Assembly: GCA_038087875.1 (NCBI GenBank)
Contig: CM075994.1
Coordinates: 5,768,001-5,832,000, forward strand
Source of the DNA: Malacoraja senta
Lineage: Eukaryota
DNA length: 64,000 nucleotides
Direction: 5' to 3'
The notes beneath the pieces are model-generated. The model ran no database searches. It saw only the letters and a program-made list of their open reading frames with translations, and was not told the DNA's origin. The position numbers and the translations under genes are program-made. Of this stretch, positions 1 to 64,000 are shown piece after piece (the stretch's first letter is position 1; every line of letters begins with the position of its first letter).

Positions 1-69
1 GAGACAAGATTACAAACACAAGAAGGCATTTTAAATGTGCGCCGTTTGATGTTCAGGCAACAATTGCGC

Positions 70-642
70 CGGAAGACCGCAGCTGGAGTATTGTATGCAG
101 TTTTGATCTCTTAATTTCAGGAAGGACATTCTTTCTATTCAGGGAATATACCGTAGGTTCACCACCTTAATTCCCGGGATGCTGGGATTGACATATGATG
201 AAATAATGGATCGACTGGGCTTGCATTCACTGGAATTTACAAGGATGAGAGAGGATCTCATAGAAACTGAAAATTGTTAAGGGACTGGACAGGCTAAATA
301 CAGGAAAAATGTGCCCCATGTTGTTGGAGTCCATAACCTGGGGTCACAATTTACGAATAAGTGGCAGGCCATTGAGGACTGAGATGAGGAAAAACTTTTT
401 CAGCGAGAGTGTTGTGAATCTGTGGAATTCTATGACACAGAAGGCAATGGAGGACAATTCACTAGATGTATTCCAGAGTTAGTTAGATAGATATAGCTCT
501 TAGGGCGAGGTGAATAAAGGGATATGGGGGAAAAGCAAGATCAGGGTACTGATTCTGGGTGATCAGACATGATCATATTGAATGGCGGTGCTGGCTCGAA
601 GGCCGGAATGGCCTACGCCTGCATCTATTTTCTATGTTTCTA
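70..642 (+). mobile_element. CR1/HER1-type LINE, decayed 3' fragment
   Basis: Similar to 29720-30195 (RP.LEYC.QF end of ORF2, 3' UTR gaatggcggtgctggctcgaagg..ccgaatggcct, TTTCTATG tail ending ~642). Confidence 0.85.
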
Positions 643-1743
643 TTATAATACGAAACATGATCATTGACGTCGTAGATAGAAATTGGCTATGGAAAATGTA
701 TGCATGTCGAGGCTGGTGTTTGGTTTGCGTACAACCTGTCCTAGAATACACGAGAACACAAGGGCGTATGGGAACGGGAACAATAATGCAGTTGTTAAGG
801 TTTCTCAGACAAAATATTCATGAGGTCTTCTATTTGTAAATAGTAAGCACTGCAGCTAACCTTGATTTTGCATGGAATGCCTTGACTTGGTGCAAGCGAT
901 CAAATTGAATTCCATTCAAGCTCTACCGATTGTACAGAAACATATTATGATCAAATGGTGGTTGCGGAAGGGTGTGTAGGCGGGGAGGGGGGGAGTTGTA
1001 AGCGACGAGCGGTTAGAGGAAGTTGCCCAGGAATCATAAGTGCACGGTTTGCAAGTACGTGGCATGTCAATAGATAAATGACAAATGTGATTATGTTCTA
1101 CTTAGTCAACCGCCATGAACAAATTATTTCGCGGAAACATATCAACTAATTTATCCCCAATTACTGACATCATTCTTGCACCTTATCAAGAATAGGATTG
1201 GTGTATTCAGGCATCGTTGGAAATGACAATTAGCCTTTATACCGTACAATGCCAGAGGATAACCATATTCAACAAGGAAAAATAAACTACCCAGCTTTAT
1301 CGTATCACGATCGTTCAAACTTATCATAACCTTTCTCACCACTACCGAGAAAGAATTAGGCCAACCACACGTATACTGGGTTACTGCAGTAGATGAAATT
1401 ATATCTGTGTTCAATGATACACTTTCTGGCACGTTGCGGCCTTTCCATCGTTCTTGTCCCGAAAGTCTGATGTGTGAATGAGTATTGCCATGTCCTTGAA
1501 AGACTGCAACTCTGACAACACCCTCAAAAATCAAAGCACGCAGGCCACGGCATCCCTCATTAATGGCATTCCACGTACTCCACATCACATACATTATTAC
1601 TGTCACATCATCCTCTCGCAACCTATATGGTATTCAGCATTTTGAATGACCCGGGTGCTCCCATAACACCTTACAAACGTAAAGATTTGGAGAACATGCA
1701 CGGGAGCATGACAATCTGTATAATATCAATCGCGCACATCATA

Positions 1744-1744
<1 letters not shown>

Positions 1745-1811
<67 letters not shown>

Positions 1812-1950
1812 TATAGATATATAGATATAGATATAGATATAGATATAGATATAGATATAGATATAGATATAGATATAGATATAGATATATAGATATATAT
1901 ATAGGTATATATAGATAGATAGATATATATAGAGATATATATATATATAT
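1745..1950. repeat. Compound (AT)n/(ATAGAT)n microsatellite
   Basis: Read directly; explains the YIYI/SISI ORFs. Confidence 0.98.
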
Positions 1951-2782
1951 CAATTTGCGTTTCGGTGGCAATGCCAACTAAAATTGTGCCGATCTTACTC
2001 GTCGTTTTTTTCAGCACTGCAAACACTGCTGGATGTGTACATCGAAACAGGTATTATGTTGCTCCTCGGAGTTACTCCAAAACATTTTGGATTATTTCTC
2101 CTTACTTTCCGAATTTACTTTAGGCCAAACATCGCCAGGAGGCCTATAATGCAAAGTTGATTTGTTATACTACCAAAAGTTACATTTTAAAAAGATGTGA
2201 ATTTTGAGATTCCCAATTCTGGCATCAGGAAAGCTTAATACAACAAGGATACACGTTGCACGTGTGTACGTCTTGGACAATACATTGCAGAATGGGTCCT
2301 TTTTTTTGGTTTCTGCGGTTGATCAGCCAAAACGGTGTTATTTGCGCCATGATGCAAAATATTTGACAGCGCTCCCATATTACAGCAATTAATCTATCTA
2401 TATAACCAAAAGTCTGATTTTGACCACTTCCTGTTGATCTGTACATTGATTTTAGATAAAACGTTGCCACTTACGGCTGTGATTAATGGCAATTTTACTC
2501 AGAGTCCCCCTCCGCTGCGCAGGATGTGGATTTTTCCCATTCATGAAAGATAAAAGAGTTATTAGTGTTTAAATAATGTTGAGATTCTCTCTCCTAGCCA
2601 CGCCCTTCCAGAGGGACTATAAAACCCGGAAGCGTGGTGTGCCTCGGTTCTCTGTAAGATGGGGGAGCGAGAGGTCGCAATTCTCAGTCTGAGCTGTGAA
2701 TAAAACTGAACACATGTCTACTGAACTGTGAGTGGTTTTACTGACCTGTCAGTGCCCTTAATGTGGTTTGAAAATATAGTTT

Positions 2783-3178
2783 GGAAATGCTAACGCTGTG
2801 TTGCCTTTGGTTTGGAAATGCTAACGCTGTGTTGCCTTTGGTTTGGAAATGCTAATGCTGTGTTGCCTTTGGTTTGGAAATGCTAATGCTGTGTTGCCTT
2901 TGGTTTGGAAATGCTAACGCTGTGTTGACTTGGGTTTGGAAATGCTAACGCTGTGTTGCCTTTGGTTTGGAAATTCTAAAGCTGTGTTGCCTTTGGTTTG
3001 GAACTGCTAACGCTGTGTTGCCTTTGGTTTGGAAATGCTAACGCTGTGTTCCCTTTGGTTTGGAAATGTTCACGCTGTGTAGCCTTTGGTTTGGAAATGC
3101 TAACACTGTGTTGCCTTTGTTTTGGAAATGCTAACGCTGTGTTGCCTTTGGTTTGGAAATGCTAACGCTGTGTTGCCT
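2783..3178 (+). repeat. 31-bp minisatellite (~13 copies) GGAAATGCTAACGCTGTGTTGCCTTTGGTTT
   Basis: Period 31 (2783 to 2814), units directly adjacent. Confidence 0.95.
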
Positions 3179-3291
3179 AATTAAAGTCGCCTTGCCTAAG
3201 TAAAGTCGCCTTGCTTAATTAAAATCGCCTTGCTTAATTAAAGTTGCCTTGCCTAATTAAATTTACCTTGCCTAATTAAAGTTGCCTTGCC
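3175..3291 (+). repeat. 19-bp minisatellite GCCTAATTAAAGT(C/T)GCCTT; related arrays at ~4475-4620, ~7830-7908, ~8527-8624
   Basis: Read directly; each array precedes the next module. Confidence 0.9.
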
Positions 3292-4632
3292 TTCTATATA
3301 ATTAAAAGTCTAATCTTGACCACTTCCTATTTGCGCTTTATATTGATTTTAGAAAAAATGCTACGACGTACGGCTGTGAATTTTGGCCATCTTACTCAGT
3401 CCCCCTCCGCTCATCAGCTGCCGAGGAATTTTCCCATCGATGAAAAATAAAAGAGATTAGTGTATTAAAAATGTTGACATTTTCTCTCCTGTCAATCACG
3501 CGATGAAGGCCACGCCCCTTCTGGTGGGAGGGACTATAACACCCAGAAGTGTGGGCGTGGCTAAGTCTCTGCAAGTGGGAGGAGGGAGAGGTCACCACTC
3601 GCTGTATTTAGTGGCCTTGCACCCTGCTTGAAAATGGTATGAAACTGCACATCAATTTGGTAGCCTTGCACCCTGCTTGAAATGAAATTTCAAGGAATAG
3701 CCGTGAGTCAACTGCCAGCCCACCAGCTTTGAGTGAGTAAGCTGCCAGCACAACAGGATTCAGTGACTGAGCCGCCAGCCCAATAATCCATTCGGCCCAC
3801 AATGTCCATACTAGTCCTCTTGAAACCAGTCCCTTAGCGCTCCAGAAAGCCGCCCCTCCCCCCCCCCCACCCCCCAATATTAGAATTGGTGGAGTGGTGG
3901 AATATTGCGTTGGGGGACCAGCCCTCGCGTGTGAAGCTGGGACCCAACGGGTCGCACTTAGTCTATATATTACTAAAAGACTGAACTTGACGTCTCCCTC
4001 TTGTTCTGTATATTGATTTTAGAAATAACGCTGCCACTTACGGCTGTGATGATTGGCCATCTTACTCAAAATCCCCCTCCGCTGCGCAGGACAAGAGGAT
4101 TTTTCCCATCGAAGAAATATAAAAGAGTTATTTGTGTTTAAAAAATGTTGAGATTCTATCTACTGAAGGCCACGCCTCTTCCGGAGGTACAATAAAACCG
4201 GGAAGTGTTGAGGTGCCTCAGTTCTCTGCACGGTGGGGGAGCGAGTGGTCGCAATTCTCAGGCTGTGCTGTGAATAACACTGAACACATGTCTACTAAAC
4301 TGTGAGTGGTTTTACTGACCTGTCAGTGTTCTTAATGTGGTTTGAAAATGTAGTTTGAAAATGCAAGAGTGTGTTTTGGTTTGAAAGTGCTAGAACTCTG
4401 TTGCCTTTGGTTTTGAAAGTGCCAAAGCAAGCTGTGTTGCCTTTGGTTTTGAAAATGCTAAAGCAAGCTGCCTTGCCTAATTAGAGCTGACTTGCCTAAT
4501 TAGAGCTGCCTTGCCTAATTAGAGTTGCCTTGCCAAATTAGGGATTGCCTTACCTAATTAGGGATTGCCTTGCCTAATTAGAGCTGCCTGCCCAATTAGA
4601 GTTGCCTTGCCCAATTAGAGCTGTTTGCGCTT

Positions 4633-4808
4633 TATATTGGTTTTAGGAAATACGCTTCGACGTAGGGGTGTGATTTTTGGCCATTTAACTCAGAATCCCC
4701 TTCCGCTCATCAGGTGCCGAGAATTTTTCCCATCGAGGAAAAATAAAAGAGTTATTAGTGTTTAAAAAATGTTCAGAGTCTATCTCCTGAAGGCCACGCC
4801 CCTTCCAT
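4633..4808 (+). repeat. Left copy of 176-bp direct duplication flanking the L1
   Basis: Matches 7147-7322; I found one T/C difference by eye. Confidence 0.9.
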
Positions 4809-6701
4809 TTATTTTATGGATTAAGTTACTATATAACAAACCTACAGCTAGAATACTAACTAATAACATATTATCCTCGAAATTTCAACTATCAAGGGGA
4901 AATAGACAAGGATGCTCATTATCACCACAGCTGTTTGCTCTCATTATTGAACCGCTAGCAGAAAAAATTAGAATACACCCTGATATTCATGGATATAATA
5001 CTAAAGACTCATATAATAAAATATCTTTATACGTGGATGATATATTACTGTATATTACAAAACCTCAAATCACTATACCAAATATATTAAATTTAATTGA
5101 AGACTTTGGATCTTTTTCTGGATATAGAATAAATTGGAATAAAAGTGAAATTATGTCAATAAAACCGAAAGATTCAACACATCTTTTAAAATTCCCTTTT
5201 AAAACAGCTACAGAAAAATTTAAATATTTGGGAATCGAAATTACCAGAACATATCAAGGTATGTTCAGGGCAAATTTTGACCCCCTACTTAATAAATTAA
5301 ATACACTAATTAAATTCTGGAAAACGCTCCCGGTGTCTTTAATAGGCCGAATAAACGCAATAAAAATGATCTTTTTACCACAAATTTTATACCTATTTCA
5401 ATCAATTCCTATATACTTACCCAAGAAGTTTTTTAAAAAACTCGACTCAGATATCACTAATTTTATATGGGACTATAAATCACATAGAATACCAAAAACT
5501 CATCTGAATAAACCTAAAGTATTGGGGGGTTTAGCACTACCTAATTTTATGTATTATTATTGGTCAGTAAATATTAAAAACATGATTCAACTGATGGATA
5601 ACTCCGCCCAGCAAGTAGACTGGATTGTAATGGAGAAAGAGGATTGCTCCTCTAGAAACATTGGAGCGATCCTCCTCTCTCCAATGAAACTGAATAACAT
5701 AAATTATAATAAGAACCCAATTATTCATAGTACAATCCGTATTTGGAAACAAATAAAACAAAATTTAAAATTAAGAAATTTATCACTTTTATTACCTATA
5801 GTCAATAACCCTTCGTTTAGTCCTTCTATTGTAGATAAAGCTTATACACAATGGGATAGACTAGGAATTAAAACGCTTGGTGACTTGTATGAAACTGGAA
5901 AATTACTTTCATTTCAACAATTACAAATAAAATATAAACTCGGAAATAATCAATATTTTAAATATTTTCAAATATGCGACTATTTGAAAAAATATACAAA
6001 AGATCATTATAATAACCCAGTAGATGTATTGGACGAGGCAATGCAGATAAAAGCGGAATCAGCAAACTTAATATCATATTTGTATAATATTATTTTAAAA
6101 TGTACAAATACCACCTACGGAGGGTATGAGAAGAGACTGGGAACAAGAGTTAGCTATTAAAATTTCAAAGGAAATTTGGAATGAATACTTATTAAACGTG
6201 CATAAATGCTCGATTAATGTAAGACACACCTTAATACAATTTAAAATTTTACATAGATTATATTATTCGAAAACTAAAATTCATAAAATTTTCCCAAATG
6301 TATCATCTATTTGTGATAAATGTCAATCCCAAGAAGCTACTATAGCGCACTCATCCGTCTTCTGTACAAAAATTCAAAAATTTTGGAATGAAATTTTTGA
6401 AATCTTTACAAAGTTATTTAAAACAAGACTGATACCCAAAGCAGAATGGATTATCTTCGGAATAACGGAAGATGATCCAGAACTAAATGTGTTTCAAAAG
6501 AAATTAATGGACTATGGGTTAATAACTGGAAAAAAGCTAATTCTAAAATTTTGGAAGAAGGCTCCAATACCAACTATAAGTATGTGGATTTCAAATATGT
6601 TTGAAACATTACACCTAGAAGAGATAAGACTCCTCCTAGCAGGTAAACCAGATCACTTCCACCTGACGTGGTCTGCATTTATAGAATTATTACAAACATA
6701 G
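4809..6701 (+). pseudogene. L1 ORF2 fragment (RT to C-terminus), one frameshift near 6100
   Basis: ORFs 4769-6160 and 6126-6701; the first ~13 codons of the predicted ORF come from flanking repeat DNA. Confidence 0.9.
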
Positions 6702-7104
6702 GGTGCAAAAGTACTTTAAAAAAAATAAAAAAATTGAGGTCAGGTAAGGGGGGATGATAGTTGAAGAGTTGGTATGTCCTATTTACGTAATGCTCAAAAA
6801 AATATAATTTTTTTTTTTTTTTCCTCTCTCTCTTTCTCTTTTTTTTCCTAGGGCCTATTTCGTAACTCTTTTTCTTTTGTTTTTAATTTCGCTCTTATAG
6901 GGTCTTCGTCCTTTTTTGTTGTTACATTTTCTACACTTTTCTACACTTTCACTTTATCCTTCACTTTCTTCTTTCTTTCAATCTTTTCCTTTTCTAGTGT
7001 AAAAAAATAAATAAAGGGAGTACATTAATTGTAAGAAGATATAAATGACGAGTATTAATGTATGTGGTTGTAATGTAATGTACTTCTAATAAATAAAATT
7101 TAAA

Positions 7105-7110
<6 letters not shown>
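4809..7110 (+). mobile_element. 5'-truncated L1-clade LINE
   Basis: RT motifs RGNRQGCSLSPQLF, SLYVDD, SGYRINWNKS, FKYLGI, GGLALPN; C-terminal CCHC-type CDKC..H....C; T-rich 3' UTR; AATAAA ~7088 and short A tail. Confidence 0.93.

Positions 7111-7150
<40 letters not shown>
7109..7150. repeat. (TA)n microsatellite at the L1 3' junction
   Basis: Read directly. Confidence 0.95.
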
Positions 7151-7154
<4 letters not shown>

Positions 7155-7322
7155 TTTTAGGAAATACGCTTCGACGTAGGGGTGTGATTTTTGGCCATTT
7201 AACTCAGAATCCCCTTCCGCTCATCAGGTGCCGAGAATTTTCCCCATCGAGGAAAAATAAAAGAGTTATTAGTGTTTAAAAAATGTTCAGAGTCTATCTC
7301 CTGAAGGCCACGCCCCTTCCAT
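7147..7322 (+). repeat. Right copy of 176-bp direct duplication flanking the L1
   Basis: Matches 4633-4808; the module continues normally (AGGGACTACAAAACCCGGAAGT) after it. Confidence 0.9.
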
Positions 7323-7529
7323 AGGGACTACAAAACCCGGAAGTGTGGAGGTGCCTCAGTTCTCTGCAAGGTGGGGGAGCGAGAGGTCGCAATTCTCAGT
7401 CTGAGCTGTGAATAACACTGAACACATGTCTACTAAACTGTGAGTGGTTTTACTGACCTGTCAGTGCCCTTAATGTGGTTTGAAATTTTAGTTTGAAAAT
7501 GCAAACGTGTGTTTTGGTTTGAGAGTATT

Positions 7530-7830
7530 AAAGCTGTGTTGCCTTTGGTTGTTAAAGTGCTAAAGCAAGCTGCGTTGCCTTTGGTTTTGAAAGTGCTAAA
7601 ACAAGCTGTGTTGCCTTTGGTTTTGAAAGTGCTAAAGCAAGCAGCCTTGCCTTTGGTTTTTAAAGTGCTAAAGCAAGCTGCCTTGCCCTTGGTTTTCAAA
7701 GTGCTAAAGCAAGCTGCATTGCCTTTGGTTTTGAAAGTGCTGAGGAAAGCTGCCTTGCCTTTGGCTTTGAAAGTGCTAAAGCAAGCTGCATTGCCTTTAG
7801 TTTTGAAAGTGCTAAAACAAACGACCTTGC
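7530..7830 (+). repeat. 36-bp minisatellite TTGCCTTTGGTTTTGAAAGTGCTAAAGCAAGCTGCC (second array ~8325-8527)
   Basis: Gives the 12-aa VLKQAALPLVLK periodic ORFs; related to the 31-bp unit of copy 1. Confidence 0.93.
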
Positions 7831-9404
7831 CTACTTAGAGCTGCCTTGTCCAATTAGAGCTGCCTTGCCTAATTAGAGCTGCCTTGCCTAATTAGAGCTG
7901 CCTTGCCTTCTATATAATTAAAAGTCTAATCTTGACCACTTCCTGTTTGCGCTTAATAGAGATTTTTGAAAAAACGCTACCACGTCCGGCTGTGATTTTT
8001 GGCCATCTTACTTAGAGTCCCCCTCCGCTCATCGGGTGCAGAGGATTTTCCCCATCGATGAAAAATTAAAGAATAATTAGTGTTTAAACACTGTTGAGAT
8101 TCTCTCTCCTGAATACCACGCCCCTTCCGGAAGGGGTATAAAACTCGAAAATGTGGAGGTGCCTCGTTTCCCTGCAAGATGGGGGAGCGAGAGGTCGCAA
8201 TTCTCAGTCTGAGCTGTGAATAACTCTGAACACATGTCTGCTAAACTGAGTGGTTTTACTGACCTGCCAGTGCCCTTAATGTGGTTTGAAAATGTAGTTT
8301 GAAAATGCAAACGTGTGTTTGGTTTGAAAGTGCTAAAGCTGTGTTATCTTTGGTTATGAAAGTGCTAAAGCAAGCAGTGTTGCCTTTGGTTTTGAAAGTG
8401 CTAAAGCAAGCTGCCTTGCCTTTGTTTTTGAAAGTGCTAAAGCAAGCTGCCTTGCCTTTGGTTTTGAAAGTGCTGAAGCAAGCTGCCTTGCCTTTGGTTT
8501 TGAAAGTGCTAAAGCAAGCGTCCTTGCCTAATTAGAGCTGCCTTGCCTAATTAGAGCTGCCTTGCCAAATTAGAGCTGCCTTGCCAAATCAGAACTGCCT
8601 TGCCAAATCAGAGCTGCCTTGCCTTCTAAATAATTAAAAGTCTAATCTTGACCACTTCCGGTTTGCGCTTTGTATTGATTTCAGTAAAAACGCTACCACG
8701 TACGGCTGTGATTTTTGGCCATCTTACTCAGTCCCCCTCCGCTCATCAGGTGCCGAGAACTTTTCCCATCGATGAAAAATACACAGTTATTAGTGTTTTT
8801 TAAATGTTGAGATTCTCTCTCCTGTCAATCACGCCATGAAGGCAACGCCCCTTCTGGTGGGAGGGGGGAGGGACTATAACACCCGGAAGTGTGGGCGTGG
8901 CTCAGTCCTCTGCAAGATGGGGAGGGAGAGGTCATGACTCGCTGTCTTTAGTGGCCTTGCACCCTGCTTGCACCCTGATTGAAATGGAATTTCAAGGAAT
9001 AGCCGTGAGTGAACTGCGAGCCCACCAGACGTGATTGAGTGAGCTGCCAGCACAACAAGCTTGTGTGACTGAGCCGCCAGCCCAAGAATCCATTCGACCC
9101 ACAATGGCCACATAGCCCTATGAAAACCAGTCCCTTCTGCGCACAACACCCATACTAGCGCTCCAGAAAGCCCCCCCCTCCCCCACCCACTAGCCTCCAA
9201 TATTGGAATTGGTGGAGGTGGAATATTGCGTTGGGGGACCAGCCCTCCCGTGTGATGCTGGGACCCAACGGGTCCCACAGTCAAGTATTTCATAAATATG
9301 TGCCAATATTTGAAATCTTCAAGAAATTTGAAACTGTGAGCAAACTACTCAAACGACGCATACTACAGGTCACAGCAGGGCTTCAATATTCACCATTGTC
9401 ACTT

Positions 9405-9955
9405 TAGAACACAGAATAGAGCTGTAAAGCACACGAACGGGCTATTCGGCCCACACTGATTTTGCCGAATATGCCGCAAATTAAGACTGATCTCATCTGC
9501 CTGCACGTTCCTTATCCTTTCCTTCCCTGCACTCCCTTGTGCCGACCGAAAAGACCCATAAACGACACTGTCGCATCTGCCTCCACCATCACACGTAGCT
9601 ATGCGTTCCAGCTCCCCACACACGTGTGAAAACAAACATGCCCACACATATCAATTAAATTGTATCCCTCTTCTACCTGTAGCTATGCCCTCTAGTTTTG
9701 GAACTTTCCGCCCTGGAAATAAGGTTTTCTCTCTCCATCTTATTTATGCCTCTCATTTTATTTATATTTCCATCGTCCACTCAACCTCAAATATTTGTGA
9801 GAAAACAAGATGTATTTCCAACCTCACGCTGTAGATGAAACATTCTGATCCATGCAGCATTCTGGGACACCTCCTCTGCATTCCCTCGAAATCTTCAACA
9901 TCTTTCCTGTAACTGAGCGACAAGAACTGCACGCAATCTTCCAAATGCAAGAAGC
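9405..9955 (-). mobile_element. Decayed CR1-type LINE 3' fragment
   Basis: Minus-strand translation LEDCVQFLSLSYRKDVEDFEGMQRRCPRML resembles the CR1 ORF2 C-terminus; tail-like sequence near 9405-9455. Confidence 0.75.
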
Positions 9956-9982
9956 TCAATGTCCCGTATGATGACTTCCTGA

Positions 9983-10182
9983 NNNNNNNNNNNNNNNNNN
10001 NNNNNNNNNNNNNNNNNNNNNNNNNNNNNNNNNNNNNNNNNNNNNNNNNNNNNNNNNNNNNNNNNNNNNNNNNNNNNNNNNNNNNNNNNNNNNNNNNNNN
10101 NNNNNNNNNNNNNNNNNNNNNNNNNNNNNNNNNNNNNNNNNNNNNNNNNNNNNNNNNNNNNNNNNNNNNNNNNNNNNNNNNN
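9983..10182. other. Assembly gap (200 N)
   Basis: Run of n; the round length suggests a placeholder. Confidence 0.99.
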
Positions 10183-13149
10183 ACAATGTTAGACAAGTAC
10201 ATGGATAGGACAGGGTTGAAGGGATATGGGCCCAAACGCGGGTAGGTGGGATCGTAGAAGATACACCTTTTGCACCTTATCATACGGGTCTTCGTTCTTC
10301 GTTCTTCCTGTATTACGGCGAGCGTAACCGCACACTACGATGTCGTTTGATCGAAATTAAGGCCTTACTTTTTGTTATGCAGAATGTGAGACCAACAAAG
10401 CACAAGATTCTTAACTTTTGGTAAGAACGCAAATAACGGCAGCTGTAGTTCACAACCAATTCACGTTGCATTCAACATCATTTTCAATGGATCTGAATGA
10501 ATGTTCAAGGAAATTACAAAGTGTAAAATAAGTCTGACACAAAATGCTTGAGTAACTCCAGCATGTTTTGTCTATCTTCGGGTTTAACCAGTATCTGCAG
10601 TCGCTTCCTACACACCTGTCGTCTAAGATCCTCATGACATGGCAACTCAAAGATATTGGGCTTTCCGGGACTTATCCCAAATGGTTTCTGAGGACATAAA
10701 ATATATTCGCTTGCTTGAAATAGTACAGTGAGAAGAAATATTTTGGTTTTAACTCAAATCACCCCAGGTAAAATATACAGAGAACTAAAAGGACACGATT
10801 GATGAATCAGTAGGTACGACGCAATTGGATAATAAATGCTCATCCTGTCGCTGCCTTGCCAGTATGGCCGTCTATGGAAGCAGCGGGAGTCGACGGAGAC
10901 CGGTGCACAAATAGACTAATGGGTATTGAGTTTTCACTTGCCTGTCACATACATTCCCAATGCTAACCCCACGACGATCACATGTCGCCTACAGAGTGTT
11001 GATGACACCCAAAGTAAATGTAAGGAACAACGCCCATTTCTCGCCAGTGGGCGTCAGCAAATGCAGCAATAGGCAACCCTCCTTCCCTGTTTTTAACTGA
11101 AATGGCCTGTTTCGCTGTGAAGTTAGTCATCTGAAATATTAATTCGGTTTTTACTTTCCCCTGAAACATTACTTTCAAAGCTTCTCCTTTTGCCTTTTCT
11201 TTCCTGAGCTCTTATGAGCAATTCACACTTTTATGACGAACCTTTACTGATGTTATCACCAGCTACACCCATTAATGGAGACTGGTCCGTAAATAATGGG
11301 ATAACAGTTTGTTCTATCATTTCCACACCACCCATTCTTCAACGTAAAACTAAATTGCTTCTGAATTTGAACTTGCGATGAAGGAGATTCATGCTAATGC
11401 GATCTGAAGCGTTATTTCTGTTTGATTGTCAGAGATGCTGAATGTTGAATGTTCCCACGTTGTCTGTTTTAATCCGATTTTCCAGCATTTGAAGTTCCGT
11501 TTTGACTCTCAACTCGCACTTCATCCCAGAATTAATAGTACTGGGCAATATAACGGATAAACCATAGGTGTAAGAAATATTTTAAGATATGTTACCATAT
11601 TCTATTTTCAGAACTGGCCGCATGTAAAGATGACCTCAAAGCATCAGGTAATCATAACTTTACAATATTTACAATGTGAATGTATTCAAATCATGAATCT
11701 GACGGCATATTCATATTTACTCCTAGCGTTTAAACATTCGAGCGTAAAATGTCAGAATTTCATTCAGTGTTGTGCATATTTACATTGTTTTATTTCGAGC
11801 ATAGAGCCGTGAAACACTGGTTCCGTTGGGAGCATCATGCCTAGTTAAACCAATCTACTCTCAGTGCACGTTGATCAATATCCCTCGATTCCCTGTGTAT
11901 CCATGTACCTCTCTAAAAGATTTGTAAGCGTACTATCGCATTCTGCCTCCAACACACTTGGCCAGCACATTCCAGCACCCGCCACTCTCCGTTTAATAAC
12001 CGTGTCTCAACCACTTCGTGCCGATAGTGCAAGAAGCGAAAATGGAAACGGGGGGGTTGTTTGGTCATATACACGCGTGATAGAAATTGTTACAGGAAAA
12101 TGAGTGGTCGTTGGATTGCTTTTGACCTATCAATGAGTCGTTGGGCTGAAATGTGAATTCATGTGAAATATGAAGCAATGTTGTTTATTGATTTAACACA
12201 TGGCAGCATTGTCAAGGTGTTAATATTTCAGACAATGGATTTTGCACAGAAGGTGAAAATCCACCATGCCTGCTCCGAGAAGGAGGTATAAAATACTTAT
12301 AATTCCTGTCAATCTATTCAGTAAGACCGCCAGCAGCAAGTGAACTGCAAGCTCATCTGCATGACCCAGATTTTGCTGAAAGACCAATGTTTATCGTCAA
12401 AATCAGGAAAAATGATTAGTCGAGGCGCTAGAAAATGGGCTTCATGTACTTTTTAAACAATGGAAATGTTGAAAAATATGAATAATATCAGAGGTGGAGT
12501 AAAGGCTTTCCAGTTGGAGCAAACGCACCATTTGACGTATATTTCGACATGCCTATTGAAAGGGAAACGTAACTTAAAGTACCTTTACCACCCTCCTTAA
12601 AAATGCAAAAGGAAGTGTAGCGCGACATTTTAATTTATTATTCGTATTCTATGTCTGAACAGAAACATCCCTCAGGGAAAATGAATCCGGTAAGTTGAGA
12701 CTGAGGAAGGGTTACGACCTGCGATATCGCTTGTCCATTCCTTCCACAGACGCGCAGACAGTGCCTTGCCCACTGAATTCTCCAGCGATTTGCGTTTTCA
12801 TTAAATCATGTAGAATATGTGTTTAAGGTAATCACGCTATCAACATAATTCTTTATTTGCCATTTTTTAATTCAGTTGTCTTACAGGGCAACAGGTTATC
12901 ATCATAATGCAATCACTTGTGGGGCAAACAGTTCTGAGGAAAGATATAGCTGAACGGATAATCAAAGATATATGCTAACACTGAAATATTTAGATATCAA
13001 TCGTTGCTCCTGCTACATTTGCTGATTTGATATGAATGCGACTCTGGCATGTCCATTTCCCACACAACGTTCCAAATCAAATACTATTCGTCCTCGTTTT
13101 CCACAGCATTCCCTCCATTCCCTTTGACAAAGCAGGCTTGCCCTTAAGT

Positions 13150-15270
13150 TGATGGAGTACTGATGAAGCCACAGGCATTCAACAGCAGTATGGACATAGA
13201 CTGGATGGCTGGATGCATACCGGACCACATCAACTTCTGCAGGGATGTTGTTGTGCCAGTAAGAACTGTTTGTTGCTTTCCCAACAACAAACCCTGGATT
13301 ACAAGCAACATCAAGAGCTTCCTAAACGAGAAAAAAGAGGCTTTCAAGGTTCGTGACCGGAAACAGATCAAGAGGGTACAGAATGACCTGAAAAGGAGCT
13401 TGAAGCAGGCAAAAGGGGACTATAAAAGGAAGCTGGAGAGGAAACTGCAGCACAACAGCATCAAAGATGTGTGGAGAGGAATGAAGACCATCACTGCTTC
13501 AAGGAGAAGAGAAGCGAGCCGTCAGGAGACGTTGACAAGGCCAATGAACCTGTTCTATAACAGGTTTGATCTGGTATCCCCTCCCACTTCTGCAGGTGCA
13601 GCCTCTCCCCCACCATCACCTCAACGAGGCAGCCCCCCAACACCACAGCTGCAGCACATCCTATGCCGGCATCTCCTCAACTGTTCTTCATCTCGGACGT
13701 GGTGAGAGCTGAGCTGAGGACGCTGCGCCCTGGTAAAGCAACTGGCCCTGATGGTGCATGTCACAGGCTACTAAAAGACTTAGCGGCTCAGCTGGCGTAG
13801 CCTCTCCAGACCATTTTCAACCTGAGTCTCCAGTCGGGGAACGTACCAGGTCTGTAGAAAACATCATGTCTCGTGCCGATTTCAAAAGCAGGGCGGCCGA
13901 CCGAGATGAACGACTACAGATCGGTGGCCTTTACATATCATATCATGAAGACAATGGAGCGGCTACTTATTCGTCTCCTGAGACCACAAGTCCAGCACGC
14001 ACTCGATCCACTATAGTTTGCGTACCAGGAGAACATTGGTGTGGATGACGCAATCCTCTACATGCTACACCTGATCTACTCATTTTTGGACGAACCAGGT
14101 GGCTACGTGAGGATTATGTTCTTCGACTTTTCAAGTGCGTTCAACACCATCTAACCTCTGATTTTGAAAGACAAGCTTGAGAAGATGGGGTTGGATTCCC
14201 CCTTTATCTCCTGGATATACAACTACCTGACTGGTCGACCACAGTTTGTTAAGATGTGGGACTGTGTTTCCGGGACAGTGGTGTATAATGTTGGAGCCCC
14301 ACAGGGAACGGTTCTAGCCCCGTTCCTCTTCACCCAGACTTCAAATATAAGTCTGCCACATGCCACATACAGAAATATTCAGATGACACAGCGACTGTGG
14401 CATGTGTAAGGAACGGACTTGACCAGTGCTTTCTCTGTCTGGTGTAAAGAGAACTGTCTCATCCTGAATACAACCAAAACCAAAGAGATGGTTGTTAACT
14501 TTGGCAGTTCCAAGCTCCCCCTTCAGCCGGTCAACACTGCAGGGGTTGACATTGAGGTGCTGCAGACATATATATATGGGAGTGCAGACAAGGTGCTGCA
14601 GACATATATATATGGGAGTGCACCTTGATAACAAACTGGACTGGTTTGTCAACACCGATGCCCTCTACAAAAAAGGACAGAGCAGACTATTTTTCCTCAG
14701 AAGGCTTAGATCCTTCAATGTGCGTAATGATATGCTGTACATGTTTTACAATACTGTGGTTGCAAGTGTCATTTTTTACGCTATTTTCTGCTGGGGCAAC
14801 AACATCAGTGCAAAACCAGCAACAAGTTGGACAAGCTGGTAAAACGAGCTAGCTCAGTGCTGGGGGGGAGAGTGGACTCTGTGGTGGATGCGCTTGACAG
14901 GCGTATAAGGTACAAGGTGCAGGTCATCCTCGACAACTCCGGGCACCCCCTCCATGAAATTCTGGAAGGTCAAATGAGCACACGGAACAACAACCGGCTT
15001 CTCTTCCTGCGCTCTAGAACGGAGCGGTTCAAGAGATCCTTCACCCCTGCAGCCATTAGGTTTTATAATTCGGACCGCTAGGCTGTATGGGGATGCATTT
15101 GCATTTTTAATAGTTAATTATTGGGTCTTTTTAAGTATTTATTGCTTTCAGGTACTGTCCATATTGTATTTGATGTATTTTTTGTCTGCTTAGCTTCTGA
15201 ATGTGTGGGTTTGTTGGTTGTTGGCTTCTGGACATCTGAAATTCCCTGAGGGAATCAATAAAGTATGTAT
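13150..15270 (+). mobile_element. Decayed Rex1/Babar-type LINE, 5'-truncated
   Basis: Frameshifted pieces INFC..VVP...FPNNKPWIT, KATGPDG, FFDFSSAFNTI, GAPQGTVLAPFLF, GVHLDNKLDW..N...KKGQSRLFFLRRLRSFNV, HPLH; 3' end TTCCCTGAGGGAATCAATAAAG. Confidence 0.88.
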
Positions 15271-15302
15271 TATCATTATTATTTTTATTATTATTATTAT
15301 TT

Positions 15303-15344
<42 letters not shown>

Positions 15345-15345
15345 A

Positions 15346-15406
<61 letters not shown>
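15270..15406. repeat. (ATT)n then (AGT)n microsatellite at the Rex1 tail
   Basis: Read directly. Confidence 0.97.
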
Positions 15407-15407
<1 letters not shown>

Positions 15408-15749
15408 TTAAGTTCACAATTTGATTTTATAGGGGCAGGGCATGGCCGGTAGAACGATAAGGAGGGGTGGATCATTGTTCCGTGCGCATCAGTCTCATTT
15501 GGAAGCCCCCCACGTTTTCAGACGCAGATGAGAACTCACAGCTGCTTCCTGGCACTGTATTTGCTGTAAGTGCGATCCTACGTGAGATCGAACAATCCTC
15601 CATTGTCGGGGATTCCCTCTAGGACCGTAACGTCGGGAGATCGTCCCTGTGCTGGTCCATTTAAATGCACAGGCAGCTTGTCAGTTACAACACTGATTTT
15701 TGCTGTTGTTTTTAAATCCGAATAGGCCAGAATAGGTTGGTTGCCAAAC

Positions 15750-16206
15750 ACTTTAATTCCCCTTCCCATTCTCACATTGACCTTTCTATCCTAGGCCTCC
15801 ATTGTCAGAGTGAGGCTAAACGCAAATTGAAGGAAGTCCACCGCATATTTCGCTTAGGCAGCTTACAACCCAGAGATATGAATATTGATTTATCTAACCT
15901 CAGGTAACCCCTGCATTTCATCTCTCTCCACCACCCTACCAAAGTTGCCCCGCTCTCCCGTCGCACCAGCTTTTCATTCTCAGCTAGCAAACAGCTAACA
16001 ATGGCCTTTCCTTTATCATGGTTACTTTTTTTGCATATCTTTCATTTATTTGTTCGAAATATCTCTACATCCCCGTCAATATCTGTCGTTTCCCTTTCCC
16101 CCGACTCTCAGTCTGAAGAAGGATCTCGACCCGAAACGTCACTCATTCCGTCTCACCAGAGATACTGCCTGTCCCGTTGAGGTGCTGCAGCATTTTGTGC
16201 CTATCT
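15750..16206 (+). mobile_element. Penelope-like element 3' fragment (end of GIY-YIG plus terminal repeat)
   Basis: HFNSPSHS..DLSILG and IFRLGSLQP..MNI match the end of the 43629-45716 ORF; followed by the ctgaagaagg..cccgaaacgtc repeat. Confidence 0.85.
16113..16140 (+). ncRNA. Minimal type-I hammerhead ribozyme motif
   Basis: AGU-CUGAAGA-A-GGAUCUCGACCC-GAAAC-GUC-ACU: intact core, GUC triplet, 3-bp stem I, one mismatch in stem II. Confidence 0.65.
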
Positions 16207-18011
16207 TAGGCTTGAACTATTATATTTGAACTTTTACTGTTGTGCTTTTTGACAATATGTCGCCGCAGAATTTTTAACGACATGAAGCTGGATTATGATG
16301 TAATACAAGGAGGTACCGATCCTTTTAAGCGCATGTAGAACCCCGGTGAGAACTTGAACAATAATTTCTTACAAGACTGATTTTATTACAGAAATCAGAT
16401 ACCTCAAACGTTTAGGTGTGTAAGAAAATAATTTAATGCCATTTAATAAAATATACTATGTAGCGCAACGAACGTAATTATAAAAAAAGATATTAAAGGA
16501 AAACATCTCTGAACAACGTTGTTTCATGTTATGAACTAAGTTCGTACAAAATGTTTAGCGTTCCCTGTGCTGTTATTCCTTATTTAATGACGTGTTGGGT
16601 TTTTTAAGACATCAAAAAATGAACTATTATTCTGTTGTGATATCTGACACGATATTTTACTTGTAAAGTTCGAAATTGTGGTTAATTTGCTGGTTGTGGT
16701 GCATGTCGTGGTATCGCGGTAAGTGTCCCGTTAATAAGCAACGGTGCAAATTCCCCCTGAGAAAATAAAATGATCGATTGATTCGGCTCAATGCACAAAA
16801 TCATATGGGGCTTCAACACTTTTGATACTTGATGGCTTTAACAATCCAGACATCGCTACCAAACTAAGCATGTCTGAGCCAGGGGTGATTTAAATTGAAG
16901 CCCCGTGGTGCGTGATAAAACGATATTAGATACGAATTAAACATAATGATGGGAAGGCATTGCATATCGAAGTTGGGGAGATTAATGCTTTGCAGCAGCA
17001 CTAAACCAATTGTCCTGCAGTGTTGTCTAGAGGTATTGCCGCCAGAGTATTTGCCAGATTCCGAAAATAAATCTTCGGAATCCATGCATCTTCTCAAAAG
17101 CCATGGCTGCGTGGATGTTAAAAGAGTGAATAGTTCGTGAAGTTGGCAGCGTACACATCCAGATCAACTCGTTCGCGAGAACTCCGTGGTAGAAGTACAT
17201 TGGAAGAGAGATAAGGATTACTACATTTTGGATACTAGACTTTCAATATCCAGACTACATGTTACATGGAAGGCGATTATGCAACAGCTTTGAAGCATAT
17301 GGATATAAATTCACTCTCCTTCGCTTTTATATTTTGTCCTGGATATAGAAAATAACTAAATTTATATGTGGTTAGCCTTCTCTCCCACGTCATCTATACC
17401 AAGGCTATAGGACTGTCTATCTTTCACTCGAAAGAAGATCCCTGCAGAATTGAGTTTCATCCGTGGGCAGTTGAGGGAAAGACAGGTAAAAGTGCTCTCA
17501 GGGAATTTCGCATCATCCTCATTGGAGACAATTGATCTACCTTTAATCAGACTTGATCGGAATCCAATGTTATATCTTTGCACATATGTTGTTCCCTTTC
17601 TCCTTTATCTGCTTGATTTGTATTCATGTCTAGTCTTTTACTTTACAGTGAAGCACACAAATAATATTTTTCACTGTACTTTGGCAGACGGACAATAACA
17701 CACCAGACTAATCTAATCAACCGAAACATGCGGTGCTCAAAAGGATAGTAATATAGAGGACCAGTTCAGAAAAATAGATCGACAATGTGTATATATCTTC
17801 TGCAAATCACTGAGACATTGGTCTGAAGCCATCTTTCAGTGTTATACGAACACAAAGGGAAAATGTTGCCTCCGTATTCTCAAAATATACTTTATTCGCA
17901 CAAAGTGCTGGAGTAATTCGGAGGGTCAGGTGGCATCTGTGGAGAATTTGAGGTGCTACCTAACCTCTAATTTGCTCCATCATTATGTTTCCTTTTTGTA
18001 ACCCAGCATCT

Positions 18012-18470
18012 GAAACATAGAAACATAGAAACATAGAAAATAGGTGCAGGAGTAGGCCATTCGGCCCTTCGAGCCTGCATCGCCATTCAATATGATTATG
18101 GCTGTTCATCCAACTCAGTATCCTGTACGTGCCTTCTCTCCATACCCCCTGATCCCTTTACCCACAAGGGCCACATCTAACTCCCTCTTAAATATAGCCA
18201 ATGAACTGGCCTCAACTACCTTCTGTGGCAGAGAATTCCAGAGATTCACCACTCTCTGGTGGAAAAAAATTCTCATCTCGGTCCTAAAAGATTTCCCCTT
18301 TATCCTTAAACTGTGACCCCTTGTCCTGGACTTCCCCAACATCGCGAACAATCTTCCTGCATCTAGCCTGCCCAACCCCTTAAGAATGTTGTAAGTTTCT
18401 ATAAGATCCCCCTCAATCTTCTAAATTCTAGCGAGTACAAGCCGAGTCTAACCAGTCTTTCTTCATATGA
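18012..18470 (-). mobile_element. CR1/HER1 3' fragment
   Basis: (AACATAGA)n tail on +; minus ORF RTRGHSLRIKGKSFRTEMR.FFHQRVVNLWNSLP. Confidence 0.92.
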
Positions 18471-18540
18471 ACTTCCTTGTTTCTCTATGGTTTGGTTGAA
18501 ATAACGAATTGCGAAAACTGGTTTAACCCAAAGATCAACT

Positions 18541-18717
18541 CAAAGTGCTGGAGTAACTCAACGGTCAGGCAGAATCTCCGGAGAAATAGATTGGTTGGTG
18601 TTTCGGATCTGGGCTATTCTTCGGGGTCTTCTATGAAGAAGGGCTCCGACCCGAAACGTCACCCATTCATTTTCTCCAGAGATGCTGCTTGACTCGCCGA
18701 TTAATTCCAACACTTTG
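18541..18717. repeat. Fold-back (palindromic) element made of two inverted Penelope terminal-repeat arms
   Basis: Arm 18541-18622 (CAAAGTGCTGGAGTAA...TTCTTC) is an imperfect reverse complement of 18635-18717 (GAAGAA...TTCCAACACTTTG). Confidence 0.8.
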
Positions 18718-19318
18718 TGTCTAAATATTATTTGCTCTTTGTTGAAGAATTTCGTTAATGTCCACATGACTGATGACTGCCTATTTTCAATCGAATGGAC
18801 AGCATTATGGACATGATAGACAAAAATAGCTGTATTCTGTTATGCATCAGGAAATTTTGAGTACACAAGAGTTTTTCCATTTACCTCTCGATATTTGGCT
18901 GGCTGTAAGGTAACATATCCTACGTAACTTAACGATCCATTTCAATTAATAATCGTCATACACTCTTGATGGACAATACTTATCGTGGCAGATACTGGCT
19001 CCAGATAATAATTTCATTTACAAGACTGTCCTGTTTCATCATTTTTTGGTCTCCAGCTTAGTAAATTCAAATACATATGCAACAAACGATACGCTATTGA
19101 TGTATTTACATTCTTGCAACGCGTGATCTCCTATATATCCAACTGCACGAAGTTATTAAAGTATGCAATTTCGTTTTAAGACGCTGGCAAACTGAAGGTT
19201 AAAGTAGACGAATTAGGTGAGAAGGAAACAATATTTTCAAGCCATTCCGAAATTGCAATAACCTGTTGCTATTCACTTGCATTAACCGTGACAAAAAGAG
19301 ATAAGAGCCACCCATAGA

Positions 19319-19452
19319 GGGGTCACGGTGGCGCATCGATAGAGTTTCTGCCTTGTAGCGCTAGAGACCGGGTTCCATCCTACCTACGGGTGCTGTCTGT
19401 ACGGAGTTTGTTCGCTCTGCCGCGAGCGCGTGGGTTTTCTCCGGGTGTTCCC
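19319..19452 (+). mobile_element. HE1-like tRNA-derived SINE, 5' half
   Basis: A-box-like GGTGGCGCA, B-box-like GGTTCCATCC, then GCGTGGGTTTTCTCCGGG core as in 55565-55855. Confidence 0.85.
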
Positions 19453-19454
19453 AT

Positions 19455-19915
19455 TGTAGTGGCCATTTGGCTTTATTTTGTGTGACATAAATTATGGTAT
19501 TTGCCTTTAAATTTAGTCTGCCTGTAATTATGTGGTTGGGATTTATTACGTAGTCGGAGGCGTGTTCGCTGCTGAGATTCTTGCGCAGAAACTGTCACTT
19601 TATAGTTTAGTTTTGGAGCTCAACATGGCAAGAAGGAATACCCTTCGACCATGTGGAGTTTTCTAACGTTTAAAAACGATATGCTGGAGAATGACGGATA
19701 TTAAAGTGTACGAGTCAGAGAAGAAGGTTGGACGACTATCTTATTATTTTTCTTCAACAATAAAGAAACCATTAATCAGAAGACTGTTATGAAGATTTTT
19801 CTTTCGAGAAGCTCTAAAAGTCTCATGGAGAGCTCACATGCGTAATACGACATTCTCCTAACCCCATGCTGTCTCCTAATGGCTAGAGGGAGCAACGATA
19901 TAATAATCTACCACA
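19455..19915 (+). repeat. BEL/Pao 5' LTR (461 bp)
   Basis: TGTAGTGG...CTACCACA, AATAAA at ~19758, followed by PBS-like motif; its 3' end TGGCTAGAGGGAGCAA recurs at 25197. Confidence 0.75.
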
Positions 19916-22900
19916 ATATTAGTGTCGAAGGATACCTCTGACAGGAGGTGGGGCTACGACCCAAAGGTGAGAGTCAGAAGATAAGGCCTGGATCTCGGGA
20001 GGTGTTCGACCAGAAGAACCGGTTCCAGAAGAGGAACTGAAGACAACTGATCTCGGCCAGAGATTGGCTTAGAGATTTTACATCTCCACGACTTATCTGA
20101 AGATCGAAGACATTACCACGGAATCGTGAGTAGATCGACTATTATACTTCTGAATTTGAAAGCTGGAACGCTTTAATTTGAACGGCTTCTGTGAAGGTGA
20201 TTTGATAGCTAGTTCTGCTAGCTTGGAAAATAGCCAAGAAGCTTGTTTTTTCAGTTCAGTCTGGAGAGATCCAGATGCTCGTCCTTGAGTTGTTTTGAAG
20301 TCAAATTAAGACACATTCTTCAGAACTGAATTCATTATTATTTTTATCTAATGTTTTGGAAAATTTTGCTCCGATGTTTACCAACAAGTATAAAGGAAAT
20401 TGACGAAGTCCTTGTTCGTCCAATTTAAAGATTTACCTATCTGCCAAGACCTGTTTAAATCCATGGAGCAAGATGGGGCAGGTGAGTCAGTAGAACCACA
20501 AGGTGGCAGAGCCAGGCTAAAATATCTAGAAGATGCAGATAAGGTCCAAGCTGCCTACCAGAAAGAAACCCTTATGGAAACAGGTTACCGAATCAATTGA
20601 GAAACAGAAGAAACTAACGGAATCAGATGAGAACGCGAAGAGAGTACGATCTAACCTGGTTCAACTATGCAACGTCTGTCATGAGGTTAGAGAGAAACAC
20701 AATGTACTGCTGTATGCGCAGCCGCATCTGTAAGAACACGAGATAATCATCCAGTGGTGGGAAGCAAGGGTGAAGTTATTCAGTGATTTCATGGATGAGG
20801 TGCAGGAGTGGTTATCTGAAATTATACCACAACTTACGCACTCAACAGCTGGAAGTGCGATGCAACAAGGTGCTGAATTGGAAGAGATTACACCACGAGA
20901 TAGTATCTCGAATGTATCTACACGAAGATCAAGACATAAAACTGGTTCAATAGCCAGTTCGGCGTCAAGGGCCCCTGCTCGGTTAAGAGTTGAAGCTGAT
21001 CTAGCCGATCTCTCAATAGAAGCGGATGCCTTGGATAAGAAATCTCAGATTGAGCGAGAAAAATGAGACGAGGCGCCAGGAAAAACAGATGAAGCGACAG
21101 AACGAACAGCTGGAACAAGACACAAAGATGGCGGTGGTCAAATCAAAGAAGGAGATAATGGAAAGTGAGGGTCCAAGATGCAGCTCTAAAGCATCTGATT
21201 TGATGAAATCTGGTTTGAGAGGATTTGCTCAAGGTGAGTCAGCAGTTGGATCAATTCCACAACCGAAGACCACCGGATTTCATGGCTTTGAACACCCATT
21301 GGAACAGTGGAAGATGGGTAAAACTTCATCTTAGCTCATGGGTTCTAGACCGAAACAAGCTACTTATGGGGCTTCTGTAGATGCTCGGGACAAAGCAACA
21401 GCGGAGTACGCTCTTCCGAGGCCTGGAATACAGGCTCGAGCAAGCCAGTATGAGCCACAGAGGCATGTCTATCGTCCGTTGTCGCCAAGCCAAATATATG
21501 AGGATGGATTATTTGCATTGCGAATAGGCAAGCTGAATTCAACCAGATCATAGCTCAACGAACTCTTTCTTTCACTCTCTCTCCAATAGAAATTCCTACA
21601 TATGATGGTGATCATTTGCGGTATGAATCTTTCATAAAGGCTTGGACGAAGTAGTAGAAATGAAAATTACGGGTGAAAGAGAGTGCTTACGATTTATGTT
21701 GCATTACACAAGCGGAACTATTGAGGTACTGTACCTGTAGAAAGTTGTCAAAATGATCCTGACGGTCAAATCTACCAAGATGCAAGAAGGTTAATTAAAT
21801 AACGTGTTGTAATGAACAGAGGATTGCTAACGCACACATGGAGAATGCCCATGCTTAGAAAGATATCATGCCAGAAGATGTGGACGCAATGAGTAATTAT
21901 GCAATATTTCTTCGAAGTTGTTGCAGGTCGATGAAAAATCTCGGCCACATGGAGGAAATGAATCTTGTTACTAATATTAGAGCCATCATTAGTAAGCTGC
22001 GCAGAAGACTGAGAAAAAAGTGGAGATATAAAGCAGGCCGAATATTGGTTGAGAGGAAGCGAGTAGCCATGCTTTCAGACCTGCTGGATTTCTTGGAAAA
22101 GCAAGTACGGTACACGTTAGAGCCACACCACGGGAGTATTGAAGATCATAAACCAATTGCAACTAACAAAGTTTCCACCTTTACTAAAACTGAAAGAAGA
22201 TCAGATTGGCAATTTTGCAACCAATATAATACCTGTGGAAACGACGGGTTTAATGAAAGTATCTACTATCAAGCAAAGGGGATTTTGTTTGTTATGTGAT
22301 GAAGTTTGTCACACCATAAGATGGTGTCAAAGATTCAAGAAGAAGGAACATGGAGGAAGAATGGATTTGTTTTTAAATAAAAGTGGGAAATCTGTTTTGG
22401 ATGTTTGTAAAAAGGACACATGGTGAGAGAATGTAAGAGTCCTATAACCTGTGATAAGTGCAAGCAAAATCATCCTGAAGCACTTCACACTGTAAGGAAG
22501 CCATCAGAGCAAATAGAAGAAAATCTACTACAACACATAGAGAAGAAGGAGCCGGAGCAAACAAAACAGAAGAAGAAGTCAGACACTAGTGATGCTGTGA
22601 CCTCGCCTCAAGTAACTGCTCCTATTGGGGCCGGGGTAGAAACCTGTATCTTCTCTATCTTACCAGTACAGGTAAGGAATAGCAAGACGAATACAATGTT
22701 GGAAACATATGCATTTTTTGGATCACGGAAGTTCGGCTACCTTTTGCACAGAAAACCTGATGAGAAGGCTGGACATCACAGGAGAAGAGATTAAGATTCG
22801 ATTGCGTACAATGAATTAATATAGAGAGTGCATTAGTCATTGCATTACAAATATGGAGATATCCATTCAGGATGAAGATAATTTTATACCATTATCTGAA

Positions 22901-23828
22901 GTATATACACATGAGACCATGCCTGTTGCTCGTCAAAATATACACAGATATGAAGACTTGAGACAATGGCCTTACTTGAAAGATGTTAAAATATCTAAAA
23001 TAAATTCTGGTTTTCACCTACTTATCGGAACGAATGCTTTGAAGGGATTGGAATCTATACAGATTGTGAGGAGCCAAGGTGACGGACCGTTTGCTGAAAA
23101 AACCCTATTAGGGGTTATCTATGGCTCCTTGAGAAGGAACAACGAAAGCGGGAACCGGAAGAACTACCCTGCCGCTGCTGTTAATTAAATATCTCCTGGT
23201 AAATTAGAAAAGCTGTTGATGATGCAATACAATCATGAATTCCATGAAAGTACCAATAAGGAATTCTGAAGAAATTTCCAGAGATGAGTTAAAGTTCTTG
23301 GATATTATGAACTACTCAGTAAAGATGATTGGCGGACATTATTGTCTGGATTTACCTTTCATACAAGAAAGTGTTAGTCTGCAGAATAATCGTCGTATGG
23401 CAGAGCAACGCACCCAGAATTTGAAACGCAAGTTCGGCAAGAATACGACATATTAAGAGGAATATACGTCCTTCCTACAGAATATGATTGATAATGAGTA
23501 TGCCGAAATGGTACCAACAAACCTACTAAATCGAAGTGATGGAGTGCTTTGGTACATTCCGCACCATGGGGTGTGTCACTCGAAGAAAGGGTGGTCATTG
23601 ACCGTGTTTCATCAAGTTAAAGGAACAATACTTAACTGTCAACTACTGCAAGGTCCAGACCTTACCAACTCACTCATTGGAGTTCTCATTAAATTCAGAC
23701 AAAAACCAATTGCTTTGATAGCTAATATCAGAGCGATGTTTCATCAAGTCAAAGTATCAGAAACACATATTGACTACCTGCAATTCTTATGGTGGCCTGA
23801 AGGGGATGTACAACAAGATCTTGTTGAA

Positions 23829-24262
23829 GGTACACAAAAATGCTGGAGAAATTCAGCGGGTGCAGCAGCATCTATGGAGCGAAGGAAATAGGCAACGTTT
23901 CGGGCCGAAACTCTTCTTCAGACTGATGGGGGGTGGGGAGAAGAAAGGAAAAAGGCGGAGGAGGAGCCCCAGGGCTGAGGAATGGGACGAGACAGCCCGA
24001 GGGCTGAGGAAGGGGAGGAGACAGCAAGGGCAGGAGACAGCAAGGGCTAACAGAATTGGGAGAATACAATGTTCATGCCCCCAGGATGCAGACTCCCTAA
24101 GCGGAATATAAGGTGCTGTTCCTCCAATTTCCGGTGTTGCTCGCTCTGGCCATGGAGGATACCCAGGACAGAGAGGTCGGATACGGAATGGGAGGGGGAG
24201 TTGAAGTGCTGAGCCACCGGGAGGTCAGGTTGGTTACCAGCATCTGCAGTTCCATCTTAAAC
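23829..24262 (-). mobile_element. Penelope-like 3' fragment nested in BEL RT, partly inverted
   Basis: 23829-24236 is the reverse complement of the 45560-45950 region; 24237-24262 is the extreme tail in + orientation; 16-bp direct repeat ACAAGATCTTGTTGAA at 23813-23828 and 24263-24278. Confidence 0.9.
23894..23921 (-). ncRNA. Minimal hammerhead ribozyme motif
   Basis: Minus strand CUGAAGA-A-GAGUUUCGGCCC-GAAAC-GUU; one stem II mismatch. Confidence 0.55.
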
Positions 24263-24622
24263 ACAAGATCTTGTTGAATACTGGATCAATGTCATCACCA
24301 AGTTGTGCGAACTTTGATTTAAAGAAGAACGCAGATGACAATATAGTTCACTTTCCAGAGGAAGTAATAACCACTTTGAAGAGTAATTTCTATGTGGATG
24401 ATTGCTTAAAATCCATGTCTACTGAGCAAGAAGCAATTCAAATGGTAAAACATGTGATTTCCCTCTGCAATAAGGGAGGATTCACGGTTTCCAAGTAGAT
24501 CAGCAACAAACGTGTTGTATTGGAAAGCATTCCACCAGATGATAGAGCCAAGGAGATCAGATAGTTAGATTTGGACAAAGATAATTTGCCAATGGAAAGA
24601 GCATTGGGGGCTACTAATGTTT

Positions 24623-24898
24623 TAAGTAAGTAAGTAAGCTTATTGGCCAAGTATTCACATACCAGGGATTTGCCTTGAAACTCCGCCCACAAGTAACAAC
24701 ATGACATACAGTGACAGTTGAGAATAACACAGAAAACACTAAACATTAATAATAAAAAAACATTAATGATAAAACACCATTGATCAAGCATGTGAACGAA
24801 CAAAATACCAGATCAAAGTGAGGCTACAGATTTTTGACTGTTTAGAGCAATTACTCGTGGATAAAAACAGTTTTTACGTCTGGCTGTGGCTGCTTTAC
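24623..24898 (-). mobile_element. LINE 3' end (Rex1/L2-like) nested in BEL
   Basis: (TAAG)n tail and TTTATT (AATAAA on minus) interrupt BEL pol just after LPMERALG. Confidence 0.6.
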
Positions 24899-25237
24899 AA
24901 TTGAAATGTGTTAACATAAAAGAATATCCTGCGGATGAATCTTCTAGAGAACTGACAGTGAACCGCTTCTTAAGCAATAAGAGATGGATCAATGAACTAG
25001 AGTTTCTCTATAAGCCAGACAGAGAATGTCCAAAACTTGAGCTGGGATTTGAAATCTCTGCTAATGATCCGGAAATTAAACAAAACATCATATTGAACGT
25101 GATTGCTAAAACTCCTATTATTCTCTGGAAGGATTTTCACACTTCAATATTATTGTTGCAACACATCCATGAATAGATCGGACATGGAGGATGAAGTGGC
25201 TAGAGGGAGCAATCTCTTGAACGACCTGCCACAATAC

Positions 25238-25420
25238 CCGTTTCCTCCCAAATTCCAAGACGTACAGGTTTGGCAGCGTTTGCTACTGCTTCGGTAAACA
25301 TTGTTAATTGTCCCTAATATCTGGTGTACGGGGGACGCTGATCGGCCCGGACTCGGTGGGCCGAAGGGCCTGTTTTCGCGTTGTATCGTCAAACTAAACG
25401 AAATCAAATTAAAATTAAAA
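25238..25420 (+). mobile_element. HE1-like SINE, 3' half (continuation of 19319-19452)
   Basis: GTTTCCTCCCA..TCCAAGACGTACAGGT...GACTCGGTGGGCCGAAGGGCCTGTT, with AAACT/AAATT-type tail. Confidence 0.85.
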
Positions 25421-26733
25421 TGTGCTTCAGAGCGATTGATATACAACTTCGAAAATATTTGCTAACTTTGCAAACTTTAAAAACTGGGGAGCGAAAATGG
25501 GAAATTGCACTTTTAAAACGACGTCTCGCTATATTTGACTATGTTCTTCAACGTCGGTTATCCTTTGCAAACAAGTGTATGTTTTTGTATTTTCCATTCC
25601 AACAGAAAAAGAAATTGAGCAAAAAGATAAAGGTAATGAATAGATTGGTCATTCTGCTGGTCATACGGGAGGTTGTGTTCACCCCTTACGGTAACCTCTG
25701 AGGAAAAGTGCCCGCAACTTACTTTGTCCCCCCTTTCATGGTGGCTTTGCCAGATTGGCACCGACATTCACAGCTATTCAAAGAAACATAAATTTACGTT
25801 ATTGGAAATATAACATCGCTTTCGTTGTAGCTGTTGTGAATTGAAGGAAACATACCACTGCATTCCATATGGAACCAACATCGCTATTAACAATGCAGTG
25901 TTATCGGCTGTCAATTCTGGGTTTATACAAAGCAACACAAGGAAGTTCAATAAAGCACAGGCGCGCATGTGGACAATCTGTCCAATTACTCGGAATGATC
26001 ATGAAGATGGAAAGGACGTTAAATGTCGTCGTTGCAGACAGATATTAAAGTGGGGGGAAATTAATTTTTTTTGCAGAAATAAAAAAAAATAAAGCCGATT
26101 GTGCTTTGGAAGGTGAGCGGAACACTGGCATACACGCCTTTACTACACGTATCTACATGCATAACACCTTACATTAACGTCGCATTGCAAATAAAATATT
26201 GAAGTGAACCTTTCGCAAAGTTTTACATCCTTATTTATAACAGATATCTGTCAGATATTAAGTATGTTAACATGCATGTCAAATTGAAATCTAACAGTGC
26301 ATTGCGAATATTCTCGGACATTAAAACTTGATACCAGAAGAACTGTACAATACGTTCCCAAAGAGACTTCTATAATATGAATGTTATTATTTTTACACGA
26401 ACTAAACAGAGGAAACGAAGGATAAAGGTTAGAGTGTCGTTTTGGAAATAATAATGTATCTGAATGTATGCAGATGTTTGAAATATACCAAAGGTCACAC
26501 CTAAGGTACTGGAAGTCACACCTAAGATACTGGAAGACAGAAGGTGGGTGACGGTGAGAAAGGGAGGGGAACATGGAATGCAAAGGTCCCCGGGTGTTGA
26601 ACCTTTTGAGAACAGGTTCACCCAATTAGAAGCTGCCTGGACAGATGACGTTAACACACTGAGCGGCTGACTGGCTTGCAAAGCAAAAAGGGCTGTTAAG
26701 CCAAAACCAAAGAGGCCGACGTCAGGCAACGCC

Positions 26734-27237
26734 GTGGCAGTTGGGGACTCCTTTGTGAGAGGTACGGTCAGGGGTGTCTGCGGCAACAGACGGGATTCGA
26801 GGACGGTGTGCTGCCTCACTGGTGCCAGGATCCAGGATGTCACGGACAGAGTGCAGAAAATCCTCAAGGGCGAAGATGAACAGCCGAAAGTTGTAGTGCA
26901 TGTCGGCACAAACGAACTCGGAAAGAAGGGAATGAATATTCTGCAACGTGACTTTAGAGAGGTCGGAAAAATGCTGAAAAGTAGGACCTCCAGGGTGGTT
27001 ATCTCCGGTTTGCTTCCAGTTCCTCTTGCTGGCGAGAGCAGGAACAGGGATATAGAGGAACTGAATGTGTGGCTGAGGAACTGGTGCAGGGGGCAGGGAT
27101 TTGGATTCTTAGACCACTGGGATCTGTTTTGGAGTAAGGGGGAACTGTACAAAAGGGACGGATTGCACCTTAACAGGTGGGGGCCCAGCATTATGGCAGG
27201 CAGGTATGCCACTGCTACACCGGTGGTTTTAAACTGA
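26734..27237 (+). pseudogene. CR1 ORF1 SGNH/GDSL esterase domain
   Basis: VGDSFVRG, CCLTGARIQDV, VVVHVGTN, DGLHLN blocks. Confidence 0.9.
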
Positions 27238-27409
27238 ATAAAGGGGGTGGGGTTTCAAACGGTATAGTCAAGGACGGAGTTAAAACAAAAGAGAGTAAAG
27301 GGGTAGTTAATGACCCCGGAATTAACGGGAAGGAAAGCTCACAAAGGGGTAGGATAGTATGGCCAAGTATAATAGGGATCGACGTGAAAGGTGAGATGCG
27401 AAAGGAATT

Positions 27410-29935
27410 ACATGTATTGTATATGACTGCGCGAAGTATAAGAAGTAAAGTAGATGAGCTTGAGGCTCAATCTGAACGTGCAGATTACTGAGACGTGGCT
27501 GCAGGAGGAACGGGCCAGGGAACTTAATATTCAGGGTTATACATCCTATAGAAAGGACAGGCAGGTAGGCAGAGGAGAGGGAGTAGCTCTGCTGTTGAGG
27601 GATGGAATTCATTCCCTTGCGAGGGAAGACATAGGGACTGACGAGGTAGAGTCACTGTGGATTGAGTTGAGGAATTGTAAAGGCAAGACGACACTAATTG
27701 GTTTTATCTACAGATCCTCAAATAGTAGCCCGATGTAGGGTGTAAGTTGCAGCAGGAGTTAAAACTAGCATGTAACAAAGGTAATGGTGATGGGGGATTT
27801 CAATATGCAGGTAGACTGGGAAAACCAGGTTGGTTCAGGACCCCAAGAAAGAGAGTGTGTAGAGTGCCTCGGAGATGGATTCTTAGAGCAGCTTGTAATG
27901 GAGCCGACCAGAGAAAAGGCAATTTTGGATTTAGTGTTGTCCAATGAACCGGATATGATAAGAGAACTCGAGGTAAAGGAACCGCTTCGAGGTAGTGATC
28001 ATAATATGATTAGTGTTAATCTGCAATTTGAGAAGCAGAAAGGTAGATCGGAAGTGTCAGTGATGCAGTTGAACAAAGGGGACTATGAAGGCATGAGAGA
28101 GCAGCTGGCCAATGTACACTGGAAAGGGATCCTAACAGGAATGACGGTGGAACAGCAAAGGCACGTATTTCTGGGCATAATCCGGAAGACGCAAGATTAT
28201 TTCATTCCAAAAAGGAAGAAAAATTCTAAGGGGAGTAGGAAGCAACCGTGGCTGACAAGAGAAGTTAATGGTAGATTAAAACTAAAAGAAAAGATGTATA
28301 ACACAGCAAAGAGTAGCCAGAAGCCAAAGGATTTCGGAAACATTCATAGGACAACAGAAGGAAACAAAACACGCAGTACGGGGTGAAAAGATGAAGCACG
28401 AAGGGAAACTGGCCAGGAATATAAAGAAGGACAGCAAAAGCTTCCTTAGATATGTTAAGGGGAAAAGAGTAGCAAAGTCAAATGTGGGTCCCTTGAAGGC
28501 AGACACGGGTGAAATTATTATGGGGAACAAGGAAATGTCAGAAGAGTTGAACAGGTATTTCGGATCTGTCTTCAATAAGGAAGACACAAACAATCTCCCA
28601 GAAGTACTGGAGGACAGAGGATCTAAGGGGGTAGAGGATCTGAAATACATTTTTATTCGGCGATAAATAGTATTGGGTAGGCTAATGGGGCTGAAGGATT
28701 ATAAATACCCTGCGCCTGATGGTCTACAACCCAGGGCCCTCAGGGAGGTGGCTCTAGAAATAGTGGACGCATTAGTGATCATTTTCCAATGTTCAATAGA
28801 TTCAGGATCAGTTCCTGTGGATTGGAGGAGAACTAATTTTATCCCACTTTTCAAGAAAGGAGCGAGAGAGAAAACGGGGAATTACAGACCAGTTAGCGTG
28901 ACTTCGCTGGTGGGAAAGATGCTGGAGTCAATTATTAAAGAGGTAATAATGGGGCATTTGGATAGTAGTAAAAGGATTAATCCAAGTCAACATGGATTTA
29001 TGAAAGGGAAATCATGCTTGACTAATCTTCTGGTATTTTCTGAGGATGTGACAAGTTAAATGGATGAATGGGTGCCAGTGGATGTAGTGTATCTAGATTT
29101 TCAGAAGCCTTTGATAAGGTCCCGCACGAGAGACTGGTGACTAAAATTAGAGCGCATGGTATTGGGAGTAGGGTGTTGACATGGATAGAAAATTGGTTGG
29201 CAGACAGGAAGCAAAGAGTAGGAGTGAACGGGTCCTTTTCAAAATGGCAGGCAGTGGCGAGTGGAGTGCCACAAGGCTCGGTGTTCGGGTCGCAACTATT
29301 TACCATATATATTAATGATTTGGAAGAGGGAATTAGGAGCAACACTGGCAAGTTTGCGGATGACACAAAACTGGGTGGCAGTGTGAACTGTGAAGAGGAT
29401 GTTAAGTGGTTGCAGGGTGACCTGGACAGGTTGAGTGAGTGGGCAGATACGTGGCAGATGCAGCATAATATAGATAAATGTGAGGTTATCCACTTTGGCG
29501 GCAAAAACAAGGGGGCAGATTATTATCTCAATGAGGTGAGGTTAGGTAATGGGGAGGTGCAGCGAGACCTGGGCGCCCTTGTACACCAGTCACTTAAAGT
29601 TGGCGTGCAGATACAGCAGGCAGTTAAGAAAGCTAAGGGAATATTGGCCTTCATAACAAGATTATATCAGTATAGGATTAAAGAGGTTCTCCTGCAGTTG
29701 TACAGGGCTCTGGTTAGACCACATCTGGAGTATTGTGTTCAGTTTTGGTCTCCTAATTTGAGGAAGGACATCCTTGTGATTGAGGCAGTGCAGCGTAGGT
29801 TCACGAGATTGATCCCTGGGATGGCGGGACTGTCATATGAGGAAAGGTTGAAAAGACTAAGCTTGTATTCACTGGAGTTTAGAATGATGAGGCGGATCTT
29901 ATAGAAACATGTAAAGTTATAAAAGGACTGGACAA
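27410..29935 (+). pseudogene. CR1 ORF2 (APE endonuclease + RT), fragmented
   Basis: ITETWL, MGDFN, ILDLVL, SDHN, NYRPVS, QHGF..KSCLTNL, AFDKVPH, SGVPQGSV, KFADDTKL across several frames. Confidence 0.93.
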
Positions 29936-31017
29936 CCCAAAGGATTTTCACCCAGAGAGTTGTTAATTTGTGGAATTCCCTGCCACACAGGGCAGTGGAG
30001 GTCAAGTCACTGGATGGATTTAAGAGAGAGTTAGATAGAGCTTTCGGGGCTAGTGGAATCAATGGATATGGGGAGAAGGCAGGCACGGGTTATTGATTTC
30101 GGACGATCAGCCATGATCACAATGAATGGCGGTGCTGGCTCGAAGGGCCGAATGGACTCCTCCTGCACGTATTTTCTATATTTCTATGTTTCTATACGGA
30201 TCGTCTAAGTATGCTGATATTGATATCTGCAAAGATACATACATTAAGGTTGAATATATGGCATTTATTCATGTGCTGTTGCGCAAGTTGTGCTAATTTA
30301 CAATCATGGAATGCAGTTCAGAAAACGAGCAGATGACCGAGGGTGTCATGAATCCATGAACGACCCATCCCAGATGTTGTCTGCAGAACTATTAATCACA
30401 AAATATTCTATGCGTTATTTTGTTTTGTTACACGCACTAGTAAATCAGCGAGCAAAGCCTTACTGGAGAGAAATGGGAAATAAATCTCCATCCAAAGAAG
30501 AAAATGGAGGGAAAAATCACCGTTAAAAAGAAAATGTGATTCGAGAAAGGTCACCTGGAGTAGTCAGAACAAAGCTCAGGCTGGTACAGGATGAGTTACA
30601 AACATTGATTGCATAGTTAAGTTAAACGGAATGGGAGAAGTAGCAGCCAATGGAAAACAACTTAGTTTTCTTGAATGCAAAAGAAATTGTCGTTGGATAA
30701 TTGGGACTCTTCAGGAAAAAACAGCAAATTGCAAATCTAGAAATATTCTTATGAATTAATCAAAGCTTCTCATGCGAATCAGGCTTCTCTTGCACGGCAC
30801 TGAATAAGCGTAACAACCATTATATTATTAAACAGTTGGGCAGACAGAGAGGCAGGGAATCCGATTCTCCTCTCTAAATTCGTATATACATAAAACCGAA
30901 ATGAAAATTTGTTCCATATTTTAATGCTAGTATTAAGGCACTCCTTTACACCCGATTCAGAGTTATACTATTAGTTTCGCACAAATGGAAGGGTCGTCAT
31001 TTTTTTTTTTGTTCAGT

Positions 31018-31318
31018 TAACAGCACGAAAACAGACCCTTTGTGCCACCGAGTCCGCACCGTCCAGCAATCTCCGCACTTTAACACACACACTAGGGACA
31101 ATTTACACTTATACAAACTCAAGCCGATGAACCTACAAACCAGTCTTAAGTCAGTGGGAGGAGAACAAAGTTCTCGGATAAAACCCAATCGGTCACGGGG
31201 AGAACATACAGACTAGGTATAGACAGAATCCGTATTCGGGATAGAACCCTGTTCTCTGGCACTGCAAGCGTTGCTAGCGCTGCAAGGCAGTAAATCTACC
31301 TCAGCGCCACCCTGCTGC
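31018..31318 (-). mobile_element. HE1-like SINE
   Basis: Reverse complement of head (CTACCTCAGCGCCACC) and tail (CCACCGAGTCCGCACCG). Confidence 0.8.
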
Positions 31319-31554
31319 AATTATCGGACTGCTCCCCTGCACATATGCGCTTGCGCCATGAAGACATCCACCACAAGAAGGACGGGAAGAATAAGCCTCG
31401 TCAAGAAAGCAGCTACGCCAACCTTTGCGTGATGGTGAAATATTCGCCTAAAATAATTTGCTGAATGATGTTTGACCATGTTCACTGCCCAGCCGAATGT
31501 GTACTGCTATTTCCGCTTCCGTACTTGTTGTTTGCGACCGATACTATCGTGAAA

Positions 31555-31695
31555 TTCAAGGTCAGAAGAAGGGTCACGCGCCAAAACGACACCCATTCCT
31601 TATCTCCAGGAATGCTGCCTGTCCCGCCGAGGCACTCTGGTATTTTATGCCTTTCTTCGGTTTAAATCGGCATTTGCAGTTCCTTCCGGCACAAA
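31555..31695 (+). repeat. Penelope terminal-repeat fragment, hammerhead core degenerate
   Basis: CAGAAGAAGGGTCACGCGCCAAAACGACACC...GGCATTTGCAGTTCC. Confidence 0.7.
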
Positions 31696-31924
31696 ATCCA
31701 AGAACTGTTAAGGTACACCTGTTTCTTCGGCCCAGTTGGAGAAGTTTACTCCGTCCAATCACAGGCTCACAACTTCAGAGACCCGATTGTATCCTTCCCT
31801 TGGCTACCACCTGTTTTAAGTATCTAGTGCCCCACCGTGGAACTTGCTTTCCTCCACTGCATCGATTCCCGCACACATTCCGATAAGCATTGGATGGTAG
31901 AATAATTGGCTGCAGTAATGTAGC

Positions 31925-32270
31925 TATTCCGAGAGGAATGGATCGGGTAGATGCCCAGATTAGGAGAACTAAGGACCACAGGACATATATGTAAGGTGTT
32001 GGGGAAATGATTTAATAGGAATCTGAGGGGCAACATTTGCACACAAAGGGTTGTGGGTGTATGGAACAAGCTGCCAGAGGAGGTATTGGAGGCTGGGACT
32101 ATCCCAAACTTTAAGAAACAGTTAGACAAGTACATGGATAGGACAGGTTTGGAGGGATATGGATCAAGTGCAGGCAGGTGGGACTAGTGTTACTGGGACA
32201 TGTTTGTCCGGTGTGGATGAGTTAGGCTGAAGGGCCTGTTTCCACACTACCAGTCTATGACTCTACGACT
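31925..32270 (+). mobile_element. CR1 3' fragment
   Basis: RTTGH..KV.G, QRVVGVWNKLP, 3' UTR and CTATGACT-type tail. Confidence 0.85.
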
Positions 32271-33204
32271 TGCCTGAATTTACTTTTGTAACTGTAACTG
32301 GTAGATAGAGGAATCAATAGATCGATAGAGAAGTAAAACGAAAATAAAGCACGATGGATAGATAGATGAGCAAAGAGGATGCTGCTGGATAGAATGGCGT
32401 TTTGTGTATGGCTGAAGGACTATTTTTTTGGTAGACGAGTCGACGGCATCTGAGATAATTTTACCGGTTTCAACATCAGTGATAAATCAGTGTTATAACA
32501 TCAATTCAGATTTGCCCATCGTTATTGTGGACCATTAATACGTTACGGTGCATTAAAATCAGGAAACATAATATCGAATGTGGCATTTAAACCCTTAAAA
32601 ATCTATAGTGCCTAAATTAATGCTATCAGCATAAGCGTCTAAATTACGATTGCCTGGTCCCTCAATGCTGATTTCTGCCATCGACAGGTTCAACCTGGCG
32701 TACGATGTTTGAGCGGATAGCGACAGAATCGCGGCACTCCAATGATTGCGTCTGCATGACGTCTATTGATACCTTGACGGGAAAACATTGCAATAAAAGA
32801 AACTAAAATATATAACTTATTTATTTCCCAGAAATCAAAAAACTGAAGAGGGACTTGGCAGCAACGAGTAGGAAAAAGACAATTATCTATATTTTCATGC
32901 AACATGTAAAAATAACAGAATCAGTGTCTTCCATGCAATCGATCATTACGCGTCTCGGTGGTTATAATTTGGTACACAATGAGATGGATCTCGCTCGATC
33001 TGAATTGCAATATGTCTGCCTTCGCTTGATGACTGTTTACAATCTTAAGCTCTGTTTATTGAATGGCTCGCAACAGTCCAAACACCTGTTCTTTCTTATG
33101 TTTCCCGCTATTTGAAGGCCGAAAGCAACTCTGTCAGATTTGACAAACTTATTTTCCTTTCTTATTTTTTGGGGCTACGCTGTCCATTGTTTCAGTGATA
33201 CAGC

Positions 33205-33327
33205 ACGGAAACCCACGCGGAAACGGGGAGAACGTACAAACCCTGTACAGTCACCACCTGTAGCCAGGATCGAACCTGCGTCGCTGGCGCTAAAAGTTAG
33301 CAACTCTACCGCTGCGCCACCGTGCCG
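33205..33327 (-). mobile_element. HE1-like SINE 5' fragment
   Basis: GGATCGAACC and CTCTACCGCTGCGCCACCGTGCC are reverse-complement B and A boxes. Confidence 0.8.
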
Positions 33328-35092
33328 ACTCCAAATCTTATTATGACATCTTACATGTCATGATACAATGTCCTTAACATTACATTTTCGCTTCTTCCTA
33401 TTATTGGTCGGATTAACTTGTGTGCAGATTAACAATCTCTGCTGCTGTCCTCTGCTTCTTCCTTTCTTAAATAGTATCTCGCCCATTCTGGCAATGCCTA
33501 CATAATGATGCGTGTGTAAGAAAATGTTCACAGTGCACTTACTATTTTGATTAATTTTTATAAGACTATTTACTTATTATATATAAGAAACTAACCTAAG
33601 TAATTAAAAATAAGGATTAAGATATGCCTTGAATATCTTATATTGTGACTGATGTCGAGCGGGTATGTCTTCCTGTGAGTCCAGGCCTTGCATGTAGTAC
33701 TTCATCAAACACAACTCGATTTGTTTGCATGTGTGATATTAGGAATTCCGATTTGCAGTATCCGACCCCCCGCATTCTGCACATCTGTGCGACACATGCG
33801 CAATTGAATCAAATGGTGTGTGTGGTATTGCATTTCTAATATAGTTAATTATACATTATTCTGCGAGATGTTTAGTCTGCGTGTTAATGGCATTATGTTC
33901 AAGTTCTCAAACAACACTACTCGTAATTGAGACTGGATTGTTCGTAATAACCGCCGTACAGCCTTTGCTGCGATTTTGTTGCTGAAGCCATTGGCTTCAT
34001 AGTCCAGCAAGACAGGCGTTGAAGGACGTAGAGAAAATATTTGACATCAAAAAATTGTGCATTTACCAGCTTTCGAGAAATGCCAGACTCATGTTTATCG
34101 TATTGCACTTCGTTTTATTAAATGAGCAACGTCGATATTAGATATCAATATATTCATGTTAAAGCTTCCAAATTTTATTTTGTAATTTTACAACAGCCGA
34201 ACGATTTGATGAACAAACAAAAAGTAAATGATAAATAAATACATTACTTGAATAGTTGATGTCATGCGGGAGGCTGGAATTGTACAGCTTGGGACAATAA
34301 AAAGCAAGATAGCACCAATGGCGAATCTATTGTCTGATCACTAATTGCAGGATATCAAAAAAACACGTTGACGTTTAGTCGCACTGCATATCATGCTCCT
34401 GGCATAGAATGTGAAGCAAAGTGCCAAAACAGCACTTGCATCCTGTTGGTGTTCTGGGCAATACAAAAAGTAGGATTACAGGCATATTTGAATAAAACCG
34501 ATGCAAAATAGAACAACTCAACGGAATATACAACACTGTTTTGCTTTGGAAATTTATTTAGGCCTTTTTTAGAGCATAAAAATGCAACTGGTCTGTGTTG
34601 AAACAAGTCGCAGCGTATGTCAATTTTCTGGTGTGATAAATGTCCATCAGTCATACGATTCTATTCTTCAATTCTCAATGGAGTTTACCTGATGCAGTTT
34701 TAGTTTCGGTGTGAAAGCGATGCACCTAATATTGCTCAGTTGTCAACCTATAAATATAGATAATAGGTGCAGGAGTAGGCCATTCGGCCCTTCGAGCTAG
34801 CACCGCCATTCAAGGAACTTCTACAATCATAAGTTTCCTGAGAAATGGAAAAAATGTATTGGACATAGCACCAATATTCAGTGGAACCTGAAGATATTTT
34901 CACAGCTCTAAAATTAAATCTCAGGTCAGAAATAATATTCTGATTAAAATTACATTAGGACCAATAATGAAGTAAAAAGCAAATATTTTGTAATTTGACA
35001 TTTTTATCCGCAGTTTCCTATTTTTCAATGTGGCGAATCATCGTGAACAAGTAGACGGAGACCACATTATTTTCAGGAATTTCTCCTAGTTC

Positions 35093-35225
35093 TCTTCTTC
35101 TTCTTCTTCTTCTTATCAAGTCCACACACAAGATTAGAAGTTATTCAACCAGAACTGAACACACTTCTCGGCATCTGCATACAATGGTGTCTGTCTTGCG
35201 CTTCTTGTGCTTCTTGTGCACGGTG
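35093..35225 (-). mobile_element. Possible RTE-like LINE 3' end with (GAA)n tail
   Basis: (TTC)n on + and minus-strand AQDR motif near an ORF end; weak. Confidence 0.35.
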
Positions 35226-36054
35226 GTGGAAGGTTTGGTGGCAAACATGAATAACCCCGTATGCAACTTGATGAGCATTATCAGTAGTGTATGACGAATT
35301 TACAGTAGATATTGTTTTGTGTGTCATGGTTCAATGTACCAGAACTTTATCCCTAATACCCACTCCTTTTGCACCTCACATTCCTTTATTGTCGGACAAC
35401 CATTTGATAGCCAACTCCATATACTTTCTTGCTGCCTATTTTGGTTTTAATCCCACTTTGTGAAATACGCTGACCAAATTTTTCCATGTTATAGAAGAAC
35501 TCTTGTTATACAATTATTGTCGAAGCAAAATTTGCGATCGATATTTACCCTCTTGGTTGTTCCCCTTCAACGTCACACCTCTCAGTCACTCCTGAAATTC
35601 TGCCCAGACACAGAAACTCCGTAGATTCAGCCAGGGGCTAATGTCTTCGTTTCCCATAGATAGTTATGACGATAGTTAAGATAAACAATGCACCTCAACA
35701 TTGTACATCTGACTAGCACGAGGTGTCCTCGCCTGTTAATTCAAATTCGAGTTACAGGCTGCAAAGCATTAAGATTTGAGTTGGATAAGTAAAACTGCGT
35801 CTTGAAAACTAAATATGCTAGCTTTTCAAGTTAGTTTGCGGGCTTTCAGCGGCTTACAGTTTTTCATTTTCTACTTTGATTAACTTTGTCGAAGTTTGCA
35901 GGAAAGTTTGAAGTTACACGTTTGGCCCTTGTATGCTGTTATTTCACCCCGATCATGCAAGCTAAAATGACTGATGTTTGAGCGGATCGAGCTCCTGAAC
36001 GGCCAAGCAAAATTTCAGCAACTCTTCAATCTTTTCTCTTTGGATTTTGTCCAC

Positions 36055-36270
36055 CAAGTTGCCTATCGATTACCCCTCACCTGTATACAACTAATACTTG
36101 CCAGGCTTTCTCCTTCCCTCCCCTCTTTCCGTTTTCTCTACCCCCCACCACATACAATCTGATTGAAGAAGGATGTCGATCCGAAACATTACCTATCCAT
36201 GTTCTCCAGAGACACTGCCTGACCCGCTGAGTTACAGTATTCCAGCACTTTATGCTTCAGTTTCTTGTTT
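36055..36270 (+). repeat. Penelope terminal-repeat fragment
   Basis: TTGAAGAAGGATGTCGATCCGAAACATTACC..TTCTCCAGAGA..GACCCGCTGAGTTAC..TCCAGCAC. Confidence 0.75.
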
Positions 36271-36479
36271 CGCTGGCTACGTTTATTTGCACTTACTGTA
36301 GCGTTGAAGAAAGAAATAATGTACTTCCACCAGCACATATGCTAGCAATGCTTTGAATCATTGATGCTGTGTTAACAGCGCATGTTTGGGTTTTGACTTA
36401 ATCTAATTCAACGATAAAGGGGTATAAATGGGTATATCTAAAGTTATAAAAATGCTTATCTGCTGAAACATACAAATGT

Positions 36480-36815
36480 TGTTAAATGTTCAAAGACCTC
36501 GACAGAGTAGACGTGAAGAGGATATCCCATTAATGGCAGTGTCGAGGATCAGAAGGTACAGACCCAGGAGAAAAGGATGTGCCTTTAGACAGGAGATGAG
36601 GAAGAATTTCTTGAGCCACAGGTGGGTGAATCTGTCGATTTAGTTGCCACAACCAACTGTGGAATTCATGTTTGGGTATTTTTCAGGCGCAGACTGACAG
36701 GATATCGATTAGTTAAGGTTCCAAAGGTTAGGCCAAAAGGCAGGAGAATATGGTTGAAAGGGAAAGACATATTAGTCATGATGGAATGGCTTAATTCCGC
36801 CCTTTGACTTATGAA
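36480..36815 (+). mobile_element. Old CR1 3' fragment
   Basis: GACAGAGTAGACGTG..GAGATGAGGAAGAATTTC..CAGGTGGGTGAATCTG similar to other CR1 tails in the window. Confidence 0.65.
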
Positions 36816-38287
36816 CTAATAATTATCCATTTATCTTATTTTCCACTTTACGCGCATTCAATATCCTGCATGGCTAACATGCAAATGTTTGGTAAATAGT
36901 CCTGGCTTAGACAGGTCAAATTATCAGCTGGAGAATGTGCCTAACTTCCCCACCGACAGCAATTCCCTATTTTTCTCACCCCAACGCTAAAGACCATTGT
37001 GAAAATGAACGAAATGCGATCCTGAACTAAAACATAGATGGTTGGAACAGTTGGGGCGAAGAGAGAAAACAAAAATAACATTCCATGTTGACTAAGTTTA
37101 ATTACAACTGCAATTGTTGGGAACAAATCCTTTACACTGAAGAAAATGAGGTGCTATAAATTAAGAGTATTGGCAATCGTTAATTCTTAAAGATAAAATA
37201 TTCCGCTGGTTTCAGACCTACAGAAAGACAACGCAGATTGCTCCGACGAACGTGAGAAAAAAATCTTTCAGAATAACATATCCACATAATCAATAATATA
37301 TGGCGTTGGAAATGTAATCTGTAAAGGAATGAATGAGAAATAATGTGCTCCGCTGATCAATACAATTGATGAGTAAACTGTATCCATGAAAGGTTACGTT
37401 TGCCATCAACATTTTAAAAAGTAACATGTTTTGAAGAAATTGCACGATATTCCTTGAAACACAATGACTGCTAATTAAATGTTGCGAATGCTCTGATGGA
37501 TGGTAAACATATTTTCAGTGTCTTGAACTAAATCTGGTTGCCTGTTAATTTGTGATTTATTTTTTTGCATGGAATAAACAGTAGTTGAAAAGAGCGGAGG
37601 TAAATGTTTACATTAATGAAAATGCGAATGTAATAATTTTAAATGAAAGGAAACATTGATATGGCCCCAATGCGCACGGGATGCGTGCGCACATGTGAAA
37701 GTGCACACGGGAGAAATAACAATAAGGCCCTGAAACAACAATTTTCAATAGTTGCCTCAATGTTTCTCAATTTGCACATTTACCTACCTCCCTCCCCGCC
37801 CCCTTCCGTGATAAAATTATCTTTAATATCTAAATATCTTAATTGAATATTTGTCTGTGCAACTTTCTCCTGCAAAAACATCCAGCTGTTAATCACACAG
37901 ATGCTCTCTCGAAATATTTGTGCAAATTTCTAAATTCTTGTGTCGTTGCTTTTCTACCTAACTGTTTCTAACTCCATACCCATCCATCTAGTTTGCAGTC
38001 CATGCATTGAGTTGAAGCTACAGCTATAATGCAATCGCCGAAGCAGCACTCCCTTGTTGTATCTCCCTTGTCATCTGCCACCGTTGGAAAGAAATATATG
38101 CAGATGCAAGGTTTCGGATCAATAAATGTAGAAAGCACATGGTGAAGAGGTCAAATAACTATTTATTAAAGCAAAATACAAGTGACGCACAGAAAAAATA
38201 TCAACTGTCAATAAAGTAAAATACAAAATAACAGGTCTCTCGCCACTTTGCCTATTCGAGTCTCCTGTCCGCTGTCACCAAGCTCGC

Positions 38288-38586
<299 letters not shown>

Positions 38587-40206
38587 GAAGATGCTCGTGA
38601 TCTCATGGTAGAAGCATATATTTTCATAATAATGTTATCTCTAAGAACAACAGGTTATTTCATGGATACAATTTACTCACCAGCTGTGTCAAACTAGCTG
38701 CATCCTTTGGTACCATAATGGCGTGAGATATGTATCCTATCAGACACCGAGTCCGATTCGGTTGTCTTTGCGAAAGCAAAGCTTATCTTAGTGACCTTCC
38801 AGGTATCCTCGGGATTTACTGGTGCCTTTGAATTAGCATAAGCATTCTTCGAAAACAACTACTTGTTTATCCTAAGCAGGGTTGGAAATGCGGCTGACAA
38901 CTCAATTATAGCTGTCATAGTCTATTTAATCCTTGCATTACAACGGTTCGCTGTAAACATTTGTTGTGAACAAAGTGGACATATATCATTGATTGACCTG
39001 AACAAGTACCCCTTCGTAGATGCAATTTCTTGATCTCCTCTGGTCTTAGTTATAACTTTTAGCAAGGAAACGTTCAACATCTCTATATTAATCACGTGTA
39101 ATCGAATAAAGTACATCTCCAAACTCCGCGTGTTGCGTTACCTGTAATATGTGTATATTCAGAGTATTGGTTTATTATTCGGATGTCGTTTTCTGGGCAA
39201 GAACATGAATATGTTATCGTTGGAAGGATTTATTCCAAGTGTCTGCTGAAGCTTTCTTACTGTAAATGAGCACAGCAGTATGCAGATTCTTTCATCATTA
39301 TAAACAATACAACACTGTCAGGCATTATCGTCCATCTCAGTTACTGTTCATTTTTCTTGGTTTGGATTAACTATCATACTTTGTATTGAATCACAATTTC
39401 ACAATCTGCTCATGTTTTCTAAAATGTCTATTATATTTTTATTGAAAACGCACAATGCCGTCAATTTCAGAACATGGTTGGATGCTAAGCCGTTGGGATC
39501 AATCGGTGGGGGAAACCATATTTCTGGCTGAGCCACAATCTTACACGCTACTTCATATATCTACCGATTTCCTGAATAAATCAACATATTATTGGAAGAT
39601 AATTCCGCAAAGTATAATCATAGTAGGAATAGTCAATATATCATGATCAATTGCTTCAAGTTTTCGAGCACATTTAACGCAATGCAAAGTCGACAGTGTT
39701 TTAAGGAATTGTCTCAACAATTCATAAGCAGATAATGCTGCAGACGTCTACATATTTGTTTAAAGATGTATGCATGCATATAGGGACATATATATAGGGA
39801 AATGTGGCATCCGTACTCATACGCAATCAGTTGCAAACAATTTCGCTGATATAAATTATACATACACCAATTCAATTACTTGTTTTTTTTCCTCTATTTC
39901 GTTTCTTACATGATAAACCTATTCACTTAGAAGTCACTACCAATGCCCTTGTGTTTTGACATTTGACTTTTTCTCCCCATATACCCATTGAGCAACCTAT
40001 TAAAATGTTGTTCTATTATCATCACTAGCTCTCATATTCATCATGACAACTGGGCATTTCCACTTCCGTTCCATGTTCATTTCCTGTGCAATAGAGTTGT
40101 CGTTAACCCTGTCAGTGGACTGCCATTGTAGACTTGGCAACTGCAATGTTATGACATTACAGAGAAGAACATATGTCATTGTCACGGCTATGCTTATGGT
40201 TACATA

Positions 40207-41331
40207 TTGTCATTAGAAACGGGAATAGTGCGGGAGGATTGGCGTACTGCGCATGTTGTTCCGTTGCTTAAAAAGGGTTCTAAGAGTAAACCTAGCAATT
40301 ATAGACCTGTTAGTTTGACGTCAGTGGTGGGCAAATTAATGGAAAGGATACTTAAAGATAATATATATAAGCATCTGGATAAGCAGGGTCTGATTAGGAA
40401 CAGTCAACATGGATTTGTGCCTGGAAGGTCATGTTTGACTAATCTTCTAGAATTTTTCGAAGAGGTTACTAGGGAAATTGATGAGGGTAAACCAGTGGAT
40501 GTTGTCTATATGGACTTCAGTAAGGCCTTTGACAAGGTTCCTCATGGAAGGTTGGTTAAGAAGATTCAATTCTTGGGTATTAATGGTGGAGTAGCAAGAT
40601 GGATTCAACAGTGGCTGAATGGGAGATGCCAGAGAGTAATGGTGGATGGCTGTTTGTCAGGTTGGAGGCCGGTGACTAGTGGGGTGCCTCACGGGTCTGT
40701 GTTGGGTCCACTGTTGTTTGTCATGTACATCAATGACCTGGATGATGGTGTGGAAAATTGGATTAGTAAGTATGCAGATGATACTAAGATAGGTGGTGTG
40801 GTGGATAATGAAGTAGATTTTCAAAGTCTACAGAGAGATTTAGGCCATTTGGAAGAGTGGGCTGAAAGATGGCAGATGCAGTTTAATGCTGATAAATGTG
40901 AGGTACTACATCTCGGCAGGACAAATCAAAATAGGACGTACATGGGAAATGGTAGAGAATTGAGGAATGCAGTTGAACAGAGGGATCTAGGAATAACTGT
41001 GCATACTTCCCTGAAGGTGGAATCTCATGTAGATAGGGTGGTAAAGAAAGCTTTTGGGGTGCTGGCGTTTATAAATCAGAGCATTGAATATAGAAGTTGG
41101 GATGTAATGTTAAAATTGTACAAGGCATTGGTGAGGCCAATTCTGGAGTATGGAGTACAATTTTGGTCGCCTAATTATAGGAAGGATGTCAACAAAATAG
41201 AGAGAGTACAGAGGAGATTTACTAGAATGTTGCCTGGGTTTCAGCAACTAAGTTACAGAGAAAGGTTGCACGTTAGGTCTTTATTCTTTGGAGCGCAGAA
41301 GGTTAAGAGGGGACTTGATAGAGGTCTTTAA
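40207..41331 (+). pseudogene. CR1 ORF2 RT domain, 374 aa open, frameshift near 41272
   Basis: NYRPVSLTSVVGK, DFSKAFDKVPH, SGVPHGSVLGP, KYADDTK; endonuclease missing through truncation. Confidence 0.95.
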
Positions 41332-41723
41332 AATTATGAGCCGGTTAGACAGAGTTGACGTGGATAAGCTTTTTCCATTGAGAGTAGGGAAGATTCAAAC
41401 AAGGGGACATGACTTGAGAATTAAGGGATAGAAGTTTAGGGGTAACATTAGGGGGAACTTCTTTACTCAGAGAGTGGTAGCTGTGTGGAATGAGCTTCCA
41501 GTGGAAGTGGTGGAGGCTGGTTCGATTTTATCGTTTAAAAATAGATTTGATGGGTATATGGACGGGAAAGTAATGGAGGGTTATGGTCTGAGTGCAGGTA
41601 GATGGGACTAGGGGGAAGTATTTATTTAAAAAAAAAAAAAAATATTCGGCACGGACTTGAAGGGCCGAGATGGCCTGTTTCCGTGCTGTAATGGTTATAT
41701 GGTTATATGGTTATATGGTTATA
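40207..41723 (+). mobile_element. Young 5'-truncated CR1 LINE with (TTATATGG)n tail
   Basis: RT ORF plus 3' UTR; 8-bp tail repeats at ~41691-41723. Confidence 0.95.
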
Positions 41724-42067
41724 TTACCAGGTCAGTTTCTTGTCACATGTACCAATTAAGATACAGTGACATTCTATTTACGATACAGCCATACTAAATA
41801 AAGCAACAAGACACACAACTACATAAGTTAACATATACAACCGCCACAGTGCATTTATGGTGATGTTCAAGTTCACATAGTGAGGATTTAGAATCTCAGA
41901 GTGAGACCTTTCGTTCTCTTTCATATCTGTCTTTTTAAAACAGAATTGTGACGTTTTTGCTGCAATATGAAAATGCAATTTTCAATGAAGAAAAAAATAG
42001 AATATTCCAGCATCTGCAGTTCCTTCTCTAACACTTTGTCTACTCCACTGCGAAATCTCGTCAAGGT

Positions 42068-43800
42068 ATGCCTACTTTGAAGAAGTTCTCCTCCTCTCTC
42101 CGGAGACTGTTCCACAACCAACTCTCAAACTGCCCCATCTCTGTGACCCCCCTGCCCTCCAACTCTACGACCACATCCTTACCCAAACTCGATACCATAG
42201 CCACATCTGCTTCCTCTGGGCATGCCTGCGCCTCCATCTCATACCTCATGGCTTCCAGCTCCAGTTCCCTACCTCCCAGTTCGGACCCCAGCCGGACTAT
42301 CGGTACCGACTGGCTATCTACCGGCATACCCAACAATTCTCCACCCGGGCACTGAGATCCACTCTGACTGCGATGCGCCGGCACCAGCAGGACCTCGCAT
42401 TGACCCTCCCGGAACTTCGGGCCTCACTCACCCAGACCTGCAACGGTCCTCAACTATACTTTATCCGCCGGAAGATCCACCTCTTCAATAAAAGATTCCT
42501 GGCCCACCTCAACTCCACCAAGTACCTTAAATTATCCCGCCTCCAGGCCGCTCCCGCCGCCGACTCTCCGCGACTCGACCGCCCGCAGGCTCCGGGCCCC
42601 AACTCCGGCCTACATCGCCTGCCCGAGTCCCGCGACGCCATCTTGTCCACGGGGAGCGCCTCCAGTACTCACCAGGACGCCGCCTACACCGACCTCCACG
42701 TCGATGCTGCCGCCGACCTTCACCTGCCTACCGATGACGCCCAGCCTCGCCGCTTCTAGGGTAACTCGGACTTCCTCCCCCTCGCCGATTCCTCCGAATC
42801 TCGCCGCCCCCCGGGACCTCCCAACATCATCGCCGCACCGGGCCCATCCGACATCGCCGTCGCACTGGGCCTACCGAACATCACAGCCGCACCCGGTCCT
42901 CCTAACATCGCCGCCGGACCGGGCCGATCCAGCATCGCCGCCGGACCGGTCCTACTCTACACGACCGCCGGACCGGGGCTATCCAAACATGGCCGGCGCA
43001 CCGCACCCTATTCACCCCGTCGCCTCACCGGGCTGGGCGAACCGCGCCGCCCCACCGACCATCCGCCTACCGGGACCTCCCAAGCATCGCCCGTAAACCC
43101 CGACTCTACTGCCCACGGACCCCGACCATCGGGTCCGCCGACCCTCGCCACTGCAACGCCCCCCAGCCCCCCCGACTCCACTGCCCGAGGACTCCTACCG
43201 TCGGGTCCGCCGACCCTCGCCATTGCACCTCCCTCCAGCAGCCCGCAGCCGTCGCCTCACCTGCAGACTGGTCTCTGTACTGGGCCTGAAGCCTCCACGC
43301 TGCTCACTCCCACTCTCCTGGGTTTGACCCCACTGGGTCCTAGCGCTAGTCTGCCTAACCCTGGTTACCTCAGTGGCAGTTCCACTGATTCTTCCCCATC
43401 CCTCTCCAACTATGGGACCACTTCTCTTCCACACCCAAACTACAGCCCTCTCACCCCCCACCCCCTGAACACCCACCACCCCCCCCCCCCCACCACACAT
43501 CGCCTCGTCCCCATTCCACCCACCTGCCGTCCTCCGGCCCCAACCCCCATCCCTGCCGGTGTTCACCATCCCCCCCGACCTCCCCCTCTCCGACATCGAA
43601 CGGTCTGTCCTCAGCAGAGGTCTTACCTTTGTCCCCCTCCGTCCCCACCTCAATGAGTTCCGTGCCCTCCATGACTTGGAACGCTTCTACCGTCGCCTCC
43701 GCCTCACAGCTCACTTCCATGGGAAGGAGTCCTCGCTCCCCACTGGTGACCCCTTTTCCCGTCTCCAACGCACCCCCTCCTCATGGAACCCCCCCTCGTA
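42068..43800 (+). pseudogene. Penelope ORF N-terminal part, frameshifted
   Basis: HSHICFL..CLRLHLIPHGFQL motif (~42195-42265), ORF 42373-42759, Pro-rich repeats, and LSDIERSVLSRGLTFVP (43559-43801) shifted at a C-run into the RT frame. Confidence 0.75.
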
Positions 43801-45716
43801 GCCTTCCGGCTTTAGAACTCTTCATTCAAAACTGCCGCCGTGACATCAGCCGCCTCAACTTCTCCACTCCCCTGTCTCACTCCAATCTCTCCCCCCCTGA
43901 ACGCACTGCCATCGACTCACTCCGCAACAACCTAGATTGGGTTATCAAACCCGCCGACAAGGGAGGTGCCGTGGTAGTCTGGCGCGTGGATCTCTATAAA
44001 GCTGAGGCCACGCGCCAACTCTCGGACACCTCCTCCTACTTACCCCTGGACCATGACCCCACTGACGAGCAGCAGGCCATCATCTCCAGCACCATCACCG
44101 ACTTCATCCACTTCCACGCCCTGCCCGACCGAGCCTCCAACCTCATCGTTCCCCAGCCCCGCACAGCCCGCTTTTACCTTCTCCCCAAAATCCACAAACC
44201 TGACTGTCCCGGTAGACCCATTGTCTCTGCCTGTTCGTGCCCCACAGAACTCATCTCCACTTACCTCGACTCCATCCTATCCCCCTTGGTTAAATCCCTC
44301 CCTACGTATGTTCAAGACACCTCAGACACCCTCCGTCGTCTCCGCGCATTCCACTCTCTAGACCCTCACCCCCTCATCTTCACCATGGACGTCCAGTCAT
44401 TGTACACCTCCATCCCCCACCAGGATGGTCTCGAAGCCCTCCGTTTTTTCCTCGACCGTAGAAGCAACCTATACCCGGCCACTGACACCCTCCTCCGCCT
44501 AGCTGAGCTGGTCCTTACACTTAATAACTTTTCATTTGACTCCTCCCATTTCCTCCAAATACAAGGCGTAGCTATGGGCACACGCATGGGCCCCAGCTAC
44601 GCCTGCCTCTTTGTCGGGTACGTAGAACAATCCTTGTTCAATGCGTACCAGGGCCCCATCCCCGACCTCTACCTCCGCTTCATCGATGATTGTTTTGGTA
44701 CCACATCCTGCACCCACACACAACTGACTGACTTCATCCGCTTCACCACCAACTTCCATCCGGCACTCAAATACACCTGGACCATTTCCGACACTTCCCT
44801 ACCATTCCTTGACCTCACTATCGCCATCGAAGGTGATAGACTCCTTACCGACGTCCACTACAAACCAACCGACTCCCATTGCTATCTGGACTACACTTCT
44901 TCCCACCCTGCTTCCTGTAAGGACTCCATCCCCCACTCCCAATTCCTCCGTCTACGCCGCATCTGCTCCCAGGATGAGGCGTTCCACACCAGGGCATCTG
45001 AAATGTCCTCATTCTTCAGGGAACGGGGGTTCCCCTCCTCCACCATAGATGGGGCTCGCACCAGGGTCTCTGCCATACCCCGCAACACTGCTCTCTCTCC
45101 CCATCCCCCCACTCACAACAAGGGCAGAGTCCCCCTAGTCCTCACCTTTCACCCCACCAGCCGCCACATACAACAAGTGATCCTCCGTCAGTTTCGCCAC
45201 CTCCAGCGTGACCCCACCACTCGCCACATCTTCCCATCTCCACCCATGTCTGCCTTCCGCAAAGACCGCTCCCTCCGTAACTCCCTTGTCAATTCTTCCC
45301 TTCCCTCCCATACCACCCCCTCCCCTGGTACTTTCCCTTGCAACCGCAAGAGATGCAACACTTGTCCCTTCACCTCCCCCCTCGACTCCATTCAAGGACC
45401 CAAGCAGTCGTTCCAGGTGCGACAGAGGTTCACCTGCATCTCCTCCAACCTCATCTATTGCATCCGCTGCTCTAGATGCCAGCTGATCTACATCGGTGAG
45501 ACCAAGCGGAGGCTTGGCGATCGTTTCGCTGAACACCTCCGGTCGGTCCGCAATAACCAACTTGACCACCCGGTGGCTCAGCACTTCAACTCCCCCTCCC
45601 ATTCCGTATCTGACCTCTCTGTCCTGGGTCTCCTCCATGGCCACAGCGAGCAACACCGTAAATTGGAGGAAATGCACCTCATATTCCGCTTGGGCAGTCT
45701 ACATCCTGGGGGTTGA
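43629..45716 (+). CDS. Penelope reverse transcriptase + GIY-YIG endonuclease (true homology from ~43797; last codons frameshifted, stop ~45742)
   Basis: IKPADKGGAVVV, FYLLPKIHK..PGRPIVS, MDVQSLYTSI, QGVAMGTRMGP, RFIDD, LPFLDL, NLIYCIRC..C..IYIGET.R.L..RF.EH. Confidence 0.93.
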   Translation: MSPSVPTSMSSVPSMTWNASTVASASQLTSMGRSPRSPLVTPFPVSNAPPPHGTPPRSLPALELFIQNCRRDISRLNFSTPLSHSNLSPPERTAIDSLRNNLDWVIKPADKGGAVVVWRVDLYKAEATRQLSDTSSYLPLDHDPTDEQQAIISSTITDFIHFHALPDRASNLIVPQPRTARFYLLPKIHKPDCPGRPIVSACSCPTELISTYLDSILSPLVKSLPTYVQDTSDTLRRLRAFHSLDPHPLIFTMDVQSLYTSIPHQDGLEALRFFLDRRSNLYPATDTLLRLAELVLTLNNFSFDSSHFLQIQGVAMGTRMGPSYACLFVGYVEQSLFNAYQGPIPDLYLRFIDDCFGTTSCTHTQLTDFIRFTTNFHPALKYTWTISDTSLPFLDLTIAIEGDRLLTDVHYKPTDSHCYLDYTSSHPASCKDSIPHSQFLRLRRICSQDEAFHTRASEMSSFFRERGFPSSTIDGARTRVSAIPRNTALSPHPPTHNKGRVPLVLTFHPTSRHIQQVILRQFRHLQRDPTTRHIFPSPPMSAFRKDRSLRNSLVNSSLPSHTTPSPGTFPCNRKRCNTCPFTSPLDSIQGPKQSFQVRQRFTCISSNLIYCIRCSRCQLIYIGETKRRLGDRFAEHLRSVRNNQLDHPVAQHFNSPSHSVSDLSVLGLLHGHSEQHRKLEEMHLIFRLGSLHPGG

Positions 45717-45859
45717 ACATTGAATTCTCCCAATTCTGCTAGCCCTTGCTGTCCCCTCCCCTTCATCAGCCCTCTGGTTGTCTCCTCCCCTCCCCCAGCC
45801 CTCAGGCTCCTCCTCCGCCTTTTTCCTTTTTTCCTTTCTTCTCCCCACCCCCTATCAGT

Positions 45860-45887
45860 CTGAAGAAGGGTTTCGGCCCGAAACGTT
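45860..45887 (+). ncRNA. Minimal type-I hammerhead ribozyme motif in the Penelope 3' terminal repeat
   Basis: CUGAAGA-A-GGGU(UUCG)GCCC-GAAAC-GUU; self-complementary loopless stem III (AACGUU); stem I weak. Confidence 0.7.
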
Positions 45888-46419
45888 GCCTATTTCCTTC
45901 GCTCCATAGATGCTGCTGCACCCGCTGAGTTTCTCCAGCATTTTTGTGTACCTTCGATTTTCCAGCATCTGCAGTTCCATCTTTAACAGAATATTTCGTG
46001 TGTTTTGCTGCTTTTAAGTCTTTTCGACATATTGAATACTTAATAAATAATCACAAAAGCTTCCCTGTGTGCACTGATTCCAACTGTATTTGTCAGAGCG
46101 TCCATCGTTTTTTTGTCTCGGCGACCTACTTTGTTAGTTACGATTTGGAACTTCGATATCAAATAGATTGCATTTAACGTTGAACTACGTGACATTTCTT
46201 GCAGAAATAGAGAAATTAAAACGTGCCCAGCGAGATGCAGGTGTGCAATAATAAATTCCCATTTTGCATCCACGACTCTTGACAATAGAATATGTTCTCA
46301 CGTTCCTATGATGCATTTGATATTTTCATTAATATTCATATGTCTCGCTTTCACGAAATAGCCATTGGTCTTAACGTTTGAAGTGTTAGTCTAGGTATCT
46401 TAAGGAAAGACTAATGAAA

Positions 46420-46645
46420 AAATATCAATCACCGCCTGAAAAATTACCCGATAACGTCTATGCAAACGAATTCCACATATTCACGGGCCACTTTCCAAAT
46501 AAATTTCGCATCATCTCCATTCTAAAGGTACGTCCTTTTATTCTCAGGCTACGACCCCGGGACATAGACTTTCCCACTAATTGAAATATCCTCTCCACAT
46601 CGACTTTACCTGGGCCTTTCATGATTCGGTAGGTTTCATTGAGAT
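46420..46645 (-). mobile_element. Old CR1 3' fragment
   Basis: Minus ORF DLNETYRIMKG..VDVERIF..RGRSLRIKGR. Confidence 0.8.
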
Positions 46646-47954
46646 CCTCCGGAATATCACGGAGGAAATGCGTCAACGTCCACTCTGGCAGAGCGTTCCG
46701 GATTCCAATCGTGATAGAATGTGTGATAAAAGTGTTCCTCTGATCTCTTCTATATCTTCCTCCCCCGTACTTTAAGTCGGTAACCCCTGGTTGAAGACAC
46801 CTCTGCTACGAAGATTGTTTATGTTAACTCATTCTCATTATTAACATGTGCCCCTTCTTCTATTTATACATTACGTTCACGTCTGTGTTCACTGATAGAT
46901 ATGCTGAGGTGGATAGATACGGTATCTTGTTCTATTCTAAAATAAAATAACGTCAGCATTTCAACTTTTTATTAAGCAATGTTAACTGTCAATAAAGCTC
47001 AAAATTATTATATGATATCCGAAGTCTTTGGATCGTTACATGTTTTGAATTCGTGCATTATGATTTTGGTGCTGGCGGATTTTCAATCGTTTCTATTTTT
47101 TAATTCCCAGAGCATCTCGCCACTTTAAATGCGGAAGGTAAATAAACACCATATTTATTAAAAGGCATTGCTCGTCTAAGGCTTTCTGTGGGCCTATTAA
47201 AAACGTTGAAGTTTATTATTGTCTGATTCCTTAAACCACCATCATCATATTGTGAGGCGTGTTGATGGGGAGTTTCGATATTTTTATTAGTGATTTCAGA
47301 AGTTTGGTTTGTGTTTTATTCATTTACGGCAAAGATAGAGGGCATTTGGCTCATTGTCCATGGCATCTCATATTTATTTATTTGTCCTATTTATTTAATT
47401 GCAACCGATTTTCTCTCACACCCCCATGAGAGGCCGTTCAGTTCTCCAACAAATCTTCAAGTAATTTCCAGTCTCCAATAAAACTACGGATCAGAATGTA
47501 TTCGGGACGAAATCTTAGCAATCATCACGAAACCGACGTGGGTTGGAATGGGACGCGTAAGCTCGATATAGACATTCCACAGCTAGGGATAGATCGGGCC
47601 GGTGAAACTGTGAGGCAGCCCCTTCAATTTTAAGAATATTAATTGACAATAATTGTTTGGCAGCCAGTCAGAAAGGGTATCATCTACAATGATTACCGAG
47701 CGACTGATGTTTTGAATATCTAAGATATTCAAACCATTGAAATAGTACTATCTTCATAAACCGCTGAAATCCTTGTAGGTTTTATCGGGGCAGGATTTCC
47801 AGCATTGGGGGATATTCGCGCGCGTGTTTAAGTGTATGTTTGTGCGCGTATGCTTGTTTATGTGTAAAGCTACAGGTAATAGTGCTCCCAGATGCTGACT
47901 GCACTTGTCATTCCCTGTGGTGGGTACTCTTGATTAGTGCTTGCTCTCCGCGGC

Positions 47955-48432
47955 AACCAATTCAGCCACTGATCCCAGGATTTGGTAGGTTAACATATGA
48001 TGAGCGTTTGGCGGCACTGGGGCTGGACTCGCTGGAGTTTAGAAGAATTACGAAGGACCTCATTGAAGCATACAGAATAGAGAAAGGCTTGGATAGAGTG
48101 GATGTGGAGAGGATGTTTACAGCAGTGGGAGAGGTCATAGTCTCAGAATTAAAGGACGTTCTTTGAGGAAGGAGATGAGGAAACAATTATTTAGTCAGTG
48201 GGTGGAGAACCTGTGGAATTATTTGCCACAGAATGCTGTAGAGGCCTAGTCATTGGATATTTTTAAGGCAGAGAGATATATATTCTTGATTGGTACTGGT
48301 GTCAGAGGTTATGGGGAGAATGCAGGAAAAGGTGGTTAGGAGGGAGAGATAGATCAGCCATGATTGAATGGCGGAGTAGACTTGATGAGCCGAATGGCCT
48401 AATTCCACTCCTATTCCTTATGATCTTATGTC
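47955..48432 (+). mobile_element. CR1 3' fragment
   Basis: LIPG..LTYDERL..LGL.SLEFRR..DLIE.Y; TTATGATC-type tail. Confidence 0.85.
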
Positions 48433-48609
48433 CTTTTGACTGTGCGGTGGAGCTGGAGGGAATGTTTTGAACGTGCGGTGAGATAGCGATCATATGACCA
48501 ACGTTTCAAACGTTTTTATGTTCCTGGCCTACATATGGCGAGAAGGCATATATCACTCTCTGCGTTTCGCTCACTGCAACATTGGATTCTGAACTAACAT
48601 ATTCATTGG

Positions 48610-49125
48610 AGAAAAGGTTTGTGGTGGAAGGTAGAGTTCTGCCTGGAGATCTGTGACCAGTAGATTTCAGCCGGGTCCCGTGATGGAACATCTGCTGTGT
48701 ATGGTATAGATTGCCTGGACGTAAATGTACATGGGTTGGTGACGCCCCGAAACTGGGAGGAGTTGCAGACAGTGATGATTTATGTCAGAAGATGCAGCGC
48801 GATGTAGACTAGGTGCTAAAATTGGCGGTGAAATAGAAGACGAAGTTTAACCCGAGCAAGTGTGGGGTGATGCGCGTTGGGAGGTTGAATGTAACGAGAG
48901 AGTATACAGTTAATGGCAAGAGAGTTGACAGCATTGATGTGCAGAGGGATCTTGGAGTCCAAGTTTATTGCCCACAGAATTAGATAAGGTGGTTAAGAAA
49001 GCCAATGGGATGCTTGGCCTCATTGCCAGGGGCTTTCGATATTAGCGCCAGGAAGTCATGATGCACCTCTCCGGGACTTTGGTTAGATCACATTGCAGTG
49101 TGCTGTACAGTTCTGGTCGCACCAT
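48610..49125 (+). mobile_element. Old CR1 RT fragment, left part (resumes at ~51182)
   Basis: FNPSKCGVM, QRDLGVQV, VQFWSHH at the break. Confidence 0.75.
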
Positions 49126-49320
49126 TAATAATAATAATAATAACTTTTATTTGTGGGCGCCTATACAAAAGTCTCAAGGACACCTTACAGAATTTAACAA
49201 AGAACATATAATCGGAGTAAAATAAGTTATAAAGACATCACCAATACGCAAATTAAAGACAGAACTGGATCCAAAGACGGGTTGGTGAGCAGCAAATACG
49301 TTTTTTTAACAGATTTGATG
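49126..49320 (-). mobile_element. LINE 3' end, L2-like, (TAA)n tail
   Basis: (AAT)n, TTTTATTTG, GGCGCCT...CTCAAGGACACCTTACAG resembles a reverse-complement L2 3' stem-loop. Confidence 0.55.
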
Positions 49321-50881
49321 GAGGGGCCTCTGCCCACACCCCCCCCCCCCACCCACACCCCCACCACACACCCCAGCTCCCCGACACACTCTTCCCCTCA
49401 ATCCCCATTGTCCACTTATTTTGCCATTTATTTGTGGCACCTGGCCATCAAAGGCAGCGTAGGTGGGGAAAGAGTTGAGCAGACTTGGCCGACGCAAAGC
49501 CGCAGGTCCCGATGGTGTCAGCGCTAGGAGAATCAAGGCGTGTGCCAGCCAGTTATGTGGAGCACTCCAGCATAGCTTGAAACTGAGCATGAGCCTGGAG
49601 AGGGCTCCTGTGATTTGGAAGACATGTTGCCTGGTTCCTGTGCCAAATTATATGCGTCCAAGCTCCTCCAATGAGTAGAGACCGGTGGCGCTGACTTCAC
49701 ACATCAGAAATCTATGGAGAGGCTGGTGCTCAGTCACATGCGACCCATGGTTAAACCATACCTGGACCCCCTGCAGTCTGCTTACCAAACAAAGGGGTGG
49801 ATGGAGGACGCCATCATCCATATTCTCCATCGTTCCTATGCTCACCTGGATAAGCCGGGAGGCAATGTGAGAGTCTTTTTTTTTTACTTCTCCCGTGCTT
49901 TTAACACTATCCGTCCTGTACTACTAGGGAGCAAACTGACGAAGAAGCTGGTGGATGCTCCACTAATGTCCTGGATCACCAACTACCCGACTGGACGACC
50001 GCAGCATGTCAGACTAAAGAACTGTCTCGGATATGGTAGTGAGCAACCCAGGGGCCCCTTCCAGTTCACCATCTTCAGAAACAACCCGGACTCCTGCCAC
50101 CAGCAGATATTTTGGGATGACTGCAATTGTCATCAGCCAGTGGAGGGAAGCGAAATACATGGGTGTAGTCAACGACCTTGTTGAGTTGTGTGGGCTAAAT
50201 CACCTGCAGCTCAACACCGACAAGACTAAGGCTTTAGTGCTGGACTTTAGGAGGAGAGGAACCTCCCTGCTTCCTGTCTCCATCAAGAGAGTAGATGTAC
50301 AGTTAACCCAGGAGTACAAATACATTGGAGTTTACCTGGACAGTGAATTAGACTGGTCCAGGAACGCTGAGGCACTGTCCAAGAAGGGACAGAGCCGTGT
50401 GTTCTTTTTCTGGAGACTCCGCTCTTTGAACGTCCGCATTAAGGTTCTGCAGATGTTCTATCAATCGCTGATGACCTGTGCCATCTTCTACACTGTCGTG
50501 TTCTGTGGTAGCAGGGCGAAGGCCGTGGAGGCCAAGAGAATCAACACGCTCATCAGGCAGACTGGTTCGGTACAAGGATTGGAGTTAGATTGATTGGAGG
50601 TGGTTTCGGAAAGGTGGATGCTCCTCAAACTGCGGAGCATCTTAGGCAATACATTCCACCCCCTCCATGACACACTGGTCAATCTGGGGAGCACCTTCAG
50701 CAACACACTGCCCCCACCAATGCGCAGCATAAAACGCCACAGGAAATGCCTTTTCCTTGTGGCTACCAAACTGTACCACTCATCCCCTTCTGCCTTATGG
50801 TAGTCTGAACCCCCGCCCGTCCCCCACCTTTGCACATCCCTCATCCTGGCCTTTTCCACTCAATAATTTAATTTCGTGTTT

Positions 50882-51006
50882 TAGAAGGAACTGCAGATGC
50901 TGGAAAATCGAAGGTAGACAAAAATGCTGGAGAAACTCAGCGGGTGAGGCCGTATATATGGAGCGAAGGAAAGAGGCAACGTTTCGGGTCGAAACCCTTC
51001 TTCAGA
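50882..51006 (-). mobile_element. ~125-bp Penelope terminal-repeat insertion
   Basis: Reverse complement of 45860-45985; flanked by AATTTAATTTC(G/A)TGTTT at 50865-50881 and 51007-51023. Confidence 0.88.
50978..51005 (-). ncRNA. Minimal hammerhead ribozyme core
   Basis: CUGAAGA-A-GGGU(UUCG)ACCC-GAAAC-GUU, perfect stem II; 5' strand of stem I truncated. Confidence 0.6.
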
Positions 51007-51181
51007 AATTTAATTTCATGTTTGTGCAATATTACATATGTGCTATGCAATACCTGGTCACTTTAATGTTATTATTCGTATAATGCACATGACACTTTCA
51101 ATGCCTTATAACTGTATATTTTGATTGGCGGCAGACCAATTTCTCTCCGGGATACATAAAGATGTATTGTATCATGTCCTA

Positions 51182-52025
51182 TATAGGAAATATGTGGAGA
51201 TTTTAGAGATGGTGCAAAAGAGGTTGTACCAGAATGCTTCCTGGATTAAGAGTTTTCAATTACAGGGAGAGGTTGGATAGCCTTGAACTGTTTTCTCTTG
51301 AACGCCGGAGACTGGGGGTTACGAGAAAAGTAAATAACATTATGCGAGGCATAGATAGAGTGGATAGTCCGAATATTTTCCCCAAGGGGAAATGCTCAAC
51401 ATTAGAGGACATTACTAAACTTGGGTGGAATTTTAACGGAGGTGTGTGCGGGAAGGTTTTTTTTACACAGAGTGGCGGGGGACCTGGAACGCAGTGCGGT
51501 GGAGGGAGGTACGACAGTGGCGTTTTGGATAATTTAATGTAGGCACGTGGACGTGCATTGAGATAGTGGGATATGGGCCATGTATCGTCATATAAGAATA
51601 TTTTAACTTGGCATCATGTTCGGCACAAACATTGTGGGCCAAATGGTCCTTTGCTATGCTGCACTGTGTAGGGTCACCAAACGTAGTAAACAAATGGGTT
51701 ACATTATTCAGGCATAAATGGTTCGTTATACGTGCAGGTTGGTCCTCTAACATAAAGTTGTTGTTGCTGCGGCGTTGCTGTTGCATCGTGGGCTCGAGCT
51801 GAGCCCCTGCTGAGGTGGAAGGACGCTCACCCCTAGAGAGAAGAGAGCTGGTCAGCTCGAAGTAAGTGAGAGAGAGAGGGTTGTGCCAGGGTTCGCTATA
51901 TATCACAGGACACACCCCTGTACCCCGTAACAACTCCCCCCTGCCATTGCCCAGTCACGTGACCGAATGCTGAGGGTTCGTGTAGCTAGTGCCGCCACAA
52001 CCGCTCTGTTTTCTAGGTTCTATGT
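51182..52025 (+). mobile_element. Old CR1, right part and tail (contains solo LTR)
   Basis: YRK.V..LE.VQKR..RMLPGL...YRERLD.L.LFSLERRRL; TTCTATG-type tail at ~52010-52025. Confidence 0.75.
51667..51999 (-). repeat. Solo LTR, 333 bp
   Basis: TGT...ACA ends; 4-bp flanks ACTG (51663-66) and ACCG (52000-03); TATA-like motif on minus near 51897-51903. Confidence 0.7.
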
Positions 52026-53478
52026 GTACGTGTCCTGATATTCAAGCCAAATGATAATGACGTTTAGTCAATTTGTGATGCACGTCGTTGTTGTACCAAC
52101 GTTTTGAAAGTGGGAGACGGCATTGCAATTGCCATTGAATGGTGATAGTTTTATTTGGCGACGTTCACCTGAAAAAATCATTTATGGCTCAGAGTGTTAC
52201 TTCAAACTTCCGCAGTTCGCAGAATATTTAGAATAAGAGATTAAATCTCGATTTGCTTCCAGAAATCGCGAAATTGAAAGCTGACAAAGCAACATTGGGT
52301 GAGAGAATGATTCAGAAATTTCTGTTGTGTCGACATTTCTGATTAAATTGGTTGATTACGGCAGAATTAATAAGTTAATTTTCTTTTTTTTAAGTCCAAA
52401 TTCGCTATATAATGTCACGTCTGTTCCTGGAGCCATGCTAACGTAGTTAATTTAACGAACAAACCGAGTGAAATAATATATCATTTAAAATGCTACAGAC
52501 AGAAAGTAACAATTCAAAGAAATATTTCACATGCTGTATTGCACCAAAAATATACATAACGGTGTAGTTCAGATAATTTGCGTTATATAATACAATCATT
52601 ATTTATGTATTCTTCGCAAACAGAGACGGATATGGACGCCGGTATGTACTTAAGCAACTTAAAGTCGTTCACATAAGACTGGGTGTCTTTCTATTCATCT
52701 GACTATCTGTTTATCCGCCTATCTGCCTATCTGCCTATCTGCAGGCACTCCAGTTTTGCACTCACTAATCTTTGAAATATGTTTTAAATATGTTGGAAAT
52801 ATAAGCTTCCAATTTGTGTTCTCGATTCTCCTCACAATAAACTATATGTGCTGTTAGCCTTTTTAATTACACAAGCTTGTTGTGGATTATTTTAGCCTCG
52901 TGAATATACGTAACGCGCTGGGGCTCTGCAAGCTCTCAGCTCTCTTAGATAATATAGTTTTACATAATTTTGCTGCCAACATGGACAATTTCATTTTCTG
53001 CAAAATTATACTAAATTCTCATAATCTTGGCACGTACATTTGACCAAACTCTATCCTGTTCCATGCTCGCCATTTCCTCTTCATAACCTAATTTTTTATC
53101 CTGTTTTGTGTTGTTATTAAATTTAAGGATTATAGCTCATTATATGCCTTCACTCGATCTACGTAAATTATGAACGAACTTCATCGTCACTGCCTGCAGC
53201 TCAATACTCATAATATCAGGTCTTTTCGATGCCAACTCTCCGATTCCTGTTAACTAGCCAAGATTCTAATCACACCGTCATGTTACATCTACATCCACAC
53301 CTCTTGCACTATGAGCTTTTATAGTCAGTACTGTCTTCTAGAGTGGCAGCATATTTGTTCATCTTTATTCATAGTAGATGTATCGTCCATGAAGTCCAAT
53401 AACTCAACAAAGCATAATTGCTCAAGATTGATTTTTGTTACGGTTTTCTTGGTACAATATCTTTAATATTAACTTATG

Positions 53479-53920
53479 CGGCACGGTTGCGCAGCGGTAG
53501 AGTTGCTGCTTTACAGTGCCAGAGACGGGGTGGGAGATTGCAACCTTCACGTGGTCCGCTCTGTTTCAACCAATGCAATCAACCTGGCGTGCACAATCAA
53601 ATAAGATCAATTAGAACAAGTTGTCCTACAACTTTAGGCTGTGCACGCCATACGGAAGAAGAAGAAGAAGTGCCAGAGACGCGGTTTGGATCCTGCTGTC
53701 TGTATGAGGTTTGTACGTTCTCCCTGTGACCGTGTAGGTTTTCCCCGGATACTCCGTTTTCATCCCACACCCCAAAGATGTGCAGGTCTGTAGGATTATT
53801 GGCTTCGGTAGAATTGAAAATTCTCCCTAGTGTGCAGGATAGTGGTAGTGTATGGGGTGATCACTGGTCAACACGGACTCGGTGAGTCGAAGTGCCTGTT
53901 TCGTCGCTGTATCTCGAAAC
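53479..53920 (+). mobile_element. HE1-like SINE, interrupted
   Basis: GGCACGGTTGCGCAGCGGTAGAG head, core, GACTCGGTGAGTCGAAG tail. Confidence 0.88.
53528..53668 (+). mobile_element. 141-bp retroposed insert with 3' stem and (GAA)n tail
   Basis: 13-bp TSD AGTGCCAGAGACG (53515-27, 53669-81); inverted repeat TGGCGTGCACA (53585-95) / TGTGCACGCCA (53640-50). Confidence 0.85.
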
Positions 53921-55564
53921 AACATATGTCATTTTCCCTATAATAGATGAAAAACTTTGTGTTTCCCGATTTCTGTCCTCAGATTCTTATGTTATATCCT
54001 AGTCTAATAGAATCGCCCCCAAATTTTCAATTTTTGATACTCAAACCCAATGTATCATCTATCTCGCAAGCATTTGGTTGTAAAATCAGATTATGGCATC
54101 AATTCCGATCCGCAAAATTTTCTACACACATATCCAGCAATGTCCAAACATTAGGGTTAGTGTAGGATGTAATGTGCTCTAGATTTAATATTCTCATACA
54201 AACTAACTACGTATGATATAGCACGGAAACATAATGACTTTGTTATGTCGCGAAACGTCTTTCATAACAGCTTTTTATTCACATCGTCTGGCGTTCGGTT
54301 ACGGAACTAAAGAAGCTGAAGCAAGGGATCCTTTTATAGTTCCCGCATTTCTTTACAAAACACGACGTCATTTACAAATGTTTGATCAGTGAGTTTGCAA
54401 GTAGTTTGTCCACATTATTTCACAGGAGCACACTTTTGTATATTTCCATATAGCTAATTTGAAATCACCTGCTGAATAAGCATATCTTTGGAGGACCGAT
54501 GAAAAATCTTTCCGCGAAAACCGTTGAAAAAATATGTGAATTAACGTGAAGTGAACGTTTTCATAAACGAACCGTACACAAATTACATTGCAAATGTAAT
54601 CATTTTATCCTATCTATGAACTACTCACCTTGAATACATCTTACATCTTACTGAGCAGTACAGGTCACCATCACACAAATTGAATTATTTATTTCGAACA
54701 GTTTGTAATACATATAAATGGATAGTGATTATTTATTCGGCAAACGCAACGTATTACCATTCCAACACACGTCTAGAGAGCAGGAAACTTTATGGTAATC
54801 AATAGCATATTGTCGATTTCCCGTAATTTAGTTTGTCTGACACCCAGGAACAAGTGCGAGGAATTCATAGACTTGCACTGGCGTTAGATTATCTAGCCTG
54901 CTATCTGAACTACATCATGAATCACTACTACCAAAACTACATGACGTGCTAAGTAGACCAAAACTACATGACAAGTGCTAAGTAGAGCTGGACAGATCTG
55001 TAAACACATTGTGCTGATCAAATGCACAGCCTATTTTCTATTTATCCTCCCAGTTTCCTTTGCAGTTCTGTCATTGTTTTAATCTGCCAGCAATACACTC
55101 TTCTCGGGTGGTTCACACTTTTTCGACAAATTCGTAATTCAACACTTATCCTCGAAAATGTTCAGTCGATATTTCTGAACAGCGGCCCATCTCCAAAGTA
55201 CTTTTCCACACGAAATTTTAAATATTGTTCCAGCATTCCTCACGTCACAGATTGAAGTATGTCTTTTTAGCAGTACGAAACTGTCAAGGTTAAATATTTC
55301 ACCATGTATGGCAACATATTACCATCCCGAGAAATTCTGTCTGACCGGAGGAAGGCGACATCGCCCTTCCCTAATACTTTTCATTGTCATTGGTGTGGTG
55401 TGAAACTTGACTAGCTTGATTCCACTTTTATTATATTGTTACAGGTGGAGAACAATTAATGTTTTCCTCAAATATCCAGGCAATCTACTTCGTGTTTTCA
55501 CCAAGCTGCTAGTTGTGTGCTATACCTATATTTTATCTGCAGACCCATCATTGATGACATCGTA

Positions 55565-55855
55565 GGGCGGCACGGTGGCGTAGCGGTAGAGCTACTGTCG
55601 AACAGCGCCCGAAACCCGGGTTCGATCCTGACTACGGATGCTTATCTGTACGGAGTTTCCCCGTGACTGACGTGGGTTTTCTCCGAGATTTTCAGTTTCC
55701 TCCTACACTCCAAAGACGTACAGGTTTGTTGTTTAAATGGCTTGATATTAATGTTAAATTGTCCTTAGTGTGTGTACGATAGTGATCGCGTGCTGGTGGG
55801 TGCGGACTCGATGGGCTGCATGTCCTGTTTCGGCAGAGTATCTCTAAACTAAAGG
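55565..55855 (+). mobile_element. HE1-like SINE, full length
   Basis: A box GGTGGCGTAGCGG, B box GGTTCGATCC, core CGTGGGTTTTCTCC, CR1-like tail. Confidence 0.9.
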
Positions 55856-58196
55856 AAACGAAATATCAAAATCACCATAGTCATGGAATAATCATGAATA
55901 ATAACCAAACCCCAAATTAATCATTATACCCCTGAATTAACCCTGTATTCTCAGACCATCATTATGATATTCCGTTCGCATCACAAACTTGTTTTCACTA
56001 AATATTCAGAAGGTTCAATTCACCCTCTGAATACCCTCTACGGTTTCCATTCTTTACGAACTCATTTTTCCCTTTTTCGAGCTCTATTCCGAAAATGAAC
56101 TAGACCCGGTTATCGGTTCGGTGTGATACTTGATTCCCAAAAGCGTTTCTCTTTCGATGATAGAGCTTTATCAGTGATGTAGATCTCTAACTGAATTCAA
56201 ACTGACGTGCGAATGAATTTGAGCGGTGTAAAAGTTGGTGACTTTGAAGATGAATGTTGGTCGGATAATCTTCCATGTATCTTATTTAAATTCTGCTTGC
56301 TTTCTCAGAAATTAAACAACAGAAGGACCTTATAGCAGAAAATGGTGAGATTCAGTGACAGGAAAACGTAATATATAACCTGAATGAAACCAGGCGTTCA
56401 AATGCAACTCTAAGATTGTTGTCGAATGGAAGAGTTCACCCATTGCTGTATCTATATTTGGTATTCTATTCCGGCCAATATCTTCATAGAACAAAAAAGT
56501 CCCACGCACAATTTCCACATGGTTATGCGTGTATTTTTTCCGATCAGATGTATCATAACTTTAGGAAAGATATTTTGATGAATTTTCATGAATTTAATTT
56601 GAATTAAAAAACACGAGACATTTGGCACAATGGAACGTAGGATCTTTCGGCTAACAACCCGTCTTTTCAAATGGACAAAATAAACGGAAATATGTGTCAT
56701 TAGGATCTCCATTAAAATGTATTGGCGTAATGCATAATTCGAACCATTTGCCTTGATATTGTAACATGTTCTATTACTCAACAGAGGAGCTGCTGGATAA
56801 GAAAGATGCAGGTAAATTACATATTTCATTTTAAAACTCGTTGGGTGGAGCTTACTAAACAGTTAAGAAGTTTGCAATGGACGTGATTCATATTGTTGAT
56901 CGTGTATAATGTATTTGTTACAGTAGTGCCTTGTATATAATTGGCACCATATAATGTTTGAAGCGATGTGGAAGGTCCATTTCTGTTGCAAAACGCGTTC
57001 AGAATATTGGCGTCCAGATTTTATTTTCACTAATTCAGCCGTTGAACTGAAATCAATCATAGGAAGCTGAGGGCAGTGAGTACAACGCGGTGACTAATAA
57101 TCTTGTGCCTGTTCGGCACTCACTTGCCTCCCCAACATATTTCAGTCGTTGACGGCCTATGATACTTCTGAGGGTAAACTGTAGGTTTGGTGAGCAATCG
57201 GTTTAAAACAGAGCTAGAAAATCCGAGTTGATGGTTCTGATTACAAAGAAAAGATGACTGCTTCCGCATCAATTCTGAGAACCAATGCCATCTGTTATTT
57301 ACGCCCTCTGTTTGCATGAAAATGTCTAATTTGTTGGAGGAAATGTTTATTATAATAAATATAGAACATTTCTGCCACATATCCTGGGAAACATCCTTGG
57401 ATGATTATCCCACGCTTGATTGAACGACGGAGCCAAATTTTCCTGGGATTTCCCAGCGTTGTACTAAAAATCGTTCTGAAGAAAAACATGTTGGACCTCG
57501 TGTTATGGTTGAGATTACAATCTGTTTACAAAAGAAATTTCAGGCTTGCCGATCAAGGTACAAAGAGTTGCTAAAAATTCCTTCACTTCAGTTTAATATT
57601 TTAATTATTTCGGGATTTTGCTTTTGGGTTTCACTTCACATTTATACGTCTTTCGTTAAACATGTATAATACCATACGGGTGTACGATAACTCAAATATC
57701 ACTGTTCCAATTGGTACATGCGACAATAAATGTGAACTTGAACTTGAACTTGAAACATTTCATTTTGCTCTGTCTTAGAGTTACAGAATTTAAACGGAAT
57801 TTAAAGTTGCAAACTTCGCAGACAGTTTTCATACAAAGAACAACTACGGCCCAAAACGAGTCTTCCATGAAGTATATTCAGTGGTTCGTTCTTCAAGAAC
57901 GACAACAGAGACCAATGGCTGGTCAGGTTTAAATAGGGTCAACTACAAGAATTTGTGTTGGAACTGAAGTTTTCACAATTCCAATTTAGTAATTCGAATA
58001 TCAAAAATGCATCCAGTAATTAAAAAAACCAAGACAATTACCCGAGGATGAACGCAAAATGAAAATATTCACCTAATTCATTCTTCACAAGCAATTTAAT
58101 TCGCATTTAGAGAAATACATATTTTTCCCACAATCAGGAATTAGTGAAAGCCCAATTTACCTTTGAATACAACAACTATCGGTTGTTGCATTGATC

Positions 58197-58465
58197 GGCG
58201 GCACAGTGGCGCAGTGGTTCGGCAGCCGCCATACAGCGTCAGAGACGCGGGTTCGTTCCTGACTACGGGTGTTGTCTGTGGGAGGTTTGTATCTTCTCCG
58301 TGGGACCACGTGGGCTTTCTCCGGAGCTCCGGTTTCCATCCACGTTCCAAAGTCGTGCAGGTTTGTACGATAAATAGTTTCTGTAAATGGCGAAACTGGG
58401 ATAAAATAGACCAAAGGTACGGGCGGTCGTTGGTCGGCACGGACTCGTAGCGCAAAAGGGCCCAT
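58197..58465 (+). mobile_element. HE1-like SINE
   Basis: GGCACAGTGGCGCAGTGG, GGGTTCGTTCC, CTCCGGTTTCCATCC, GGCACGGACTCG. Confidence 0.88.
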
Positions 58466-61400
58466 TTATAAAGTAAAATTGTCCACCGATGTTTACGAGG
58501 CCTTTAACATTACACTAAGAATCCCCACAAGGGACAATCATGTCTTCAGCATTACATGATCTGACGTCGAGTGGAATTGCAGGAACAGTTTGCCCGGTTC
58601 AACCCTGAACATCCCAGCAACATTGGGATTCTCCGTCCGGTTTGTCAGTTGTCCTAGGTGTCATTCAAATAAAATCAAAGACTCAGAAGTTCGAATAATC
58701 TGTTCCTTATGTACATATGTCAACATCTCTGCAGTATTCACTGCCTTGTCAGCCAAAGCTATCACGATATGGCTACTCGCATCCGCGCGAAGAATTGGCT
58801 GGAATTGACTTTAATCCAATATCATTCCAAAATAATCATCGTTCTAAATGTTTAGCAGTATCGCTGGTTCGAAGCAAGAAAAATTATTTTCAGTTTTGAA
58901 TAACAATGATCATTCTGAGGGGGAAAAATCTAATATTTTTCGCCATAAATTGACTGAATGGAAGTCCCGAAATTGACACCTGCTTTCCTCCCTCTGCGTG
59001 GTTATTCTGTGAAATATACAGCTGCGTATTTTGGTTGTAGACTTCGATTACTGGAACTACATTAAAAATACGATGAAATTTGAATATTTTTCACAACCGA
59101 CCACGAATTCTGAGTCATTATTTTTGTTAACTTGTCTATCTTTTTTTTAAATATCGATTTTGTTCTTCGCAGCACCTTTTGCTTTTGTTAGGGTTTTGTT
59201 GATTTTTCATTCGTTTGCAACTTACGATTATTCTTTTATCTCTTTGGTCTCAAAGACTTGCTGTTGCTTTTTATTCTAAATTACTGATCGGAAATGCGAC
59301 AGAATTCCCGTAGATATCATGTGGGGCTGAGAGTGCTAAATAATTCCTGCAAATGATGGATGGTATCCTACAAATCTGTCATATTTATTTATTTGAACTG
59401 GAAGGGTATTTCAAGTGTTGGTGACATGAAGTCTGAAAGTCCAATGTTCAATAATTTCTATTTTGTTTCATTTTTATGCATACTTTTTTTAAAGGAATTC
59501 TCAGGCATTCAACCATTAGTATAGATGGTACAACTAAACCTCCACACATATCAAATACATCGTTTACTTCAACGAAATATTTAGAATATAAAGAATGTCA
59601 ATAATTGAGAGGTCACCTTTAAAAAAATATATCTATGTAAATAATTTGGATTCACATCAAATTGACCGTGAAATGTAAAAAAAATATTTTTACTTCTAGA
59701 AATAAATAAAATGAAAGCTGATTGTGAAACTTCTGGTAAGTTTCGTCTGAAGTGTGAAAGCTGCAGGTGAGAACAAATTAAATTAAACTGGTACAATTAA
59801 TTTTAAAATATATTTATAGATGACAGATGCAATTCTATGGAATAATTGATTACTATGTGTTTGGAACCGATGCATATTTATATGGTTCTGTAGAGAACCA
59901 TTGTCGAGGTTTATAATATAGAGGAAAGTAATTTCCTACAATCGAATCCATGTTGGATGACAAATTAATGGCATTCCACATGTTCCAAATAATCCTCGTG
60001 TTCCCATGAACGTTGACCATTTCCTCCATTAACGACATATGAAAGCAAATTAACAGCAGATAATTATTCTATTAACCTGCCGTCCAGGTATTTGGGATGA
60101 ACATGTAGTAGCTGGGTAAACTCGCGTGGGCCTAGTTTACATGGGGACACGGCACAAAGACAATTCCAAAGTCACGATTTGAATCTGTATCCGTACATGT
60201 GTGATTGTACGTCGATTGTACGTGTGATTGCTGTAGATTTGGGAGCAACAGCAGCAGGAGATTAGGCAGCGAATCAGCGAGGCAATCAGAGTGCAGGAGC
60301 GAGGTAATCAGAGTGCAGCGAGTAATCAGTGGCAGTTGGAACGGAAGGGACGTCACGACCGCGGTGCCACAGGTGCCACAGGTGCGGCCCGGGCTGTCGT
60401 CGAGGGAGGAAGGACGGAGCCGCGGCTCGTGAGGCTAACAGAGGCTAAGAGGTAGGCCACGCACTGCAAGGGAGCAGTGGACCAGACAGGAAGAGCGGAC
60501 GGAATTACCACTAGACAGCCAAACCAGTAGGTAACTTACGGCTGGGGTAAGTACTTTCCCATTTATAGGAGGTAGGATTATATAAATAAGGGGTGTTTAA
60601 TACAGGACCAGTTAATTACTTATATAAGATGGGCGGCCAGGAGATGTGCCAATACTGTGAGATGTGGGAATTTGTCGACACCATTGATGTAGATGATCCC
60701 TACAGCTGCAGTACGTGTTTGAGGCTAGCGGAACTCGAGCTCTGCATTGATGAGCTGGAGACCCAACTTCATACGCTGCGGTGCATCAGGGAGGGGGAGT
60801 ATTACCTGGATGTTTTGTGCCAGGGGATGGTCACACCGACCAGTTTAACTAATTCAGTAGTTAGTGACCAGGGAAAGGAAGGTGTGGTCATAAGCGAGGC
60901 AGGTAGGGGGAACCAGGAGGAGATGCGGCAGGAGCCACAGCCCTTGTCCCTGACGAGCATGACCGAGGCTCTTACTCAATGTGAGGACGGGATCAGGGGC
61001 TGTGGGAGGGATGAGCAACCTGGCTGCAGCACCGTGGATCAGGGGGCCATTCAAGAGGGGGGAGTTAGAAGAAATGCCGTTGTGATAGGGGATAGTATTA
61101 TTCGGGGGGTAGATAAGGTTCTCTGCGGCCAGCAGAACATGTCCCGAAGGCTGTGTTGCCTACCCGGTGCTAGGGTTAAGGATATCTCTGCGATGCTGGA
61201 GAGAAATATGCAGAGTGAGGGGGAGGATCCAGTGGTCGTGGTCCATGTGGGGACCAATGACATAGGAAGGACGAGGAAGGAGGATCTGCTGAAGGACGAG
61301 GAAGGAGGATCTGCTGAAGGAGTTTGAGCAGTTAGGGAATAAATTAAAAAGCAGAACCTCGAGGGTACTGATCTCCGGATTGCTACCTGAGCCACGGGCC

Positions 61401-61603
61401 AAATCGGCGAGGGTACGTAAAATTAAAAAGCTGAATGCGTGGCTCAAAGACTGGTGTGGGAAAAATGGGTTTGGTTTCTTGGGCCACTGGCACCAGTACT
61501 GGGACAGGGGGGATCTGTTCTGTAAGGACGGACTTCACCTGAACGGTGCTGGGACTGGGGTCCTGGCAAATCATATAACTAGGGCAGTAGAGAGTGTAGA
61601 GCC

Positions 61604-62380
61604 TTGCTGAGCGCGCCGTCCGCAGTGCCAATGAGCTGCTGGAACATTGCAGACTGTCGCATTCGGATTTTTATCTCGCTCTACTAAATCTCCGAAATAT
61701 TAGTCGCGACCCTGCCATGGGCTCACCGGCTCAACGGCTCATGTCCCGCACCACTCGCCCTCCGATCCCTGTCTCCCAGCGGTCCCTACAGCCCGCAGTC
61801 CGCAGCCCTGCTGCTGTCCGGAAGCGTATTACCCAGAAACAGGTCGTCCAGAAGCGCTCCCACGACAAGTCATGCCGTCCCCTTCAGCCCCTCTTCGAGG
61901 GCCAGGTCGTCCGGATGCAGTCCCCCTCCGGACACCACCGCTTGGCTGTTGTCGTCGGCTTTGCCGACTCTCCGCGCTCTTACCTGGTTGACTACGAGGG
62001 CACAATCTACCGCCGGTCCCGCCAGCACTTGCTGCCGGTCAACGAGCCCGCTCCGCCTCCCGCAGCCCCTTTTGCTCCCCCGGTTGCCGCCTCGTTGCCT
62101 CCCGCTCCTCTGCCCTCGCAACCCTTGGCACCCCGTTCTCCCGCTGCTCCTCCTGGCCCCCCCCCCCCATCAGCCATCTCCCGCTCGCGTGCCCGTTGCG
62201 GTGCCCTTGTCTCCTCCCCGGTCTCCTCGTTCTCCCCCTCCTGCTCACTCCCCTCTCGGTTCACCTATCGCCGCTCCTGCCCCGGTGCCCACTCTACCTT
62301 CGAAGGGGGGGGGAGGCGGGCTGCATACCCGCTTCGGGCGTCTGGTCAAGCCGCCTGAACGTTACGGGGAGTTTGCTTGA
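61604..62380 (+). pseudogene. Gypsy integrase C-terminal fragment
   Basis: AERAVRSA..LL, ALLNLRN..GSPAQRLMSR.TR, PRSYLV..G.IYRRSRQHL, terminal TRFGRLVKPPERY. Confidence 0.88.
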
Positions 62381-62485
62381 ATGTTTTGAGTTTTTTCCTG
62401 ACGATGTACGCGCGGGTTTGTGCCTAGCGTATGAGTCGTGGTCTCACTGTCATCATTGCTATGTTTCCCTTTTCAAGGGGAAGGA

Positions 62486-62695
62486 TGTAGAGCCGTGCAT
62501 GTTCCTTTAACATGGTGACCTCACTTCTACTAACCACTCCCCATTAGCTTCAGTATAAATGTAACCTTCCCACCCCTAGCTCGCTCTCTAGCTCCGGTAA
62601 TGGACCACGAACAGCTAGGGCAATATGTGTGTATACGAATGCAATGTATGCAATAAACTAGTGTGAAGACACCCTGTGTTTGGACAGTCTTTACA
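62486..62695 (+). repeat. Gypsy 3' LTR (210 bp)
   Basis: TGTAGAG...CTTTACA, TATAAA ~62554, AATAAA ~62652. Confidence 0.88.
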
Positions 62696-62822
62696 GAGAG
62701 GTCTTTAAACTAAGTAGCGGGGGGGGGAGGTATCAAGGGGGGTAATAACGGCAGGGGTAGAGGAAATAGAGCAGGGTATCAGTGGGGAAACGGAAAATCA
62801 AAATGTGACAGGAGGATCCAGA

Positions 62823-64000
62823 ATGTGTGAAGATAAAGCTCTAGATGTAAAAGGGGCAAAAACAGAAAGGAAGGGTAGTAAAAATCATCTGAAAGTGCTG
62901 TATCTAAATGCACGGAGTATTCGAAATAAGATAAATGAATTAACGGTGCAATTAAGTATATATAGTTATGATATCGTGGCCATTACGGAGACATGGCTGC
63001 AAGGGGATCAGGATTGGGAGTTAAATATAGAGGGGTACTCGACAATTAGAAAAGATAGACAGGAAAGAAAGGGAGGAGGGGTGGCCCTTTTAATAAGGGA
63101 GGGAATAACGGCAATAGAGAGGAAGGATATTGCGTTGAAAGATCAGGATAGTGAAACAGCTTGGGTACAGATAGAGAATAACAAGGGGAAAAAAACACTA
63201 GTGGGTGTAATTTATAGACCTCCAAATAGCTGTGACGCTGTTAGTCAGAACATAAATCTGCAAATAGTTGACGCATGTAAAAAGGGAACTGCTGTAATCA
63301 TGGGGGACTTCAATTTTCATATTAATTGGGCAAACCAAACTGGGCAGGGTAGACTAGAGGAAGAGTTTATAGAATGTATTAGAGACGGGTTCCTAGAACA
63401 GTATGTCACAGAACCGACAAGGGGGGAGGCAATCTTGGATCTGGTCCTGTGTAATGAAGCAGGATTAATTAAAAATGTCATAGTTAGGGACTCGTTGGGA
63501 ACAAGTGACCACAATATGGTCGAATTCCATATTCAAATAGAAGGGGAGCAGGTTGAAACTCAGGCTAGGGTACTTAGTCTAAATAAGGGGGATTATGAAG
63601 GTATGAGGACTGAGCTGATCAAAGTTGACTGGGATAGCAGACTCAAGAATAAGACGGTACATGAGCAGTGGTGTACGTTTAAGGATCTACTGTATAACCT
63701 TCAAGAAAAATTTATTCCTATGAAGAAAAAAAGGGGTAAGGGAAAGAACAGTCAGCCATGGCTCAGTAAAACTATAAAGGATAGTATTCGGCTGAAGGCA
63801 AGGGCATATAAGGTAGCCAGAGATAGTGGGAGGGTAGAGGATTGGGAAGCATTTAAAGGTCAGCAAAAAATAACTAAGAGATTAATTAAGACGGGGAAAA
63901 TAGACTATGAAAGGAATTTAGCGAACAACATAAAAACTAATAGTAAGAGTTTTTATAGCTATATAAAAAGAAAAAGGGTGGCTAAGGTGAACGTTGGTCC
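62823..64000 (+). CDS. CR1 ORF2 N-terminal part (APE endonuclease and linker), open to the window end
   Basis: My translation from ATG 62823 shows no stop: YLNARSI.NK, ITETWL, GGGVALL, IYRPPN, MGDFN, ILDLVL, SDHN. Absent from the ORF track, presumably because no stop lies inside the window. Confidence 0.9.
   Translation, partial: MCEDKALDVKGAKTERKGSKNHLKVLYLNARSIRNKINELTVQLSIYSYDIVAITETWLQGDQDWELNIEGYSTIRKDRQERKGGGVALLIREGITAIERKDIALKDQDSETAWVQIENNKGKKTLVGVIYRPPNSCDAVSQNINLQIVDACKKGTAVIMGDFNFHINWANQTGQGRLEEEFIECIRDGFLEQYVTEPTRGEAILDLVLCNEAGLIKNVIVRDSLGTSDHNMVEFHIQIEGEQVETQARVLSLNKGDYEGMRTELIKVDWDSRLKNKTVHEQWCTFKDLLYNLQEKFIPMKKKRGKGKNSQPWLSKTIKDSIRLKARAYKVARDSGRVEDWEAFKGQQKITKRLIKTGKIDYERNLANNIKTNSKSFYSYIKRKRVAKVNVG

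Follow-up and report, generated by a model that had tools for sequence, protein, structure and literature searches.

A minimal hammerhead motif at the edge of a Penelope-like terminal repeat in Malacoraja senta, and its probably inert copies

Introduction

Minimal type-I hammerhead motifs (min-HHRs) were described in 2014 in the terminal repeats (pLTRs) of metazoan Penelope-like elements (PLEs), mostly as single copies derived from truncated elements (Cervera & De la Peña 2014, PMC4209133). In the portions of that paper drawn on here, min-HHR monomers were inactive and dimers were weakly active, 2-bp helices found by hand, as in D. virilis, were accepted into the class, and an AG stands a few bases ahead of the core in several rows of Fig S3; neither Table S1 nor Fig S3 includes a cartilaginous fish.

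The second system close to the present one is PAc, which is found in the green anole and belongs to Poseidon (Frangieh et al. 2024, PMC11167929), and whose RT starts at two sites bounding the tail. According to the portions of that study cited here, hammerhead mutants had no effect on insertion, uncut RNA was the main substrate, the hammerhead cleaved only with protein, and no RNA-seq ends were seen at the cut site. Among vertebrate PLEs, only Neptune and Poseidon have been reported (bioRxiv 10.64898/2026.07.22.740005, in part). Neptune is defined by a CX2-5CX2C linker, which also occurs in Nematis, and the role of the PLE hammerhead in cells is called "still unclear" in the same source (PMC8557442, in part). 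It has also been noted that pLTRs can carry palindromes at their 5′ ends and occur as solo copies, and an initiator-like site has been described (PMC3846280, in part).

The window analysed here is a 64,000-nt stretch of Malacoraja senta (GCA_038087875.1, contig CM075994.1, positions 5,768,001 to 5,832,000), and all coordinates are positions within it. It contains a 28-nt motif that is probably a minimal type-I hammerhead in the pLTR of a broken Neptune-type PLE, the copies in the window being probably inert passengers rather than working ribozymes. This kind of ribozyme is already known, and the motif is an ordinary member of the class described in 2014.

The carrier element

The motif lies in the 3′ pLTR of an insertion with the following parts:

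42007–45988, + strand: unit-length Penelope-like insertion (tail copy, body, 3′ pLTR, tail)
42130–43774, + strand: N-terminal part of the same ancestral ORF as the next feature, in pieces, located by tblastn of relatives
43389–45716, + strand: RT and C-terminal GIY-YIG open frame, 775 codons, with a DKG motif; homology to relatives from 43764
45339–45365, + strand: CX4CX2C linker between RT and EN, of Neptune/Nematis type
45858–45956, + strand: pLTR of about 99 bp, its limits taken from the solo copies; the hammerhead sits at the 5′ edge
45957–45988, + strand: optional 32-bp tail, with a direct copy at 42002–42033

This insertion of about 4 kb is broken and is flanked by an 8-bp target duplication at 41999–42006 and 45988–45995; among 5,000 random flank pairs, 3 gave matches of at least 8 bp. 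The insertion contains only one hammerhead because the 5′ pLTR is absent. The frame 43389–45716 gave RVT_1 (E 1.5e-5) and GIY-YIG (E 4.6e-4) matches, both below the Pfam cut-off. The N-terminal part contains a stop at 42757–42759, a frame change near 43770 and Pro/Ala-rich 27-bp repeats at 42813–43029. Since relatives align collinearly over 42130–45713 across three frames, the pieces represent one ancestral ORF, broken by the stop and the frame change. The RT and GIY-YIG frame ends 144 nt upstream of the hammerhead C3, and the layout matches the published consensus, so that the earlier note, written from the letters of this stretch, was right to name a Penelope terminal repeat as the carrier.

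A protein search scored 8,000 candidates and returned 1,190 relatives. The CX2-5CX2C pattern is present in 116 of the 120 relatives listed, among which the closest named ones are from Mobula (72% identity), Chiloscyllium (69%, also 65% and 64%), Rhincodon (68%) and Hypanus (65%), whereas the invertebrate matches listed stand at about 50%. These identities make a shark or ray the likely host. Assigned by this linker, the carrier appears to be a Neptune-type EN+ PLE. As in Neptune (PMC8557442, in part), RT is followed by the Cys linker and then by GIY-YIG at the C-terminal end, together with partial tandems, inverted pLTRs and a tail at one end, although this linker is common to Nematis as well. 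The window shows the features of EN+ PLEs, namely a pLTR, an optional tail, inverted pLTR pairs and target duplications. PAc resembles the present element in being a vertebrate PLE with a hammerhead and an optional 30–40-bp tail between two RT start sites, but it belongs to the Poseidon clade and lacks the Cys linker (PMC11167929, in part).

Several further features were observed in the window. A repeat cluster at 2399–9110, with units up to 300 bp and a 31-bp tandem array at about 2686–3243, is interrupted by an RT frame at 4766–6160 (RVT_1, E 1.4e-17). The frame 40132–41331 has an RVT_1 match (E 3e-35), 29068–29904 resembles a related RT by eye, and 61600–62358 was counted among the mobile-element frames and has no Pfam match. 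An assembly gap of 200 N lies at 9983–10182, and no host gene was identified in the window.

The motif and its copies

The 28-nt motif is present exactly as the earlier note had written it:

45860–45887, + strand: best motif copy, laid out as in PMC4209133 Fig S3/S7 (in part)
45857–45859, + strand: helix I 5′ strand, of which only 45858–45859 pair, with 45888–45889
45860–45866, + strand: first core box, followed by an extra A at 45867
45868–45879, + strand: helix II, 4 bp with a 4-nt loop
45880–45886, + strand: second core box and loopless palindrome
45887, + strand: H17 = U, with the predicted cut between 45887 and 45888

The pattern CUGANGA, 13 free bases and GAAANNU matches exactly at 16113(+), 23895–23921(−), 45860(+) and 50979–51005(−), i.e., four times in the window against 0.06 expected by chance, and none of 100 shuffles reached four matches. 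The earlier claim of an intact core at these four places is thereby borne out. When up to 3 mismatches were allowed, the family pattern gave 7 matches (0.11 expected). In total, nine homologous copies can be aligned over about 100 bp, four with an exact core and five decayed. Three of the nine are tied to RT/EN sequence. Besides the best copy and two solo copies discussed below, they are:

15749–16216, + strand: older sister-subfamily copy with an EN remnant; motif 16113–16140, helix I 3 bp, A-C mismatch in helix II
23826–24269, − strand: 5′-truncated copy, EN end and pLTR; motif 23894–23921, A-C mismatch in helix II
36110–36254, + strand: decayed copy with upstream homology; motif 36163–36190, C3>U, palindrome broken
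12701–12728, + strand: most degenerate motif copy, second core box lost
18521–18723, both strands: head-to-head pair of decayed pLTRs; motifs 18633–18660(+) and 18597–18624(−), centre near 18629

By alignment, the sites at 18633, 36163, 31563 and 12701, which had been called altered or degenerate, are decayed homologues. The eight copies named in the earlier note are thus real, but a ninth, 18597–18624(−), lying head-to-head with 18633, had been overlooked.

Helix II is fully paired in four of the nine copies (45860, 51005, 36163 and 12701, the last with a G-U closing pair), and an A-C mismatch lies inside it in two of the four intact-core copies (16113 and 23921), so that an exact core and a full helix II occur together only at 45860 and 51005. 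Its G-C closing pair (G10.1-C11.1) is kept in 7/9. The three stem II sequences quoted in the earlier note (45860, 50978 and 36171) are correct, but the double-changed one, at 36171, sits in a copy whose core (C3>U) and palindrome are broken. Stem III had been described as a loopless palindrome; the 4-nt palindrome, with no loop 3, is kept in six of the nine copies. Helix I measures 2, 2, 1, 3, 1, 0, 0, 3 and 0 bp in the nine copies. The 2–3 bp given previously for stem I holds at 45860 and 23921 (2 bp each) and at 16113 (3 bp), but not at 50978, where a single pair forms and the helix I 5′ strand is host DNA.

In most respects, this motif is laid out as a min-HHR, with the type-I order, CUGANGA plus an extra base, G10.1-C11.1, no loop 3 and a palindromic 15.2-16.2, and it shares with that class the pLTR position after the ORF, the many single truncated copies and the opposite-strand pairs. 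Its 4-bp helix II is at the short end of the min-HHR range of 3–7 bp, whereas the 2-bp helix I of the window's young subfamily is below the 3-bp minimum of the descriptor (PMC4209133, in part, for each of these comparisons). A 2-bp helix I is also found in the D. virilis Penelope variant, in which, by contrast, helix II is longer and helix III carries an insertion of 2 nt (PMC4209133, in part).

Non-LTR retrozymes are likewise non-autonomous, hammerhead-bearing and pLTR-derived (PMC7229834 and bioRxiv 10.64898/2026.07.22.740005, each in part), and families with a mean unit of 363 bp were reported in the one chondrichthyan sampled (the latter source). However, an origin of the motif from such a tandem, circular-RNA-forming array, or as a chance pattern in a repeat, is extremely unlikely. 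Retrozymes are tandem arrays with mostly canonical hammerheads, whereas the window copies are dispersed monomers with target duplications and lack the 6-bp helix I of canonical motifs; in addition, the linkage to RT/EN sequence in three of nine copies and the chance expectation of 0.06 speak against both variants. With only dispersed copies and no tandem complete hammerheads, the retrozyme reading is largely refuted for the window.

Descriptors, folding and covariation

When the published descriptor, which allows a helix I of 3–7 bp and an intact helix II (PMC4209133, in part), was re-coded, none of the nine window copies passed, and the copy at 45860 passed only with helix I relaxed to 2 bp. 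Since hand-found 2-bp cases were accepted in the original work, this failure lowers the probability of min-HHR membership without removing it. An Rfam search gave no match at E ≤ 1 over the window; over 45780–46000 at E ≤ 10, 8 weak matches were returned, none of a hammerhead family, and thus the Rfam check proposed in the earlier note gave no hammerhead in the window or around the motif.

Covariation was compared with shuffles. The share of helix cells that pair is 68.3% in the nine window copies and 67.2% in shuffles; on five covariation measures, between 217 and 359 of the 500 shuffles scored as high. Therefore, the stem II differences, which had been noted for staying paired in three copies, are not evidence of selection within these copies. 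Lower divergence of the core (9/99) relative to the downstream pLTR (105/550) was set aside as a sign of conservation because the copies had been found by their core.

In folding predictions with 73 nt of context, the stem II probability does not exceed 0.01 in any of the four copies with an intact core, and the second core box is taken up into a competing hairpin. Under the same folding, motifs from outside the window reach 0.65–1.0 in 6 of 14 cases and 0.3 or less in the other 8. In-silico dimers were rejected as a criterion: the active arrangement lies far above the dimer MFE for 18 of 18 motifs, and the comparison does not discriminate because all score alike, outside motifs with good helices included. 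The element was also searched for an upstream segment capable of extending helix I, but the duplexes obtained were all weak and mismatched, the best at −11.1 kcal/mol.

The motif was also sought elsewhere. When metagenomes were scanned without constraining stem II, 30 loci were obtained, none of which extends into the pLTR of the window family beyond about 30 nt. The three inner stem II pairs hold in 24/27 cases among 11 loci that belong to two related sets of records (9 distinct stems) and in 11/42 in the other 19 loci (14 distinct stems), a difference (Fisher p 3e-7) between groups that were chosen after the sequences were seen. One locus, L014 (positions 18–45 of a 1,201-bp contig of a bacterial MAG), has a complete minimal hammerhead with helix I of 5 bp and helix II of 4 bp; this contig may be eukaryotic DNA in a bacterial bin. 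Three pattern matches were found in prokaryote genomes, none of the window's family, and the 13 in viral contigs were taken as chance (inner stem II pairs 6/24 over 8 distinct stems).

An alignment of 16 motifs was assembled from four of the nine window copies, 10 of the 11 loci (the near-identical L043 omitted), and L027 and L028, which were added because they pair; the search pattern had fixed G10.1, C11.1 and two helix I bases. In these chosen motifs, helix II cells pair in 93.8%, and 20 double-changed cells were counted against 7.3 in shuffles (0/500 as high), whereas the number of pairs with a double change was not above shuffles (201/500 as high). In L028, an independent locus, this 28-nt layout recurs about 125 nt downstream of a PLE endonuclease homologue (E 2.6e-14); L028 is the only one of the 12 outside motifs tied to a PLE endonuclease gene within 400-bp flanks. 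The covariation in this alignment supports the hammerhead class rather than the window family itself.

The 5′ boundary of solo copies

The 5′ boundary of the repeat was fixed base by base in two solo copies of the window:

50876–51006, − strand: 131-bp solo pLTR with tail; its start lies 1 nt ahead of C3 (51005), and it is flanked by an 11-bp target duplication (51007–51017 and 50865–50875)
31561–31693, + strand: old solo pLTR with tail, core decayed; its start lies 2 nt ahead of C3 (31563), and the flanking 9-bp target duplication (31552–31560 and 31694–31702) has 1 mismatch

Of the remaining copies, four extend upstream, two make up the head-to-head pair, whose centre is 4 nt ahead of the core, and the seventh is unclear. 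Such head-to-head pLTR pairs, at window 18538–18720 and at L021, L026 and L029, have their centres 4, 8, 17 and 18 nt before the core. Fragments of the pLTR without a hammerhead were seen at 17899–17946(−) and 10548–10592, and the block 45905–45941, downstream of the hammerhead, is kept in all nine copies and could be a protein-binding or promoter element. The truncated copy 23826–24269(−) has an inverted tail at 24234–24269 and a 16-bp target duplication that is partly shared with the element ends; in the insertion 23826–24278, the inverted tail stands alone at the 5′ end and a tail-less pLTR at the 3′ end, a layout that, by analogy with PMC11167929 (in part), would fit priming of both DNA strands at two RT start sites.

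Reads were placed on 45640–46040 from four runs; X21 gave 2 reads and X22 gave 0, and the read sets X1 and X24 represent other individuals or species. The family is very abundant, as the earlier note had supposed: X1 gave at least 95,498 contigs, and about 6% of run X24 yielded 8,552 reads of poly(A) RNA. From 45853 to 45872, depth increases 5.5-fold (X1) and 15.7-fold (X24). Before 45858 (at least 161 contigs in X1; 397 reads in X24) and 45859 (at least 88 contigs), there are loose ends whose AT-rich flanks are unrelated; those at 45854 (at least 151 contigs; 546 reads) belong to full copies in which the C/T tract differs, and they account for part of the depth step. At the 3′ side, read ends at 45952, 45953 and 45988 mark the two ends of the tail. 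At the predicted cut 45887/8, X1 and X24 show neither a comparable rise in depth nor piled-up molecule ends, although a library of fragmented poly(A) RNA is a weak test of cleavage. AT-rich targets and the lack of RNA ends at the cut site are shared with PAc (PMC11167929, in part). The 482 reads clipped at 45894 carry an intact sister-subfamily hammerhead upstream. The X24 RNA reads are split about evenly between the two orientations, in line with read-through or with a library that is unstranded.

Among the 40 variants listed, out of 69, three fall within the motif, and all three are neutral to the structure: loop U>C at 45872 (27% and 31% in the two read sets), U-G>U-A at 45876 (30% and 37%) and H17 U>C at 45887 (6% and 37%).

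An RNA end made by cleavage would give solos that begin at the equivalent of 45888 and lack the core, whereas the solos seen keep it. Since they start 1–2 nt before C3 and not 28 nt downstream at the cut, their template RNA was likely uncut, as was observed in vitro for the anole element. Because they begin only 1–2 nt before the core, they also lack the helix I 5′ strand, one of the hammerhead's three helices. In PAc, by comparison, the pLTR reaches well upstream of the hammerhead, with templates from −145 and the ORF start in stem II (PMC11167929, in part).

Signals before the core

The site at 45857–45859, where the solo copies have their 5′ boundary, is one that we take, from consensus motifs, to be both initiator-like and splice-acceptor-like. 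The initiator-like 7-mer at A45857 is weak evidence by itself because one match occurs about every 90 bases. A transcription start at A45857 would nevertheless account for both the solo boundary and the 3-bp ceiling on helix I.

A long pyrimidine tract with the acceptor-like site occupies 45815–45859 and ends 1 nt before C3. In D. virilis Penelope, an intron likewise stops on the 5′ side of helix I (PMC4209133, in part). By analogy with that intron end, a conserved intron–hammerhead junction in PLEs is possible. A splice acceptor ending at 45858 is the rival reading of the 5′ boundary, but among the X24 rows listed, there is no supported RNA joint, the loose ends disagree (agreement 0.33), and no common upstream exon is seen. 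A sigma-70 promoter scan was set aside as irrelevant to an animal genome.

Discussion

The failed descriptor, the absence of an Rfam match, the lack of covariation among the window copies and the unfavourable folding fit a motif that is inert here and also one that is no longer a ribozyme in this lineage. The latter would be a hammerhead relic with another job, e.g., an internal promoter element or a protein-binding site, which does not cut even in the complete element. We regard this as unlikely. In its favour, helix I is at most 3 bp in all nine copies, covariation is missing within the family, competing folds are predicted, the motif begins 3 nt after the initiator-like site, and Naiad elements have spread without canonical hammerheads (PMC8557442, in part). 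However, the core is kept at all its positions, as are the extra base, G10.1-C11.1 and the palindrome, and pairing survives in the common read variants listed; related motifs outside the window also have a helix I of 2–3 bp, together with a covarying helix II, and the anole motif cuts with protein present (PMC11167929, in part).

The opposite proposal, that the dispersed copies are working ribozymes that cut host transcripts, alone or in trans, is very unlikely. Four copies have an exact core, the repeat is abundant in poly(A) RNA, and a 2-bp helix I has been published for D. virilis, where an extended motif cleaved at a low level; however, the published monomer did not cleave (both PMC4209133, in part). 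In the window, helix I is 0–3 bp, helix II is mismatched in half of the intact-core copies, the fold is disfavoured, and no pile of RNA ends marks the cut site in the library, itself a weak test. Intact cores that share a strand are separated by 27 kb and 30 kb, with no closer dimer partner. Given this spacing and the low predicted stem II probability, cutting of host RNA by copies in this window would be unlikely. The suggestion in the earlier note that the repeat could act on any transcript crossing the locus is thus not upheld, since no copy passes the descriptor, the solos lack the helix I 5′ strand and no intact same-strand partner lies within 27 kb.

We return to the reading of a PLE hammerhead whose scattered copies are probably inert because many start 1–2 nt before the core, without one of the three helices. 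From published work on other elements, a complete pLTR-ORF-pLTR transcript would bring together two motifs, which would pair via the 4-nt palindrome and cut after position 17, probably aided by the element's protein. The element's RT would start inside the RNA at either tail end and copy toward the RNA 5′ end. On a tandem transcript, it would run on into the body, whereas on an uncut RNA starting at the pLTR, about 3 nt before the core, it would run off after about 130 nt and leave a solo copy. Such solo copies of about 130 bp would keep the whole core and lose the helix I 5′ strand.

No paper on the hammerhead of the window family, or on solo 5′ ends at the core, was found in the open literature searched. 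Per the literature searched, the family adds a new host lineage, the cartilaginous fishes, to the PLE hammerhead class. The sharp 5′ boundary of the solo copies before the core gives genomic support to the in vitro result that uncut RNA is the template. If, in addition, this RNA begins at A45857, which is possible but less likely than not, helix I of the 5′ hammerhead would be capped at 3 bp, genomic fossils would show a template end that was not made by cutting, and a huge elasmobranch repeat family would provide a natural map of the sites at which Penelope transcription and RT begin.
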